A DNA stretch of 64,000 nt from Squalus acanthias (taxonomy: Eukaryota), in NCBI GenBank assembly GCA_030390025.1, contig CM059438.1, positions 33,852,001 to 33,916,000 of the forward strand. The letters run 5' to 3'. The number at the start of each line of letters is the position of its first letter. Position 1 is the stretch's first letter. The notes beneath the pieces were generated by a model that was not told the origin of the DNA, made no database searches, and worked only from the letters and a program-made list of their open reading frames with translations. A program made the position numbers and the translations under genes. Positions 1-64,000 of this stretch are shown piece after piece.

Positions 1-1631
1 AACGACCTCACTCGGGTCGTCAGGGTGAGTGGCTTTTTTGCAATACCTCTCCATCCCTCCATCTCAACCTCACTCTATGGCCAGAGGGTGTTAAAACCCC
101 AATGCACAACACTCATCCAACACCTATGGCCCTTTCATGAAGCACACACACACATACCATACTTTGCATACAGTAAGGGCTATTCACCTATGGGAGGCAC
201 ATCAGGCAAGACCATGGCTGTATACAGTAAGGGCTATTCACCTATGGGAGGCACATCAGGCAAGACCATGACTGTATACAGTAAGGGCTATTCACCTATG
301 GGAGGCACATCAGGCAAGACCATGGCTGTATATTTACTCAGACGCCGTCCTTTTTCTTGCAGGCCAAGCTGGCGCATAATAGGAGACAGCAGCAACGGAC
401 AGGTGGAGGGCGGCCTCAGCTGCAACCCCTCAGCGATCTTGAGGAGCGCGTCCACAGGATTGTGGCAAGCCGGGTGATCGGTCCCGTCGCCACTGGAGAC
501 GCCGACCCCGTTCTGGACAGCAATGGTAAGGTCATCACCTTTTTGTCCTCTGTCCTTCCACTTGTCCCTCACAACACCAGCCTTTGACACTTTCAATCCA
601 ACTTACTAACTCGCTGCACTTATTCCTCCCTTACTGCCACCCTGTCCTCACGATAAAGCCACTCTTGTACCTCCCTGCTTTCAGATGGTGATTCACCAGC
701 TGAGGAGACGGGCCCTCAAGCTGCCAGTGGGAGTGAAGCTGCAGCCGAGGAGGAAGAGGAAGCCGGAGCATCAGTGCCACCCTCTCCCGAGGAAGCCCAT
801 GCCGACACTGGGAACACGCCTTCCCTGGAGGGGAGCAGGGGGGAAGGGTCTGATGAGGGTGAAGCTCCAGGACCCAGCGGGCTGCAGCAACGCGATGGGG
901 GTAGGGAAGCTCGGGGGCCTTCTCCCCGGAGGGAGAGTATGCCAGCGAGTCCTGCTGCACTGGACGCAGAGGAGGAGCGGCTGATCGCGGAAATGAACAC
1001 CCAGGCGGTGGGCATGCACACTGAGCTCATGGCTGCAGTGGGTAGGGTGCCCGAATGCATTGAAGCACTGGCAAGGAGTGTGGAGCACTTCGCTGCAGCG
1101 CAGGCGGATGCGACACTGAAGCTCAGTGCTGCAATTCAATCTCAGACTGCTCTCATGCAGACTCAGATTGAGGCCACGCGAGCACTGTCTGCTGCCATCC
1201 TCGCTGGTTCGTTCACATTTCCCCGGGGCTCTCACCGCGCCGCAGCTGGCCAGCAATCTGTGCTCCAGCAGATTGCTCCGGATGCTGAGGTGCTGCCCCG
1301 TGGGAGTGCCAGTGTGCCGGTCGAGCAGGGAGTTGCTGTCCTCGCTCAAGATGACAGCATTCCTGCTGCCACCACTGTCACTTCTCCACTGCAGTTGCCA
1401 CCGCCTGTAGGACAGACTGCTGCTGCCCATGCAGAGTTGGTGCAGTCTGCAGCCGGGCCCTCCAGGCCCAGAACTGGTCGAGGCCGTCCCTCAAGGGCAT
1501 CTGCATTGTCAGGGCCTGACAGTCAGCAGCCTTCCACCAGCCTTGCTGCAGCCACTGAGGTCCCATTGCGGAGGAGCAGTAGGGTAAGAAGGGGGGAAGG
1601 GCGCAAGGGAAGGAGTTCACCCTCGATGTAG
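1..1631 (+). CDS. Harbinger Myb/SANT-like DNA-binding protein, spliced: exon 1 end 1-24, exon 2 363-525, exon 3 685-1631
   Basis: NDLTRVVR|gtgagt; ttgcag|AKLAHNRR...DSN|gtaag; tttcag|DGDSP... in frame with ORF 774-1631; phases 0 and 1 are consistent. Confidence 0.85.
167..330 (+). repeat. Three tandem 54-bp repeats in intron 1 of the Myb gene (copy 1)
   Basis: cagtaagggctattcacctatgggaggcacatcaggcaagaccatg recurs at 171, 225 and 279. Confidence 0.95.
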
Positions 1632-1942
1632 GAGGTGTGACAAAATGCTGGTCATTTTTTTATTAAATGCCGAGGTTCGTGGTCAAACTTTTGTTGAGTG
1701 TTTTGCACATGATCTCCAGGTTGTGAGAACCAGTTATGGTAATGACTGTTTTTTTGTGTTTATTTGTATGAGTTTGTCATGAAGAAATGACACACACAGA
1801 GTTTGTAAAATAAATAAGTTTTGGTACTCAAAATATACATGTTTGGTGTTTGGAATCATTGGTGCCTTGGCCGGCTTAGGGGTTGCGTGTTGGGTTCATT
1901 CATGCTGTTCTCAATGGCAGAAGCCATTTCCACAGCAGGGGC

Positions 1943-3089
1943 CTAGAAGCGGCTTGCTATCAGCCGCTGACGGACGGCCCTTGCAGTTTCACCATTGTGG
2001 GCCGCCCTCACGCCTTGGTGCTGCTGCTGATCATCCTCCTCCTCCTCTTCCTCCTCCTCCTCTGGTGGTGCTCCAAGGCCTGGTGGCATTGGCTGGGTCC
2101 TGAGGATTGCCATGCAGCATGCAGCACACAACTACGATGTTGGAAACTCGCTCAGGCGAGTACTGCAGGGCTCCTCCAGAATGGTCGAGACAGCGGAACC
2201 GTTGCTTGAGCACGCCGATTGTGTGCTCCACGATGTTCCTGGTAGCTTGATGGCTCTCGTTGTACCGCAGCGCAGCAGGGGTGTTGGGCGTACGGAGCGG
2301 TGTCATCAGCCAGCTGCTCAGTGGATACCCCTTGTCCCCGAGAAGCCAACCAACTGGCTGATGCGGTGCCTCGAAAAGTTCTGCCATAGTAGTCTGGCGC
2401 AGGATGAAAGCATCGTGGCAGCTGCCAGGATACTGGGCATTGACAGCGAGTATCAGCTGTCTGTGGTCACAGACCAACTGAACATTCAAGGAATGGAACC
2501 CCTTTCTGTTCCGGAAATCCTCGGCATTCTCATGCGGAGCACGCAAAGCCACATGTGTGCAGTCAATGGCGCCCTGCACCATGGGGAAGCCCGCTATCCT
2601 CGCAAAGCCCAGAGCGCGTTCTTGCTGCTTGTCTGGGGTCATGGGGAAAGAGATGAACTCTCGTCTCCTTTTAAAGAGGGCATTTGTGACCTTCCTGATG
2701 CAGCAATGCACCGCGAACTGGAAGATATTGGCGATGTCCCCAACAGCAGATTGAAATGAGCCAGTAGCATAAAAGTTCAGAGCCACTGTGACCTTCACTG
2801 CCACCGACAGAGACGTCCTGGACCTCAGTTGAGGCTGCAGATCTGGCTGCAGCAGGTGGCAGAGCTCAGTGACCACCTCCTTGCTGAAGCGCAGCCTTCG
2901 CAGACACTGCTCCTCAGACATATGAATGTAGGAGAGCTGTTCACGATATACCCTGGGAGGGTAAGCTCTCCTGTACAGACGCCTGTTGGCCCTCCTCCGT
3001 CTGGCCATCATTGCCACTCTCTCTCTGCGTCTCTGTCTCCTCCGATTCAGCTGGCGCAGGACGACGCCCCCCATCAGTGCAGCCCCCAT
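1943..3089 (-). pseudogene. HARBI1-like (DDE_Tnp_4) Harbinger transposase with a 5-bp deletion frameshift near the C-terminus
   Basis: GAIDCTH / LLGDKGY / RNIVEHTIGVLKQRF motifs; compared with copy 2, tgcatgttgcacaacatggca is tgcatgctgcatggca (about 2111-2120); the original C-terminus survives in ORF 1943-2131. Confidence 0.9.
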
Positions 3090-3722
3090 ATCTCTTAGCA
3101 AGCAAAGTTATGAAGGCCAGAAACCAAAGTACCAGCGAAGTTAGGATGAGTAGCCAAAACTACCTCACACAGTGTTGACTCAATGCAGAAGTCTCTCTTT
3201 CTCTCTCTCCGAATCTCTCTCTCTCTCTCTCAGAACGAGTGGTGCAAAAATGTCCACCACAGAGAAAGACAGGAAGAGGCCCCCTTTAAATAGCGCCCCC
3301 CCAGCCCCACAGCGATTGATAGCGTTCCAGTCTTCCGGTCGTTGGATGCGCCAGGCGGTAAGGATGGGGGCGCCACTGAAATTCTGCTCCGGGGCGCCAC
3401 AAGGGCGTTGCACTCTTGTATGACATCACAATCTGCGCGCGCAGGAGACCGCGGCGATAAAGTTTAGCACCGCCGCAAAATGTCTAGTTAAGTTCCCGAG
3501 CGGCGCAAACATCGCCGCACCCGGGCGTTAGCTGCTTTGCGCCCCATTAGCGCCCTCTTAAGGCGCTAACGGGAGGTGCAACCAACTGAATTTTTCCCCC
3601 TAAGGCTCCTGCTTTGGAAATCCCACCCCGGCTGTCTGCGCTCCAGCATGGGATGCAAATCGTGCTGGGAGCTCACTAAAAGTAAGTAAATGAGGAGTCA
3701 ACAGAAGACTTTCCGTGAGCTT

Positions 3723-3945
3723 GCACTGCCGGTGTACGCTCGCACTGCCGGTGTACGCTCGCACTGCCGGTGTACGCTCGCACTGCCGGTGTACGCTCAC
3801 ACTGTTGGTGTACGCTCGCACTGCCGGTGTACGCTCGCACTGCCGGTGTACGCTCGCACTGCCGGTGTACGCTCGCACTGCCGGTGTACGCTCGCACTGC
3901 CGGTGTACGCTCGCACTGTCGGTGTACGCGCGCACTGCCGGTGTG
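3723..3945. repeat. 19-bp minisatellite (gcactgccggtgtacgctc), about 12 copies
   Basis: Exact 19-bp period with few substitutions and no spacers. Confidence 0.95.
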
Positions 3946-5314
3946 CCCATACTAGTTTCAGCCCCCGATTTCATTATTCAGTCCATATGGTTGAATTTAT
4001 TCTGTCATCAGGTTAGAAGGGAATAGGAATAGTTCCATTGCTCAGGATCACAGTCTGTGAAATCAAAGTGATTTCAGCCTTAAATAAATGAGAAATAAAA
4101 TCACAATCCACATATTGGTTGGTACGAAAGATGCATCTTTGTTAAATTAAAGCCTTAGCCCACTTGACAGAAGGCATGTGGACCTCCTGATAACACTATT
4201 AGCACTGCCAGTTACATGGTGGACTCTATTTCTAGCTTTGTAGTCTGTGATTGATATTGTAAACAGCAAGAATGTGATTGGAAGGAATGAAAATCACTCT
4301 CCTATAAGGTCAGAACTGCTGGGCCTGCACTACTGAAAAGGGAACTGGTTGCAAAATAAAACAAATAGAAATACAGGAAATATTTTCAAAAATCACTCAT
4401 CTGAAAACAAAGACAGCTCGAGGGTAAGAAAAAATAAAGGTAAAAAGAGCCCAAATGAAGCAGACTAGAGCAGCAAAGGAGTTCTCAGTTAGAATTGAGA
4501 ATATCAATACCAACAAGAATTGAGTTTATTTGCCTTTATTTTTACCCCAATTTTATTCCCTCCTCTCCTGAAGCTACTACTGTAGGTTTTTAGGTATATT
4601 TGGGCTTCGTGGGGGGCCAGGTTTTGTACCTGGTCAATTTGCACCTGATGTCGGGAGCTCCCCTTGAATTGGGGGCGGGGGTAGGGGTGGGCACTTAAAT
4701 GGTTGCTGACAAAGAATGATGGGAACATTCAAAGAAATTATTGCACATGGTAACAAAAATTGTGTTACTCTTCAAAAAGACTAGGGTCTGGAAATTCCTG
4801 GGGTTGGAGAGGAAAGCCCAATTTTTGGCTGGGGTGGGGGTGGGGGTGGTGCGAAGCCATGAATATGGGGTGGAACTTGGTTATGCCAGGATTCTGGCCA
4901 TTCCACTGGCCCTTTAAATTCTGGTGGGGAGGGACCGTTCCCCCCTCCCATAGTCAAATGGGGGTGTTTGGGGGAAGCTTCCATGCTACCCCAGGGATTC
5001 CACCCTTTATGCCCTCCATAATCCTGCGTGGAACCTATGCCCCAAGCCTTTAGTAGGGAAAGGTAAACAATTCCAGAGGAATCGATTACCTTCCCCTAGA
5101 AACCTGTTCTCTCCTTTGGGGGCAAGAGATGTGATGAAAAGGATTTTCTCCGGGGCTTCACCCAGCCTCCTCTCTGCCATCAGATTGGCACGGTGCCACT
5201 CTGACATTCCAGCTAATGGTTGGGACGGGCACAACTGAACTGCCCTTGCTGGCACGACGCACCCATCCTGGCCAAGCAATCACAAATTTGGATGTCAAGC
5301 AGCTTTGCTTTAAC

Positions 5315-6299
5315 ACATGAGATTTGGCAGATGGAATACAATACTGGAAATTGTGAGGTTATGCACTTTGGCAGGAAAAATCCTAGAGCAAGTTATTATC
5401 TTAATGGCAAGAAACTGGAAAGTACTGAAGTACAAAGGGATCTGGGGGTCCTGGTGCACGAAACTCAAAAGGTTAGTATGCAGCTGCAGCAAGTGATTAA
5501 GAAGGCCAATGGAATGTTGGCTTTCATTGCTAGGGGGATAGAATATAAAAATAGGGAGGTATTGCTTCAGTTGTACAAGGTATTGGTGAGACCGCACCTG
5601 GAATACTGCATACAGTTTTGGTGTCCATACTTAAGAAAAGACATACTTGCTGTCGAGTCAGTACAAAGAAGGTTCACTCGGTTAATCCCGGGGATGAGGG
5701 GATGGACATATGAGGAGAGGTTGGGTAGATTGGGACTCTACTCATTGGAGTTCAGAAGAATGAGAGGCGATCTTATTGAAACATATAAGATTGTGAAGGG
5801 GTTGGATCGGGTGGATGCGGGGAGGATGTTCCCGATGATGGGTGAAACTAGAACTAGGGGGCATAGTCTTAGAATAAGGGGCTGCTCTTTCAAAACTGAG
5901 ATGAGAAGGAACGACTTCACTCAGAGGGTGGTAGGTCCATGGAATATGCTGCCCCAAAAAGCTGTAGAAGCTACATCATTACATAAATTTAAAACAGAAA
6001 TAGACAGTTTCCTAGAAGTAAAGGGAATTAAGGGTTACGGGGAGCGGGCAGGAATTTGGACATGAGTCTAGGTTCGGATCGGTCATGGCCCTGTGGGTAG
6101 CGTAGCGGGCCCAGGGGCCGTGTAGCCTGATCCTGCTCCAATTTCGTGTGTGCAATTCTGTTAGGTTCAGGAGATGGTTCTGTGATAGTAGATTGGCGGT
6201 TAGGATCAGATCAGCCATGATCTTATTGAATGGCGGAGCAGGCTCGAGGGGCCAATTGGCCTACTCCTGCTCCTATTTCTTATGTTCTTATGTTCTTAT
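5315..6299 (+). mobile_element. CR1 LINE 3' fragment (RT C-terminus and 3' UTR)
   Basis: WQMEYN...LVRPHLEYC.QFW.P...RRMRGDLIE; (ttcttatg)n tail. Confidence 0.92.
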
Positions 6300-6552
6300 T
6301 TGCATAATCACAAATGTAAAATCTTCCAGGAACCAGTGCAACCAGGCAGCGTAATAAAACGTAATGGTTTATTTTTTCCTTGCATTAAAAGATATTCCTT
6401 GATGTATTTAAGAGTGGTAACAAGGTGCACTTGTATTAATAGAGGTGAAAATGGGTTTATCACAAAAAATAAGCATTTTTAATGAGAGTGTCGAGTCCAT
6501 CACCTGTGAGTAACCTGATTTTAAATAGCTGAAAATAACTTTTAAAAACTTT

Positions 6553-8002
6553 TTTTCAGTCGTTCATGGGATGTGGGCGTCGCTGGCAAGGTCAGCATTT
6601 ATTGTCCATCCCTAATTGTCCTCGAGAAGGTGGTGGTGAGTCGCCTTCTTGAACCGCTGCAGTCCGTGTGGTGAAGTTACTCCCACAGTGCTGTTAGGGA
6701 GGGGGTGCCAGGATTTTGACCCAGCGACGATGAACGAACGGCGATATATTTCCAAGTCAGAATGATGTGTGACTTGGGAGGCCAATTTGGAGGTGGTGGT
6801 GTTCCCATGCGCCTGCTGCCCTTGTCTTTCTAGGTGGTAGAGGTCGGGGGTTTGGGTGGTGCTGCTGAAGAAGCCTTGGCGAGTTGCTGCAGTGCATCTT
6901 GTAGATGGTACACACTGCAGCCACGGTACGCCGGTGGTGGAGGGAGTGAATGTTTAAGATGGCGGATGGGGTGTCAATCAAGCAGGCTGCTTTGTCCTGG
7001 ATGGTGTCGAGCTTCTTGAGTGTTGTTAGAGCTGCACTCATCCAGGCAAGTGGAGAGTATTCCATCACACTCTTGACTTGTGCATTGTAGATGGTGGAAA
7101 GGCTTTGGGGAGTCAGGAGGTGAGACACTCGCCGCAGAATACCCAGCCTCTGACTTGCTCTTGTAGCCACAGTATTTACGTGGCTGGTCCAGTTAAGTTT
7201 CTAGTCAATGGTGACCCCCAGAATGTTGATGGTGGAGGATTCGGCGATGGTAATGCCGTTGAAAGTCAAGGGGCGGGTGTTAGATTCTCTCTTGTTGGAG
7301 GTGGTCATTGTCTGGCACTTGTGTGGTACGAATGTTACTTGCCACTTATCAGCCTAAGCCTGAATGTTGTCCAGGTCTTACTGCATGCGGACACAGACTG
7401 CTTCATTATCTGAGCAGTTGCCAAATGGAAGTGAACACTGTGCAATCATCAGCAAACATCCCCACTTCTGACCTTATAATGGAGGAAAGCTCATTGATGA
7501 AGCAGCTGAAGATGGTTGGGCCTAAGACACTGCCCTGAGGAACTCCTGCAGTGATGTCCTGGGGCTGAGATGATTGGCCTCCAACAACCACAACCATCTT
7601 CCTTTGTGTTAGGTATGACTGCAGCCAGTGAAGAGTTTTGCCCCTGATTCCCATTGACTTCAGTTTTACTAGGGCTTCTTGATGCCACACTCGGTCAAAT
7701 GCTGCCTTGATGTCAAGGGCAGTCACTCTTACCTCACCTCTGGAATTCAGTTCTTTTGTCCATGTTTGGGCCAAGGCTGTAATGAGGTCTGCAGCCAAGT
7801 GGTCCTGGCGGAACCCAAACTGGGCATTGGTGGTCGGTTATTGGTGAGTAAGTGCAGCTTGATAGCACTGTTGATGACACCTTCCATCACTTTGCTGATG
7901 ATTAAGCGCAGACTGATATGGCGGTAATGGGCCGGATTGGATTCGTCCTGCTTTTTGTGGACAGGACATACCTGGGCAATTTTCCACATTGTTGGGTAGA
8001 TG
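6553..8002 (-). mobile_element. Non-LTR retrotransposon (CR1/L2 group) RT fragment, frameshifted
   Basis: [23 protein letters not shown] and MFADD motifs across ORFs 7747-7989, 7406-7798 and 6757-7170. Confidence 0.85.
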
Positions 8003-9928
8003 CTATACTACACTGAACCATTTACTAGTTTCATTGGTTTACACAAAACTTTTAAAACGTGCCTACTAGTGCCTATGGGACTAAAAAACAAGCTTAATTT
8101 GAAGAGCCGCCTCAAACGGTTTAAAATGGACGCAATCGGCGGATACTCGTCTTGCTTTTTATGTTGATCTGGGGACAAGGCCAGTTTTGTGGGCGGGGCC
8201 AGCTTCCAGCACGATGTTTTTTAAACCAGCATTAAAGATCGTGGAAACTCGATTTACACTCAATGAAATTTGCGCTTAAAATTCCTCGATCTTTTACGCT
8301 GCTTAACCAAGTTCAGGCAAATTGCGGAAACTCTAGGCCCATATGTGTACACTAGGTCTACATCAGTCCTTAAGTTAACAGTTGAAAACCGATATACATG
8401 TTGCTTTCATTTTTAAATTATCCACAATTTGCATGGGGCAGAATGCCACGAGAGCCAGGTTACTCCCCAAATTCCAGACTACAAAATTAACATCATTTAA
8501 TTAGTCTTAATCACAACCTTAAATGAGGCACCACTTTTATGATGGGTGCATTCTACATCCTGGTGCCCAATCGGAGTTTTTGGGCCCAATTAATATGCTA
8601 CAAACTTGTCATTTAATTAATCACAACCTTTAATCAGGTACCACTTTTATTTTAACTTGAGGGAGAAACCTGGATTAAATTGCTGTTGATCTGTGCTTTG
8701 CTAATGTTCAGGATGTTCATAGTTTCAAGATAATTTGCAAACCAGCATGTTAATCGCTTCCATTTTAACTTCCTACAATTTTTGTATATGCATCAAATCA
8801 GAGACGGCCATGTCCTCCATACTGCATCAGCACAGTTTGAACATAAACTTCCAGTAATATAATTATTTATAATATAATTCACACTAATTAAAAAGTTTTT
8901 TGCAAGAGCAGATGGACCTGTTAGATAATACACTAATGAAAGAGCTCCATCTGCTACAGCGGACACCTTTACACAAGGAAGTGAATATGTAAGCAATGGT
9001 GCATTGACAATTATCTTACATAATGTGAAAAGGTCATTTTTTCCTGTCCGTACGAAGAACACTTTTTTGTGGCAATGAGAGAATTTGTAATACATCACTT
9101 GTACTTCCATATGAATTTTCGATAACAAGCCTCGTGAGAAGAAAAACAAAACTAAAAATAGTAACCGAGTTAACACTGAAGAAAACAGAAAGCAGCAAAA
9201 CGCTGGCAAGAAAATGATACATGTGACATAATAAAATCAAAATAAATAGAAACATGATAGAGGTACAGCAGGGAGCTAAATAATGAGCAAAAATGGATCA
9301 GGCATACAGAGCAAAAAGATGGACTGGAACAATTAGCAAATGTGCACATAGATAGGTACACCTTCCATTGGTGAAGATTTACCTATATTGCAAATAAAAT
9401 CTTATTAAAACATATTGGGGTAAAAATTCACTTGGTTGTGCCTCCCGTTAGCGCCTTAAGAGGGCGCTAATGGGGCGTTAAGCCGCTAACGCCCGGGCGC
9501 AGCGCTGTTTGCGCCGCTCGAGAACTTAACTTGAGATTGTGCGGCGGCGCTAAAACTTACCGCTGCGACCACCTGCGCGCGCAGATTGTGACGTCATTCC
9601 ATGGTGCAACGCCCTTGGGGCGCCCCGGAGCGGAAATTGAGTGGCGCCCCCTGCCTTACCGCCTGGTGCTTCCAACGACCGGAAGACTGGAACGTTATCA
9701 ATCGGTGTGGGGCTGGGGGGGGCGCTATTTAAAGGGGGCCTCTTCCTGTCTTTTTCTGTGGTCGACATTTATGCACCACTCGTTCTGAGAGAGAGAGAGA
9801 GATTCGGAGAGAGAGAGAGAGAGACTTCTACATTGACTCAACGCTTTGTGAGGTAGTTTTGCCTAGTTCATCCTAACTTTGTTGCTACTTTAGTTGCTGT
9901 ACCTCATTACTTTTCTGGCAAAGAGAAT

Positions 9929-11089
9929 ATGGGGGCTGCAATGATTGGGGGCGTCGTCCTGCTCCAGCTGAATCGGAGGATACTGAGACGCAGACAGAGA
10001 GTGGCAATGATGGCCAGACGGAGGAGGGCCATCAGGCGCATGTACAGGAGAGCTTACCCTCCCAGGGTATATCGTGAACAGCTCTCCTACATCCATATGT
10101 CCGAGGAGCTGTGTTTGCGAAGGCTGCGATTCAGCAAGGAGGTGGTCACTGAGCTCTGCCACCTGCTGCAGCCAGATCTGCAGCCTCAGCTGAGGTCCAG
10201 GACGTCTCTGTCGGTGGCAGTGAAGGTCACAGTGGCTTTGAACTTCTATGCCACTGGCTCATTCCAAGCTGCTGTTGGGGACCTCGCCAATATCTCCCAG
10301 TTTGCGGTGCATCGCTGCATCCGGCAGGTCACCAATGCCCTCTTCAGAAGGAGACGAGACTTCATCTTTTTCCCTATGACCCCAGACAAGCAGCGTGACC
10401 GTGCTCTGGGCTTTGCGAGGGTAGCGGGCTTCCCCATGGTGCAGGGCACCATTGACTGCACGCATGTGGCTTTGCGTGCTCCGCGAGAGAATGCAGAGGA
10501 ATTCAGGAACAGAAAGGGGTTCCATTCCTTGAATGTGCAGTTGGTCTGTGACCACAGACAGGTGATACTCGCTGTCAATGCCCACTATCCGGGCAGCTGC
10601 CACGATGCTTTCATCCTGCGCCAGACTACTGTGGCAGAAGTTTTCGAGGCACCGCATCAGCCAGTTGGTTGGCTTCTGGGGGACAAGGGGTACGCATTGA
10701 GCACCTGGCTGATGACACCGCTCCGTACGCCAAACACCCCTGCTGAGCTGCGGTACAATGAAAGCCATCAAGCAACCAGGAACATTATTGAGCGCACAAT
10801 CGGCGTGCTGAAACAACGGTTCCGCTGTCTGGACCATTCCGGAGGAGCCCTGCAGTACTCGCCTGAGCAAGTTTCGAACTTCGTAGTCGTGTGCTGCATG
10901 TTGCACAACATGGCAATCCTCAGGACCCAGCCAATGCCACCAGGCCTTGTAGCACCACCAGAGGAGGAGGAGGAAGAGGAGGAACAGGACGAGGACGATG
11001 ATCATCAGCAGCACCAAGGCAGGAGGGCGGCCCACAATGGTCAAACTGCAAGGGCCGTCCGTCAACGACTAATAGCAAGCCGCTTCTAG
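9929..11089 (+). CDS. Intact HARBI1-like Harbinger DDE transposase, 386 aa, single exon
   Basis: Uninterrupted ORF; GTIDCTH, GDKGY and RNIIERTIGVLKQRF catalytic motifs; CCMLHN; Arg-rich N-terminus and acidic C-terminal tract. Confidence 0.95.
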   Translation: MGAAMIGGVVLLQLNRRILRRRQRVAMMARRRRAIRRMYRRAYPPRVYREQLSYIHMSEELCLRRLRFSKEVVTELCHLLQPDLQPQLRSRTSLSVAVKVTVALNFYATGSFQAAVGDLANISQFAVHRCIRQVTNALFRRRRDFIFFPMTPDKQRDRALGFARVAGFPMVQGTIDCTHVALRAPRENAEEFRNRKGFHSLNVQLVCDHRQVILAVNAHYPGSCHDAFILRQTTVAEVFEAPHQPVGWLLGDKGYALSTWLMTPLRTPNTPAELRYNESHQATRNIIERTIGVLKQRFRCLDHSGGALQYSPEQVSNFVVVCCMLHNMAILRTQPMPPGLVAPPEEEEEEEEQDEDDDHQQHQGRRAAHNGQTARAVRQRLIASRF

Positions 11090-11383
11090 GGCCCCTGCCA
11101 TTGCTACAAACACTAATCAACCCAGCACGCAACCCCTAAGCCGGCCAAGGCACCAATAATTCCAACCACCAGCCATGTATATTTTGAATACAGAAACTTA
11201 TTTATTTTACAAACTCTGTGTGTGTCAATTCCTCATGACAAACTCATAGAAATAAACACAAAAAAACAGTCAATAACATAACTGGTTCTCACAACCTGGA
11301 GATAATGTCCAAAACACTAAACAAAAGTTGGACCATGAACCTCGGCCTTTAATAAAAAAATGACCAGCATTTTGGCACACCTC

Positions 11384-13260
11384 CTACTTTTTGCCCTTCG
11401 AGGGTGATCTCCTTCCCTTGCGCACTTCCCCCCTTCTAACCCTACTGCTCCTCCGTAATGGGACCTCAGTGGCTGCAGCAAGGCTGGTGGAAGGCTGCTG
11501 CTCGTCAGACCCTGACACTGCAGATGCCCCTGAAGGACGGCCTCGACCACTTCTGGGCCTGGAGGGCCCGGCTGCAGACTGCACCAACTCTGCATGGGCG
11601 GCAGCAGTCTGTCCTACAGGCGGTGGCAAGTGCAGTGGAGAAGTGACAGTGTTGGCAGCAGGAATGCTGTCATCGTGAGAGAGGACAGCAACTCCCTGCT
11701 CGCCCGACACACTGGCACTCCCACGGGGCAGCACTTCAGCATCCGGAGCAATTTGCCGGAGAACAGATTGCTGGCCTGCTGCGGCGCGGTGACAGCCCCG
11801 GGGACATGTGCACGAACCATCGAGGTTGGCAGCAGTCTGTGCTCGCGTGGCCTCCATCTGAGTCTGTATGAGAGCAGTCAGAGGTGGGATCACGGCAGCC
11901 ATTGACTGAATTGCAGCACTAAGCGTTAGTGTGGCATCCGCCTGTGCTACAGCGAAGTGCTCCACACTCCTTGCCAGTGACTCAATGCAATCGGGCACCC
12001 TTCCCACTGCACCCATGAGCTCAGTGTGCATGCCCACCGCCTGGGTGTTCATTTCTGCAATCAGCCGCTCCTCCTCTGCGTCCATTGCAGTAGGAGTGTC
12101 TGGCATACTCTCCCTCTGGGGAGAAGGCCCCCGTTCTTCCCTACCCCCCCCATGGCGTTGCTGCAGCCCGCTGGGTCCTGGAGCTTCACCATCATCAGCC
12201 CCTTCCCCCCTGCTCCCCTCCGGGGAAGGCGTGTTCCCAGTGTGGGCATGGGCTTCCTCGGGAGAGGGCGGCACTGATGCTCCGGCTTCCTCTTCCTCCT
12301 CAGCTGCAGCATCACTCCCAGTGGCAGCTTCAGGGCCCGTCTCCTCAGCTGGTGAATCACCATCTGAAAGCAGGGAGGTACAAGAGTGGCTTTAGCGTGA
12401 GGACAGGGTGGCAGTAAGGGAGGAATAAGTGCAGCGAGTTAGCAAGTTGGATTGAAAGTGTCAAAGGCTGGTATTGTGAGGGACAAGTGGAAGGACAGAG
12501 GACAAAAAGGTGATGACCTTACCATTGCTGTCCACAACGGGGTCGGCGTCTCCAGTGGCGACGGGACCGATCACCCGGCTTGCCACAATCCTGTGGACGC
12601 GCTCCTCCAGATCGCTGAGGGGTTGCAGCTGAAGCCGCCCTCCACCCGTCCGTTGCTGCTGTCTCCGATTATGAGCCAGCTTAGCCTGCAAGAAAAAGGA
12701 CAGCATCTGAGTAAATATACAGCCATGGTCTTGCCTGATGTGCCTCCCATAGGTGAATAGCCCTTACTGTATGCAGCCATGGTCTTGCCTGATGTGCCTC
12801 CCATAGGTGAATAGCCCTTACTGTATGCAGCCATGGTCTTGCCTGATGTGCCTCCCATAGGTGAATAGCCCTTACTGTATGCAAAGTGTGGAATGTGTGT
12901 GTGTGTTTGATGAAAGGGCCATAGGTGTTGGATGAGTGTTGTGCATTGGGGTTTTAAGACCCTCTGGCCATAGAGTGAGGTTGAGATGGAGGGATGGAGA
13001 GGTATTGAGAAAAAGCCACTCACCCTGACGACCCGAGTGAGGTCGTTGAACTTTTTGCGGCATTGAACATGGGTCCTGGGCACCATGCTCCTGGAGGAGA
13101 CGCTCTGAGCCACCTCCCTCCACACTCTTCTGAACTCGCGTGGCAAAGGCCTCCTGCCACTCTCCGGGAACAGCATGCATCGTCTGCGCTCCACTGCGTC
13201 AACCAGAGCATCCAAGGCCCGCTCGGTGAAGCGATGAGCGCGTTCTCTCACCCTCTCCAT
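11384..13260 (-). CDS. Harbinger Myb/SANT-like (MSANTD/NAIF1-type) protein, 3 exons: 13260-13024, 12685-12523, 12363-11384 (about 459 aa)
   Basis: RFT.RALDALV...W.EVA..V...RT..QCRKKFNDL trihelix motif; canonical GT-AG sites at the same positions as copy 1; 237+163+980 = 1380 nt in frame. Confidence 0.88.
12718..12881 (-). repeat. Three tandem 54-bp repeats in intron 1 of the Myb gene (copy 2)
   Basis: Reverse complement of the repeat at 167-330. Confidence 0.95.
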
Positions 13261-13647
13261 GCTTGGCAGCAAAATGGATTACAGGTCTCTCCAGGCTGAG
13301 ATTCAAGGCTGCAATGAGCAGGGTGTGGCTGGGGAGCAAGTGGCCCCCCCCGCTTTAAGAAGTGTCCGGCGCCATTGTGTCTGTGTTCCCTCGCTAACTG
13401 GCAGCAGCTGCGCTGCGCTCGTGCGCTGAGTTCGCGCCTCACTCCTTGGCCTTTGCGCCTTAAGAGAGGTGTGCAGCGCCTACTTTAGCGCTCCACTCAC
13501 CTCCCGGGGCGGTGAAAGTGAAGTTTCCTGTCAGTGCCGATAATTAGCGCCAGGCGCTAATATTTGCGTCCGGACGATATTTGCGCCCCAAATGGGGCGC
13601 GACCTAATTTCTACCCAATTGGATTGTATTTTACTTGTATTTGTAGT

Positions 13648-13658
13648 GTCAGCTGTCA

Positions 13659-13696
<38 letters not shown>

Positions 13697-14100
13697 GTGG
13701 GTTCAAGTCCCACTCCAGGGACTTGAGCACAAAAATCTAGATTGACACTCCGATGCAGTACTGAGGGAGTGCTGCACTGTCAGAGTCTTTTGGATGAGAC
13801 GTTAAACCGAGGCCCTGTCTGCTCTCTCAAGTGGACGAAAAAGATCCCATGGTACTATTTCGAAGAAGAGCAGGGGACTTATCCCTGGTGTCCTGGCCAA
13901 TATTTATCCCTCAATCAACATAAAAAACAGATTAGCTGGTCATTATCACATTGCTGTTTGTGGGAGCTTGCTGTGTGCAAATTGGCCGCGTTTCCTACAT
14001 TACAACAGTGACTCCACTGCAAAAGTACTTCGTTGGCTGTAAAGCACTTTGAGATATCCGGTGGTCGTGAAAAGGCGCTGTATAAATCCAAGTCTTTCTT
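13648..14100 (+). mobile_element. tRNA-derived SINE (SacSINE1/DeuSINE-like)
   Basis: tRNA-like head (ctcagtgggtagcac...ggttcaagtccc), core ggatgagacgttaaaccgaggccc, L2-like tail gaaaaggcgctgtataaat. Confidence 0.85.
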
Positions 14101-15279
14101 TTATTTTGTCAAATTTTTTGTGTCAGCTTTTTCAATTATAAATTCCTATGTCCACTCTTATAATGGAAATGCCTATGTAAACTCAACACACTTTTGTGCA
14201 ATCTGGCCCTGGGTTGCACGCTCTAGCTACTAGTTTCCCAATTTTCTCAGAATGCTTCCTGAAAATTGTTTTCATCCACCATTTTTTCCCTTAGTAACTG
14301 AAATTTCTAATGTCCAAAATAAGGATTTAACCAAACTCAAAAAATTACATATTTCAAAATAAAATGATTAAATTTATCCATTGAATAATCTTTTGTGTTC
14401 TTTAACGCCTGCATTAAAAATTTTACTTGAAGGCCTCTCCCAAAAGCCCAGGGATGGAGTTGATGGTCCTGAATTTCCGTAGGGTTCTCAGCGGGAAATG
14501 GGCAGAATTGCTGAAGAAACTATAAGAAACAGAAGGAAAGCCTATATTGCCATTTCTATAAGGGTTCCATCAATCTTCCATCAAAATTATGGCAGGAGAT
14601 TGGAAGATCCCCTACAGAACTATAGGGTCAATATCTTTGCTCAGAGCTGTGAGCTGAATTTGGATTGTGCCGTATCTAGAATGCATCACTTTAGTACAAT
14701 TAGCTCTACTGAGGAACCTTTTTTCTTTAGCTTCAAAAGGTTTTCAAAACTATTTGAAGAAAAGCTAACAGCCAAATTTCAAAAAATGTTTCTGAGGTGG
14801 TATTCATATTAAATGTCTTGTTTAAGAAAAAACAGAGAGGCTATGCGTTTCTCTGTGAGACAGCGAGAGCAAGAGAGAAAAAAATGACAGTCTTCTGATT
14901 CAGCATCTATTGTAACCTTTACTTTGTGTTCTATAAACTTTAGGAAATGATAGAAAGAGAGACTGGTGTCAAAGAAGAAGAGAGGGAGAGAGGGGTTAGG
15001 GTCAGCGAGAGAGAAGGATGTGGGGGAGAACGAGTGCATCTTTCTTCATGTAATGTGGCTTCAATTATCAAAAAAAACACCAACTAAAATTTGAAGCCAG
15101 CTAATTACCTCACTTGACAGTTAGAAAAGATCTATGCTAATGGATTATACCTATGAGCCAAAGATTCTAATTTCTAAGACCTAGAAGACACAAATCGAAA
15201 GACAAACAGGCAGATTTTTCCTCATTCTAATTTATATTTTCTTACATTGAATTTTGAAAGCAAACAAAGTAATAAGGGA

Positions 15280-16710
15280 AATAACAACAGAAAACGCTGG
15301 AAAAACTCAGCAGGCCAGACAACATCCGTGGAGAGAGAAAGAGAGTTAACATTTCAGGTCGATGACCTTTCGTCAGAACTGGGAAGAGCCGGAAATCAAA
15401 TAGATTTAAGGCCAGGGTAAAGCTGGGAAAAGGGGGAGGGGATAAAGGAACAAAAGGGGAGATAAAGAGACATTAAGAGACATTAAGAGATATGCAAGGC
15501 AAGAGGTGGTGTTGATGTGACAGGTTAAGGCTGAAAGAAGTGTGAAATCCACTGGCAGAATGAAGGACAGCTGCCAGCTTCTAGGAGGAAAAAAAAGGTG
15601 GGGGGGGGGGCAAATAAAAGGGTGGATGAAAAAATAAAATATAAATGTGATTGGAGCTGAGGTTATGATCTAAAATTGTTGAACTCGATATTGAGTCCAG
15701 ACGGCTGTAGCGTGCCTAAATGAAAGATGAGGTGCTGTTCCTCGAGCTTACGCTGCGCTTCCGTGGAACAGTGTAATAGGCCGAGGACGGTGGGGTCAGA
15801 GTGGGAGTGAAGCGGTGAATTAAAGTGACAGGCGACCGGGAGCTCGGGGTCCCCCTTACGGACTGAACGGAGGTGTTCCGCAAAGCGGTCACCCAATCTG
15901 CGTTTGGTCTCCCCAATGTAGAGGAGACCACATCGTGAGCAGCGAATACAGTATACTAAATTGCAGGAAGTACAAGTAAATCGCTGTTTCACCTGGAAGG
16001 GGTGTTTGGGGCCCTGGACAGTGGGAAGAGGGGAGGTATAAGGGCATGTGTTGCATCTCCTGCGCGTGCACGGGAAGGTGCCGGGCGAAGGGGAAGGGGT
16101 GCTGGGGGTGGTAGAGGAGTGGACTAGGGTGTCGCGGAGGGAGCAGTCCCTGCAGAATGCTGAAAGGGGAGGTGAGGGGAAGATGCGTTTGGTGGTGGGA
16201 TCACACTGGAGGTGGCGGAAATGGCGGAGGATGATCCGTTGAATGTGGAGGCTGGTGGGGTGAAAGGTGAGGACAAGGGGAACCCTATCGTGGTTCCGGG
16301 AGGGAGGGGCAGGGGTGAGGGCAGAAGTGCGGGAGATAGAACGGACACGGTCGAGGGCCGTGTCGACCACGGTAGAGGGGAATCCTCGGTTGAGGAAAAA
16401 GGAAGACATGTCGGAAGCACTGGTATGGAAGGTGGCATCATCAGAGCAGATGCGGTGGAGACGGAGAAACTGGGAGAATGGAATAGAGTCCTTACAGGAG
16501 GCGGGGTGGGAGGAAGTGTAGTCCAGGTAGCTGTGGGAGTCAGTGGGCTTGTAGTGAATGTTAGTCAATAACCTATCCCCAGAGATGGTGGGGTGAAAGG
16601 TCCACCCCAGAGATGGAGATGAAGAAGTCGAGGAAGGGAAGGGAAGAGTCGGAGATGGACCATGTGAAGGTGAGGGAATGGTGGAAATTGGAAGCATAGT
16701 GAATGAAATG
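15280..16710 (-). mobile_element. Penelope-like retroelement 3' fragment (RT thumb, GIY-YIG endonuclease, terminal repeat)
   Basis: YKPTDSHSYLDYTSSHP; C..RRCNTC; VYCIRCSRCGLLYIGETKRRL..RF.EH; GLN C-terminus in ORF 15663-16724. Confidence 0.92.
15344..15380 (-). ncRNA. Minimal hammerhead ribozyme motif of the Penelope terminus
   Basis: agtt-CTGACGA-aaggtc atc gacct-GAAA-tgtt-aact. Confidence 0.7.
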
Positions 16711-16769
16711 TTCCTTCCGTGCATGGCTCATGATTCCAGTTAGGAACACGCACAGCAGGCCTACAATGA

Positions 16770-17612
16770 GGAGGTCTTCGCTTTACCATGGAGGTTGTTA
16801 CCTACAACTGCAGCCTCAAACCAGGGCACGGACAGCATTGCCTGTGGCGGTCAAAGTCACCGGCATACTTACCACGGGCTCCTTTCAGGCTGCAAAGGTG
16901 ACATCAGCAATATCTGGCAGTTTGCAGTACACCGATGTATCAGGGAGGCCACTAAGGCTCTCTACACCAAGAGAAACACTTGCATCCTTCTCTATTGACA
17001 GAGACAAGCAGGATGAGAGAGCAAGCGGTTTTGCCCACATGGCAGACTTCACCATGGTGTAAGGTGCCATTGACTGCACGCACATTGCCTTGCGAGCTCC
17101 GCATCAGCACGCTGGAATATTTATCAATCCCCAGGGATTCCATTCCCTCACAGTATAACTGGCTTACGACCATAGGCAGCATATCATGCAGGTCTGAACC
17201 CATCATCCTGGCAGCAGTCTCAACTCTTTCATTCTGTGCCTCCTTTATTGAAACCAGCCCTCCAATTTACAGGCTGTCTATTGGGCAACAAGGGATATCC
17301 CCTCCGTGCATGGCTCATGATTCCAGTTAGGAACACGCACACTGCTGCACAGCAGGCCTACAATGAGAGCGAGGGTGCCACAAGGAACATCATCAAGTAA
17401 ACAATCAGGGTACTCAAGCAATGCTTCCGCTGCCTGGGCCGTTCCGGAGGAGCTTTGCAATACACCATGAAGCAGGCTTCCAGATTTGTGGAAACGCCAG
17501 CGAGCGGCCTCCGAGCCACCCAATTTTCCATCACTTCTTGCCTGGTGGGATTTAACTGAGGCCAGGCCATTAAAATCCCACCAGAAACCCGCTGGCAGTC
17601 AAAATCCAGGCC
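16770..17612 (+). pseudogene. Degenerate Harbinger transposase relic
   Basis: LQPQTRARTALPVAVKVT, GAIDCTH, GNKGYP and VLKQCFRCL remnants with stops and frameshifts. Confidence 0.8.
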
Positions 17613-18684
17613 TGAGTTTTGCTCTGATCTGTTGATTGGGGAATCATTTTCCTTTGTCTGATTTGGTGATCAGCATGCAGGTAGCCCTGTGTTATATATC
17701 TACAATATCTAAAAGCAGATTGATGGCATGACTCCCAAGGGCTTTATAATTCAATAGTTAATACTTATGACAGGACAAATAAGTAACCTAACAGAAACAC
17801 TTAAAAATAATCCTGATTGTTTACTTCTACAGTTGAAGTCAAGGCTACAGAAAAACCTAACAATGGCACTCCCTCAAGAGGCACACCAAAAACGTATGTA
17901 AAGGATAGCATCGGTTCCAAGGCTCTCAGTAGAGATTCGTTAAAACAGTGGCCATAATAGGAGAAGAAAGTACAGTGGTAAACTGAGGAGAGGCTTGTGG
18001 AGTGGGAGAGAGCACAATGCAGACACAGAACACAGTGTGGAAAGAAAGCACAAAAACAAAAATAGACAAGAAACACTGAGCCAGCCAGCAGATAGAAAAG
18101 AAAGGATATCTGAAAATTGGGCAGTGATCAAGCAGGAAATGGAAGTGGAAATTTCTCCACTGGAATTTGTAAGTAAAGTATGATTTTTACAAACATGTTA
18201 AAGGGATTACAATATATAATAAACTTAATGCAATAGTAACAAATAATGCACAGATGTAAATTGGACTCCAAGGATTTTCCCTCCATCTATTGCCAGTTTT
18301 GTGGCAGATTCTGGGAGGATAGTGGAAGATAATGGCCAAGTGCCAATGCAACTCCAATGCCCCATTGCAGCTTTGTTTTGCCCCTGGTGGCAGCCACAGG
18401 AACTGTCACAATCGACCTCGCATGCAAATCAGATTTAAGTTGGGGTTTCCTCCTCTACCATATATGGACTACCTCAAAAAAATCAGCCCTATAGTAGAGA
18501 CACTGCTGGTTGATAGATAGCAGTAGGCAGGCGATAGTATTGTTAAAGGCCACCTCATTGGGATAGTGTACTTGGTCAAACTTGATAGCTAAAGACTCAT
18601 TTTTGGGGTGACCTTTTCCAGCTGCCATTTCTACATAACTGTGGAGTTTTTTTGAATGTTTAGCCATGAAGCACAGGACACAAT

Positions 18685-19428
18685 GGCCCAGAAATTAAAG
18701 ACTGAGTGTTGACGCGGGGGTAAGGCTTCCCCGCGATCTCTCACTCCGCGTTGGCTTTTTCAGATCCAGCTCGCACGAACTTGATGTTCTAGACATCAGC
18801 TGGGCAGTGCTTGCGTATCCCACTGGCGTAGTGAATTCGTGCGAGCTGTGGGATCACGTGACTCAGTTAGAGCCAATGGCAGCACACCATCTTCCATTCA
18901 TAAGTTTCACATAAGTGCTGTGAAAGCTATGAATCTTACACACCCCCAAAATAACAGCTAAACCTCAATTAAATTTTTTTTTTAAACCATCACATTAATA
19001 AAATAAGTATAGTTAAATAAATTAACCATTTTAAATAAAAAATTAAATTTTTGAAAAAATTTAAAATCTTTTAAAAAGTTATAAAAATAAACTTACCTGT
19101 CTTTAAAGTCTCTAAAAAAGATATACCTGTTAAAAAAAATTCAAAATAATACTTAATTCACTACTTACCTTGTTAAAAGTGGGTCTTACTCCTCCTTTTT
19201 TCATTTCTAAAATCTTCCGTCCTTACCTGCGCGTACAAAGCACTAAGTGCACAGCGTGCGCGCAGCCTGTAGCGCGCACGCGGTGCACCGAGGAACCGCC
19301 CCCTTTTCCAAAAACCAAGTGCCGGTTTTCAGCGCATGCGCAGGGCATGCAGAAAACCGGCAATTGGAGACAGAATACGCGAGAGTACGCAGTGCGTACT
19401 CTCGCGTCGCGGGACTAATTTTTGGGCC
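18685..19428. mobile_element. Harbinger-type MITE (GGCCCAGAAATT family)
   Basis: TIRs GGCCCAGAAATT / AATTTTTGGGCC; AT-rich core and internal hairpins shared with 62097-62852. Confidence 0.8.
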
Positions 19429-19494
19429 ATTGGTGTTTCCATTAGGCAATTCCCAGTACTTGTGTTTTGAAGATGAGGATGAGGATACTTACTG

Positions 19495-20088
19495 CAATTA
19501 TATAGGGCCCTGGTGAGACCACACCTGGAGTACTGTGTACAGTTTTGGTCTCCTTACCTAAGGAAGGATATACTTGCCATAGAGGGAGTGCAACTAAGGT
19601 TCACCAGACTGGTTCCTGGGATGGGGGGATTGTTCTATGAGGACAGATTGAGTAGACTAGGCCTATATTCTCTGGAGTTTAGAAGAATGAGAGGTGATCT
19701 CATTGAAACATATAATATTCGTACAGGGCTTGACAGGGTAGATGCAGGGAGGATGTTCCCCTGGCTGGGGAGTCTAGAACCAGGGGTCACAGTCTCAGAA
19801 TAAGGGGTCAGCCATTTAGGACTGAGATGAGGAGAAATTTCTTCATTCAGAGGGTGGTGAATCTTTGGAATTCTCTACCCCAGAGGGCTGTGGAGACTCA
19901 GTTCTTGAGTATATTCAAGAGAGAGATCGATAGATTTTTGGATGTTAAGGGAATCAAGGGATATGGGGATAGTGCAGGAAAGTGGAGTTGAGGTAGAAGA
20001 TCAGCCATGATCTTATTGAATGGTGGAGCAGGCTCGAGGGGCCGAATGGCCTACTCCTGCTCCTATCTCTTATGTTCTTATGTTCTTA
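19495..20088 (+). mobile_element. CR1 LINE 3' fragment
   Basis: RPHLEYCVQFWSP...; ttcttatg tail. Confidence 0.9.
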
Positions 20089-22049
20089 GGATAATGAGGA
20101 AGAGCTGTGTAGTCAGCAGGCAGCCTGGGGCCCATTTCAGGCAGAGGTTGCTGAGGAGAACCCATTGCCAACAGTTCATAAGGGAACTTTTGGTCTAAAT
20201 AAGACTTATGCGAGTGCATGACGCAAGCCATAATTAATGCTCAAATCAGCCAGCAAGTTCAAGGGAAGAAGAGATACGCCATGCAATCCTGTGTGTTTCT
20301 GGTGGGAAAACTCACTGAGGAGGAAAATCTAGCCCTAAATATTTTGGTGCTGCAGTTCTATCCTTGCCCTTGCCACTTCCTTTCTGGGGCAATTTTTCTC
20401 CAGCAATTCCAATGCCCACTTTCAACAAACACATTTTTGAGCCACAATTTGCCTTTTTCCTACTAACAAATTATTTCACTGCAATGTTGAGTTTATTCTC
20501 CCTGAAATGGTGCTTACATCTTAGTGGAGTTTTTTTCATGTCATTTTGCTTCTGTTTCAATCAGTGGAAGTTCATTTTGACTTATTAAAGGTCAAATGGT
20601 TAATTTCTGGTTGGTAACCCATTTAATTTGCATGATTCCAACTAATGTCCCATTGAATAGATTAATTTACTCCCAGCAGTAAATTAAAATGCAAAAAAAA
20701 CAGTAAATCAATCAACACTTGAATAGAGTGTGCATAATTGCCCTGCATTTACTTTCCAAATACCTTCAATAGCCAAATACATTATTTAACAGTTTCCTCA
20801 TTTGTTGAATTAAATATTTTAAGTTACAAGGGTAAAGTAAAAATTCATGTAATAATATAGAACAAAAACAAATTTCTGTAACATAACAGACTTTCAATAT
20901 TTTGATAATTTAATTTTGTGAGGGTAAAAATCCATATTCTTAAGGCGTTTCTCTTCCCTTCTCCTTTCTGTACTACATGCCTTCTTCCAGCTGAGACACC
21001 AGCGAAATTACATGCTGTCAGGCCTCCATCAAAATTGCCCTCAAACTAGACTGACTGCCTTTCTCTTCTTGTGAAGTGACTGGCCTCTTGTTTAACCGCT
21101 TTCCCTGGCAGCAATGCTGAGATCAGAACCCCAGCATGTGAGAGAATCATGGGTGCAAACTTGAATTCTACTGCCCTTCTGCTACAACACCGCACTGCTA
21201 TCAGGTATTTTTAGCCTTCATTAAGTGCTACTGCAATATACAATTCAGGATATTTTTTTCACAGCAAACTCGTTTTTAAAGAGAGAAAGGCTCTGTAGTT
21301 TACAGCAGCACTTACATAGTTGGCAGCACCGCAGAACATATTCCCTGCTGTCTCTATCATGAATCCAGGAAGATAACAATTACTTCAGATTTTATTTGAT
21401 GCTGACGTCTCTAATGCTGTGCTTGCAAATCAAGCATATGTGTTTCTGGTCACGCCGTTTGAATATTATGACAACTGGCTGCATTCATTAGTTCTATTTT
21501 TTGCTGTCATGCAACACTTAAAATAAATTTGAATCCATTTCTAGAAGCTGCATGGAAGAATCGAAATCTGTGACTTTTTTTTTTAAGATTGATGTTCTTG
21601 TCTATTATATGCTGGCAAATGAATGGTTTCAACACACAATTCTTTTTTACCTCCCATCAGTAGATGCTGTGACAAAATGTCCACAGTATCCTCAATGGCA
21701 TCAAAAGTTTCCCACTGCTGTTATTCACTTTGACAGAGAGAAGGATTTTGCGTTAGTTATTTTACAGTATCCTGCATGAATATGCTAATAAAAACATGTC
21801 TAATTATCAATAAACTAGGAAACCAAATTTAAAATCTACCCAATCTTCATGGATACTTATTAGCATCAACGTGCAGAGTTGCAGTTGTGGTGTTTGGTCT
21901 GCAGGCTTACCAAAATTATTGTTAAGTTGCTATTGACCTTTGAAGGGTAATATGTCATTTTCCTATTGCAAAATCATAGTATTCAAAATTTACAATGAAG
22001 CTTTTCAGTTTGAACATTATTAAGTCTCAGGTATTCCAGAACTTTAAAC

Positions 22050-22315
22050 CAAAGATAAAATGCTGGAAATCTGAAATCAAAACAGAAAATGCTGGGAAAT
22101 ACTCAGCAGGTCAGGCAGCCTCTGTGGAGAGAGAAACAGAGTTAACGTTTCAGGTCAATGACCTTTCGTCAGAACTGAAAGATGTTCAAAGTACTTCTAG
22201 ACCCTGAGACATCTTCCAGTTCATGAAACGTCATCGACCTGAAACGTTAACTGTTTCTCTCTCCACACCCGCTGCCTACCTGCTGAGTCTTTTCCAGTAT
22301 TTTCTATTTTTATTC
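22050..22315. mobile_element. Inverted pair of Penelope terminal repeats
   Basis: About 22075-22186 is an imperfect reverse complement of about 22208-22315; same family as 15280-15385. Confidence 0.8.
22140..22176 (-). ncRNA. Minimal hammerhead ribozyme motif, consensus-intact core
   Basis: agtt-CTGACGA-aaggtc att gacct-GAAA-CG-TT-aact; palindromic AACGTT helix III. Confidence 0.75.
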
Positions 22316-23459
22316 CATAACTTTGTTGCCCTTTGCATTCAAGCAATAGAGAGGAACACTTAACCAAAGCATAAACATGAGGCAATGTGGATTTAAAACA
22401 AGTTTAGATTGACTTGCCAATCACCAAAATGTGCCTGTCCCTTAAGAAGGTGGCAATGTGGATGCACAGGGACAAAATGTTCTTCTCTGCATATTTGTGA
22501 TATTATTTTCCATATATATTCCTATCCACGGGGACAGTTGTAAACATCTGTCAGTTATGGTTGAAGCCAAACAATTGAAAAAAATGTTTTATTTAAAAGA
22601 ACAATCCAGTGAAGACCCCTACCTCTGATTATCTGGCAGTTTTATGATGGATGTTCATTCACACGTTGCAGATGGTCCCATTGCTCCAGTGGTGAGTAGT
22701 TGTCTGCATTTGCTGACAATCTAAGGAGCTGCGTCTCTATTCCATGGTGATCTAACAAGACTTTCTTACCAGCAGTTATCGGAACTGGAATTGCATTTGG
22801 ACTTCAATAATGAAGCCACAAAATCTGAAATCCCTTAAAGTCTGAAAGTTCATCCCTACCAGAAAGTTAATATTTTGAAAACTAGATTTCTCTTAAGCTG
22901 CATATTTCTGGATTGTTTAATGTGAATTGTGCATTAGACCATAGCTTTATGATGTTGATTAATGTCCATTGAGGAAGTAATTCAAACTGACATGACTCAC
23001 TTATGATGATTAACAATTAGAGGGTGACAGATAAATAGACCATATTTCCCTGCGTGTGTTAGCTTTTACAAAAAGGAATAAACTAATGAGCAAGACCCAT
23101 AGAAAGCGGCAATGGACTTTTCTTCTGATTATGCCGCTAGTCTTAATTTTGTCCCCATGATAAAATGTGTTTATAACAATTAACAAGAAAAAAACATATT
23201 GATTGTCTGTCTGTCTTGCTGTCTACACCTTGGAGTTAATATGATTCTTCTAAAATACAGCTATTGAAATCTTGCCATTCCTTCACAAAACTTGACCTGG
23301 ACAGAAAAATGGGCAGGTTTAATTACTGGCACGCACTTTGATCTGCACTCTGACCTGCCTGGGCACAGACCCAGGGAGATCTCCCTTTAATTGTTCTTTT
23401 CCAGGTAGTGATTACCATCTGTTGGGCACAACGTCATACTTTTAGTGGCAACATTTTAG

Positions 23460-23905
23460 TGTCAGCCGTGGCTCTGTGGTAACATTCTCGCACCTGAGTC
23501 AGAAGGTTGTGGGCTCATAGTCCCACAAAGGACCTAAGCACAAAATCTAGTGCAGTAAGAAGGAGTGCTGCGCTGTCGGAGGTGCCTTCTTTTGAATGAG
23601 ATGTTAAACTGAGGCCCTGTCAGCCCTCTCCGTTGGACGTAAAAGATTCCACGACATTATTTCAAAGAAGAGCAGGGGAGTTCTCCCTAGTGTCATGAGC
23701 AATCTTTATCCATCAAGGAACATCACTAAAAAAAAGATTAACTGGTCATTTATTACATTGCTGTCTGTGGGAGCTTGCTGTGTGCAAATTGGCTGCCGTG
23801 TGTCCTACAGTACAACAGTACATCAATAACGTACTTCATTGGCTGTAAAGTGTTTTGGGACGTCCTGCGGTTGTGAATGGTGCTATATAAATGCAAGTCT
23901 TTCTT
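23460..23905 (+). mobile_element. SacSINE1/DeuSINE-like SINE
   Basis: Homologous over its full length to 13648-14100. Confidence 0.85.
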
Positions 23906-24999
23906 TTTACTTTCTTTATGTTCTTGACTTCAAGCATTTAAACATAAATTTTCTACTCGTTATAATTGATGAATGGAAAATCATAGGCTGGGAGCACATG
24001 ATTTCCTGATATACACTCCCAGCATGCACCAGGAATGCACTATTATTAGCCCAGTTTTAACTCGGGCGGCAGTTGTGCAGGGTGGGGGCGGAGGCGGGTT
24101 GCAAACCATCCCGATGTTGGCAGCAGTTTCCAAGTATTTATGTAAAATAAATGACAAAGTCTCAAAATGGTTCAGGGGAGAATTTTAGCCGCACATATAT
24201 AATCAAAAGTGATAATTGACTTAAAGAAATGTATTCTCTATAAACAATCTGTGTTTTCCTTTCCAAACATCAACAAAGAAAAGGCTATGAGTAGCTGTTG
24301 TTAGTCACAGTCGTGTTTCTCACATAACAGCTCTTCTGTATTTTTTGTACGGTGTTTATAATCGAAAAGCACAATTGTAATATATTTATATCAATTCATC
24401 ACTTGTCCAAAATAAAAGCTTTGAGAATTCAATCTCTGTTTCTTTCAAAGTATTTTGGAAAAACCAAAGAAGCTGTCACATCCTCACAGGATGAGAGGAC
24501 ACACCATTCTTCCCTTCAACTCCTGTTGATGCACAGATTGCATGCTGGGACTTGATGCAAAATACACACGCTCACAGTGCATTGATGTGATTGCACCCTG
24601 AGGCCTTCAAGTAAAAACTGTAATGTAGGCATTAAAAGACACAACAGACAATTCAATGGATAAACTTAATCATATCATTGTGAAATTGATAATGTTTTGA
24701 ATTTTTTGATTTGTTTAATCTCTTATTTTGGACATTGAAAATTTAAGACTAAGTCAAGTCAATACAAATAGGATTGACACAAGCATAAAAATGATACAAT
24801 TCTGAAAAAAATAACTAAAATTACCCATAAAATTAGTTAATTCATGTTATAGCCTGGCCCTTTGGTCTGGAGTGTGGGCCATGAGTTAAAACTTTCACTT
24901 GTCCCTGGGTGCTGGAAATCTTTTACTGCTGTTGACAAATTTTGTATGTGTGTGGAGCACTTCAGATGGTTTTTTTCTTGCGTTGCACCGACGTTTGCA

Positions 25000-26290
25000 C
25001 CTGGACCTGAAGTGAATATTTAGGAGGCGATTTGATAGTGACCGCACACATTGCAGCCCGAATCAGTCAGACGGTTAATAGTAGAGAGGACATGGTAGGT
25101 AAGGAGGTGAGTCATGCCTCTGTCATTCTTATTAGGTTGTGAATGGGGAATAGTGTCTTCATTTACTTTGGTCAACATTGTGAGGTCATTAAACCTGCGT
25201 AGCAGTCTATGGGGTGCTGACGGTTTCACTAATTGCCTAGGCAACCTGCTACCATAATGTCTGTACCACCCTCTTATGGGACTTCCTGTTCTCAGTCCCC
25301 CAGGAGTCCTTTCTCTACAACCCTCACTTCTGCAAGTAAAACAGCCATGGATGCCAACAGAAAGCCTGTGAGCCTTTCCTGCTGCTGATCCCTCCCCCTC
25401 TGAGGGTGCTGCTACTTCACACATTCTGGCTGACTTCCCTTTCTTCTGTAGGTTTCCAGAATTCCCACAAGCGTTTGCTCCTTTATTCAGCTGCAGCATT
25501 TTTAATTACTTAATTTCCCTGCCTCCCAGTGGTGATAATCCAACGAGCGATGGTTTTACCACTGTAAACCCACCGTGAATACTTAATGAGAGCCACTCCA
25601 GGAAAAAGAAGCAGTTCAGGAACTAGCAGACAGAGGCACAGAGCCACTTGAATCGCAATCAGCTCCCACTTAAAGCTTGAAGCGCGACAGCACACTTACT
25701 CTTTCCACTGGCTACCCGCAGGTTCGGGATTACCCAGTGCACAACGCTAAGGGAGAGCACTGACATGACCCAAAGTATGTAGAAATTATATTTGACCAAA
25801 GCGTTTGCTTCTGATTGTGCAGAATAAGGTAGCAGAGCAGCAAATGATTAGATATTAGTGATATTTAAGGAAGTGCAGTGGGCAATGTTATAGAAGGTGT
25901 TTAAAGACACTTTCTGGGTTACACGTGGTCCCTTAAACAGAAGCTCAGGCTGAATGTATCTAGAGTACCAGTGCTCCTGGCTGCACTGCTGTATTTGCAG
26001 CTGCATCCTCTTGGTCAGTATCTGTGTCCTGGCCTTGATTTCAGATCGCTGAATAGCAAATTTATGTAGCATGCAGCAGATAATGATGATCCTGGAAGGC
26101 TGCACTATACCGTGCTCCTGATGTGCTCAGACGTCTGAAATACTGCTCCAAGGTGCCAATGGCATACACAATAATGATCCTGGTAGTTCCATGGGCAGCG
26201 TTACATCTGCCGTCTGCCTGTGTCTGTAGCTTCTGCCAGACATCATTAGCTAGGATTGGCTAGTTTTCTTTGGGTCTCACTATTGGAGTT
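25000..26290 (-). pseudogene. Old Harbinger relic (transposase C-terminus and Myb remnant)
   Basis: IIICCMLHKFAIQR (compare CCMLHNMAILR) near 26060; RRFNDLT near 25190. Confidence 0.55.
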
Positions 26291-27592
26291 GTGCTGCATA
26301 AAATCATCAGCAGTAACACGGTGTACACCCAACATTTTGACATCAGCATCAGTAACCACTTATTGTCAAAAAGAGGAAAATATACCCATAAATTTTTAAA
26401 AGCCATTTTCATCCAATTTAGCAAGATTTTTTTACCACAGGCTCAATTCCTCCAACAGCCAGAGCTGAAAACTTTGCAGTAACAGAACACTAAACTGCTG
26501 AGAATGTTATATCTGTGGAAGTTCATGCCTTTCTCAAACCAGTTCAGAAAATACTTATTTGAATGTTAGTTGCTGTATTTTAAGGAACATATGCAATCAG
26601 TGACAGGACTACTGATGTAAATGCACACCAGCAAAGCCATTGCATGGTGTTCACAACGTAGTCATGTATCTTTTAAGCTATTTTACCAAAATTGTAATAG
26701 CAATAATGTAACAAACCTACTGATGTTGCACAAAGAGTTTAGGAACTAGAAGTAAGCCATTATTCTCTATTTGCTCCCCTCTTCCCCTGAAGGAACGGAT
26801 TCTTTCTGGAACACAGTTTCACATTTCTTTAATACTTTGCCCATGTGGCCGTCCTTCCTGTATGAGCCTAGGGGTGGGAACATTGCCGGTGGGAGGAGGA
26901 AAGCCGAGGTCTGTATTTCATGAAAGTAAAGATACATTTGGAATTTAAATTACAACCTTATACTCAGCCTGTCATGTTGGTTTTTGTAGCATTAAAAATG
27001 TCACCAGCAAGAAAGCAGAGTTCTATGAATGCTCTTGTGCATATATAAATGACATAGGTCTTCTCTCCTCTCACAAGAGAATGGTCCAAGTAGGCTATTT
27101 AACTCAATGCTGCCAGCTCACAATTCCCTTTGGTGAGGCACCAGTCCTGGCAGAGTATCTGGTATATTTGTCTAATATTTCAGCTGTTTCAATTTTTGCT
27201 CCTTCCATTGTATTCCTTATGAGTTATATAAATATCGGTGAAACAGTTGTATTACTGTATCTATGATTAATAGTGAAAGATCCAATAAAATGCACTAAAT
27301 AATAATGTCTTGGTCAGTTTACATGATGTCACTGTTGGATGCTGCATCCAAATGGTAGTGGTTGACAGAATTCTGCTAAATAATTTAGAACGTTATAAAC
27401 TAGCAATAAAAGGATTCAATATTGAGTCTCTCGTGTTGCATTATTCACATTGAACGATTCAGCTTATCTGATTTCTCATATCTACAACCCTGACAAACTT
27501 TGCTCACTAAAAATTTATGAAGTCCAAAAGATATAACAAAATATCAACAAAATCCCTCAAAATATGCTCACAATTACACAAATAAACAACAT

Positions 27593-27970
27593 GGCCCAGA
27601 AATTAGGCTCCCTGGCTTCCCGCGGGTGCAAGGATCCCGCGCGCACCTAGCTACCGCGCCTGCCGTTGACCTCTGGGCCCACGGGGACTTCAGCTCCTGG
27701 GCCTCCTGCAGCTGCCGGCGCGCAGTGCTTGTGTATCCCAGGGGCGTAGTTAGTGCGATGCGTCCCCTGGGATCACGTGGGCCATGGAGAGCCAATGGCA
27801 GCAGACCATCTTTCATTCATAGATTTGACAGGACCTGTCAAATCTATGAATTGAAATCGGCCCCAAAACAACACCTAAACTTCAAATAATTTTTTTTAAA
27901 ACCATCACATTTTTAAAATAACTATAAGTTAAATAAATTAACTACTTTAAACAAAAATTTAAATTTTTGA
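27593..27970. mobile_element. Truncated GGCCCAGAAATT-family MITE
   Basis: Reverse-complement homology to about 62480-62852, including the hairpin attcatagatttgacagg...cctgtcaaatctatgaat. Confidence 0.8.
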
Positions 27971-27974
27971 GAAA

Positions 27975-28257
27975 GAGTCTGCTCTCTCAGGTGGACGTAA
28001 AAGATCCCATGGCACTATTTCAAAGAAGAACAGGGTGTCCTGGCCAATATTTATCCCTCAATCAACATAACAAAAACAGATTATCTGGTCATTATCACAT
28101 TGCTGTTTGTGGGAGCTTGCTGTGCGCAGATTGGCTGCCGCCTATCCCACATTACAACAGTGACTACACTCCAAAAGTACTTCATTGGCTGTAAAGCGCT
28201 TTGAGGCGTCCGGTGGTCGTGAAAGGCGCTATATAAATGCAAGTCTTTCTTTCTTTC
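27975..28257 (+). mobile_element. 5'-truncated SacSINE1/DeuSINE-like SINE
   Basis: Homologous to the 3' half of 13648-14100. Confidence 0.85.
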
Positions 28258-28805
28258 TAATGCAACCTTGGAAATAATCTAGTTGTGTTTTGTACGGCTA
28301 GTAATTTGCTAAATTATATGAAAGAGAAACATTTACCATATGTAAAAGCCAGTGTAGCTACATAATTAAAGGTCTGTGTCTCATGTGCAACCATCACATG
28401 CCTTTGAAAAGCATCACACCTCATAAACTTTATACACTTCAAAGCATCATTCATCCGAAGGGTGAAAATTAGTGTTTGGGAGCAAAAAGAAATCGAGCCC
28501 TTCAGCCAACAATCAAATATCCATTCAAAAATAAATATGAACAAATCAAAAAGACAAAGTACCAAACAACCCCAGCAGAAAACCGAGCACTCAAAGCCCT
28601 AGCCTTTTTACAAAGTTACCATTCGCAAACTAACAAGTACTAAACACCAACCTATCAAATTGCTCAGATAGCCTTACACTACTTTCAGCTGCCATGTTTC
28701 TTCTTCACTCAGGTCAGTCTCTACAGCTAGAAATAATATTTATAACAGAAACACATATAAAAATAATATGTTTGGAGCATGTTATGATTTCTCCATTTTA
28801 CTCAC

Positions 28806-28938
28806 CTTCTAAACCCCCCCGTTAAAGTCACACTGGCATCAGGTGTGCACTCATGGACAAGATCCTTTATAATTTGACCCACAGCATTTGCCTCAGCTTT
28901 CATTACAGCACTATTGATGTCTTCATAGTACAAAAAAC
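28806..28938 (-). CDS. DNTT: TdT internal exon (exon 7 equivalent): G-FLYYEDINSAVMKAEANAVGQIIKDLVHECTPDASVTLTGGFRR
   Basis: cctag| acceptor, |gtgag donor; 133 bp, phase 1-2; the TGGFRR motif is typical of TdT/Pol mu and GFLYYED of TdT. Confidence 0.94.
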
Positions 28939-31104
28939 CTAGGGAGAGGAAAGCTTCATTAAGCACTTTGATGTGTGGCTGCATCCTGAAAGTTAAACCC
29001 TGGTTAAAGCAGAAAGTTGAAAACACCAACCCTTACATTTTACACCCTGAATAGCTATTTTTTTTCCATGACAACAGCAATAAACAGCCGCATACAAACT
29101 AAAATGCACAGAGAAGCAGGTCCATAGGTTATGTTTGAACGTATTTGTTTATAATTCGGACAGAGATCCCAAGAATTCCTAGTTGCTCCCGCAAATCTAG
29201 AAATTCATGTCCCGACACGTAGTAAAATCACTATATTCTATCAGCCTTGGAGGAGATTGGACCCATGCCAGTAATAGATTTAATGTGTGACCACCTAGTT
29301 CCAATAAACCACACAGATTAGCTTGTTTAATTTCTTCCAAACTTCAAAGCATAATTGTGCGCAGAGTGTGTAATCTGGCCTGCATGAGTAAGGCAGTGTT
29401 GTTTCGTGCACCACCCTTGTACTTCCCAGGTAACAACGACAAAGGCAAAAGACAAACAATACCCTACACATGTTAGCCAAGTTTGGCCTCAGGCTCTTAA
29501 GTTTGAGGGTGTTATTAGTCCGGTCTCTGTAACACATGTCTACTGGAATCATAGGCCCTGAAAATTCATGTGAGCCTGAGAATTACGCCATGATCACGCC
29601 AGTTGGGAACCTCCGTAGCAGATCCCAGCGGATATTCTGGGGTCAGGGGGAGGTTCCCTACTTTTAATTCCATTAATTTGTGCCCATGCCACTGGGGGCA
29701 CATCTAGGGTAATCGCTATATCAGGAAGGCAGAGGAGTGCAGGGTCATGAGTGCCGGGTTCCCCCTTTCCCCCCCCAGAAGGAACTTGTAGATGCTCCCT
29801 CTGCACAGCCCCCTTTAAAGATAAAAATGGGTTAAATTTGGGTTGGAGTTCAGGCCTTGATCCCTGCCTGGACCTCCAGGTGGTCCTCACATTCCGCCAG
29901 TCATCAGAGAGATACGCCACATCTAACCGCTCATACTTCTGCCGACTATACACTGGGTCTCTCTGAGGCTTTGAATTATGGTAACTTGGACACAAAGCCA
30001 GGATCTGCCCTATATTTCTCAGGCACAAAGCATTGAGCCACATTTCTGCAACTTCTGTTTTGCCCCCATCATTCTGGGGTTTCCCTCAGGTGCCTACACT
30101 TGCAGTATGTGTGAGCAATCAAAAGCCGTGAAAATTAAGCAGAAACATCTCTCACCTCATTTCTCTGGGTCATTACTTGCCAGAAAGCCAAGTATAGTGA
30201 CATCCACAATTAATAGGCCTTAATACTTCCCCCTGCCTCCCTCAGAATGGAGGATTGAGAGGGGCAGGCAGCAAGGCCATGGACGACAAGGAAAATTAAG
30301 TGCCACATTTCTTCAGGACCAGTCGGAAGACTACTAGGGCTGGAGGTCTTCTGATTGCTGTTTGTTGATGGCAATCAGAAGGCCCCAAAGCTGGCAGCCA
30401 TTACTGTTGCTTCAAGCCTCTAAACTGAAGCAGCAGTTGGTTTTCTACCCCCATTTCCAGATACAAGCCTTTGCCAAGGAGTAGGCCTGGTCCTGGGGTA
30501 CATAAGGACGTTAAAATGACCTGAACCTGGAAATACAGTGGGGTTCAGGCCAGGTCAGAGGTCAGGTCAGGTCAGGTGGACTGTGCTTCAGGTCTATTGG
30601 CTTGTGCCCAGGTGGATTGAGGAGAGGAAATCATTTATTTAAACATAACCATGCAGGAATACAGATTGGAGCAGTTCCACCAAACAGGGTTACATTGGAT
30701 CTTGTTTCAGTCCAGACCAATTACTCCAGTTCAGCTGTTTCATTTACCTCTGGATTCAACTAAATGGAGTATTGCCCACATGCTGATTCTTTAGTAATAG
30801 TCCCAGTCCATGGGCCCTATATGAGCACTCTGATTCCCAACCAGTTTGTTAGTCTCAGGTTGTCTCCACCAGTTATTGGATGGAACTTCTTTGTCCAAAG
30901 CAATCATCTAGTCATTGACCTGTTGAGCTTTATTACAATACGAGGATGGCCATTTCCATCCCTATCTCCTTTTCCCCTTTGAATAGCAGGAACTAAGCTA
31001 AAACTTATCACTTCCTCTAGTGGGCCATGACTCTGGTTAACATGTTCCACTCTGCATTGCTTGTTCCACGTCTCTCTGCTATAATCAAAGTCTACCCACA
31101 AAGT

Positions 31105-31330
31105 TTCTCACATTACAACAATGTCTACACTTCAAAAAAAAGTACTTCATTGGCTGTAAAGCGCTTTGGGACATTCGGTGGTCATGAAAGGCGCTATATA
31201 AATGCAAGTCTTTCTTTTTTACTTAGCCTTCCCAGTTCAGACGAAAGGTCATCGACCTGAAACGTTAACTCTGTTTCTCTCTCCATAGATGCTGCCTGAC
31301 CTGCTGAGTACTTCCAGCATTTTCTGTTTC
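31105..31330 (+). mobile_element. SINE 3' tail (31105-31220) abutting a Penelope terminal fragment (31228-31330) with a mutated hammerhead core
   Basis: ttcattggctgtaaagcgcttt...atataaatgcaag, then agtt-CAGACGA-aaggtcatcgacct-GAAACGTT-aact. Confidence 0.75.
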
Positions 31331-32841
31331 TAGTTTAGCCTGCTCAGGTCCCTGTTACTGAGCCCACTAATGTTTAGAAGCAAATCCACTTCAGCTGCTA
31401 TATATTCAAACAATGGTGCGAATAATAAACATCAATGAGCAGAACATAACCAATCATTTGACTCAAACTTGGCCCTTTAAGGGGTGACTCCTTTGAAGGT
31501 GTAGGTAACTGCGAACATTTCTATCATTAACCCCACACCTTACTATAATGATACCTCGTCAGAATATCTGAGGAAATGTTTATAACCATTGATGCTTTTC
31601 TTTTGATTCTGACAGTAAGGGTTTCTGACGTAGTGAGAATATTGCTAATTTATGCATAAAATATTACTATTTTGTGATATCTTCATCAGTTTATTTTTCT
31701 TTGGAGGACCTCATGTGAAGCAGATAACTAATCAAAGTATCAGAAAGCCATGTTATTTTAGTGAAATATCAGACTCACTATATCACATAACTACCCAAGA
31801 TCAAAAACAAGACATCAAAGGCTTTTTCCTGAAGGCCCCAGTCAAATCTGAATGGTATTCTCATCCTAAATAAAGGAGTGTGTTGTAGTTTGGTAAGAAC
31901 ATTATTCTATTTTAACATGATTAGCAATATAATTTAATCTATTATCATTCTGCAAAATATGTCAAAATACATTTGGTACGCTACAAGTTAAAAGAGAAAT
32001 TCAGCAATTAGAAGATTTAACCACCAATTTAATTCAGAGATAACAGGCCGATTCTCCTCTTTGTGGCAGTGTTCTGGTGGGGTGGGACTTCCACTCACAT
32101 CTCCTATACCACCTCAACCCTGACTCAGTTGAGATCATTTCAAAAGCAGGATTCCCACCGAGAGGTAGCCTGCCAATACAACGGAGATAAAGCATGGCAG
32201 CGCTGCAGTGTGTACACCACTGCATCACCCAAAGAGGCGACAAAGGACCTTAAAGGGGCAGAAGCACCCGAAAGACAAAATGGAAAATTTATTTTAGGCC
32301 TCTGCTGATGTCAAGGTCTACTACACAGGTGAAGCTTTGGGGCAGAAGTGGACAGAGCGGGGCCCTCTACTAGGCCCTCTTCTTTCATTTAAAGAATTTT
32401 GGGGCCTTTTTGCCACTATCTTGGCTTAATGCCACCTTCCACCAGGTAGTCCTGGCAAGCTATGGTAACCGGGGTGGATGACAGGGAAATAGGCTTGGAG
32501 CTGAGGCCCCACCAGCATTTACATGTAATGGGCAAGGAAGGAGTGGCCAGCAATGGTCCCGGCCAGGACAGGGGTGGGAAATCAAGGTCAGGTGATGGTA
32601 GGCCTCATGGCACCATTTTCTTGCCAATTTTGGGCAGGATCATGGAGGAAAGTCCAGCCCAACCTATCACTAATGCCCCACAAAGCTCATTACATGAATG
32701 CATACCGCAAACAGTTTTGAACACAACTTTGCTTTTGCTTCACAATGTAATGTGTACCTACTATGGAGCAGGGAGATAATGAAGAGAAAATCGAGATAAA
32801 CAGAATTATAGTAGCGCATATTTTTGACCATTATGTTATTA

Positions 32842-33006
<165 letters not shown>

Positions 33007-33570
33007 CTACAGCAAGATAAATTACATTAATTGGATCCTGTTACTCTGTCAAGGGTCGTGGCTGCACTACATATTCATCGTTAACTTTCTTACATTGTTT
33101 TCAACAAATGCATCAAAATATTACAGGGAGACAAAGTGCTGTGAATAAATATGCAAACTTTTTCTGACAGAATTTTACTAAAGTTGAAATAAATAGCTAT
33201 TATAATCTTGCTAACGCTGTCTTCTTTATCTCACACCAAACTAAATTCCAAAGTTTCTATAGATTTACATAGAAATGAATCAGCTTCAATAATCTCGTCC
33301 CTGAGTGATAAGAACTACTGGGGGGAAAATTCGGTCGCACCCCCTTTGGGGCGCTAACTTCATCGGGCGCTACTTTTAGCACCCCGAAAAGGTTAACACC
33401 CCCGCGCCGTAAATTGAGTGGTAGCGCCCCAAGCAGGAGGCGGGGCGCTACTGGAAGCGCTCCCCCTCCTTCCTGGGGCGCTACCATTCAATATTGCGAC
33501 GCTACGTGCAACAGCACCACGCGCGCGGCACGTAGCACCGCGATACTACAGGCCTCCCTCCCCTGATTAA

Positions 33571-33872
33571 TGTGAGAAGTCGCACAACACCAGGTTATAG
33601 TCCAACAGCTTTATTTGAAATCACAAGCTTTCGGAGCGCTGCTCCTTCGTCAGGTGAAGTGAAGAGATGCATATAGGCACAGCATATATAGTCAGAGAAC
33701 ATAGTCTCTGACTATATATGCTGTGCCTATATGCATCTCTTCACTTCACCTGATGAAGGAGCAGCGCTCCGAAAGCTTGTGATTTCAAATAAAGCTGTTG
33801 GACTATAATCTGGTGTTGTGCGACTTCTCACATTTGTCCACCCCAGTCCAACACCGGCATCTCCACATCATG
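33571..33872. mobile_element. Palindromic Penelope-derived insertion with a 12-bp TSD (tcccctgattaa at 33559-33570 and 33873-33884)
   Basis: 128-bp arms (33571-33698 and 33705-33832), 6-nt loop, 2 mismatches; hammerhead motif in each arm. Confidence 0.9.
33746..33782 (+). ncRNA. Minimal hammerhead ribozyme motif (mirror copy on the minus strand at 33621-33657)
   Basis: tcac-CTGATGA-aggagc agc gctcc-GAAA-GC-TT-gtga; palindromic AAGCTT helix III. Confidence 0.75.
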
Positions 33873-34436
33873 TCCCCTGATTAAAGGGGAGGTGCCTAGC
33901 GCAGCATGCACCGGGGCCCTGCTAGACCACTGGGGAGCGGGGTGCCGGGAAAACAGCCCAACACTCCTGATCAATCGCGGCTGGCACCCCACATGAGGGA
34001 ACAGAAAGGGGGCAAGTGCTGGCAGGGGGGCCAAAAAAAAATGGCCGCCCAGCACCTGCCCTTTAATTAGTGCCGCTGCGGCTGTAAAAACGCCCCCGAT
34101 CCTGTCGGACATATCGTCCGGCAGTAGTTCAGGGGGCACGACCGAAGTTTGCGGCCGGGGCGCTGCGCACGCCGATGACGTCATCGCTGGAGGCGCAGCT
34201 CCATGGGGCGCTACCGGCTACCACCGCCACTAACCTCCCGCTGAATTTCGCGGTAGGCGTTAGCGGCACCGTGCCGCGCCCAGGCGCTAGGCGCTTTGTG
34301 CCCTGTTAGCGCCCCCCTGGGGCACTAACGGGAGGCGCAAAGCAACCCAATTCTTCCCCCATTAAGTGCCAGAGTCAATCTAATTTGGATGCATGTCTCC
34401 CACTTTGTGCTGTAGTGGTCTTGATTACCACGTAAT

Positions 34437-35270
34437 GGGGGCAATTTTAACCCCCAAAAACAGGTGGGTTGGGGTCAAGTGAGATGTAAAAAAATGTTTT
34501 AAATCTCAAACCTGACCTCAACCCACCTCCAACACGCAACTTCCGGGTTTAACAGAGGCGGGACAGGGGACAGGCCGTTCCCAGGAGGCAGGTTGTCAAT
34601 TTAAATATTATAATGAGTCTGGGAGCCTCACATTAACCTTGGCCAGCCGGAGTTCCGGGCCTCGGGGAAATCCGACAGCTCAAGGGAGGTAAGGACAGCT
34701 TCGGGGAAAGAGGTAAGTGCCTTTACAGCACTGCGAGTAGGCCAGGAGGAGCAGGTGTGCTTCCTCCCAGCCCTCCAAGCTACCTTCTTCCCGGTCATCG
34801 GATCACACCTCCCCGCCCCCAATCCCTACCCTTGGAACACCGCCTCCCCCCCTCCAAAGACACCCACCAGGATCAGGGATACGAACCCCCACCCCGCCCC
34901 CACCCTGGATCCAACACCATCCACGGGATCGTGGATCGGACCACCCCGGGATGCAATCGTGGATCGGACCACCCCGGGATCGACCTCCCCTCTGGGATCG
35001 GTGATCAGACCCCTCCAAGATCCGGAAAACCACTCCCCCTACCACGCTCCCATTAACGCAGAAGCTGGTTCTTTACCTGCTCCTGCAGCTGTGACCTCCT
35101 CCAGAGCGTTCCCCACCCGACAGGAAGCCAACTCTGTCAATCAGAGTGGCTTCCGGGCAGGGAACCTGTTGAGAAAAAAAGACGCATGCTGTGGAGTCAA
35201 ACCCCCACAACACACGTCTGCCCCCCACCCACCCCCGCCTAGTAACCCGCCCCGTCAGTATCGGGACCAA
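34437..35270. mobile_element. Harbinger-type non-autonomous element
   Basis: Terminus gggggcaattttaacccc...gggttggggtcaagtg is homologous, inverted, to the end at about 43140-43189. Confidence 0.6.
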
Positions 35271-35384
35271 AGACTATTTTACATAGTCATGTGAGGATCT
35301 AGAACAGAGCAAAACTAGAAACACAGGAGGTCATTTTCAGCTTCGGCGGGGCGGAAAACAGGTGGTAGCAGATCGGTCTCCCGT

Positions 35385-35862
35385 CACCCCCTGCCTATCA
35401 TATTCCCCCCCACCCCCGTCACAACCCCACCCGTCACACCCCACCGCCACCCCCCCCCCCCGTCACCCGCAACCGTCACCCCACCCCCATCATCCCCCCA
35501 CCCCCCGTCACACACACCCCTTCCTTCACACCTCCCCCCCCGGTCACACACCGCCCATCGAACCCCCCCCCCCGGTCACATCACCCCCATCAACCCCCTC
35601 CCCCGTCACAACCCCACTCGTCACACCCCACCATCACCCCCCCCCCGTCACCCCCCCACCTCACCCACAACCATCACCCCAACCCCATCATCCCCCCACC
35701 CCCCGTCACACACACCCTTCCCTTCACACCTCCCCCCCCGGTCACACACCGCCCATCGCACCCCCCCCCCCCGCCCCCCCGGTCACAACACCCCCATCAC
35801 CCTCCTCCCCCGTCAGTTACCCACCCCCAATCACACCTCTCCCATCACCCCCCCCACCCCGT
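35385..35862. repeat. C-rich low-complexity tract (ccccgtcac motifs) with an internal duplication of about 190 bp
   Basis: Dense C runs; about 35460-35610 repeated at about 35650-35810. Confidence 0.85.
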
Positions 35863-35989
35863 ATTTCCCTTTCCATTGATAGGCTGCCGATCCACAATTT
35901 GTCAAAGTTGAACATTTCCCTATAATGTTTCTATAACAACTATAAACCAGTTGGACCTGATTGTGCTGCCACCCAATGTATCTGCTTAC

Positions 35990-36061
35990 CTTTCTTGCCT
36001 TGTATCTCTCATCACATAACAACCTCTCAATCTTAGAGCAAACACCATCTTCCAGAATTTC
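35990..36061 (-). CDS. DNTT: TdT internal exon (exon 5 equivalent): EILEDGVCSKIERLLCDERYKARK
   Basis: cacag| acceptor, |gtaagc donor; 72 bp, phase 0-0; matches TdT EIIEDG...DERY; this frame is not annotated as such in the ORF track. Confidence 0.92.
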
Positions 36062-36199
36062 CTGTGTGAAAGAATGAAATAAATTTCAATGTATAGCAAG
36101 CTATAATATTTTTTCCCACATTTTAATCCCATTTGGAAAATTGCCCCCAGAACTACTGCCTTGGAGAAATGGTGGAAGTGACGCAGGTGGTCAGTTGGA

Positions 36200-37270
36200 T
36201 CAGGTGGGGCAGAGAAAGGTGGGGCAGGATCGCTCAGCTGCCAGGGGAAGGTATCCCTGCTCTTAATCTCCTCTTCCTCATCATCGTCATGGTCATGTGC
36301 ATAAGTGGCAATAACTCCCCAGCTCTTCCGCCTCCATCTCATCATCATCATCTTCCTCCTCCTATGACCCTCCACCATTGCTGTAGTGGATCTTCAGGAA
36401 AGACGGATAGGCTAAGAATAGGTGAGTGTTACCTCCCTGGGATTAAGCAGACAGATTAAGGAGGGGTGGAAAGTTGTGTCCGTGCGGTGCTTCACATGGA
36501 TTCCAAAGCAACAGTGCAGGTGCTCAGTCATGAACCTGGGCTCTGGCAAGATGCCACCAACCTCACTGTCTCCCACAGCAAAAAACAAGTGAGTGCCCAC
36601 TAGCTCCATGGTGTTCTCCTCAAAGGGAGTGAGGGGTTTGAAGATGGGGATGTCCCCTCTGATGGCCTGCCTTTGATGGGCATTGGGTGCTAACTTGTCC
36701 CACAAGAAGATAGAGTGAATGAGGGTAAAGCCAGCAGTTGAGGAGTGTGTGCTAAGCGGTATGGGAGAGGTGGAGTAAGAGATGTGGAGGTATGAGGCTG
36801 CTAAAGTGGAGGAAGGGTTTTTTTCGGTTGTGCATGCAAGTAATTGATGTTAGGAGATCTGTGTGTACTCAGGACAGGATACTGAGTTAGAGCTGCCCTT
36901 CTTCAGAATACAGTGTGAAGGGTTAGTGTGAAAGTGTTGCTTTAAGAGGTTGAAGAGTATGCTGGTGCCCAGGGTGAGTAAGGAAGAAAAGGAAAGTGTG
37001 CCCAGTGTGTTAACTTGTCAGCCCTGGTGAGGTCATTAAACTGGACTGCAGTCCTGGGGGTGAGGGAGTTGGCACTCAGTGCCAGTGTTACCTCCCTCCA
37101 GGCAGCATGAGTTACATTCCTGGTAGAATTGGTGGCACCCATACCCGGGACTCATTTTGTCCTGTCTTCAACGCCTTCCAGAAGGGCTTGAAGGTCTCAA
37201 TGAGTGAAGTTGTGCGTTCTTTTTCTTTGGCTTGGTGCCATTGCCCTGCTGCTCTCTGGGTACAGATGGT
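36200..37270 (-). pseudogene. Degenerate Harbinger-type Myb/SANT gene relic
   Basis: AAWREVTLALSANSLTPRTAVQFNDLTR in ORF 36942-37142; acidic tract near 36270-36360. Confidence 0.55.
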
Positions 37271-37518
37271 GCTTGAATGTTCATAGTTCACAATAAAAAT
37301 ATTGGTAAGACATGCAGTAAAATTATTAGAGAGTGAAGTGAAAGAGCCAATCACTGTTCCTTCCTTATCTGTTTGTCCCCTAGTCTCCTGCCGATGAGCA
37401 CAGGTTGAAACTCTTTTAAAAAGCCGTACAGAAATGTTCTGGTCATTCAGCTGCTTACAAAGGTTTTATCCCAATGCCTACGCCAATGAGTATGCAAATG
37501 AGTAAACCAAGGAGACTA

Positions 37519-40500
37519 TGGCCCTGATATAAATGTAAAGGCGGGTTCCGAGCGAAGCTCAGATGTAAAGTTGGCGGGTCGGATTCTCCAATTCCGATTT
37601 GATTGAATCATTAAATATTTCCTCCCGGTTTTGCCTCTCCAAGCTGCGCAGTGGGCATGATGCGCACCCGCCATCTGAAGTCCACTATTAAAAGGACCAG
37701 TGCAGAAATGGAATTTGGAGGAGCCAGGAGGTATTGAGGATGGATTCACAAAGAGCAAGGGCAGCGTCAGATTCAATGAAGCTTCCCCTGAGTTACTGCT
37801 GGCTGCAGTCAGAAGCAGGAGGGACGTACTTTTCCCCAGCTATAGGAGGAAGAAACCTACTGCTGTCACCAAGAAGGCGTGGTTGGAGGTGGCTGAGGAG
37901 GTGAGAAGCAGGAGCATTGTTTCCCGGTCTTGGATGCAGTGCAAGAAGCAGTTTAATGTCCTAACCAGGTCAAGAAAAGTGAGCACATTTGCTGATTCAC
38001 CTAGATCCTGTGGTGTAAACCCCCCCCCCATCACTCTGTCTTGTCAAGCGTGCTCCATCACATCACTCCTCACACCCACTTAACATTCAGCATCACCCAG
38101 CCTTCATTTTCTATGCACTTCCTCACCTCCCTATGTATCCATCCACCTCTGCCACTCACCCCAATCCTTATGCATTGTGATGCATCTGTCTGATAGTCAC
38201 CCTCACCAACTATACTGCATCCATCAAGTGAATATGCAATCTTCATTCACTCATAGTTCTGTTTCTTTGCCCCTTATAGAAGAGAGCGCAAAACACAAGG
38301 GAGAGGGAGAGGACCGCAGGTGGCCCACCACAAATTACGCTGCTTACAGATGTAGAGGAGGATGCCATGCAGATAAGTGGCACATCTCCATCCTGGTCAA
38401 TAGGAGATGGAAAGACAGGGAGCCCATATTTAGCTGGTGACAGAATCAGAAATATTTCTGATGCACATGCTGACTTTATTTCATTAATGACTGAACTATG
38501 AGAAGACTGAGTAGAGTGATTATCAAGATTGTTACTTTGCCATGACTAATTCATATTTTTTGTCTTTTGTCTTCCAGGGCCTTCATGCATAGAGCAAGAG
38601 TCGCAGGAGATGCACGAGGACACTTCCTCAGAGGACCTCATTCCTTCTGAGGGTGCGCCAGCACAGGATGTATAACCGTGCGCCAGCGCAGATACTCACA
38701 CTTCGGTGGGTTCAGTTACACAGTTATTTAGGGTTTAACCTGGTGATTCACAATTCACAAGTGAGCACAAGCAAACACTGGTGGCAGGACAGCTGTGGAG
38801 AGTCCATGTCGGCGGGTGCAGTCCTCTCCAAGCTCTGCTCAGCTGGACACAGATGCTGAACCATCATTGAGAAGGAGAATGCTTGAGGTTAATCAGCAAC
38901 TTTGAAAGCTACTGACAGATATGCCACGCAAACACTCTACAATAATGGAGAGGATAGAGGAGTCCAACTCAAACAGTAGGGGATTGGTGGTGCAGGTAAT
39001 TGCGAGATTGTCTGCCATGGAGAGAATGGCCGCTTCCGTGGAGCTTCAAGCCTGGCTCTCGAGTGCATGCAGGCCATGACCACGGCCATGCAGACTTTGG
39101 CCGCCAACATGTCTGCCGTCTTAAACAGCATGACAGATACCTTATCCGTGGCCTTATAATGTGACACTGATCTTCATCAAGCTGACCTGCAGCAGAGTGG
39201 TAGGAGTGATGTGGCACTGGCCCATGAGAGGGATGATGACAAAAGGGGACATGGAAGTGGGAACTCCAATCAAAGTGCTCCCACGTCTCACCTGTTGCCC
39301 CCATCCCACCCCCACCTAGTCAGTACTCTACGTACTTCCTCTTCTCCCGATGGCTGAGCCTGCCCCTGCACAGGTGCAGGTAGAGCAGACTTTAGCAGGG
39401 CCCTCAGGGGCTCCGAAACCCAGAGGTCAGCAGCCAAGAGCATCTCAACAGTCAGGGCAGGGATCTGAGCAGCTTGCCTCTACCTCTACTGAAGCCACAC
39501 GGGATGCACCATGTAGAAGTGGTAGGAAGCATAAGTTAAAGGAATTGTAATTCATCAAGAGTATGCACATGGGTGTTTGACACAATGTTATGTTGTTAAG
39601 TTTCCTTTTTTTAAATAAGGCCACTTAAAATGTATTGATTAGCACCACTTCAACGTCTTGCCCATTATTGCAGCCTGAGTGCCAACTAGCCCTTTCACTT
39701 GTTTCATTATAAATGTCAATACATGACGGGACCCACTGGGCAGATGTGCAATGGGTGAATGAATGGCTGAAGGACTGTTTTGTGCAAAGCAAGGGGCAGA
39801 GATTTGGTAGTGGTGAGAGCTTTCATTTGTTATTTATTCCAGTCGGAATAATTAATTGAACCTTCGAGCTATTAGGGCATCCCTGGCAACAATGTAAGCA
39901 GTTGGTCTGGCGATGGGTGCCCCATTTTCACACTCTTCCTCCTCCTCTTCTTCAATGTTCTCCTCATCAGGTGATGTCTGATCATAGAATCATTACGGCA
40001 CAGTAAGAGGCCATTCGGCCCGTTGAGCCCGTGCTGGCTCTCTGCAAGAGCAATTCAGCTAGTCCCAATCACCCGCCCTTTCTCCATAGCCCTGCACATT
40101 TTTTCCTTCAGGTACGTATCCAATTCCCTTTTGAAAGCCATGATTGAATCTGCCTCCACCACCCTTTCAGGCAGTGCATTCCAGATCATAACTACTCGCT
40201 GCGTAAAAAAGTTTTCCCTCATGTCGCCTTTGGCTCTTCTGCCAATCACCTTGAATCTGTGTCCTCTGGTTCTCGATCCTTCTGCCAATGGGAACAGTTT
40301 CTCTCTATGTACTCTGTCTAGACCCCTCATGATTTTGAACACCTCTATCAAATCTCCTCTCAACCTTCTCTGCTCTAAGGAGAATAACCCCAGCTTCTCC
40401 AGTCTATCCACGTAACTAAAGTCCCTCAGCCCTGGAACCATTCTTGTAAATCTATTCTGCACCTTCTCTAAAGCCTTCACATCCTTCCTAAAGTGCGGTG

Positions 40501-43189
40501 CCCAGAATTGGACACAATATTCCAGTTGTGGCCGAACCAGTGTTTTATAAAGGTTCATCATAACTTCCTTATTTTTGTACTCTATGCCTCTATTTATGAA
40601 GCACAGGATTCCATATGCTTTTTTAACCGCTTTCTCAACCTGTCCTGCCACCTTCAATGATTTGTGCACATATACCCTCAGGTCTCTCTGTTCATGCACC
40701 CCCTTTAGAATTGTACCCTTTAGTTTATATTGCCTCTCCTCGTTCTTCCTACCAAAATGTATCACTTTGCACTTTTCTGTGTTAAACTTCATCTGCCACG
40801 TGTCCGCCCATTTCACCAGCCTGTCTATGTCCTCTTGAAGTCTATACCTACCCTCCTCACTGTTCACTATACTTCCAAGTTTTGTGTTATCCGCAAATTT
40901 TGAAATTGTGCCCTGTACACCTAAACCTGAATCATTAATATACATCAAGAAAAGCAGTGGTCCTAGTATCGACCGCTGGGGAACACCACTGTATATCTTC
41001 CTCTAGTCCGAAAAACAACTGTTCACCACTACTCTGTTTCCTGTCACTTAGCCATTTCTTATCCATGCTGTCACTGTCCCTTTTATTCCATGGGCTTCAA
41101 CTTTGCTGGCAAACCTATTATGTGGCATTTTATCAAATGCCTTTTGAAAGTCCATATACACCATATCAACCGCATTGCCTCATCAACCCTCTCTGTTACC
41201 TCATCAAAAAATTCAATCAAGTTAGTTAAACATGATATGCCTTTAACAAATCCATGCTGGCTTCCCTTAATTACTCTACACTTGTCCAAGTGACTGTTAA
41301 TTTTGTCCCGGATTATCGTTTCTAAAAGCTTCCCGACTACAGAGGTTAAGCTGACTGGCCTGTAATTGCTGGGTTTATTCTTACACCCTTTTTTGAACAA
41401 GGGTGTAACATTTGTAATTCTCCAGTCCTCTGGCACCACCCCCGTATCCAAGGAGAATTGGAAGATTATGGCCAGTATCTCCGCAATTTCCACCTTTAAT
41501 TCCCTCAACATCCTAGGATGCATCCCATCTGGTTCTGGTGACTTATCTACTTTAAGTACAACCAGCCTTTCTAGTACCTGCTCTTTATCAATTTTTATCC
41601 CATCCAATATCTCAACTACCTCATCTTTCACTATGACGTTGGCAGCATCTTCTTCCTTGGTAAAGACAGATGCAAAGTATTCATTTAGTACCTCAGCCAT
41701 GCCCTCTGCCTCCATGCGTAGGTCTCCTTTTTGGTCCCTAATTGGCCCCACCCCTCCTCTTACTACCCGTTTACTATTTATATACCTATAGAAGATGAGT
41801 GCCTTGGTCGTCCTCCACATGTAATCCTCTCTGCTGCTCAATGTTCTGCAGGACGCAGCATACCACTAAGATTCGGGACACCTTCACTGGCGAGCACTGA
41901 TCACCTCCAGACCTACATAGGGACCTGAAGTGCATCTTCAACATGCCGACAGCTTGTTCGATGACACACCTGGTGGTCATGTGGCTCTCGTTGCAGTGCT
42001 CCTGCGCCCCATTTTGGGGTTCCTCATGGGTGTCATGAGCCAAGTTTGAAGGGGGTCTCCCTTGTCTGCTACGAGCCAGCCCTTAAGTCTGGTTCCTGAA
42101 ATGAAAAGGTCTGAAATGTTGGACTGCTCCAGTATGAAAGCTTCATGAAAGTTCCCAGGGAATCTGGTGCACACCTCTTCTTGTGGTTGCATAGCAGCTG
42201 CATATTGATGGAATAAAATCCCTTGCAGTTGATAAAAACTCCTGATTGATGTGGTGGTCCTTGGATTGCCACATGTGTGCAATCGGTGGCACCCTGTACC
42301 TGTGGGAAGCCAGCCAGAGAGGTGAATGCGATTGCCCGCTCATGTTGACTATTGTCATTGCTGGGAAGTTGACATAAGTCGACGCCCTGGCAAACAACCC
42401 ATCTGTGACCTGCCGTATACATTTATGGATAGCCAACTGGGTGACCCTTGAGATGCCTCCGGTGGCGCACTGGAAGGAGCCAGAGGCAAAGAAATTGAAG
42501 GCGGTGGTGGCTTTGACAGCGGCGGGCAATGCGTGTCCAGCAGGGAGCCACTCTTCTTGAAGGAGGCTGCTGATGTCTGCGACCACCTACCGTGTCAATC
42601 TGAGCCTGTGGAAGCACTGCACGACGTCAGGACTGTGGTTGGGGACTGTCTTCCTCGTCCGATGTAGTGTCCAAAACATCCATAGCACCTCCCATCCTGC
42701 TGGTGTTCATTTGAAAGCCTCCAAAATTCTCAAAAACCTCCTTGCTGACAAGAACGCTCTGCGAAATATTTGCCAGAGTGAACTGACAAAGCAGCTGAAA
42801 GCACTGAGACTTTATTGAGATCGGGCAATCTGAACTTTATAAACCCCCATGAAGTACCCCTTCAATCTCGCCTCCTTTTCACTGCCGAGTTTCCTGACCT
42901 CCGGGAAAGCCATGCCGGAGGCATTAAATTCAAATGCCTGTTTAATCCAATTGAAAATCCCTTTATTACCATGTGCCAATGATGTTATCGGCGGTGGTAA
43001 TTACTGACCCGCCTGTCCTAATGATTGTGCTGACTCGGCGAGCAAGTTACGCGCACACAGCCGAATGCGCCTCCGTTAATTTACAGAAGTGGGTGTGTTG
43101 GAGCTGGGTTGCAGTCGCACTTCAATTTTCTTCGATGGTTACTTCCCACCTGACCCCAATCCAACCGTTCTTGGGGGTTAAAATTCCCC
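37519..43189. mobile_element. Older, degenerate full-length Harbinger (Myb gene +, 37700-39550; transposase -, about 39850-42700) split by a CR1 insertion
   Basis: RFNEA..LLL.AV..RRDVLF...AWLEVAEEV...QCKKQFN; GATDCTH, ADKGDPL, VIEQAVGMLKMHFR and CCVLQN remnants; terminus ggggttaaaattcccc. Confidence 0.8.
39982..41790 (-). mobile_element. CR1 LINE, 5'-truncated, inserted into the old Harbinger transposase
   Basis: NYRPVSLTS, QHGF, FADN and RPQLEYCVQFW in ORFs 41083-41841 and 40055-40948. Confidence 0.92.
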
Positions 43190-43234
43190 TCAATGTATCT
43201 CCCTCGAGACGCCATCAGCGAATGAAACACTAAA

Positions 43235-43927
43235 GGGGCAAAATTCGGTTACGCCCCAGCCGCTAAATTCGGCTTACCGCCCCGGCAAGGGAGCAGAGTG
43301 CTGTATCGGGTGCTCCACTTCCTCTTGGGATATTGTCGCGGGCGCAAAGCGCTGTAGCGCCGGAGCGCTATGCGGCCGCTCCACGTAGTGCTGACACATT
43401 TCAGCGTCCCTCCCCTTCCGTTAAAGGGGAGGGACGCTGCAAGCTTTACAGGGCCTCCGATGGCCCACACTAGCCCACCAGGGTGGCGTGGTGCATGGCT
43501 GCAGCCCAGCACCGAGAGACCTAAAAAAGGTAAAATAGCGGCGCAGGTTGCGGCCGCACCTCCCTTTAATTAGCGCCCCACAAGCAGAGGTTGGCCCGGC
43601 TTATGACCCATGAGGCTGGTGTTAACACCGCCCGCGGAAGCCTCGTGCAGCGCAGCCGAATTTCTGCCACGGGGCGGTAAGGGGTCGTGGCGGGGCGCTA
43701 AGGGGTCGCGGCAGGGCGTTAAAGAGTCATGTCGCTCGGCGATAACATCATCACCGGTAGCGCAGCGGCCCGGAGTGCGCCGCTATCAGCTAGCGCCTCA
43801 GTAGCGCCCACCTAATTTCTTGGGAGGTACTATTAGCGCCCCTGCCCAGGCGATAAGCCTTTTGCGCCCCGTTAACACCCCCTGGAGGCGCTAATGGCAG
43901 GCGCAAAGAAGCCGAATTTCACGGCCA
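43235..43927. mobile_element. Non-autonomous element with termini related to the intact Harbinger
   Basis: ggggcaaaattcggttacgcccc...ggaggcgctaatggcaggcgcaaa...gaattt; many TAGCGCC motifs. Confidence 0.75.
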
Positions 43928-45414
43928 CATTTTTATGTAAAGCAGCAGTGTAAATCACATCAAGGAAATTTCAACCCTTAGACTTTTGCACCAGGAATTT
44001 CCTCGGGACTTCTCCCGCTCCGAATTCTATTTTAATATGAACACCTAGCTAACAGTGACCATAATATGATAGAATTCAATATTAGGTTTGAGAGAGAGAG
44101 AAGGGTGAGTCACAAACCAAGGTTTTAAATTTAGGTAAGGCTGACATTGGAGGGATGAGGCAGGAATTGATCACAATAGACTGGACAGAACTATAAATGG
44201 ATAAAAGTATCGATGAACATGGGAAGTATTCAAGAAAATAGTGATGGAGAAACTAATGAGGTTAAAGATAGACAAAGTTCCAGGACCCAGTGGTTTCCAC
44301 CCCAGGTTATTAAAAGAAGTAGCTGAGGAAATTGTTGATCATTAGTCATGATCTTCCAAAACTCTCTCGATTCAGGACTTGTCCTCTTGGATTGGAAAAC
44401 TGCCAATGTCACTCCATTATTTAAGGGTAGGAGAGATAAACTAGTAAATTATAGGCCTATTAGTCTGATGTCAGTTGTGGTAAGTTACTGGAATCTAGTA
44501 TTAGGGACAGGCACATGGACAAATATGAGCTAATCAGAGAGATGCAGCATGGATTTGTAACGGGCAAGTCATGTCTAACGAACCAAGTTGAATTTTATTG
44601 AGGAGGTAGCAAATGTGGTAGATAAGGGAGTGTCTATGGATGTTCTTTATATGGACTTCCAGAATGCATTCGACAAGGTTTCACAAGAGACTGTTAACAA
44701 AAATGGAAGCGCATGGAATTGGAGGCAACCTATTGGCTTGGATAGGGAATTGGTTAGGAGATAGGAGACAGAGAGTAGGGATAATGGGGGTGTACTCAAC
44801 TTGGCAGGATGTGACTAGTGGTGTCCCCCAGTGATCTGTACTGAGGCCTCAGCTTTTCACTATATTTATAAATGAACTGGATGAAGAAATAGAGAGCCTT
44901 ACATCTAAGTTTACTGACAACACTAAGTGGCACAGTAAATAGTGTAAACGGGAGCAGAAAGTTGCAAAAGGACATTGCTAGATTAAGTGAGTGGGCAGAA
45001 CTGTGCCAGATGGAGTTCAATGTGGGAAAGTAGGAAGTCATCCACTTTGGACCCAAGAAAAATAAATCAGAATATTTTCTAAATGGTGAGAAACTAGGAA
45101 CTGTGGATGAGCAGAGAGATTTAGGAGTCCAAGTACAGAAATCACTAAAAACTACTGAACAGGTATAAAAAAAATTAAAAAGGCTAATGGAATGTTGGCC
45201 GTTATTTCAAGAAAGCTGGAATACAAAGGGATGGAAGTTATGTTACACATGTACAGAACCCTAGTTAGACCCCATTTAGAGTACTGCATCCAGTTCTGGG
45301 TACTGCACCTTAGGAAGGCCTTGAAGGGGGATGCAGTGCAGATTCACCAGAATGATACCGGGGCTAAAAGGGTTACATTATGAGGACAGATTGCATAGAC
45401 TAGGCTTGTGTTCC

Positions 45415-46902
45415 AAAAGCAAAATACTGCGGATGCTGGAAATCTGAAATAAAAACATAAAATACTGGAAATACTCAGGTGGTCAGGCAGCATCTGTGGA
45501 GAGAGAAACAGAGGTAACGTTTCAGGTCTGTGACCTTTTGTTAGAACTGGAAACAGTTAGAGATGTAACAGGTTTTAAGCAAGTACAGAGGCAGGGAAAT
45601 GGGGGAGGGGAGGAAAGAACAAAAGGGAAGGTCTGTGATAGGATGGAAGGCAGGAGAGATTAAATGACAAAAGGGATGGTGGTGCAAGGCGAAAGGAGAT
45701 GGTAATGGGACAAGTAAAGAAACAAAAGATGGGTCTGGAGGAGGTGTAAGTGGGAATATCAGAATCATCAGCAACATCTGCCATCCGAAAAAAATGGGGG
45801 CAGAGGTTATGATCTGAAATTGTTGAACTCAATGTTGAGTCCGGAAGGCTGTAAAAGCCAAAGTCCAAAGATGTGCGGGCAACACGGTGGCATAGTGGTT
45901 AGCACTGGTGTCTCACAGCGCCAGGGACCCGGGTTCGAATCTGACCTCGGGTGACTGTCTGTGTGGAGTTTGCACATTCTCCCCGTGTCTGCGTGGGTTT
46001 CCTCCGGGTGCTCCGGTTTCCTCCCACAGTCCAAAAATGTGCGGGTTAGGTTGATTTGGCTATGATAAATTGACCCTTAGTGTTAGAGGGGATTAAATAC
46101 GTGGGGTTACGGGGATAGGGTGGGATATGTGTCGGTGCAGGCTCGATGGGCCGAAATGGCCTCTATCTGCACTGTGGGGATTGTGTGATTCTGTGAAAAG
46201 TACCTAATCGAAAGACGAGGTGCTGTTCCTCCAGCTTATGTTGAGCTTCATTGGAACAGAGTAGGAGGCCAAGGACAGAGAGGTCAGAGTGGGAGTGGGA
46301 CGGAGAATCAAAATGACAGGTGACCGGAAGCTCGGGGTCACTCTTGCGGACTAAACGGAGGTGTTCCACAAAGTGGTCACCTAATCTATGTTTGGTCTTC
46401 CCAATGTAGAGGAGACCGCATCATGAGCAGCAAATACAGTATACTAAATTGAAAGTAGTACAAGTAAATTGCTGTTTCACCTGGAAGGAGTGTTTGCGGC
46501 TCTGGACGATGGGAAGCAAGGAGGTAAAAGGGCAGGTGTTGCATCTCCTGTGCTTGCAGGGGAAGGTGCCGTGGGAGGGGGAGTGAGTGTTGGGCGTGAT
46601 AGAAGAGTGGACCAGGATGCCGCGGAGGGAGCGGTCCCTTCGGAATGCTGAAAGGGGAGCGTAGGGGAAAATGTGTTTGGTGGTGGGATCACGCTGGTGG
46701 TGGCAGAAATGGTGGAGGATGATCCGTTGAATATGGAGGCTGGTGGGGTGGAAGGTGAGGACAAGGGGAACCCTATCGTGGTTCTGGGAGGGAGGGGAAG
46801 AGGTGAGAGCGTAAGTGCGGGAAATGGAACGGACACATTCGAGGGCCAGGTCAACCATGTTGGAGGGGAATCCTCTGTTGAGGAAAAAGAAAGACATATC
46901 GC
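45415..46902 (-). mobile_element. Penelope-like element 3' fragment (GIY-YIG), itself interrupted by a V-SINE
   Basis: Homologous to 15280-16440; FPCKHRRCNTC, LVYCI, GLNIEFNNFRS. Confidence 0.9.
45877..46195 (+). mobile_element. V-SINE (HE1-like)
   Basis: tRNA head (ggtggcatagtggttagcac, gggttcgaatc); V domain tgtgtggagtttgcacattctccccgtgtctgcgtgggtttcctccggg; CR1-like tail. Confidence 0.88.
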
Positions 46903-47563
46903 TTGAATATAGAAGATGAAAGGGTGATCTAATTGAGGTGTTGAAGATGATCAAAGGAATTGATAGGGTAGATAGAGAGAAACTATTTCCTCTGGTGGGG
47001 GAGTCGCCTTAAAATTAGAGCCGCTATTCCAGGGTGATGTCAGAAAGCACTTCTTCACACAAAGGTAGTGGAAATCTGGAACTCTCGCCCCCAAAAAGCT
47101 ATTGAGGCAAGATCAATTGAAAATTTCAAAACTGAGATTGATAGATTTTTGTTAGGCAAGGGTATTAAAGGTTAACGAACCAAGGCGGATAGTTGGTGTT
47201 AAGATACAGATCAGCCATTATTTAATTAATGGTGGAACAGGCTCGAGGGGCTGAATGGCCTACTCCTGGTCCTACGTTCCTATTTTCCGCCGTTGTAACT
47301 TCAGCAGAAACCCTATTTACATGTTTTCCACCGAACCTCCAGCAGCAAAGCCCTGAGGAAGTTCCGGCGTTGGTTTTCATGCTCAACATTTTGCCCTATC
47401 CAGGTGTGTAGGGAGAAATGCATATTAACAAAGGAAATATAAGATGAGTTAAAATCCAATCATCTCCATTTTATGCATTAACTTCAAGAAATGTATAATA
47501 TACAATAGTTATTCTAGCAGAAATCAGTCATCATCTTGTAATATCTTTTTCACAGTCTTGTAC

Positions 47564-47734
47564 CTCAATTATGGCTCTTGTTTCGTCTCCGATACAGGGA
47601 AGTCCCTCCAGGTTCTCCATTCTACTTATTGTGTAAGGAAGGGATTTTAGCAACGCTGTTGCTCTTGAAAATGCCACATAGGGCCCTTTGGTTTCATTGA
47701 ACTCAGAGTTTTCTGCCAAAATGTCCAGTGCATC
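47564..47734 (-). CDS. DNTT: TdT internal exon (equivalent to human exon 4; 8-kDa domain): DALDILAENSEFNETKGPYVAFSRATALLKSLPYTISRMENLEGLPCIGDETRAIIE
   Basis: AG acceptor at 47736-47735, GT donor at 47563-47562; 171 bp, phase 0-0; peptide matches the TdT pattern DAFDILAEN...LKSLPF...EGIPCLG...IIE. Confidence 0.93.
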
Positions 47735-47974
47735 CTGCATAAAAAACAATACCTAGAACATTAGCAATGCCAGTATGCAACATATGAAATCTCAGAGATT
47801 ATACACAGTGTACTATGAACAGTAACATCACTTTGAAGTTAGCTGACTTCGAATTCTGTGATGATCTATCAAAGCCATTGATTGCATTTCATTTTCCTCA
47901 AAAGGTTCGAAGACTTGAGCTTTGTTCTTTAGACCAGAAAAAGAGCATACAAATGTTTATGCTATGTAGTGCAG

Positions 47975-50650
47975 TGCAGTGGTGAGAAGTGAGATTGGCT
48001 CAGAAGATCAAGATGTAGAATCGGTTTGGGTGGAGATAAAAAATAATAAAGGGAGAAAGTCTCTGGTGGGCGTAGTCTACAGGCCCCCAAACAGTAGCAA
48101 TACTGTTGGACAGAGTATAAATCAACAAATAATGGAGGCCTGTAAAAAGGGTTCAGTAATAATCATGGGTGATTTTAATCTCCATATTGATTGGACAAAT
48201 CAAATTGGTCATGGTAGCCTTGAGGAGGAGTTCATAGAGTGCATCCGGGATGGTTTCCTAGAACAGTATGTAATGGAACCAACCAGGGAGCAGGCTATCT
48301 TGGATCTGGTACTATGTAATGAGACAGAGTTAATAAATGATCTCATAGTAAAGGATCCTCTAGGAAAGAGTGATCATAGCATGGTTGAATTTCAAATTCA
48401 GTTGGAGGGTGAGAAAGTTGTATCTCAAACCAGTGTCCTGATCTTAAACAAAGGCAATCACAGTGGCATGAGGGCAGAACTGGCTAAAATGGGCTGGAAA
48501 AATAAATTAAAGGGTAAGACAGTTCAAATGCAGTGGCGGACATTTAAGGAGATATTTCATAAGTCTCAACAAAAATATATTCCAGTGAGAAAGAAAGATT
48601 TTAAGAGAAGGGAGCACCATCCATGGCTAACTAAGGAAGTAAAGGATGGTATCAAATTGAAAATGAAGGCATACAATGCTGCCAAGATTGGTGGGAGACC
48701 AGAGGATTAGGACATTTTTAAAAACAGCAAAGGATGACTAAAAAAATAATAAAGAGAGAGATGATGAATTATGAGAGTAAACTGGCAAGAAACATTAAAA
48801 CAGATAGTAAGAGCATCTACAGGTATATAAAAAGGAAGAGGGTAGCTAAAGTAAACGTTGGTCCTTAGAGGATGAGACTGGGGAATTAATAATGGGGAAC
48901 GGGGAAATGGCAGAGACTCTGAACAAATATTTTGTATCTGTCTTCATGGTAGAAGACACTAACAACATCCCAATAATGGATAATCAAGGGGCCACAGGGA
49001 GGGGGGAACTAAAGACAATCACTATCACTAAGGAAATAGTACTTGGTAAAATAATGGGACTAAAAGATGACAAGTCCCCTGGACCAGATGGCCTGCATCC
49101 CAGGGTCTTAAAAGAAGTGGCTGCAGAGATAGTGGATGCATTGGTTGCAATATACCAAACTTCCCTGGACTCTGGAGAGGTCCCAGCGGATTGGAAAACC
49201 GCAAATGTAACACAACCTATTTAAGAAAGGAGGGAGACAGAAAGCAGGAAACTATAGACCAGTTAGCCTAACATCTGTCGTTGGGAAAATGCTGGAATCC
49301 TTCATTAAGGAAGCAATAGCAGGGCATTTAGAAAATCATAATGCAGTCAAGCAGAGTCAGCATGGTTTTATGAAAGGGGAATTATGTTGAAAAAACTTGC
49401 TGGAGTTCTGTGAGGAGGTAACGAGCAGGGTGGACAAAGGTGAACCAGTGGATGTGGTATATTTGGATTTCCAGAAGGCATTCGATAAGGTGCCACATAA
49501 AAGGTTACTGCATAAGATAAGAGCTCATGGAATTGGGGGTAATATATTAGCATGGATAGAGAATTGGCTAACTAACAGAAAGCAGAGAGTCGGGACAATG
49601 GGTCATTTTCCGGTTGGCAAACGGTAACTAGTGGGATGCTACAGGGATCGGTGCTGGGGCCTCAACTATTTACAATCTACATTAATGACTTGGATGAAGG
49701 GACCGAGTGTAATGTAGCCAAATTTACGGATGATACAAAAATGGGTGGGAAAGCAAGTTGTGCAGAGGACTCAAAGAACCTGCAAAGGGATATAGACAGG
49801 CTAAGTGAGTGGGCAAACATTTGGCAGATGGAGTATAATGTGGGAAAGTGCGAGGTTATACACTTTGGCAGGAAAAATAAAAAAGCAAATTATTATTTAA
49901 ATGGAGAGAGATTACAAAATGCTACACTTCAGAGGGACCTGGGGGTCCTTGTGCATGAAACACAAAAAGTTAGCATGCAGGTACAGCAAGTAATCAAAAA
50001 GGCAAATGGAATGTTGGCCTTTATTTTAAAGGGGTTGGAGTATAAAAGCAGAGAAGTCCTGCTACAACTGTACAGGGTAATGGTGAGACCACACCTTGAG
50101 TACTGCGTACAGTTTTGGTCTCCTTATTTAAGGAAGGATATACTTGCATTGGAGGCAGTTCAGAGACAATTCACTAGGTTAATTCCAGAGATGAGGGGTT
50201 TGACTTATGAGAAAGGTTGAGCAGGCTGGGCCTATGCTCATTGGAATTTAGAAGAATGAGAGGTAATCTTATTGAAACATATAAGATACTGAGGGGCTCG
50301 ACAAGGTAGATGCAGAGAGGATGTTTCCCCTCATGGGGAAATCTAGAACTCGGGGGCATAGTTTTAGAATAAAGGGTCGCCCTTTTAGAACGGAGATGAG
50401 GAGGAATTTCTTCTCTCAGAGGGTCGTAAATCTGTGGAATACTCTGCCCCAGAGAGCTGTGGAGGCTGGGTCATTAAATACATTTGAGGTGGAGATAGAC
50501 AGATTTTTGCAAGATAAGGGAGTGAAGGGTTATGGGGAGCGGGCGGGGAAGTGGCTTTGAGCCCAAGATCAGCCATGATCTTATTAATGGCAGAGCAGGC
50601 TCGAGGGGCCAAGTGGCCTATTCCTGCTCCTATTTCTTATGCTCTTATGT
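47975..50650 (+). mobile_element. CR1 LINE ORF2 (APE endonuclease and RT), multiply disrupted
   Basis: VVYRPPNS, MGDFN, SDH, YLDFQKAFD and FTDD motifs; ttcttatg tail. Confidence 0.93.
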
Positions 50651-51064
50651 AGAACCCACCCACGGGTAGACACATGCAGAATATCAATGTGAAATTTCAA
50701 TAGCATGTTAATATCGTCAAAAATAGATTAAAGCACATTGTTAGGACGGGATTAAATTGTGCTCGAAAGCAATTTGGAACCTGATCAATTTTATCATATT
50801 TCACCACCCCAATGCTACTAGTATGACTGCCTCAGTGTTAAATCTCAATTAATTTGGGAGCTAAATATTCCAGGCTATAAGATCTTTAGTAATCACCTTT
50901 TGGGAAAACTATTATGTGCACTAGAAGTAGTTGCAAATGGTTAATTTGGATAACGGTTAATAGCAAATGTTAAAAGCACTTGGAGTGCTCACACTGGACC
51001 TAATAGGTGTAATTTTTTGACTCCACGCTTCCAATGGGCAGTCCCGCTCACTGACAGCACATAT

Positions 51065-52510
51065 CAACAACAGCAACTTGCATTTATATAGTGCCTTTAA
51101 CGTAGTAAAACATCCTTCATTTGGGTGCTATCGAACAAAATTTGACACTGAGCCAAATAAGGAGATATTAGGACAGGTGGTCACAGAGGTAGGTTTTAAG
51201 GAGCGTCTTAAAGGAGAAGAGAGAGTGAGAGAGGCAGAGCAGTTTAGGGAGGCAATTCCAGAGCCTAGGGCATGACAGCTGAAGGCACCACCGCCAATGG
51301 TGGAACGATTAAAATCAGGGATGTGCAAGAGGCCAGAATTGGAGGAGCGCAGAGATCTCGGAGGGTTGTAGGGTGGGAGGCAGTTACAAAGATAGGGAGG
51401 GGCGAGGCAATGGAGAGATTTGAAAACAAGGATGAGAATTTTAAAATGGAAGCATTGCTGTTCTGGGCACCAATGAAGGTCAACAAGCACAGGGGTGATG
51501 GGTGAACGGGACCTGGTGCGAGTTGAGATACATAGAATATACAGCACAGAAACAGGCTATTCGGCCCAACCAGTCCTCCAACAACAACAACTTGTATTTA
51601 TATAGCACCTTTAACATAGAGAAACATCTCAAGGTGCTTCACAGGAGTATTATAAGACAAAAAATTTGACAGTGAGCCACATAAGGAGAAATTAGGGTAG
51701 GCTGACCAAAAGCTTGGTCAAAGACGTAGGTTTTAAGGAGCATCTTAAAGGAGGAAAGAGAGGCAGAGAGGTTTAGGCAGGGAATTCCAGGCAACAGAAG
51801 GCACGGACCACCAGTGGTTGAATGATTATAATCAGGGATGCTCAAGAGAGCAGAATTAGAGAAGTGCAGATATCTCGGGGGGTTGTGGGGCTGAAGGAGA
51901 TTACAGAGATAGGGAGGGGCGAGGCCATGGAGGGATTTGAAAACAAGGATGAGAATTTTGAAATCAAGGCTTTGCTTAACCGAAAGCCAATGTAAGTCAG
52001 CGAGCACAGGGATGATGGGCGAACGGGACTTGGTGCGAGTTAGGACGGGCAGCCGAGTTTTGGATGACCTCAAGTTTACGTAGGGTAGAATGTGGGAGGC
52101 CAGCCAGGAGTGCGTTGGAATAGTCAAGTCTAGAGGTAACAAAGGCAAGGATGAGGGTTTCAGCAGCGGATGAGCTGAGGCAGGGGCTGAGACGGGCGAT
52201 GTTACGGAGGTGGAAATAGGCTGTCTTAGTTATGCTGCGGGTGTGTGGCTGGAAGCTCATTTCAGGGTCAAATATGACACCAAGGTTGCGAACAGTGTGG
52301 CTCAGCCTCAGACAGATGTTAGGGAGAGGGATGGAGTCAGTGGCTAGGGAATGGAGTTTGTGGTGGGGACTGAAAACAATAACTTTGATCTTCCCAATAT
52401 TTAACTGGAGAAAATTTCTGCTCATCCAGAACTGGATGTCAGACAAGCAGTCTGACAATTTAGAGACTGTGGAGGGGTCGAGAGAAGTGGTGGTGAGGTA
52501 GAACTGGGGT
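51065..52510 (-). mobile_element. Two adjacent L2 LINE 3' fragments (about 51065-51530 and 51578-52510)
   Basis: LYLT...WMSRNFLQLN, SRLDYSNALLAGLP, LHWL, FKILILVFKSLHGLAPPYL; (ttg)n tails. Confidence 0.85.
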
Positions 52511-52514
52511 TTAT

Positions 52515-55500
52515 AGAAACAGAAACATAGAAAATAGGTGCAGGAGTAGACAATTCGGTCCTTCGAGCCTGCACCGCCATTCAATGCGTTCATGGCTGAA
52601 CATGCTACCTCAGTACCCCATTCCTGCTTTCTCGCCATACCCCTTGATCCCCCTAGTTGTGAGTATTATATCTAACTCCCTTTTGAATATATTTAGCGAA
52701 CTGGCCTCAACAACCTTCTGTGGTAGAGAATTCCACAGATTCACCACTCTCTGGGTGAAGAAGTTCCTCCTCATCTCAGTCTTAAATGGCTTCCCCTTTA
52801 TCCTTAGACTGTGACCCCTGGTTTTAGTTTTCCCTAACATTGGAAACATTCTGCCCGCATCTAATTTGTCTAAACCAGTCAGGATTTTAAACGTCTCTAT
52901 AAGATCCCCCCTCATTCTTCTGAACTCCAGAGGATACAAGTTCAGTTGATCCAGTCTTTCTTGATATGTCAGTCTGGCCATCCCAGGAATCAATCTAGTG
53001 AACCTTCGTTGCACTCCCTCAATAGCAAGAATGTCCTTCCTCAAGTTAGGAGACCAAAACTGCACACAATACTCCAGGTGTGGCCTCACCAAGGCCCTGT
53101 ACAACTGTAGCATCACCTCCCTACTCCTGTACTCAAATCCCCTTGCTATGAAGGCCATCATGCCATTTGCTTTCTTGACTGCCTGCTGCACTTGCCTTCC
53201 CACCTTCAGTGACTGATGTACCATGACGCCCAGGTCTCGTTGCACCTCCCCTTTCCCTAATCTGCCACCATTCAGGTAATAGTCTGCCTCCCTATTTTTA
53301 CCACCAAAGTGGATAACCTCACATTTATCCACATTGTACTTCATCTGCCATACATTTGCCCATTCACCCAACCTGTCCAAGTCACTCTGTAGCCTCCTAG
53401 CATCCTCCTCATTGTTCACACTGCCTCCCAATTTAGTGTCATCCGCAAATTTGGAGATATTACAATTAATCCCTTCGTCCAAATCATTAATATATAATGT
53501 AAACAGCTGGGGCCCCAGCACCGAACCCTGCGGTACCCCGCTGGTCACTGCCTGCCATTCTGAAAAGTACCCATTTACTCCTACTCTTTGTTTCCTGTGT
53601 GCCAACCAGTTCTCAATCCACATCAACACATTACCCCCAATCCCATGTGCTTTAACTTTGCACACCAATCTCTTGTGTGGGACCATGTCGAAGGCCTTCT
53701 GAAAGTCCAAATACACCACATCTACTGGTTCCCCCCCCCGTCCACCCTATTGGAAACATCCTCAAAAAATTCCAGAAGATTTTTCAAGCATGATTTCCCT
53801 TTCACAAATCCATGCTGACTTGGACCTATCATGTCGCCACTTTCCAAATGGTCTGTTATGACATCTTTAATAATTGATTCCATCATTTTACCCACCACCG
53901 ATGTCAGGCTGACCGGTCTATAATTCCCTGCTTTCTCCCTCCCTCCTTTTTTAAAAAGAGGGGTTACATTAGCCACCCTCCACTCCTTCGGAACTGATCC
54001 AGAGTCTAAGGAATGTTGGAAAATGATCGTCAATGCATCCACTATTTCCAAGGCCACCTCCTTCAGTACTCTGGGATGCAGACCATCAGGCCCTGGGGAT
54101 TTATCAGCCTTCAGTCCCATCAATTTCCCCAACACCTTTTCCCGACTGATAAGGATTTCCCTCAGCTCCTCCCTCTTACCAGATCCTTTGATCTCTTTTA
54201 TTTCCGGAAGGTTGTTTGTGTCCTCCACAGTAAACACCGAACCAAAGTATTTGTTCAATTGATCTGCCATTTCTTTGTTCCCCATTATGACTTCCCCTGT
54301 TTCTGACTGCAGGGGACCTACGTTTGTTTTTACTAACCTCTTTCTTTTTACATATTTATAGAAGCTTTTGCAGTCCGTTTTAATGTTCTCCGCAAGCTTC
54401 CTTTCATATTTTATTTTCCCTGCCCCAATCAAACCCTTCGTCCTCCTCTGCTGAGTTTTAAAGTTCTCCCAGTCCCCGGGTTTGCTGCTACTTCTGGCCA
54501 ATTTGTATGCCACTTCCTTGCTTTTAATACTATCCCTGATTTCCCTTGTTAGCCATGGTTGAGCCACCTTCCCTTTTTTATTTTTACGCCAGACAGGGAT
54601 GTACAATTGCTGTAGTTCATCCATGCGATCTCTAAATGTCTGCCATTGCCCTTCCACTGATAACCCCTTAAATATCGCTTGCCAATCTAACCTCACCAAT
54701 TCACGCCTCATACCCTCAAAGTTGCCCTTATTTAAGTTCTGGACCATGGTCTCTGAATTAACTGTTTCCTTCTCCATCCTAATGTAGAACTCCACCATAC
54801 TATGGTCACTCTTCCCCAAGGGGCCTCGCACCACAAGATTGCTGATTAGTCCTTCCTCATTACACAACACCCAGTCCAGGATGGCCTCCCCTCTAGTTGG
54901 TTCCTCAACATATTGGTTTAGGAAACCATCCCTTAAACACTCCAGGAAATCCTCCTCCACCGTATTGCTTCCAGTTTGAGTAGCCCAATCTATATGCATA
55001 TTAAAGTCACCCATGATAACTGCTGCGCCTTTTTTGCATGCACCTCTGATTTCCTGTTTCATACCCTCCCCCACCTCACTACTACTGTTTGGAGGTCTGT
55101 ACACAACCCCCACTAACGTTTTCTGCCCTTTGGTGTTCTGCAGCTCAACCCATATTGATTCCACATCCTCCAAGCTAATGTCCTTCCTAGCTATTGCATT
55201 AATCTCCTTTTTAACCAGCAATGCTACCCCACCCCCTTTTCCTTTTATTCTATCCTTCCTGAATGTTGAATACCCCTGGATATTCAGTTCCCAGCCTTGA
55301 TTGTTCTGGAGCCACGTCTCTGTAATCCCAATCACATCATATCCGTTAACATCAATTTGCACAGTCAATTCATCCACCTTATTACGGATACTCCTTGCAT
55401 TAAGACACAGAGCCTTTAGGCTTGTTTTATTAACACCCTTTGTCCTTTTAGACTTATGATTTAGTATGGCCCTTTGTGTTTCTTGCCTTTGTTTACTCGG

Positions 55501-55632
55501 ATTTCCCTTATTGTTTCTCACCCTTCTAACATTTGTTTCTGACTGCATATTACTTCCCCCTGTTTTGCTACATAGGTTCCCATTCCCCTGCCATATTAGT
55601 TTAAATCCTCCCGAACTGCCTTAGCAAATAGC
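52515..55632 (-). mobile_element. Young CR1 LINE: ORF1 tail plus full-length ORF2 (55548-52610) with a single frameshift
   Basis: 608-aa and 369-aa ORFs cover APE (NARSIRNK, ETW, GDFN, SDH) and RT (QGS, FADD); the break is at a C9 run around 53730-53739. Confidence 0.95.
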
Positions 55633-56670
55633 TTTTATGCTCCACTTGATCCTCCTCCAGTCTTTCCTCATCTAACTCTATCAGCATAACCCTCTACTCC
55701 CTTCTCCCTCATATGCGTATCTAGCCTCCCCTTAAATGCATCTATATTATTTGCTTCAACCACTCCCTGTGGTAGCAAGTTCCACATTCTCACCACTCTC
55801 TGGGTAAAGAAGTTCCTTCTGAATTCCCTATTTTATTTTGATGACTATCTTATATTGATGGCCTCTAGTTTTGCTCTTCCCCACAAGTCAAAACACTCTC
55901 TCTCTGTATCTACTCTATCAAAACCTTTCATAATTTTAAAGACCTCTATTAGGTCACCCCCCAGCCTTCTCTTTTCAAGAGAAAAGAGACCCAGCCTGTT
56001 CATCCTTTCCTGATAGGCAGACCCTCTCTGTTCTGGTATCTTCCTTGTAAATCTTTTTTGCACCCTCTCCAATGCCTCTATATCCTTTTTATAATATGGT
56101 GGCATTTGGATGAGTTCCAGTTTATGGATGTTGGAAGATGGGAGGCCAGCCAGGAGAGCATCGGAATAAAGTCTAGAGGGAACAAAGGCATGGATGAGGG
56201 TTTCAGCAGTAGATGAATTGAGGCAGGGGTGGAGACGGGCGATGTTACAGAGGTGCAAGTAGGTAGTCTTGGCGATGGAACGGATATGTGGTCAGAAGCT
56301 CATTTCAGGGCCAAATAGGACAATAAGGTTATAATGCCAATGTTGTGAATGGTCTGGTTCAGCCTCAGACAGTGACTAGGGAAAAGGATGGATTAGGTGG
56401 CTAGGGAACATAGTTTGTAGCGGGGACCGAAGACAATGGCTTTGGTCTTCCCAATATTTAGTTGGAGGAAATTTTTCCTCATCCAGGACTGCATGTCGAA
56501 CGAGCAACATGACAAATCAAGGCTGGTGGTGGTGAGGTAGAGCTGGGTGTCGTCAGCATATATGTAGAACTTGGTGTTGTGTTTTTGGATGATGTCGCTG
56601 AGGGGCAGCATATAGATAAGAAATAGGAGGGTGCCAAGGATAGATCCTTGGGGGACTCCAGAGGTATCTC
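55633..56670 (-). mobile_element. CR1 3' fragment (55633-56098) joined to an L2 RT fragment (56100-56670)
   Basis: ALERVQKRFT...GDLIEVFK; YADDTQLYL. Confidence 0.8.
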
Positions 56671-57059
56671 AACTTTGGGCATGCACTTGGCATGATTTTC
56701 CAAACATTTAAATTAACGGCACTGTGTACACCCAAATCTCCAATATATACTGCCAATAAGCGAGGCTCCCTGCTGGAAGTGCAAAGTCGGAAAATTTCTC
56801 ACTTCTATATTTTATTCTTATTAAAGCATGTAAGGATTTAAGTGGAATAGTTCTGGTAATAGAGGGATGAGCTAAAAGATAGGAGAGAGACCTGGCATTG
56901 ACAAGGTGAGACCAATGACATTTCAGGCTTCCAGAGGCACCTGATTCAGACCATCCTTTTATCACTACAGACAAGGTACTAAATGCAAAGTAAAGTTCCC
57001 TCCACACTGCTCTAACCTCTGTCTTAGAAAGCACTACTTACTGTGATAGTACGTTATTT

Positions 57060-58655
57060 TCTTCCGATGTGCACAAATGCACGTAGCATAAGAAATAAAA
57101 TTAATGAGTTTGAAGCACAAATTCAGCTTAAAGAGTATGATACAGTAGTCTTTAGAGACCTGGCTACAAGCTAGGCATGATTGGGAGCCAAATATTCCAG
57201 GCTAAAGGATCATTAGGAAGGATGGAATAATTGGGAAATGAGGAGAAGTAGCAATATTGATAAAATACACTATTACCACAGTAGAAAGAAGGATTTCAGT
57301 AAAGGGGATCTGGCTGTGGAAACAGCATGGGTTGGTTTATGGTACAGCAAAGGATGCAAGACTCTTCTGAGAGTTGTCTGCAGACCTCTTGACAGTAGTG
57401 ATGTAGTAGGGGAGTGGATAAATACTGAGATCAGGGAAGCATGTCGCAGAAACAATGTGGTTATAATATGAGATTTTAATTTTCATGTAGACTGGGAGAA
57501 GCAGGACAACTCAAGTAGTAAATCAATGAATTTCTAGAATTTACCTGTTTTCTAGAACAATATTTTAGAATCGACAAGGGAACAAGGTCATATTAGATTT
57601 AGTGATGCGTAACAAACCAGAATTAGTTAACAATCTGACGGTTAGGGATCATATTGTGAATTGTGTCCATAATATGATTGAATTTGATATGAGGTTTGAG
57701 AGGGAATAGGGAGAGTCCCAGACCAAGGTTATATATTTAAGTAAGGCAAACTTCGAAGTGATGAGAAATAAATTGACTACAGTAAACTGGGCTGAGCTGA
57801 TAATGGGTAAACCTTCAGACAAACAGTGGGAAGTATTCAAAGAAGTATTTGGTGCAATACAATACCAGTAGATGCCCCTAAAAGGCAAATGTTAAGCAAC
57901 CATAGTCAACAAATGATGTAAGGGACAGTACCAAGCTAAAAGAAAAGGCTTACACAAATGCAAGGAAAAATAGAAATCCAGTAGACTGGGAGAACTGTAG
58001 AAAGTAACAAAGGGATACAAAGAAAGTAATAAGAGGTCCAAAAGGGAATATGAAGAAACTTGCAAGGGATATCAAAGCTAACATTTAAATTTATTATATT
58101 AAGAAAAAGAGAGTGATAAGAGGGAATATGGGCCCAGTAAAGAGTATAATGGAGAATTTGGAAATAACAGAATTGTTTCATGAATACTTTGTATCTGTTT
58201 TCACAGTTGAGGAAAAAGGACAAAATATCAGCAGTAGAAACCCAACCTAAAAGCAAAGGGAGGAACTTACTGGATTTAGTATACATTAAAAAAAAGTGGC
58301 AAGAGAGAAAATAATGGGACTTAAAATAAATAAATCTACAGGACCTGATGGTTTCCACCTCAGGGTATTAAAAGAAATAGGTAAGGAAATTGCAGATGCA
58401 ATAGTCATAATTTTCCACATTTCACACAAAGGGTAGTGGAAATCTGGAACTCTCTCCCTAATAGGCTGTGGATACTGGGTCGATTGGAATTTTCAAGACT
58501 GAGATCAATAGATTTTTGTTAGGTAAGGGTGTCAAGGAATATGGATCAAAGGCAGGTACTGTAAATAGAATTGAGGTACTGATGAGGCCCGATCTGATTG
58601 AATGGTGGAACATGCTTGAGGGGCTGAATTACCTACTCCTGTTCCTATTATGTCT
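57060..58655 (+). mobile_element. Highly degenerate CR1 ORF2 relic
   Basis: Remnants of ARSIRNK, VCRPLDS, D..HPRVLKE and the CR1 3' UTR. Confidence 0.7.
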
Positions 58656-60364
58656 TTGAGTCAAACTGCCAAATTGTGGTTAGTTGTGTGTTGTGGACCA
58701 TATTTGAGATTTTACTTCAGATCTTAGTCATCAGGCTATCTCTTCAAATTACCCATTTCTAGACCTGTGTTAAATGGCACTGAAGCATTCCTCCTTAAAT
58801 TTGAAATGCAAAGCAATTTACAATATAAATCTGATCTTATGATATATTGATTTTTAAATTTGGATTTCAACCATACATATGAATTCAAATATAATGTCCC
58901 TGCTACAGGAAACTTTGTATCAAACTCCACTTTGTTCCTGATTTAATCAGTATCACTGTGTCACAGCAATATGTGTCATGTGCATGTCTGGTTATATACA
59001 ATGATTTTGTTTATCCCAAACTATTCAGGCAGTGTATGTTTAAATGGCAGTCTGTTACATCTTTTATGTTTAAAAAAAATAAATACATCCCTTCTGGGAA
59101 TATTTTCTTAAAGCTTATTCTCTGTGAAAAGAAATACAATTTTAATAAATCAAAGATAATACGTTCTTATTCCAAATGGTCCTGCCAGCCTTCCTCGCGT
59201 CAGATGCAGAGACAGGTTTAACAGTGATGTTCTCATGTCAATCACTGTATAATACACTTTTTTAGAAATTGAGCCAGATTGGGTGGAAATGAACAAATGC
59301 AGTCCTCGTCATCGGCCAAATTGAAAATGCTTTTCCTGCTGAAGTAACAAGAGCTTTCCTCACTTCTTTATTCTCTTTTGATGAAACAAACAGAGAATTG
59401 ATTTTTACAAAAATGAATGCAATTTTGTATGGCAGATAATGGTAGAATAGGTTGCAGGTAAATTATAGAAATAAGTAGTCCCGCCTGAGGCGTACTGCTC
59501 TTTTAAGCATAATGACTAGCATTGTGCGCTCTTGCTAAAGCAACACTTTGCTATTCTGGTGATAAGATGGTTACTTTAATAATCATTTTTCTACTGCTAT
59601 TAAAGCCTGACATGGTGAACAACACTAGATTAAAGAATAGGGAGAAACTTTTGATCTAACAGCAGGTGCAGACTCTAAAGCAAACATTTATATTTCAATC
59701 CAGCCCTATTGCCATAAAACCACCCAGCTGGGGTCCTGGATTATTGAGGTCATGACTCCAGCTGTGTCCAGAATGAAAACATTTGTTCAAAAATATTTTC
59801 CAAATAATAAAATAAATTCTCGGGGATAGGTGCTCTTTTTCATAAATGGATTTTGCAGCACACATAGTGTAATAATTGGTGTGATCCTTCCACCACAAAT
59901 CCTTCATGGTGCACACTAGCCTGCTTTAAAATAGATAACCATGAATAACACCTAGCATCTCCATCAGATCTATATCTATAGCAGTAGCTGCATATTGGAG
60001 GTAGTCTTGTGATTCAATTCTCAGTAATCAATATGTAGCCTCAAGCTTCCATCCTTCTTTATGGAGAAATGCTACTGGACATAAACAACAGCATCTGGGC
60101 TTAACCAATTGCCATGCCAATAACTCTTGCGTATGCCTACTTGTATAAGACTTTGTTTTAATTATTCCTACTGCCCAGGGGTATCAGTTCCCAAGTTAAT
60201 TCTCAGCCTTAAGCTACGAATACAGTCTATGCCATCGTGACAAAATGCTGCTGCTTCTTTTTTGAGACTTGACCATTTCTTAGCGGCCCTGTCTCTTCAC
60301 CAGGTATCTGTCACTAGTTTCTTTATTGTCTCTAACATGATCTAATGGCTAACAATATAAAGAA

Positions 60365-60818
60365 AAACTTGCATTTTTTTAATAGCGTCTTTCACGACCT
60401 CAGGACATCCCAAAGCACTGCACAGCCAATGAAGTACTTTTGAAGTGTAGTCACTGTTGTAATGTAGGAAATGCGGCAGCCAATTTGCACTCAGCAAGGT
60501 CCCACAAACAACAACGTGATAATGACCAGATAATCTGATTTTTAGTGATGTTGGTTGAAGGATAAATATTGGCCAGGACACTGGGGAGAACACCACTGCT
60601 CTTCTTCAAAATAGTGCCATGGGATCTTTTACATCCACCTGAGAGGGCAGACGGGGCCTCGGTTTAATGTCTCATCCAAAAGACGGCAACTTCGACAGTG
60701 CAGCGCTCCCTCAGTACTGCACTGCAGTGTTAGCCCAGATTATGCACTCAAGTCTCTGGAGTGGGACTTGAGCCCACAGCCTTCTGAATCAGAGGCGAGA
60801 GTACTGCCCACTGAGCAC
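60365..60818 (-). mobile_element. SacSINE1/DeuSINE-like SINE
   Basis: Reverse-complement homology to 13648-14100. Confidence 0.87.
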
Positions 60819-61174
60819 TTAAAACTTTATTTTCCTCAAGAGAACTTTATGGGGCTTTCATAACTTTTGTCTTGTATGAAGGATTATTTTCTTCAATCCT
60901 GGTCTGAGCTACATTTTTCAGATAACGCAGCTGTTCCTTAACATCCACATCTGTAGAAAAATGTGACAATTAGGGCATGCAAAGACTTCTCTTCCCAAAG
61001 GAAACTGGGACAGCCGACCCAGTGGTACCACAAAGGTATGTGAATGTCTGACTAACTGGAATACTGGATGCACTCCAGGGGGCGATTTTCATGTGCTTAC
61101 TGCCCTGTCCAAGCTGAGAAATAAAGTGGTAGGCAGACAAAAATTACAAAAAAAAATTACTGTGCCTCGATTTT

Positions 61175-63074
61175 CAAGAGGGGCAAAGCGAGAGTATGAG
61201 AATAGAATGGCAGCCAACATAAAAGGGAATCCAAAAGTCTTCTATAGGCGTATAAATATTAAACGGGTAGTAAGAGGAGGGGTGGGGCCGATTAGGGACC
61301 ATAAAGGAGACCTACGCATGGAGGCAGAGGGCATGGCTGAGGTACTAAATGAGTACTTTGCACCTGTCTTCACCAAGAAAGAAGATGCTGCCATAGACAT
61401 AGTGAAGGATGAGGTAGAGGAGATATTGGATGGGATAAAAATTGATAAAGTCGAGGTACTAGAAAGGCTGGCAGTACTTAAAGTAGATAAGTCACCAAGA
61501 CTAGCTGGGATGCATCCTCAGGGAGGTGAAGGAAGGAAGGAATCACAGAGGTACTGGCTATAATCTTCCAATCCTCCTTGGAAATGGGGGTGGTGTCAGA
61601 GGACTGGAGAATTGCAAATCTTACACCCTTGTTCAAAAAAGGGTATAAAGATAAACCCAGCAACTACAGGCCAGTCAGCTTAACCTTGGTAGTGGGGAAG
61701 CTTTTAGAAACAATAATCATGGACAAAATTAACTGTCACTTGGACAAGTGTGGATTAATTAAGGAAAGCCAACATGGATTTGTTAAAGGCAAATCATGTT
61801 TAACCAAATTGATTGAGTTTTTTGATGAGGTAACAGAGAGAGTTGATGAGGGCAATACGGTTGACGTGGTGTATATGGATTTCCAAAAGGTGTTTGACAA
61901 AGTGTCACATAATAGGCTTTCCAGCAAAGTTGAAGCCCATGGAATAAAAGGGACAGTAGCAGCATGGATACAAAATTGGCTAAGTGACAGGAAATAGAGA
62001 GTAGTGGTGAACGGTTGTTTTTCGGACTGGAGGAAGGTATACACTGGTGTTCCCCAGGGGTCGGTTCTAGGACCACTGCTTTTCTTGATATATATTGGGC
62101 CAGAAATTCGGGTCTCCACGGGTGAGTACGCGCTGGGTACTCACCCGTAGACCCAACGAAAGTGCCGGTTTCGCACATGCACTGCGCATGCGCTGGAAAC
62201 TGGAACTTCCGTTCCCCTGAAGGAAGGGGTTCAGAGGTCGAACGCATGCGCTGGAGAGGCAGCGCGTAGACCTCGAACTTCGGGTTTTTTTCAGGTTTCT
62301 CCGTGAGGGTAAGTACGGAGAAGCTGCGCGGGGAAAAAGGAGGCGCAGGGTCTGCTTTTAACAAGGTAAGTGGTGAATTAAGTACAATTTAAACATTTTT
62401 TCAACAGGTTTATCTTTTTTACATACTTTAAAGAAAGGTAAGTTTATTTTTAGCACCGTTGAAAGGTGTAATTAATTGTTTCAAAAATTTACATTTTTGT
62501 TTAAAGTAGTTAATTTATGTAATTTATAGTTATTTTAAAAATGTGATGTTTTTTTAAAATTTATTTGAAGTTTTAGTGAAGTTTTGGGGCCGATCTCTAT
62601 TCATAGATTTGACAGGTCTTCCTGTCAAATCTATGAATGAAGATTCCCTGCTCCGATTGGCTCTCCATGCGATCCCAGGGGACGCTTCGAACTAACTGCG
62701 CCCCTGGGATATGCAAGCACTGCGCGCCAGCAGCTGGAGGAAGCCCAGGAGCCGAATTCCACGCGGGCCCAAAGTACAACGGCAGGCGCGGTATGTAAGT
62801 ACACGCGCGATTCTTGCACCCGCGGGAAGCCGCAGAGCCAAATTTCTGGCCCATTAATGACTTGGATGTGGGTGTACAGGGCACAATTTCAAAATTTGTA
62901 GAAGACACAAATCTTGTAAGTATAGTGAACAGTGAGGAGAATAGTGATAGACTTCAAGAGGTCATAGATAGGCTGGTGGAATGGACGGACACGTGGCAGA
63001 TGAAATTTAACGCAGAGAAGCGCAAAGTGATATATTTTGGTAGAAAGAATGAAGAGAGGAAATATAAACTAAAG
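61175..63074 (+). mobile_element. CR1 LINE fragment (similar to 39982-41790) interrupted by a MITE and by a Gypsy element
   Basis: RT reading resumes across the MITE (tatatt|aatgac = YIND) and stops at the LTR. Confidence 0.9.
62097..62852. mobile_element. Harbinger-type MITE with perfect 12-bp TIRs and ATT TSD
   Basis: GGGCCAGAAATT / AATTTCTGGCCC; ATT at 62094-62096 and 62853-62855; empty site reconstructable from the CR1 frame. Confidence 0.92.
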
Positions 63075-63322
63075 TGTGGCGGATCGCCACCTAAACGGGC
63101 ATTTTCCACTTTTCTGTCCGTGGACAATATATCGGGCACCTTGCCTTTAAGGCACCTTGCCTTTAAGGCAGGAGAAAAGGAGTGGGCGGGGCCTCAGGAT
63201 TTTTCCAGCGAATTCTGTGAGCAGTTTGTTTCAGACATTTTTGACCAGGCAGTTGTATTAAAAAGCCTTTGTTTTCCACACATGGACTCAGTCTTAATTC
63301 GTGTTTCGCGGCAGCCTCAACA
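63075..63322 (+). mobile_element. 5' LTR (248 bp) of a Gypsy LTR retrotransposon
   Basis: Begins TG, ends CA; internal ATTAAA; immediately followed by a PBS; interrupts the CR1. Confidence 0.8.
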
Positions 63323-63323
63323 T

Positions 63324-63337
63324 TGGTGACGCCGACG
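63324..63337 (+). promoter_or_regulatory. Primer-binding site complementary to tRNA-Trp
   Basis: TGGTGACGCCGACG versus the canonical Trp PBS TGGTGACCCCGACG (one mismatch). Confidence 0.8.
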
Positions 63338-63362
63338 CTCAGAACATATTCCGAGCACTGCA

Positions 63363-64000
63363 ATGGCGGACACGAACGCAGTTTCCGTGAAACTGCCGGA
63401 GTTTTGGGAAAACCAGCCCGAAGCCTGGTTTCTCCAAGCTGAATCCCGCTTCCGGCTGCGAAACATCACCACAGATGGGACGCAGTACGACTACCTCGTC
63501 ACATCACTTGGTAGCTCCACAGTTTTGAAGGTTTGGACAGCGCTGCAGAACCCACCAGAGGAAGGCAAGTATGCACATCTTAAGGAAGCGCTCCTTAAAA
63601 AATTTACGGCCTCGGCATACCAGCGAAACTGCCACCTCCTCGACCTTTCAGGCCTCGGTGATGCCTCACTATCAGACCTCCTCTCCCACATGCTCTCCCT
63701 CACCGACGAGAGCCCACCCAGATCCCTCTTCCACACGCTATTCATCCGCCAGATACCTCTCAGCATCCGCCCAGCGATCGTGGCGTCCGGCCTCACGAAC
63801 CTGGAAGCCCTGGCCGATGAGGCCGACAAGCTGCTGTCCGCTCACTCCAGCCGCGACGTCACTCCGGACCTGGCAGCCAATGCCTGGGCACGCCCCTCAT
63901 CGGCCACCACGCGGCCACAAGGACCAGCCACCAGGCCCACGGGGCCTTCGCGCCCCACTAACCCGGGCCACTGTTACTACCACGCACGGTTCGGCGCCAG
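63363..64000 (+). CDS. Gag of a CsRn1-clade Gypsy element (open at the window end): MADTNAVSVKLPEFWENQPEAWFLQAESRFRLRNIT...CYYHARFGA
   Basis: Stop-free from ATG 63363; KLPxFW...PxxWFxQxExxF N-terminal motif; start of the CX2H (CHCC) knuckle; absent from the ORF track because it has no stop in the window. Confidence 0.88.
   Translation, partial: MADTNAVSVKLPEFWENQPEAWFLQAESRFRLRNITTDGTQYDYLVTSLGSSTVLKVWTALQNPPEEGKYAHLKEALLKKFTASAYQRNCHLLDLSGLGDASLSDLLSHMLSLTDESPPRSLFHTLFIRQIPLSIRPAIVASGLTNLEALADEADKLLSAHSSRDVTPDLAANAWARPSSATTRPQGPATRPTGPSRPTNPGHCYYHARFGA

Follow-up and report, generated by a model that had tools for sequence, protein, structure and literature searches.

A full-length two-gene Harbinger transposon in a TdT intron of Squalus acanthias: one of hundreds of near-identical copies and itself probably stranded

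The zebrafish Harbinger3_DR (= NuwaI-2_DRer) is a reconstructed element (Sinzelle et al. 2008, as presented in the available portions of PMC2836001, PMC3016246 and PMC4482050). On the same partial texts it resembles the shark element described here in length (4,204 vs 4,201 bp), in its 12-bp TIRs, in its DDE_Tnp_4 and Myb_DNA-bind_5 proteins, in having a non-autonomous partner and in the outer bases of its 15-bp target consensus, which match the modal bases of the shark family (PMC2836001, PMC3016246). It differs in its CWG duplication, relaxed and A/T-rich in the shark family, in its protein lengths (343 and 221 aa vs 386 and 459 aa) and in having been reconstructed, whilst the shark family is mostly naturally open with an estimated 900 or so full-length copies. 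Harbinger-Snek of sea kraits has likewise, in the accessible part of PMC8437027, expanded massively and recently in a vertebrate; copies with both genes naturally intact exist (269 in L. colubrina), the element is expressed and has non-autonomous derivatives, and its activity is a suggested one. It was acquired horizontally, from a marine source, whereas the shark data speak for a long residence among cartilaginous fish. The rarity of natural intact vertebrate Harbingers implied by the original prediction was, on the available text of PMC8437027 and PMC4482050, overstated. The rice Ping/Pong and mPing elements are comparable in their requirement for two proteins, 3-bp duplication, extended target preference, excess of the MITE over the autonomous element and dependence on terminal bases, and differ in being plant elements of shown natural activity that duplicate TTA/TAA and have a 9-bp preference (excerpts of PMC2836001, PMC9921582). 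Coelacanth LatiHarb1 is a parallel case of Harbingers abounding in a vertebrate genome that evolves slowly, albeit in a sarcopterygian host (PMC3787270, PMC9179366, in part). The available part of a 2022 survey reports the elephant shark to be without Harbingers and leaves other cartilaginous fish to examine (PMC9179366), and in a paper on the grey reef shark Tourist and Harbinger come up only as the most frequent among that shark's few DNA transposons (PMC12498223). We found no characterised two-gene shark Harbinger family in the literature searched, which lay outside Repbase, Dfam and subscription journals.

The window analysed here is a stretch of 64,000 nucleotides of Squalus acanthias DNA (contig CM059438.1, positions 33,852,001 to 33,916,000). 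It holds a PIF/Harbinger element of 4,201 bp at 9417-13617 with ATT at each flank (Table 1), and the same end bases in 29 further copies with unrelated flanks confirm its boundaries. The left and right TIRs show one internal mismatch family-wide, and in the window copy a second at the last base, 13617, which the original prediction had left unremarked. The left subterminal region, with a CpG o/e of 1.04 vs about 0.36 in the host flanks, is likely the Myb-binding and promoter region.

Table 1. Features of the Harbinger element and its neighbours, in window coordinates
Feature	Position	Strand	Remark
Sister-subfamily copy, inverted, 4,172 bp, 91% identical, TTA duplication	1..3600	-	
Target-site duplication, left	9414..9416	.	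ATT
TIR, left, 12 bp	9417..9428	+	Equals family majority
Subterminal region, left	9417..9800	+	CpG-rich, repeated TAGCGC-type motifs
DDE transposase, 386 aa	9929..11089	+	Open ORF, Pfam DDE_Tnp_4
3' region common to both convergent genes	11090..11383	.	AATAAA on + at 11251 and 11351, on - at 11201-11206
Myb/SANT exon 3	11384..12363	-	Without Pfam match
Myb/SANT intron 2, GT-AG, 159 bp	12364..12522	-	Joint in RNA-type contigs; in 87/87 genomic copies
Myb/SANT exon 2	12523..12685	-	
Myb/SANT intron 1, GT-AG	12686..13023	-	Contains 54-bp tandem repeat 12716-12883
Myb/SANT exon 1	13024..13260	-	Myb_DNA-bind_5
Subterminal region, right	13261..13605	-	Private change at 13433 in one TAGCGC repeat
TIR, right	13606..13617	-	Terminal base 13617 = A; C in 85/87 copies
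Target-site duplication, right	13618..13620	.	ATT
TdT exon, 5' bound of host intron	28811..28948	-	TdT ahead of Pol mu
1,041-bp element, Harbinger-type ends, different family	33320..34360	-	Ends 74-78% alike; no matching 3-bp duplication

The transposase ORF contains no stop, matches Pfam DDE_Tnp_4 (E 2.5e-39) and keeps all four acidic residues (D176, D226, D252, E288), as in a DDE_Tnp_4-type PIF/Harbinger transposase with its catalytic acidic residues. The predicted fold is confident (mean pLDDT 88.9); a fold search was uninformative, with nothing at E <= 0.001, the best of its weak hits to DDE integrases/transposases reaching E 0.004. Two rare changes, S147F (10368) and A174T (10448), mark the window copy. 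Across 37 homologues position 174 is occupied by V, A, I, C or T (T in one), and S147 lies at a variable site, so the window transposase may be functional. Homologues in the databases carry the label 'putative nuclease HARBI1'.

On the opposite strand the three Myb exons join to 459 aa without an internal stop. The open frame was rejected as proof of this splice model, since dozens of alternative GT/AG combinations likewise stay open and it therefore says little on splicing. A joint in RNA contigs falling exactly at 12363/12523 supports the intron 2 model, and an alignment with a homologue from a sawshark runs ungapped across the first exon junction (residues 5-113, 47% identity). Exon 1 itself gives a Myb_DNA-bind_5 match (E 1.3e-9), and the element thus has the separate second gene for a Myb/SANT protein that marks PIF/Harbinger; a search with this exon for longer homologues gave just one match among 158 candidates. 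The structural claims of the original prediction, namely the TIRs with an ATT duplication, an uninterrupted 386-aa DDE transposase and a convergent three-exon Myb/SANT gene of about 459 aa, were all borne out. Of the two junctions it proposed for checking in RNA, that of intron 2 was seen spliced in three of four probable RNA runs, from two studies (RNA type guessed, no holder being listed on record as RNA), whilst that of intron 1 was absent among the joints listed in the four runs (the X20 listing being short of one joint row), which is no evidence against its splicing. Intron 1 measures 230, 284 or 338 bp among 87 copies, and the number of its 54-bp tandem repeats varies. Of the 40 RNA variants displayed, 35 agree with the broken sister subfamily at 91% identity and 17 occur in none of the 87 close copies, which means that a large part of the RNA derives from other subfamilies.

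The copy search returned 35/35 scored candidates as full-length and 98-100% identical, at unrelated sites, so that the near-identical genomic copies proposed as a check were found. The exact 22-base left end occurs 5,110 times in the genome, and a 24-base transposase segment has 7,047 exact matches, sister subfamilies included. Forty ends taken in genome order (40 of the first 42 places of the exact left-end listing) comprised seven full-length copies and 33 copies of an 893-bp MITE; extrapolation from these 7/40 ends and the 5,110 left ends gives about 890 full-length copies (95% interval 375-1,675). The MITE is present in about 4,000 copies, and its ends equal the element majority at 126/130 and 129/130 bases; judged by these end sequences, it is the element's real partner, located elsewhere in the genome. 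Non-autonomous partners had been predicted inside the window itself, and this was not upheld: the 1,041-bp element there was rejected as a direct partner on its ends. Both ORFs and the splice sites are intact in 67/87 aligned copies, 51/87 also retain the acidic motifs and both 12-bp TIRs, and five of the seven unselected full-length copies are intact. The alignment took in matches with a locus id and left out one tandem duplicate (L069, of L068) and three repeated rows (L036, L041 and L082, of L001, L029 and L044).

A perfect 3-bp duplication flanks 83/105 copies vs 7.8% for shuffled flanks (junction counts exclude L070, whose right end was unmatched by the pattern), which together with short TIRs starting with G is the PIF/Harbinger pattern. 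The extended target preference, 15-bp in vertebrates (PMC2836001, PMC3016246, in the portions available), is also present, the modal bases of the 83 insertions pooled over both strands being AAACAC on the left and GT(G/C)TTT on the right. The centre is relaxed and A/T-rich (WWW 57, NWN 78, CWG 1 of 83). Measured against Han et al. 2015, the family agrees with NuwaI in a TIR that begins GGG and lies within 12-61 bp and in its DDE and Myb/SANT ORFs, and departs from it in the CWG duplication (1/83); for the NuwaII target C|TNA|G, the flanking C and G each stand at 66% and TNA occurs in 20/83. The family also departs from narrow-sense PIF/Harbinger, whose TWA duplication occurs in 18/83. Table S1 of the same study has a family with an NNN duplication, so that the relaxed centre has precedent.

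The exon in the window scores better against TdT (1.5e-8) than Pol mu (1.9e-6), as does a downstream host exon (2.2e-10 vs 0.0036), and Pol mu was rejected as host gene on both. The next TdT exon, found by motif, lies ~31.7 kb past the left edge of the window, and the element therefore sits, as had been predicted, in a TdT intron, one of ~60 kb. The sister-subfamily copy at the left edge extends 572 bp beyond it and has both ORFs broken.

No identical pair was found among the 87 copies, the minimum being 7 substitutions, and nearest-neighbour distances range over 7-50 (median 19; window copy 19). Identical young copies sought from four seeds were likewise absent among the 35-36 candidates scored per search, out of 2,646-4,879, a sample which a small identical young subfamily could escape. 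At the epaulette shark mutation rate of 7e-10 per generation (PMC10587355), a distance of 10 substitutions equals some 3.4 million generations (1.7-17 million across the published interval, the rate being that of another species), and the minimum gap of 7 to roughly a million generations or more. The terminal change and the other private changes, as read from the assembly, might partly be assembly errors, in which case all copies would be younger. Host-flank contigs from two host DNA runs (X1, X2) diverge from the window sequence by 0.43% and 0.35%, comparable to sister copies (19 of 4,200), which makes the insertion about as old as host alleles. In both genes the private changes look neutral, with a pN/pS of 0.84 that does not differ from 1 (p 0.33 and 0.27; 73 copies).

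We consider it probable that the window copy, one of hundreds at 98-99.8% identity, is a full-length two-gene Harbinger with open ORFs and a substituted terminal base, likely stranded, and probably a fixed insertion of a burst that seems recent mainly through slow shark mutation. Transcription of the transposase gene and of the spliced Myb gene is convergent, and splicing of intron 2 was seen in the wider family. If the element works as Harbinger3_DR does, its ends would be bound by the Myb protein, which would recruit the transposase; the latter would excise the element and reinsert it in the middle of a palindromic target of ~15 bp with a 3-bp duplication, a presumed chemistry with a target preference drawn from the 83 insertions. 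The same proteins likely mobilised the near-identical-ended MITEs. Following insertion the window copy drifted neutrally, gaining 7 substitutions unique among 87 copies and 2 common to one other copy; given these, its excision is probably impaired, and it might still provide protein in trans.

How much activity remains, and where, is the main point on which other readings differ. It is unlikely that the window copy itself is fully competent and mobile: its open ORFs, canonical splice sites, four acidic residues, confident fold and perfect duplication would fit, but it has lost a TAGCGC motif from the right subterminal region, carries S147F and A174T, and differs from 85/87 copies at terminal base 13617 (as read from the assembly sequence only). 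Nor does any of the 87 copies appear to be a daughter with its private changes, and its alleles at 10368 and 13514 are absent from the contigs of all four RNA runs, in which rare variants are dropped. The proposed search for insertion polymorphism showed host flank continuing unbranched into the element, with no empty allele at the left junction in 2/2 host DNA runs (X1 and X2 as contigs, one possibly the assembly source, with 15 of 956 joints displayed). In mPing a terminal mutation at a single end lowers transposition and need not abolish it (PMC9921582, in part). The natural competence originally predicted finds support in the family, with its many mostly intact near-identical copies and spliced Myb RNA, and not in the window copy. 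Germ-line transposition of the family may continue today from a small number of source copies, its natural proteins working unreconstructed and the window copy being an older daughter; we entertain this possibility with some doubt. The 51 copies that look complete in ORFs, acidic motifs and TIRs, the splicing of intron 2, a youngest group (L102, L103, L105) only 4-5 substitutions from its own majority, MITE pairs differing by 1-2 of 893 bases and the persisting CpG richness of the element ends favour it, against which stand the lack of identical pairs, the large share of RNA from other subfamilies and shared changes with no sign of purifying selection (pN/pS 0.67-0.84, not significant).

Recent acquisition by horizontal transfer, with the family common to unrelated organisms, is improbable. 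The element's words do occur in runs under nine organism labels and such transfer of Harbingers is published (PMC8437027, PMC9179366, in part), but the two runs of other organisms examined (X9, X15) show the element at a depth of about 4-65, accompanied by the high-copy repeat next to it but by no unique flank, a pattern that fits trace host DNA, and on these two runs transfer involving the nine labelled organisms was rejected. The closest transposase relatives are from sharks and rays (55-66% identity), bony fish scoring lower among the matches listed, and the 91% sister subfamily together with relics of 44-56% identity in the same window points to long residence. A domesticated host gene pair (HARBI1/MSANTD-like) in place of a transposon might be read from the HARBI1 label of the homologues, yet the element has TIRs and duplications and recurs hundreds of times at dispersed loci whose flanks are unrelated, which refutes it, and the neutral-like private changes also weigh against it, leaving it a negligible chance.

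Compared with the stranded, probably fixed insertion that we favour for the window copy, the further idea that unrepaired natural copies other than this one remain mobile in the germ line of the shark and would be functional in cell culture is put forward tentatively. The analysis describes a large elasmobranch family that can serve as a source of insertion markers and offers numerous natural copies as candidates for testing in an activity assay; specialists are unlikely to be surprised, as intact vertebrate Harbingers are already published and slow mutation predicts intactness. Continued transposition, if true, would make this a cartilaginous-fish Harbinger active in its native form, with a 15-bp target preference of relaxed centre, an 893-bp MITE as vector and an unusually high share of imprecise junctions, about one in five.

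The PIF/Harbinger element (4,201 bp) lies between two exons of a host gene that its sequence identifies as TdT, on the - strand, and so sits within a TdT intron as originally predicted; this intron of ~60 kb runs leftwards from the exon ending in the window to the next exon, recognised by motif, ~31.7 kb left of the window. An ATT triplet stands on either side of the element, and because 29 other genomic copies with unrelated flanks share its start and stop bases, the predicted boundaries are not due to chance. The predicted 386-aa transposase was likewise confirmed by a DDE_Tnp_4 match (E 2.5e-39); in the Myb/SANT gene, exon 1 matches Myb_DNA-bind_5 (E 1.3e-9). The predicted three-exon, 459-aa structure of the latter gene, one among many GT/AG combinations leaving the frame open, held in part. 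Its intron 2 joint was found exactly in contigs from three of four probable RNA runs, covering two studies, and since all 87 aligned full-length genomic copies retain the intron, the joint does not correspond to any known deletion in the DNA. The intron 1 joint was not seen in the contigs of these four runs, and is supported by an ungapped alignment of the joint region to a sawshark homologue. A sawshark database protein, P0007, has both Myb and DDE domains annotated within a single chain, which may be a fusion of gene models.

Features of the window, G000:C14:33852001-33916000, discussed here (window positions)
Position	Strand	Feature
1-3600		Inverted copy of the 91% sister subfamily, both ORFs broken
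9417-13617		PIF/Harbinger element
9929-11089	+	Transposase ORF
10368, 13514		Window alleles sought in RNA contigs
11201-13260	-	Myb/SANT gene
11826-11925	-	Linked substitutions, Myb exon 3
12363/12523	-	Myb intron 2 joint (CT..AC on +)
13433		Changed subterminal TAGCGC motif
13617		Right TIR terminal base
16796-17490		Older Harbinger relic
28811	-	End of TdT exon
33320-34360		1,041-bp element
37005-37969		Older Harbinger relic
41840-42616		Older Harbinger relic
43861-43919		Further short end match

The element is real and well formed, and is one among many copies. Near-identical relatives are present genome-wide, with 35/35 scored candidates full-length at 98-100% identity; the first 22 bases of the element occur exactly 5,110 times in the genome (reversed control, 0), and a 24-base transposase-gene segment has 7,047 exact matches, a figure that includes sister subfamilies with other ends. 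Of the 42 left ends listed first, 40 were fetched, all from a single contig; seven belonged to full-length copies and 33 to an 893-bp non-coding element (MITE), which extrapolates from this sample to ~890 full-length copies (375-1,675) and roughly 4,000 MITEs. Of the terminal 130 bases of the MITE, 126 at one end and 129 at the other are those of the element majority, and MITE copies differ from their own majority by a mean of 0.94%, the closest pair being 1 base apart. The non-autonomous partner proposed within the window itself was rejected, the 1,041-bp element being of another family with ends only 74-78% alike. At G000:C1:19.91-19.96 Mb the transposase segment recurs five times on one strand at ~10-12 kb spacing, and the copies L068 and L069 there have common flanks and are 2 substitutions apart; this locus is likely a tandem segmental array rather than a product of transposition.

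Among the 87 copies, most of them picked as top BLAST hits and hence biased toward intact ones, the transposase is open in 76 and the Myb frame in 77; 67 combine both ORFs with canonical splice sites, and in 51 the acidic motifs and the majority form of both TIRs are present as well. Five of the seven unselected full-length copies are intact. Copy-private changes look neutral, with a pN/pS of 0.84 for both genes that does not differ from 1. Two subfamilies are distinguished by a linked set of about 12 substitutions in Myb exon 3, most of which alter the protein. Four-gamete incompatibility (73 copies, 76 informative sites) grows with distance, from 0.24 below 100 bp to 0.46 above 2 kb (permutation p 0.003), so that copies are mosaics of subfamilies, which suggests recombination or template switching.

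For the window copy, the prediction of an intact, potentially active element stood as regards open ORFs and splice sites, and was not supported at individual bases. Nine positions set it apart from nearly all of the 87 copies (seven unique, two common to one other copy). The terminal base of its right TIR, C in 85/87 copies, is substituted; a further change disrupts one copy of the TAGCGC motif, a putative Myb site that is repeated in the subterminal region; and the transposase has two replacements, S147F at a site that varies, and A174T, which lies two residues ahead of D176 at a site with V or A in 32/37 homologues and T in one. Transposition of mPing is reported to be reduced when TIR positions 1-3 are changed at one end and nearly abolished when they are changed at both (PMC9921582), and it is therefore fair to infer that mobility of the window copy would be reduced, not necessarily zero. 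The AlphaFold transposase model is confident (pLDDT 88.9) and uninformative on activity. This copy is not the first choice for an activity assay.

There was no identical pair among the 87 copies, nearest-neighbour distances being 7-50 substitutions (median 19). Within its five-member subfamily, the window copy lies 10 substitutions away from the majority sequence; at the rate reported for the epaulette shark, 7e-10 per generation (PMC10587355), 10 substitutions correspond to ~3.4 million generations and 4 to ~1.4 million, figures that are rough and on the high side, as the rate was measured in a different species and the counts are inflated by assembly errors and CpG decay. As an internal yardstick, the window was compared with the host flanks in two DNA sequencing runs; the divergence, 0.43% in X1 and 0.35% in X2, is of the order of that between sister copies and agrees with the age. 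The insertion polymorphism sought at this locus was not seen: single contigs of X1 and X2 span 1 kb of unique left flank into element base 9438, with no graph branch at this left junction. A branch there is what an empty allele should produce, and each sample is therefore probably homozygous for the insertion. In the contigs of the four probable RNA runs two window alleles were not seen. Since 35 of the 40 RNA variants listed agree with the 91% sister subfamily (17 of the 40 occur in none of the 87 close copies) and some contigs show 0-1 differences from the window over 150-300 bases, window-like and sister subfamilies both appear to be transcribed.

A perfect 3-bp duplication flanks 83/105 copies, vs 7.8% in shuffled flanks, within a palindromic target of modal bases AAACAC-WWW-GT(G/C)TTT (83 insertions, both strands pooled) whose centre is relaxed (TWA 18/83, WWW 57/83). 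The other 22 of these 105 young copies (L002-L125) lack a perfect duplication, yet both flanks resemble target half-sites; nine differ by one substitution, five have a 2-bp and two a 1-bp overlap, and six are unrelated. Divergence would account for 2-3%, far less than this share, which could stem from imprecise integration, from ectopic recombination or gap repair, or from errors in assembly polishing. Independent insertions with identical flanking sequence within each group (L085/L095/L060; L056/L079; L113/L115; L004/L068/L123) occupy the same position in other repeats, one a short tandem repeat. Two convergent genes, intron 2 splicing in the wider family, 3-bp duplications and the palindromic target were observed directly; by analogy with the account of Harbinger3_DR in PMC2836001, the Myb protein would bind the element ends and bring the transposase into the nucleus, both proteins would be needed for transposition, and excision would usually be precise.

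Harbinger3_DR (= NuwaI-2_DRer) is the nearest described element by length, TIR length and domains, and the outer target bases agree with its reported consensus (PMC3016246), whereas the shark centre is relaxed. The CWG duplication given as defining NuwaI occurs in 1/83 shark insertions, and the family is thus filed only in the broad PIF/Harbinger superfamily (PHIS). The implied rarity of natural intact vertebrate Harbingers is overstated, 269 fully intact copies being reported from one sea krait assembly (PMC8437027). Across eukaryotes, 88, 11 and 22 'potentially active' families are listed for three PHIS groups (PMC4482050), and a natural PIF/Harbinger insertion mutant is described in a nematode (bioRxiv 10.64898/2026.05.26.728016). 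The family is a reasonable starting point in the search for a vertebrate Harbinger with native activity. Annotated genomes of sharks and rays contain abundant protein relatives, mislabelled HARBI1.

The older relics in the window comprise a pair of broken transposases, with 44-56% identity at the protein level, and two exons resembling Myb. Oriented like TdT, the Myb gene has splice acceptors and an AATAAA that could intercept TdT transcripts.
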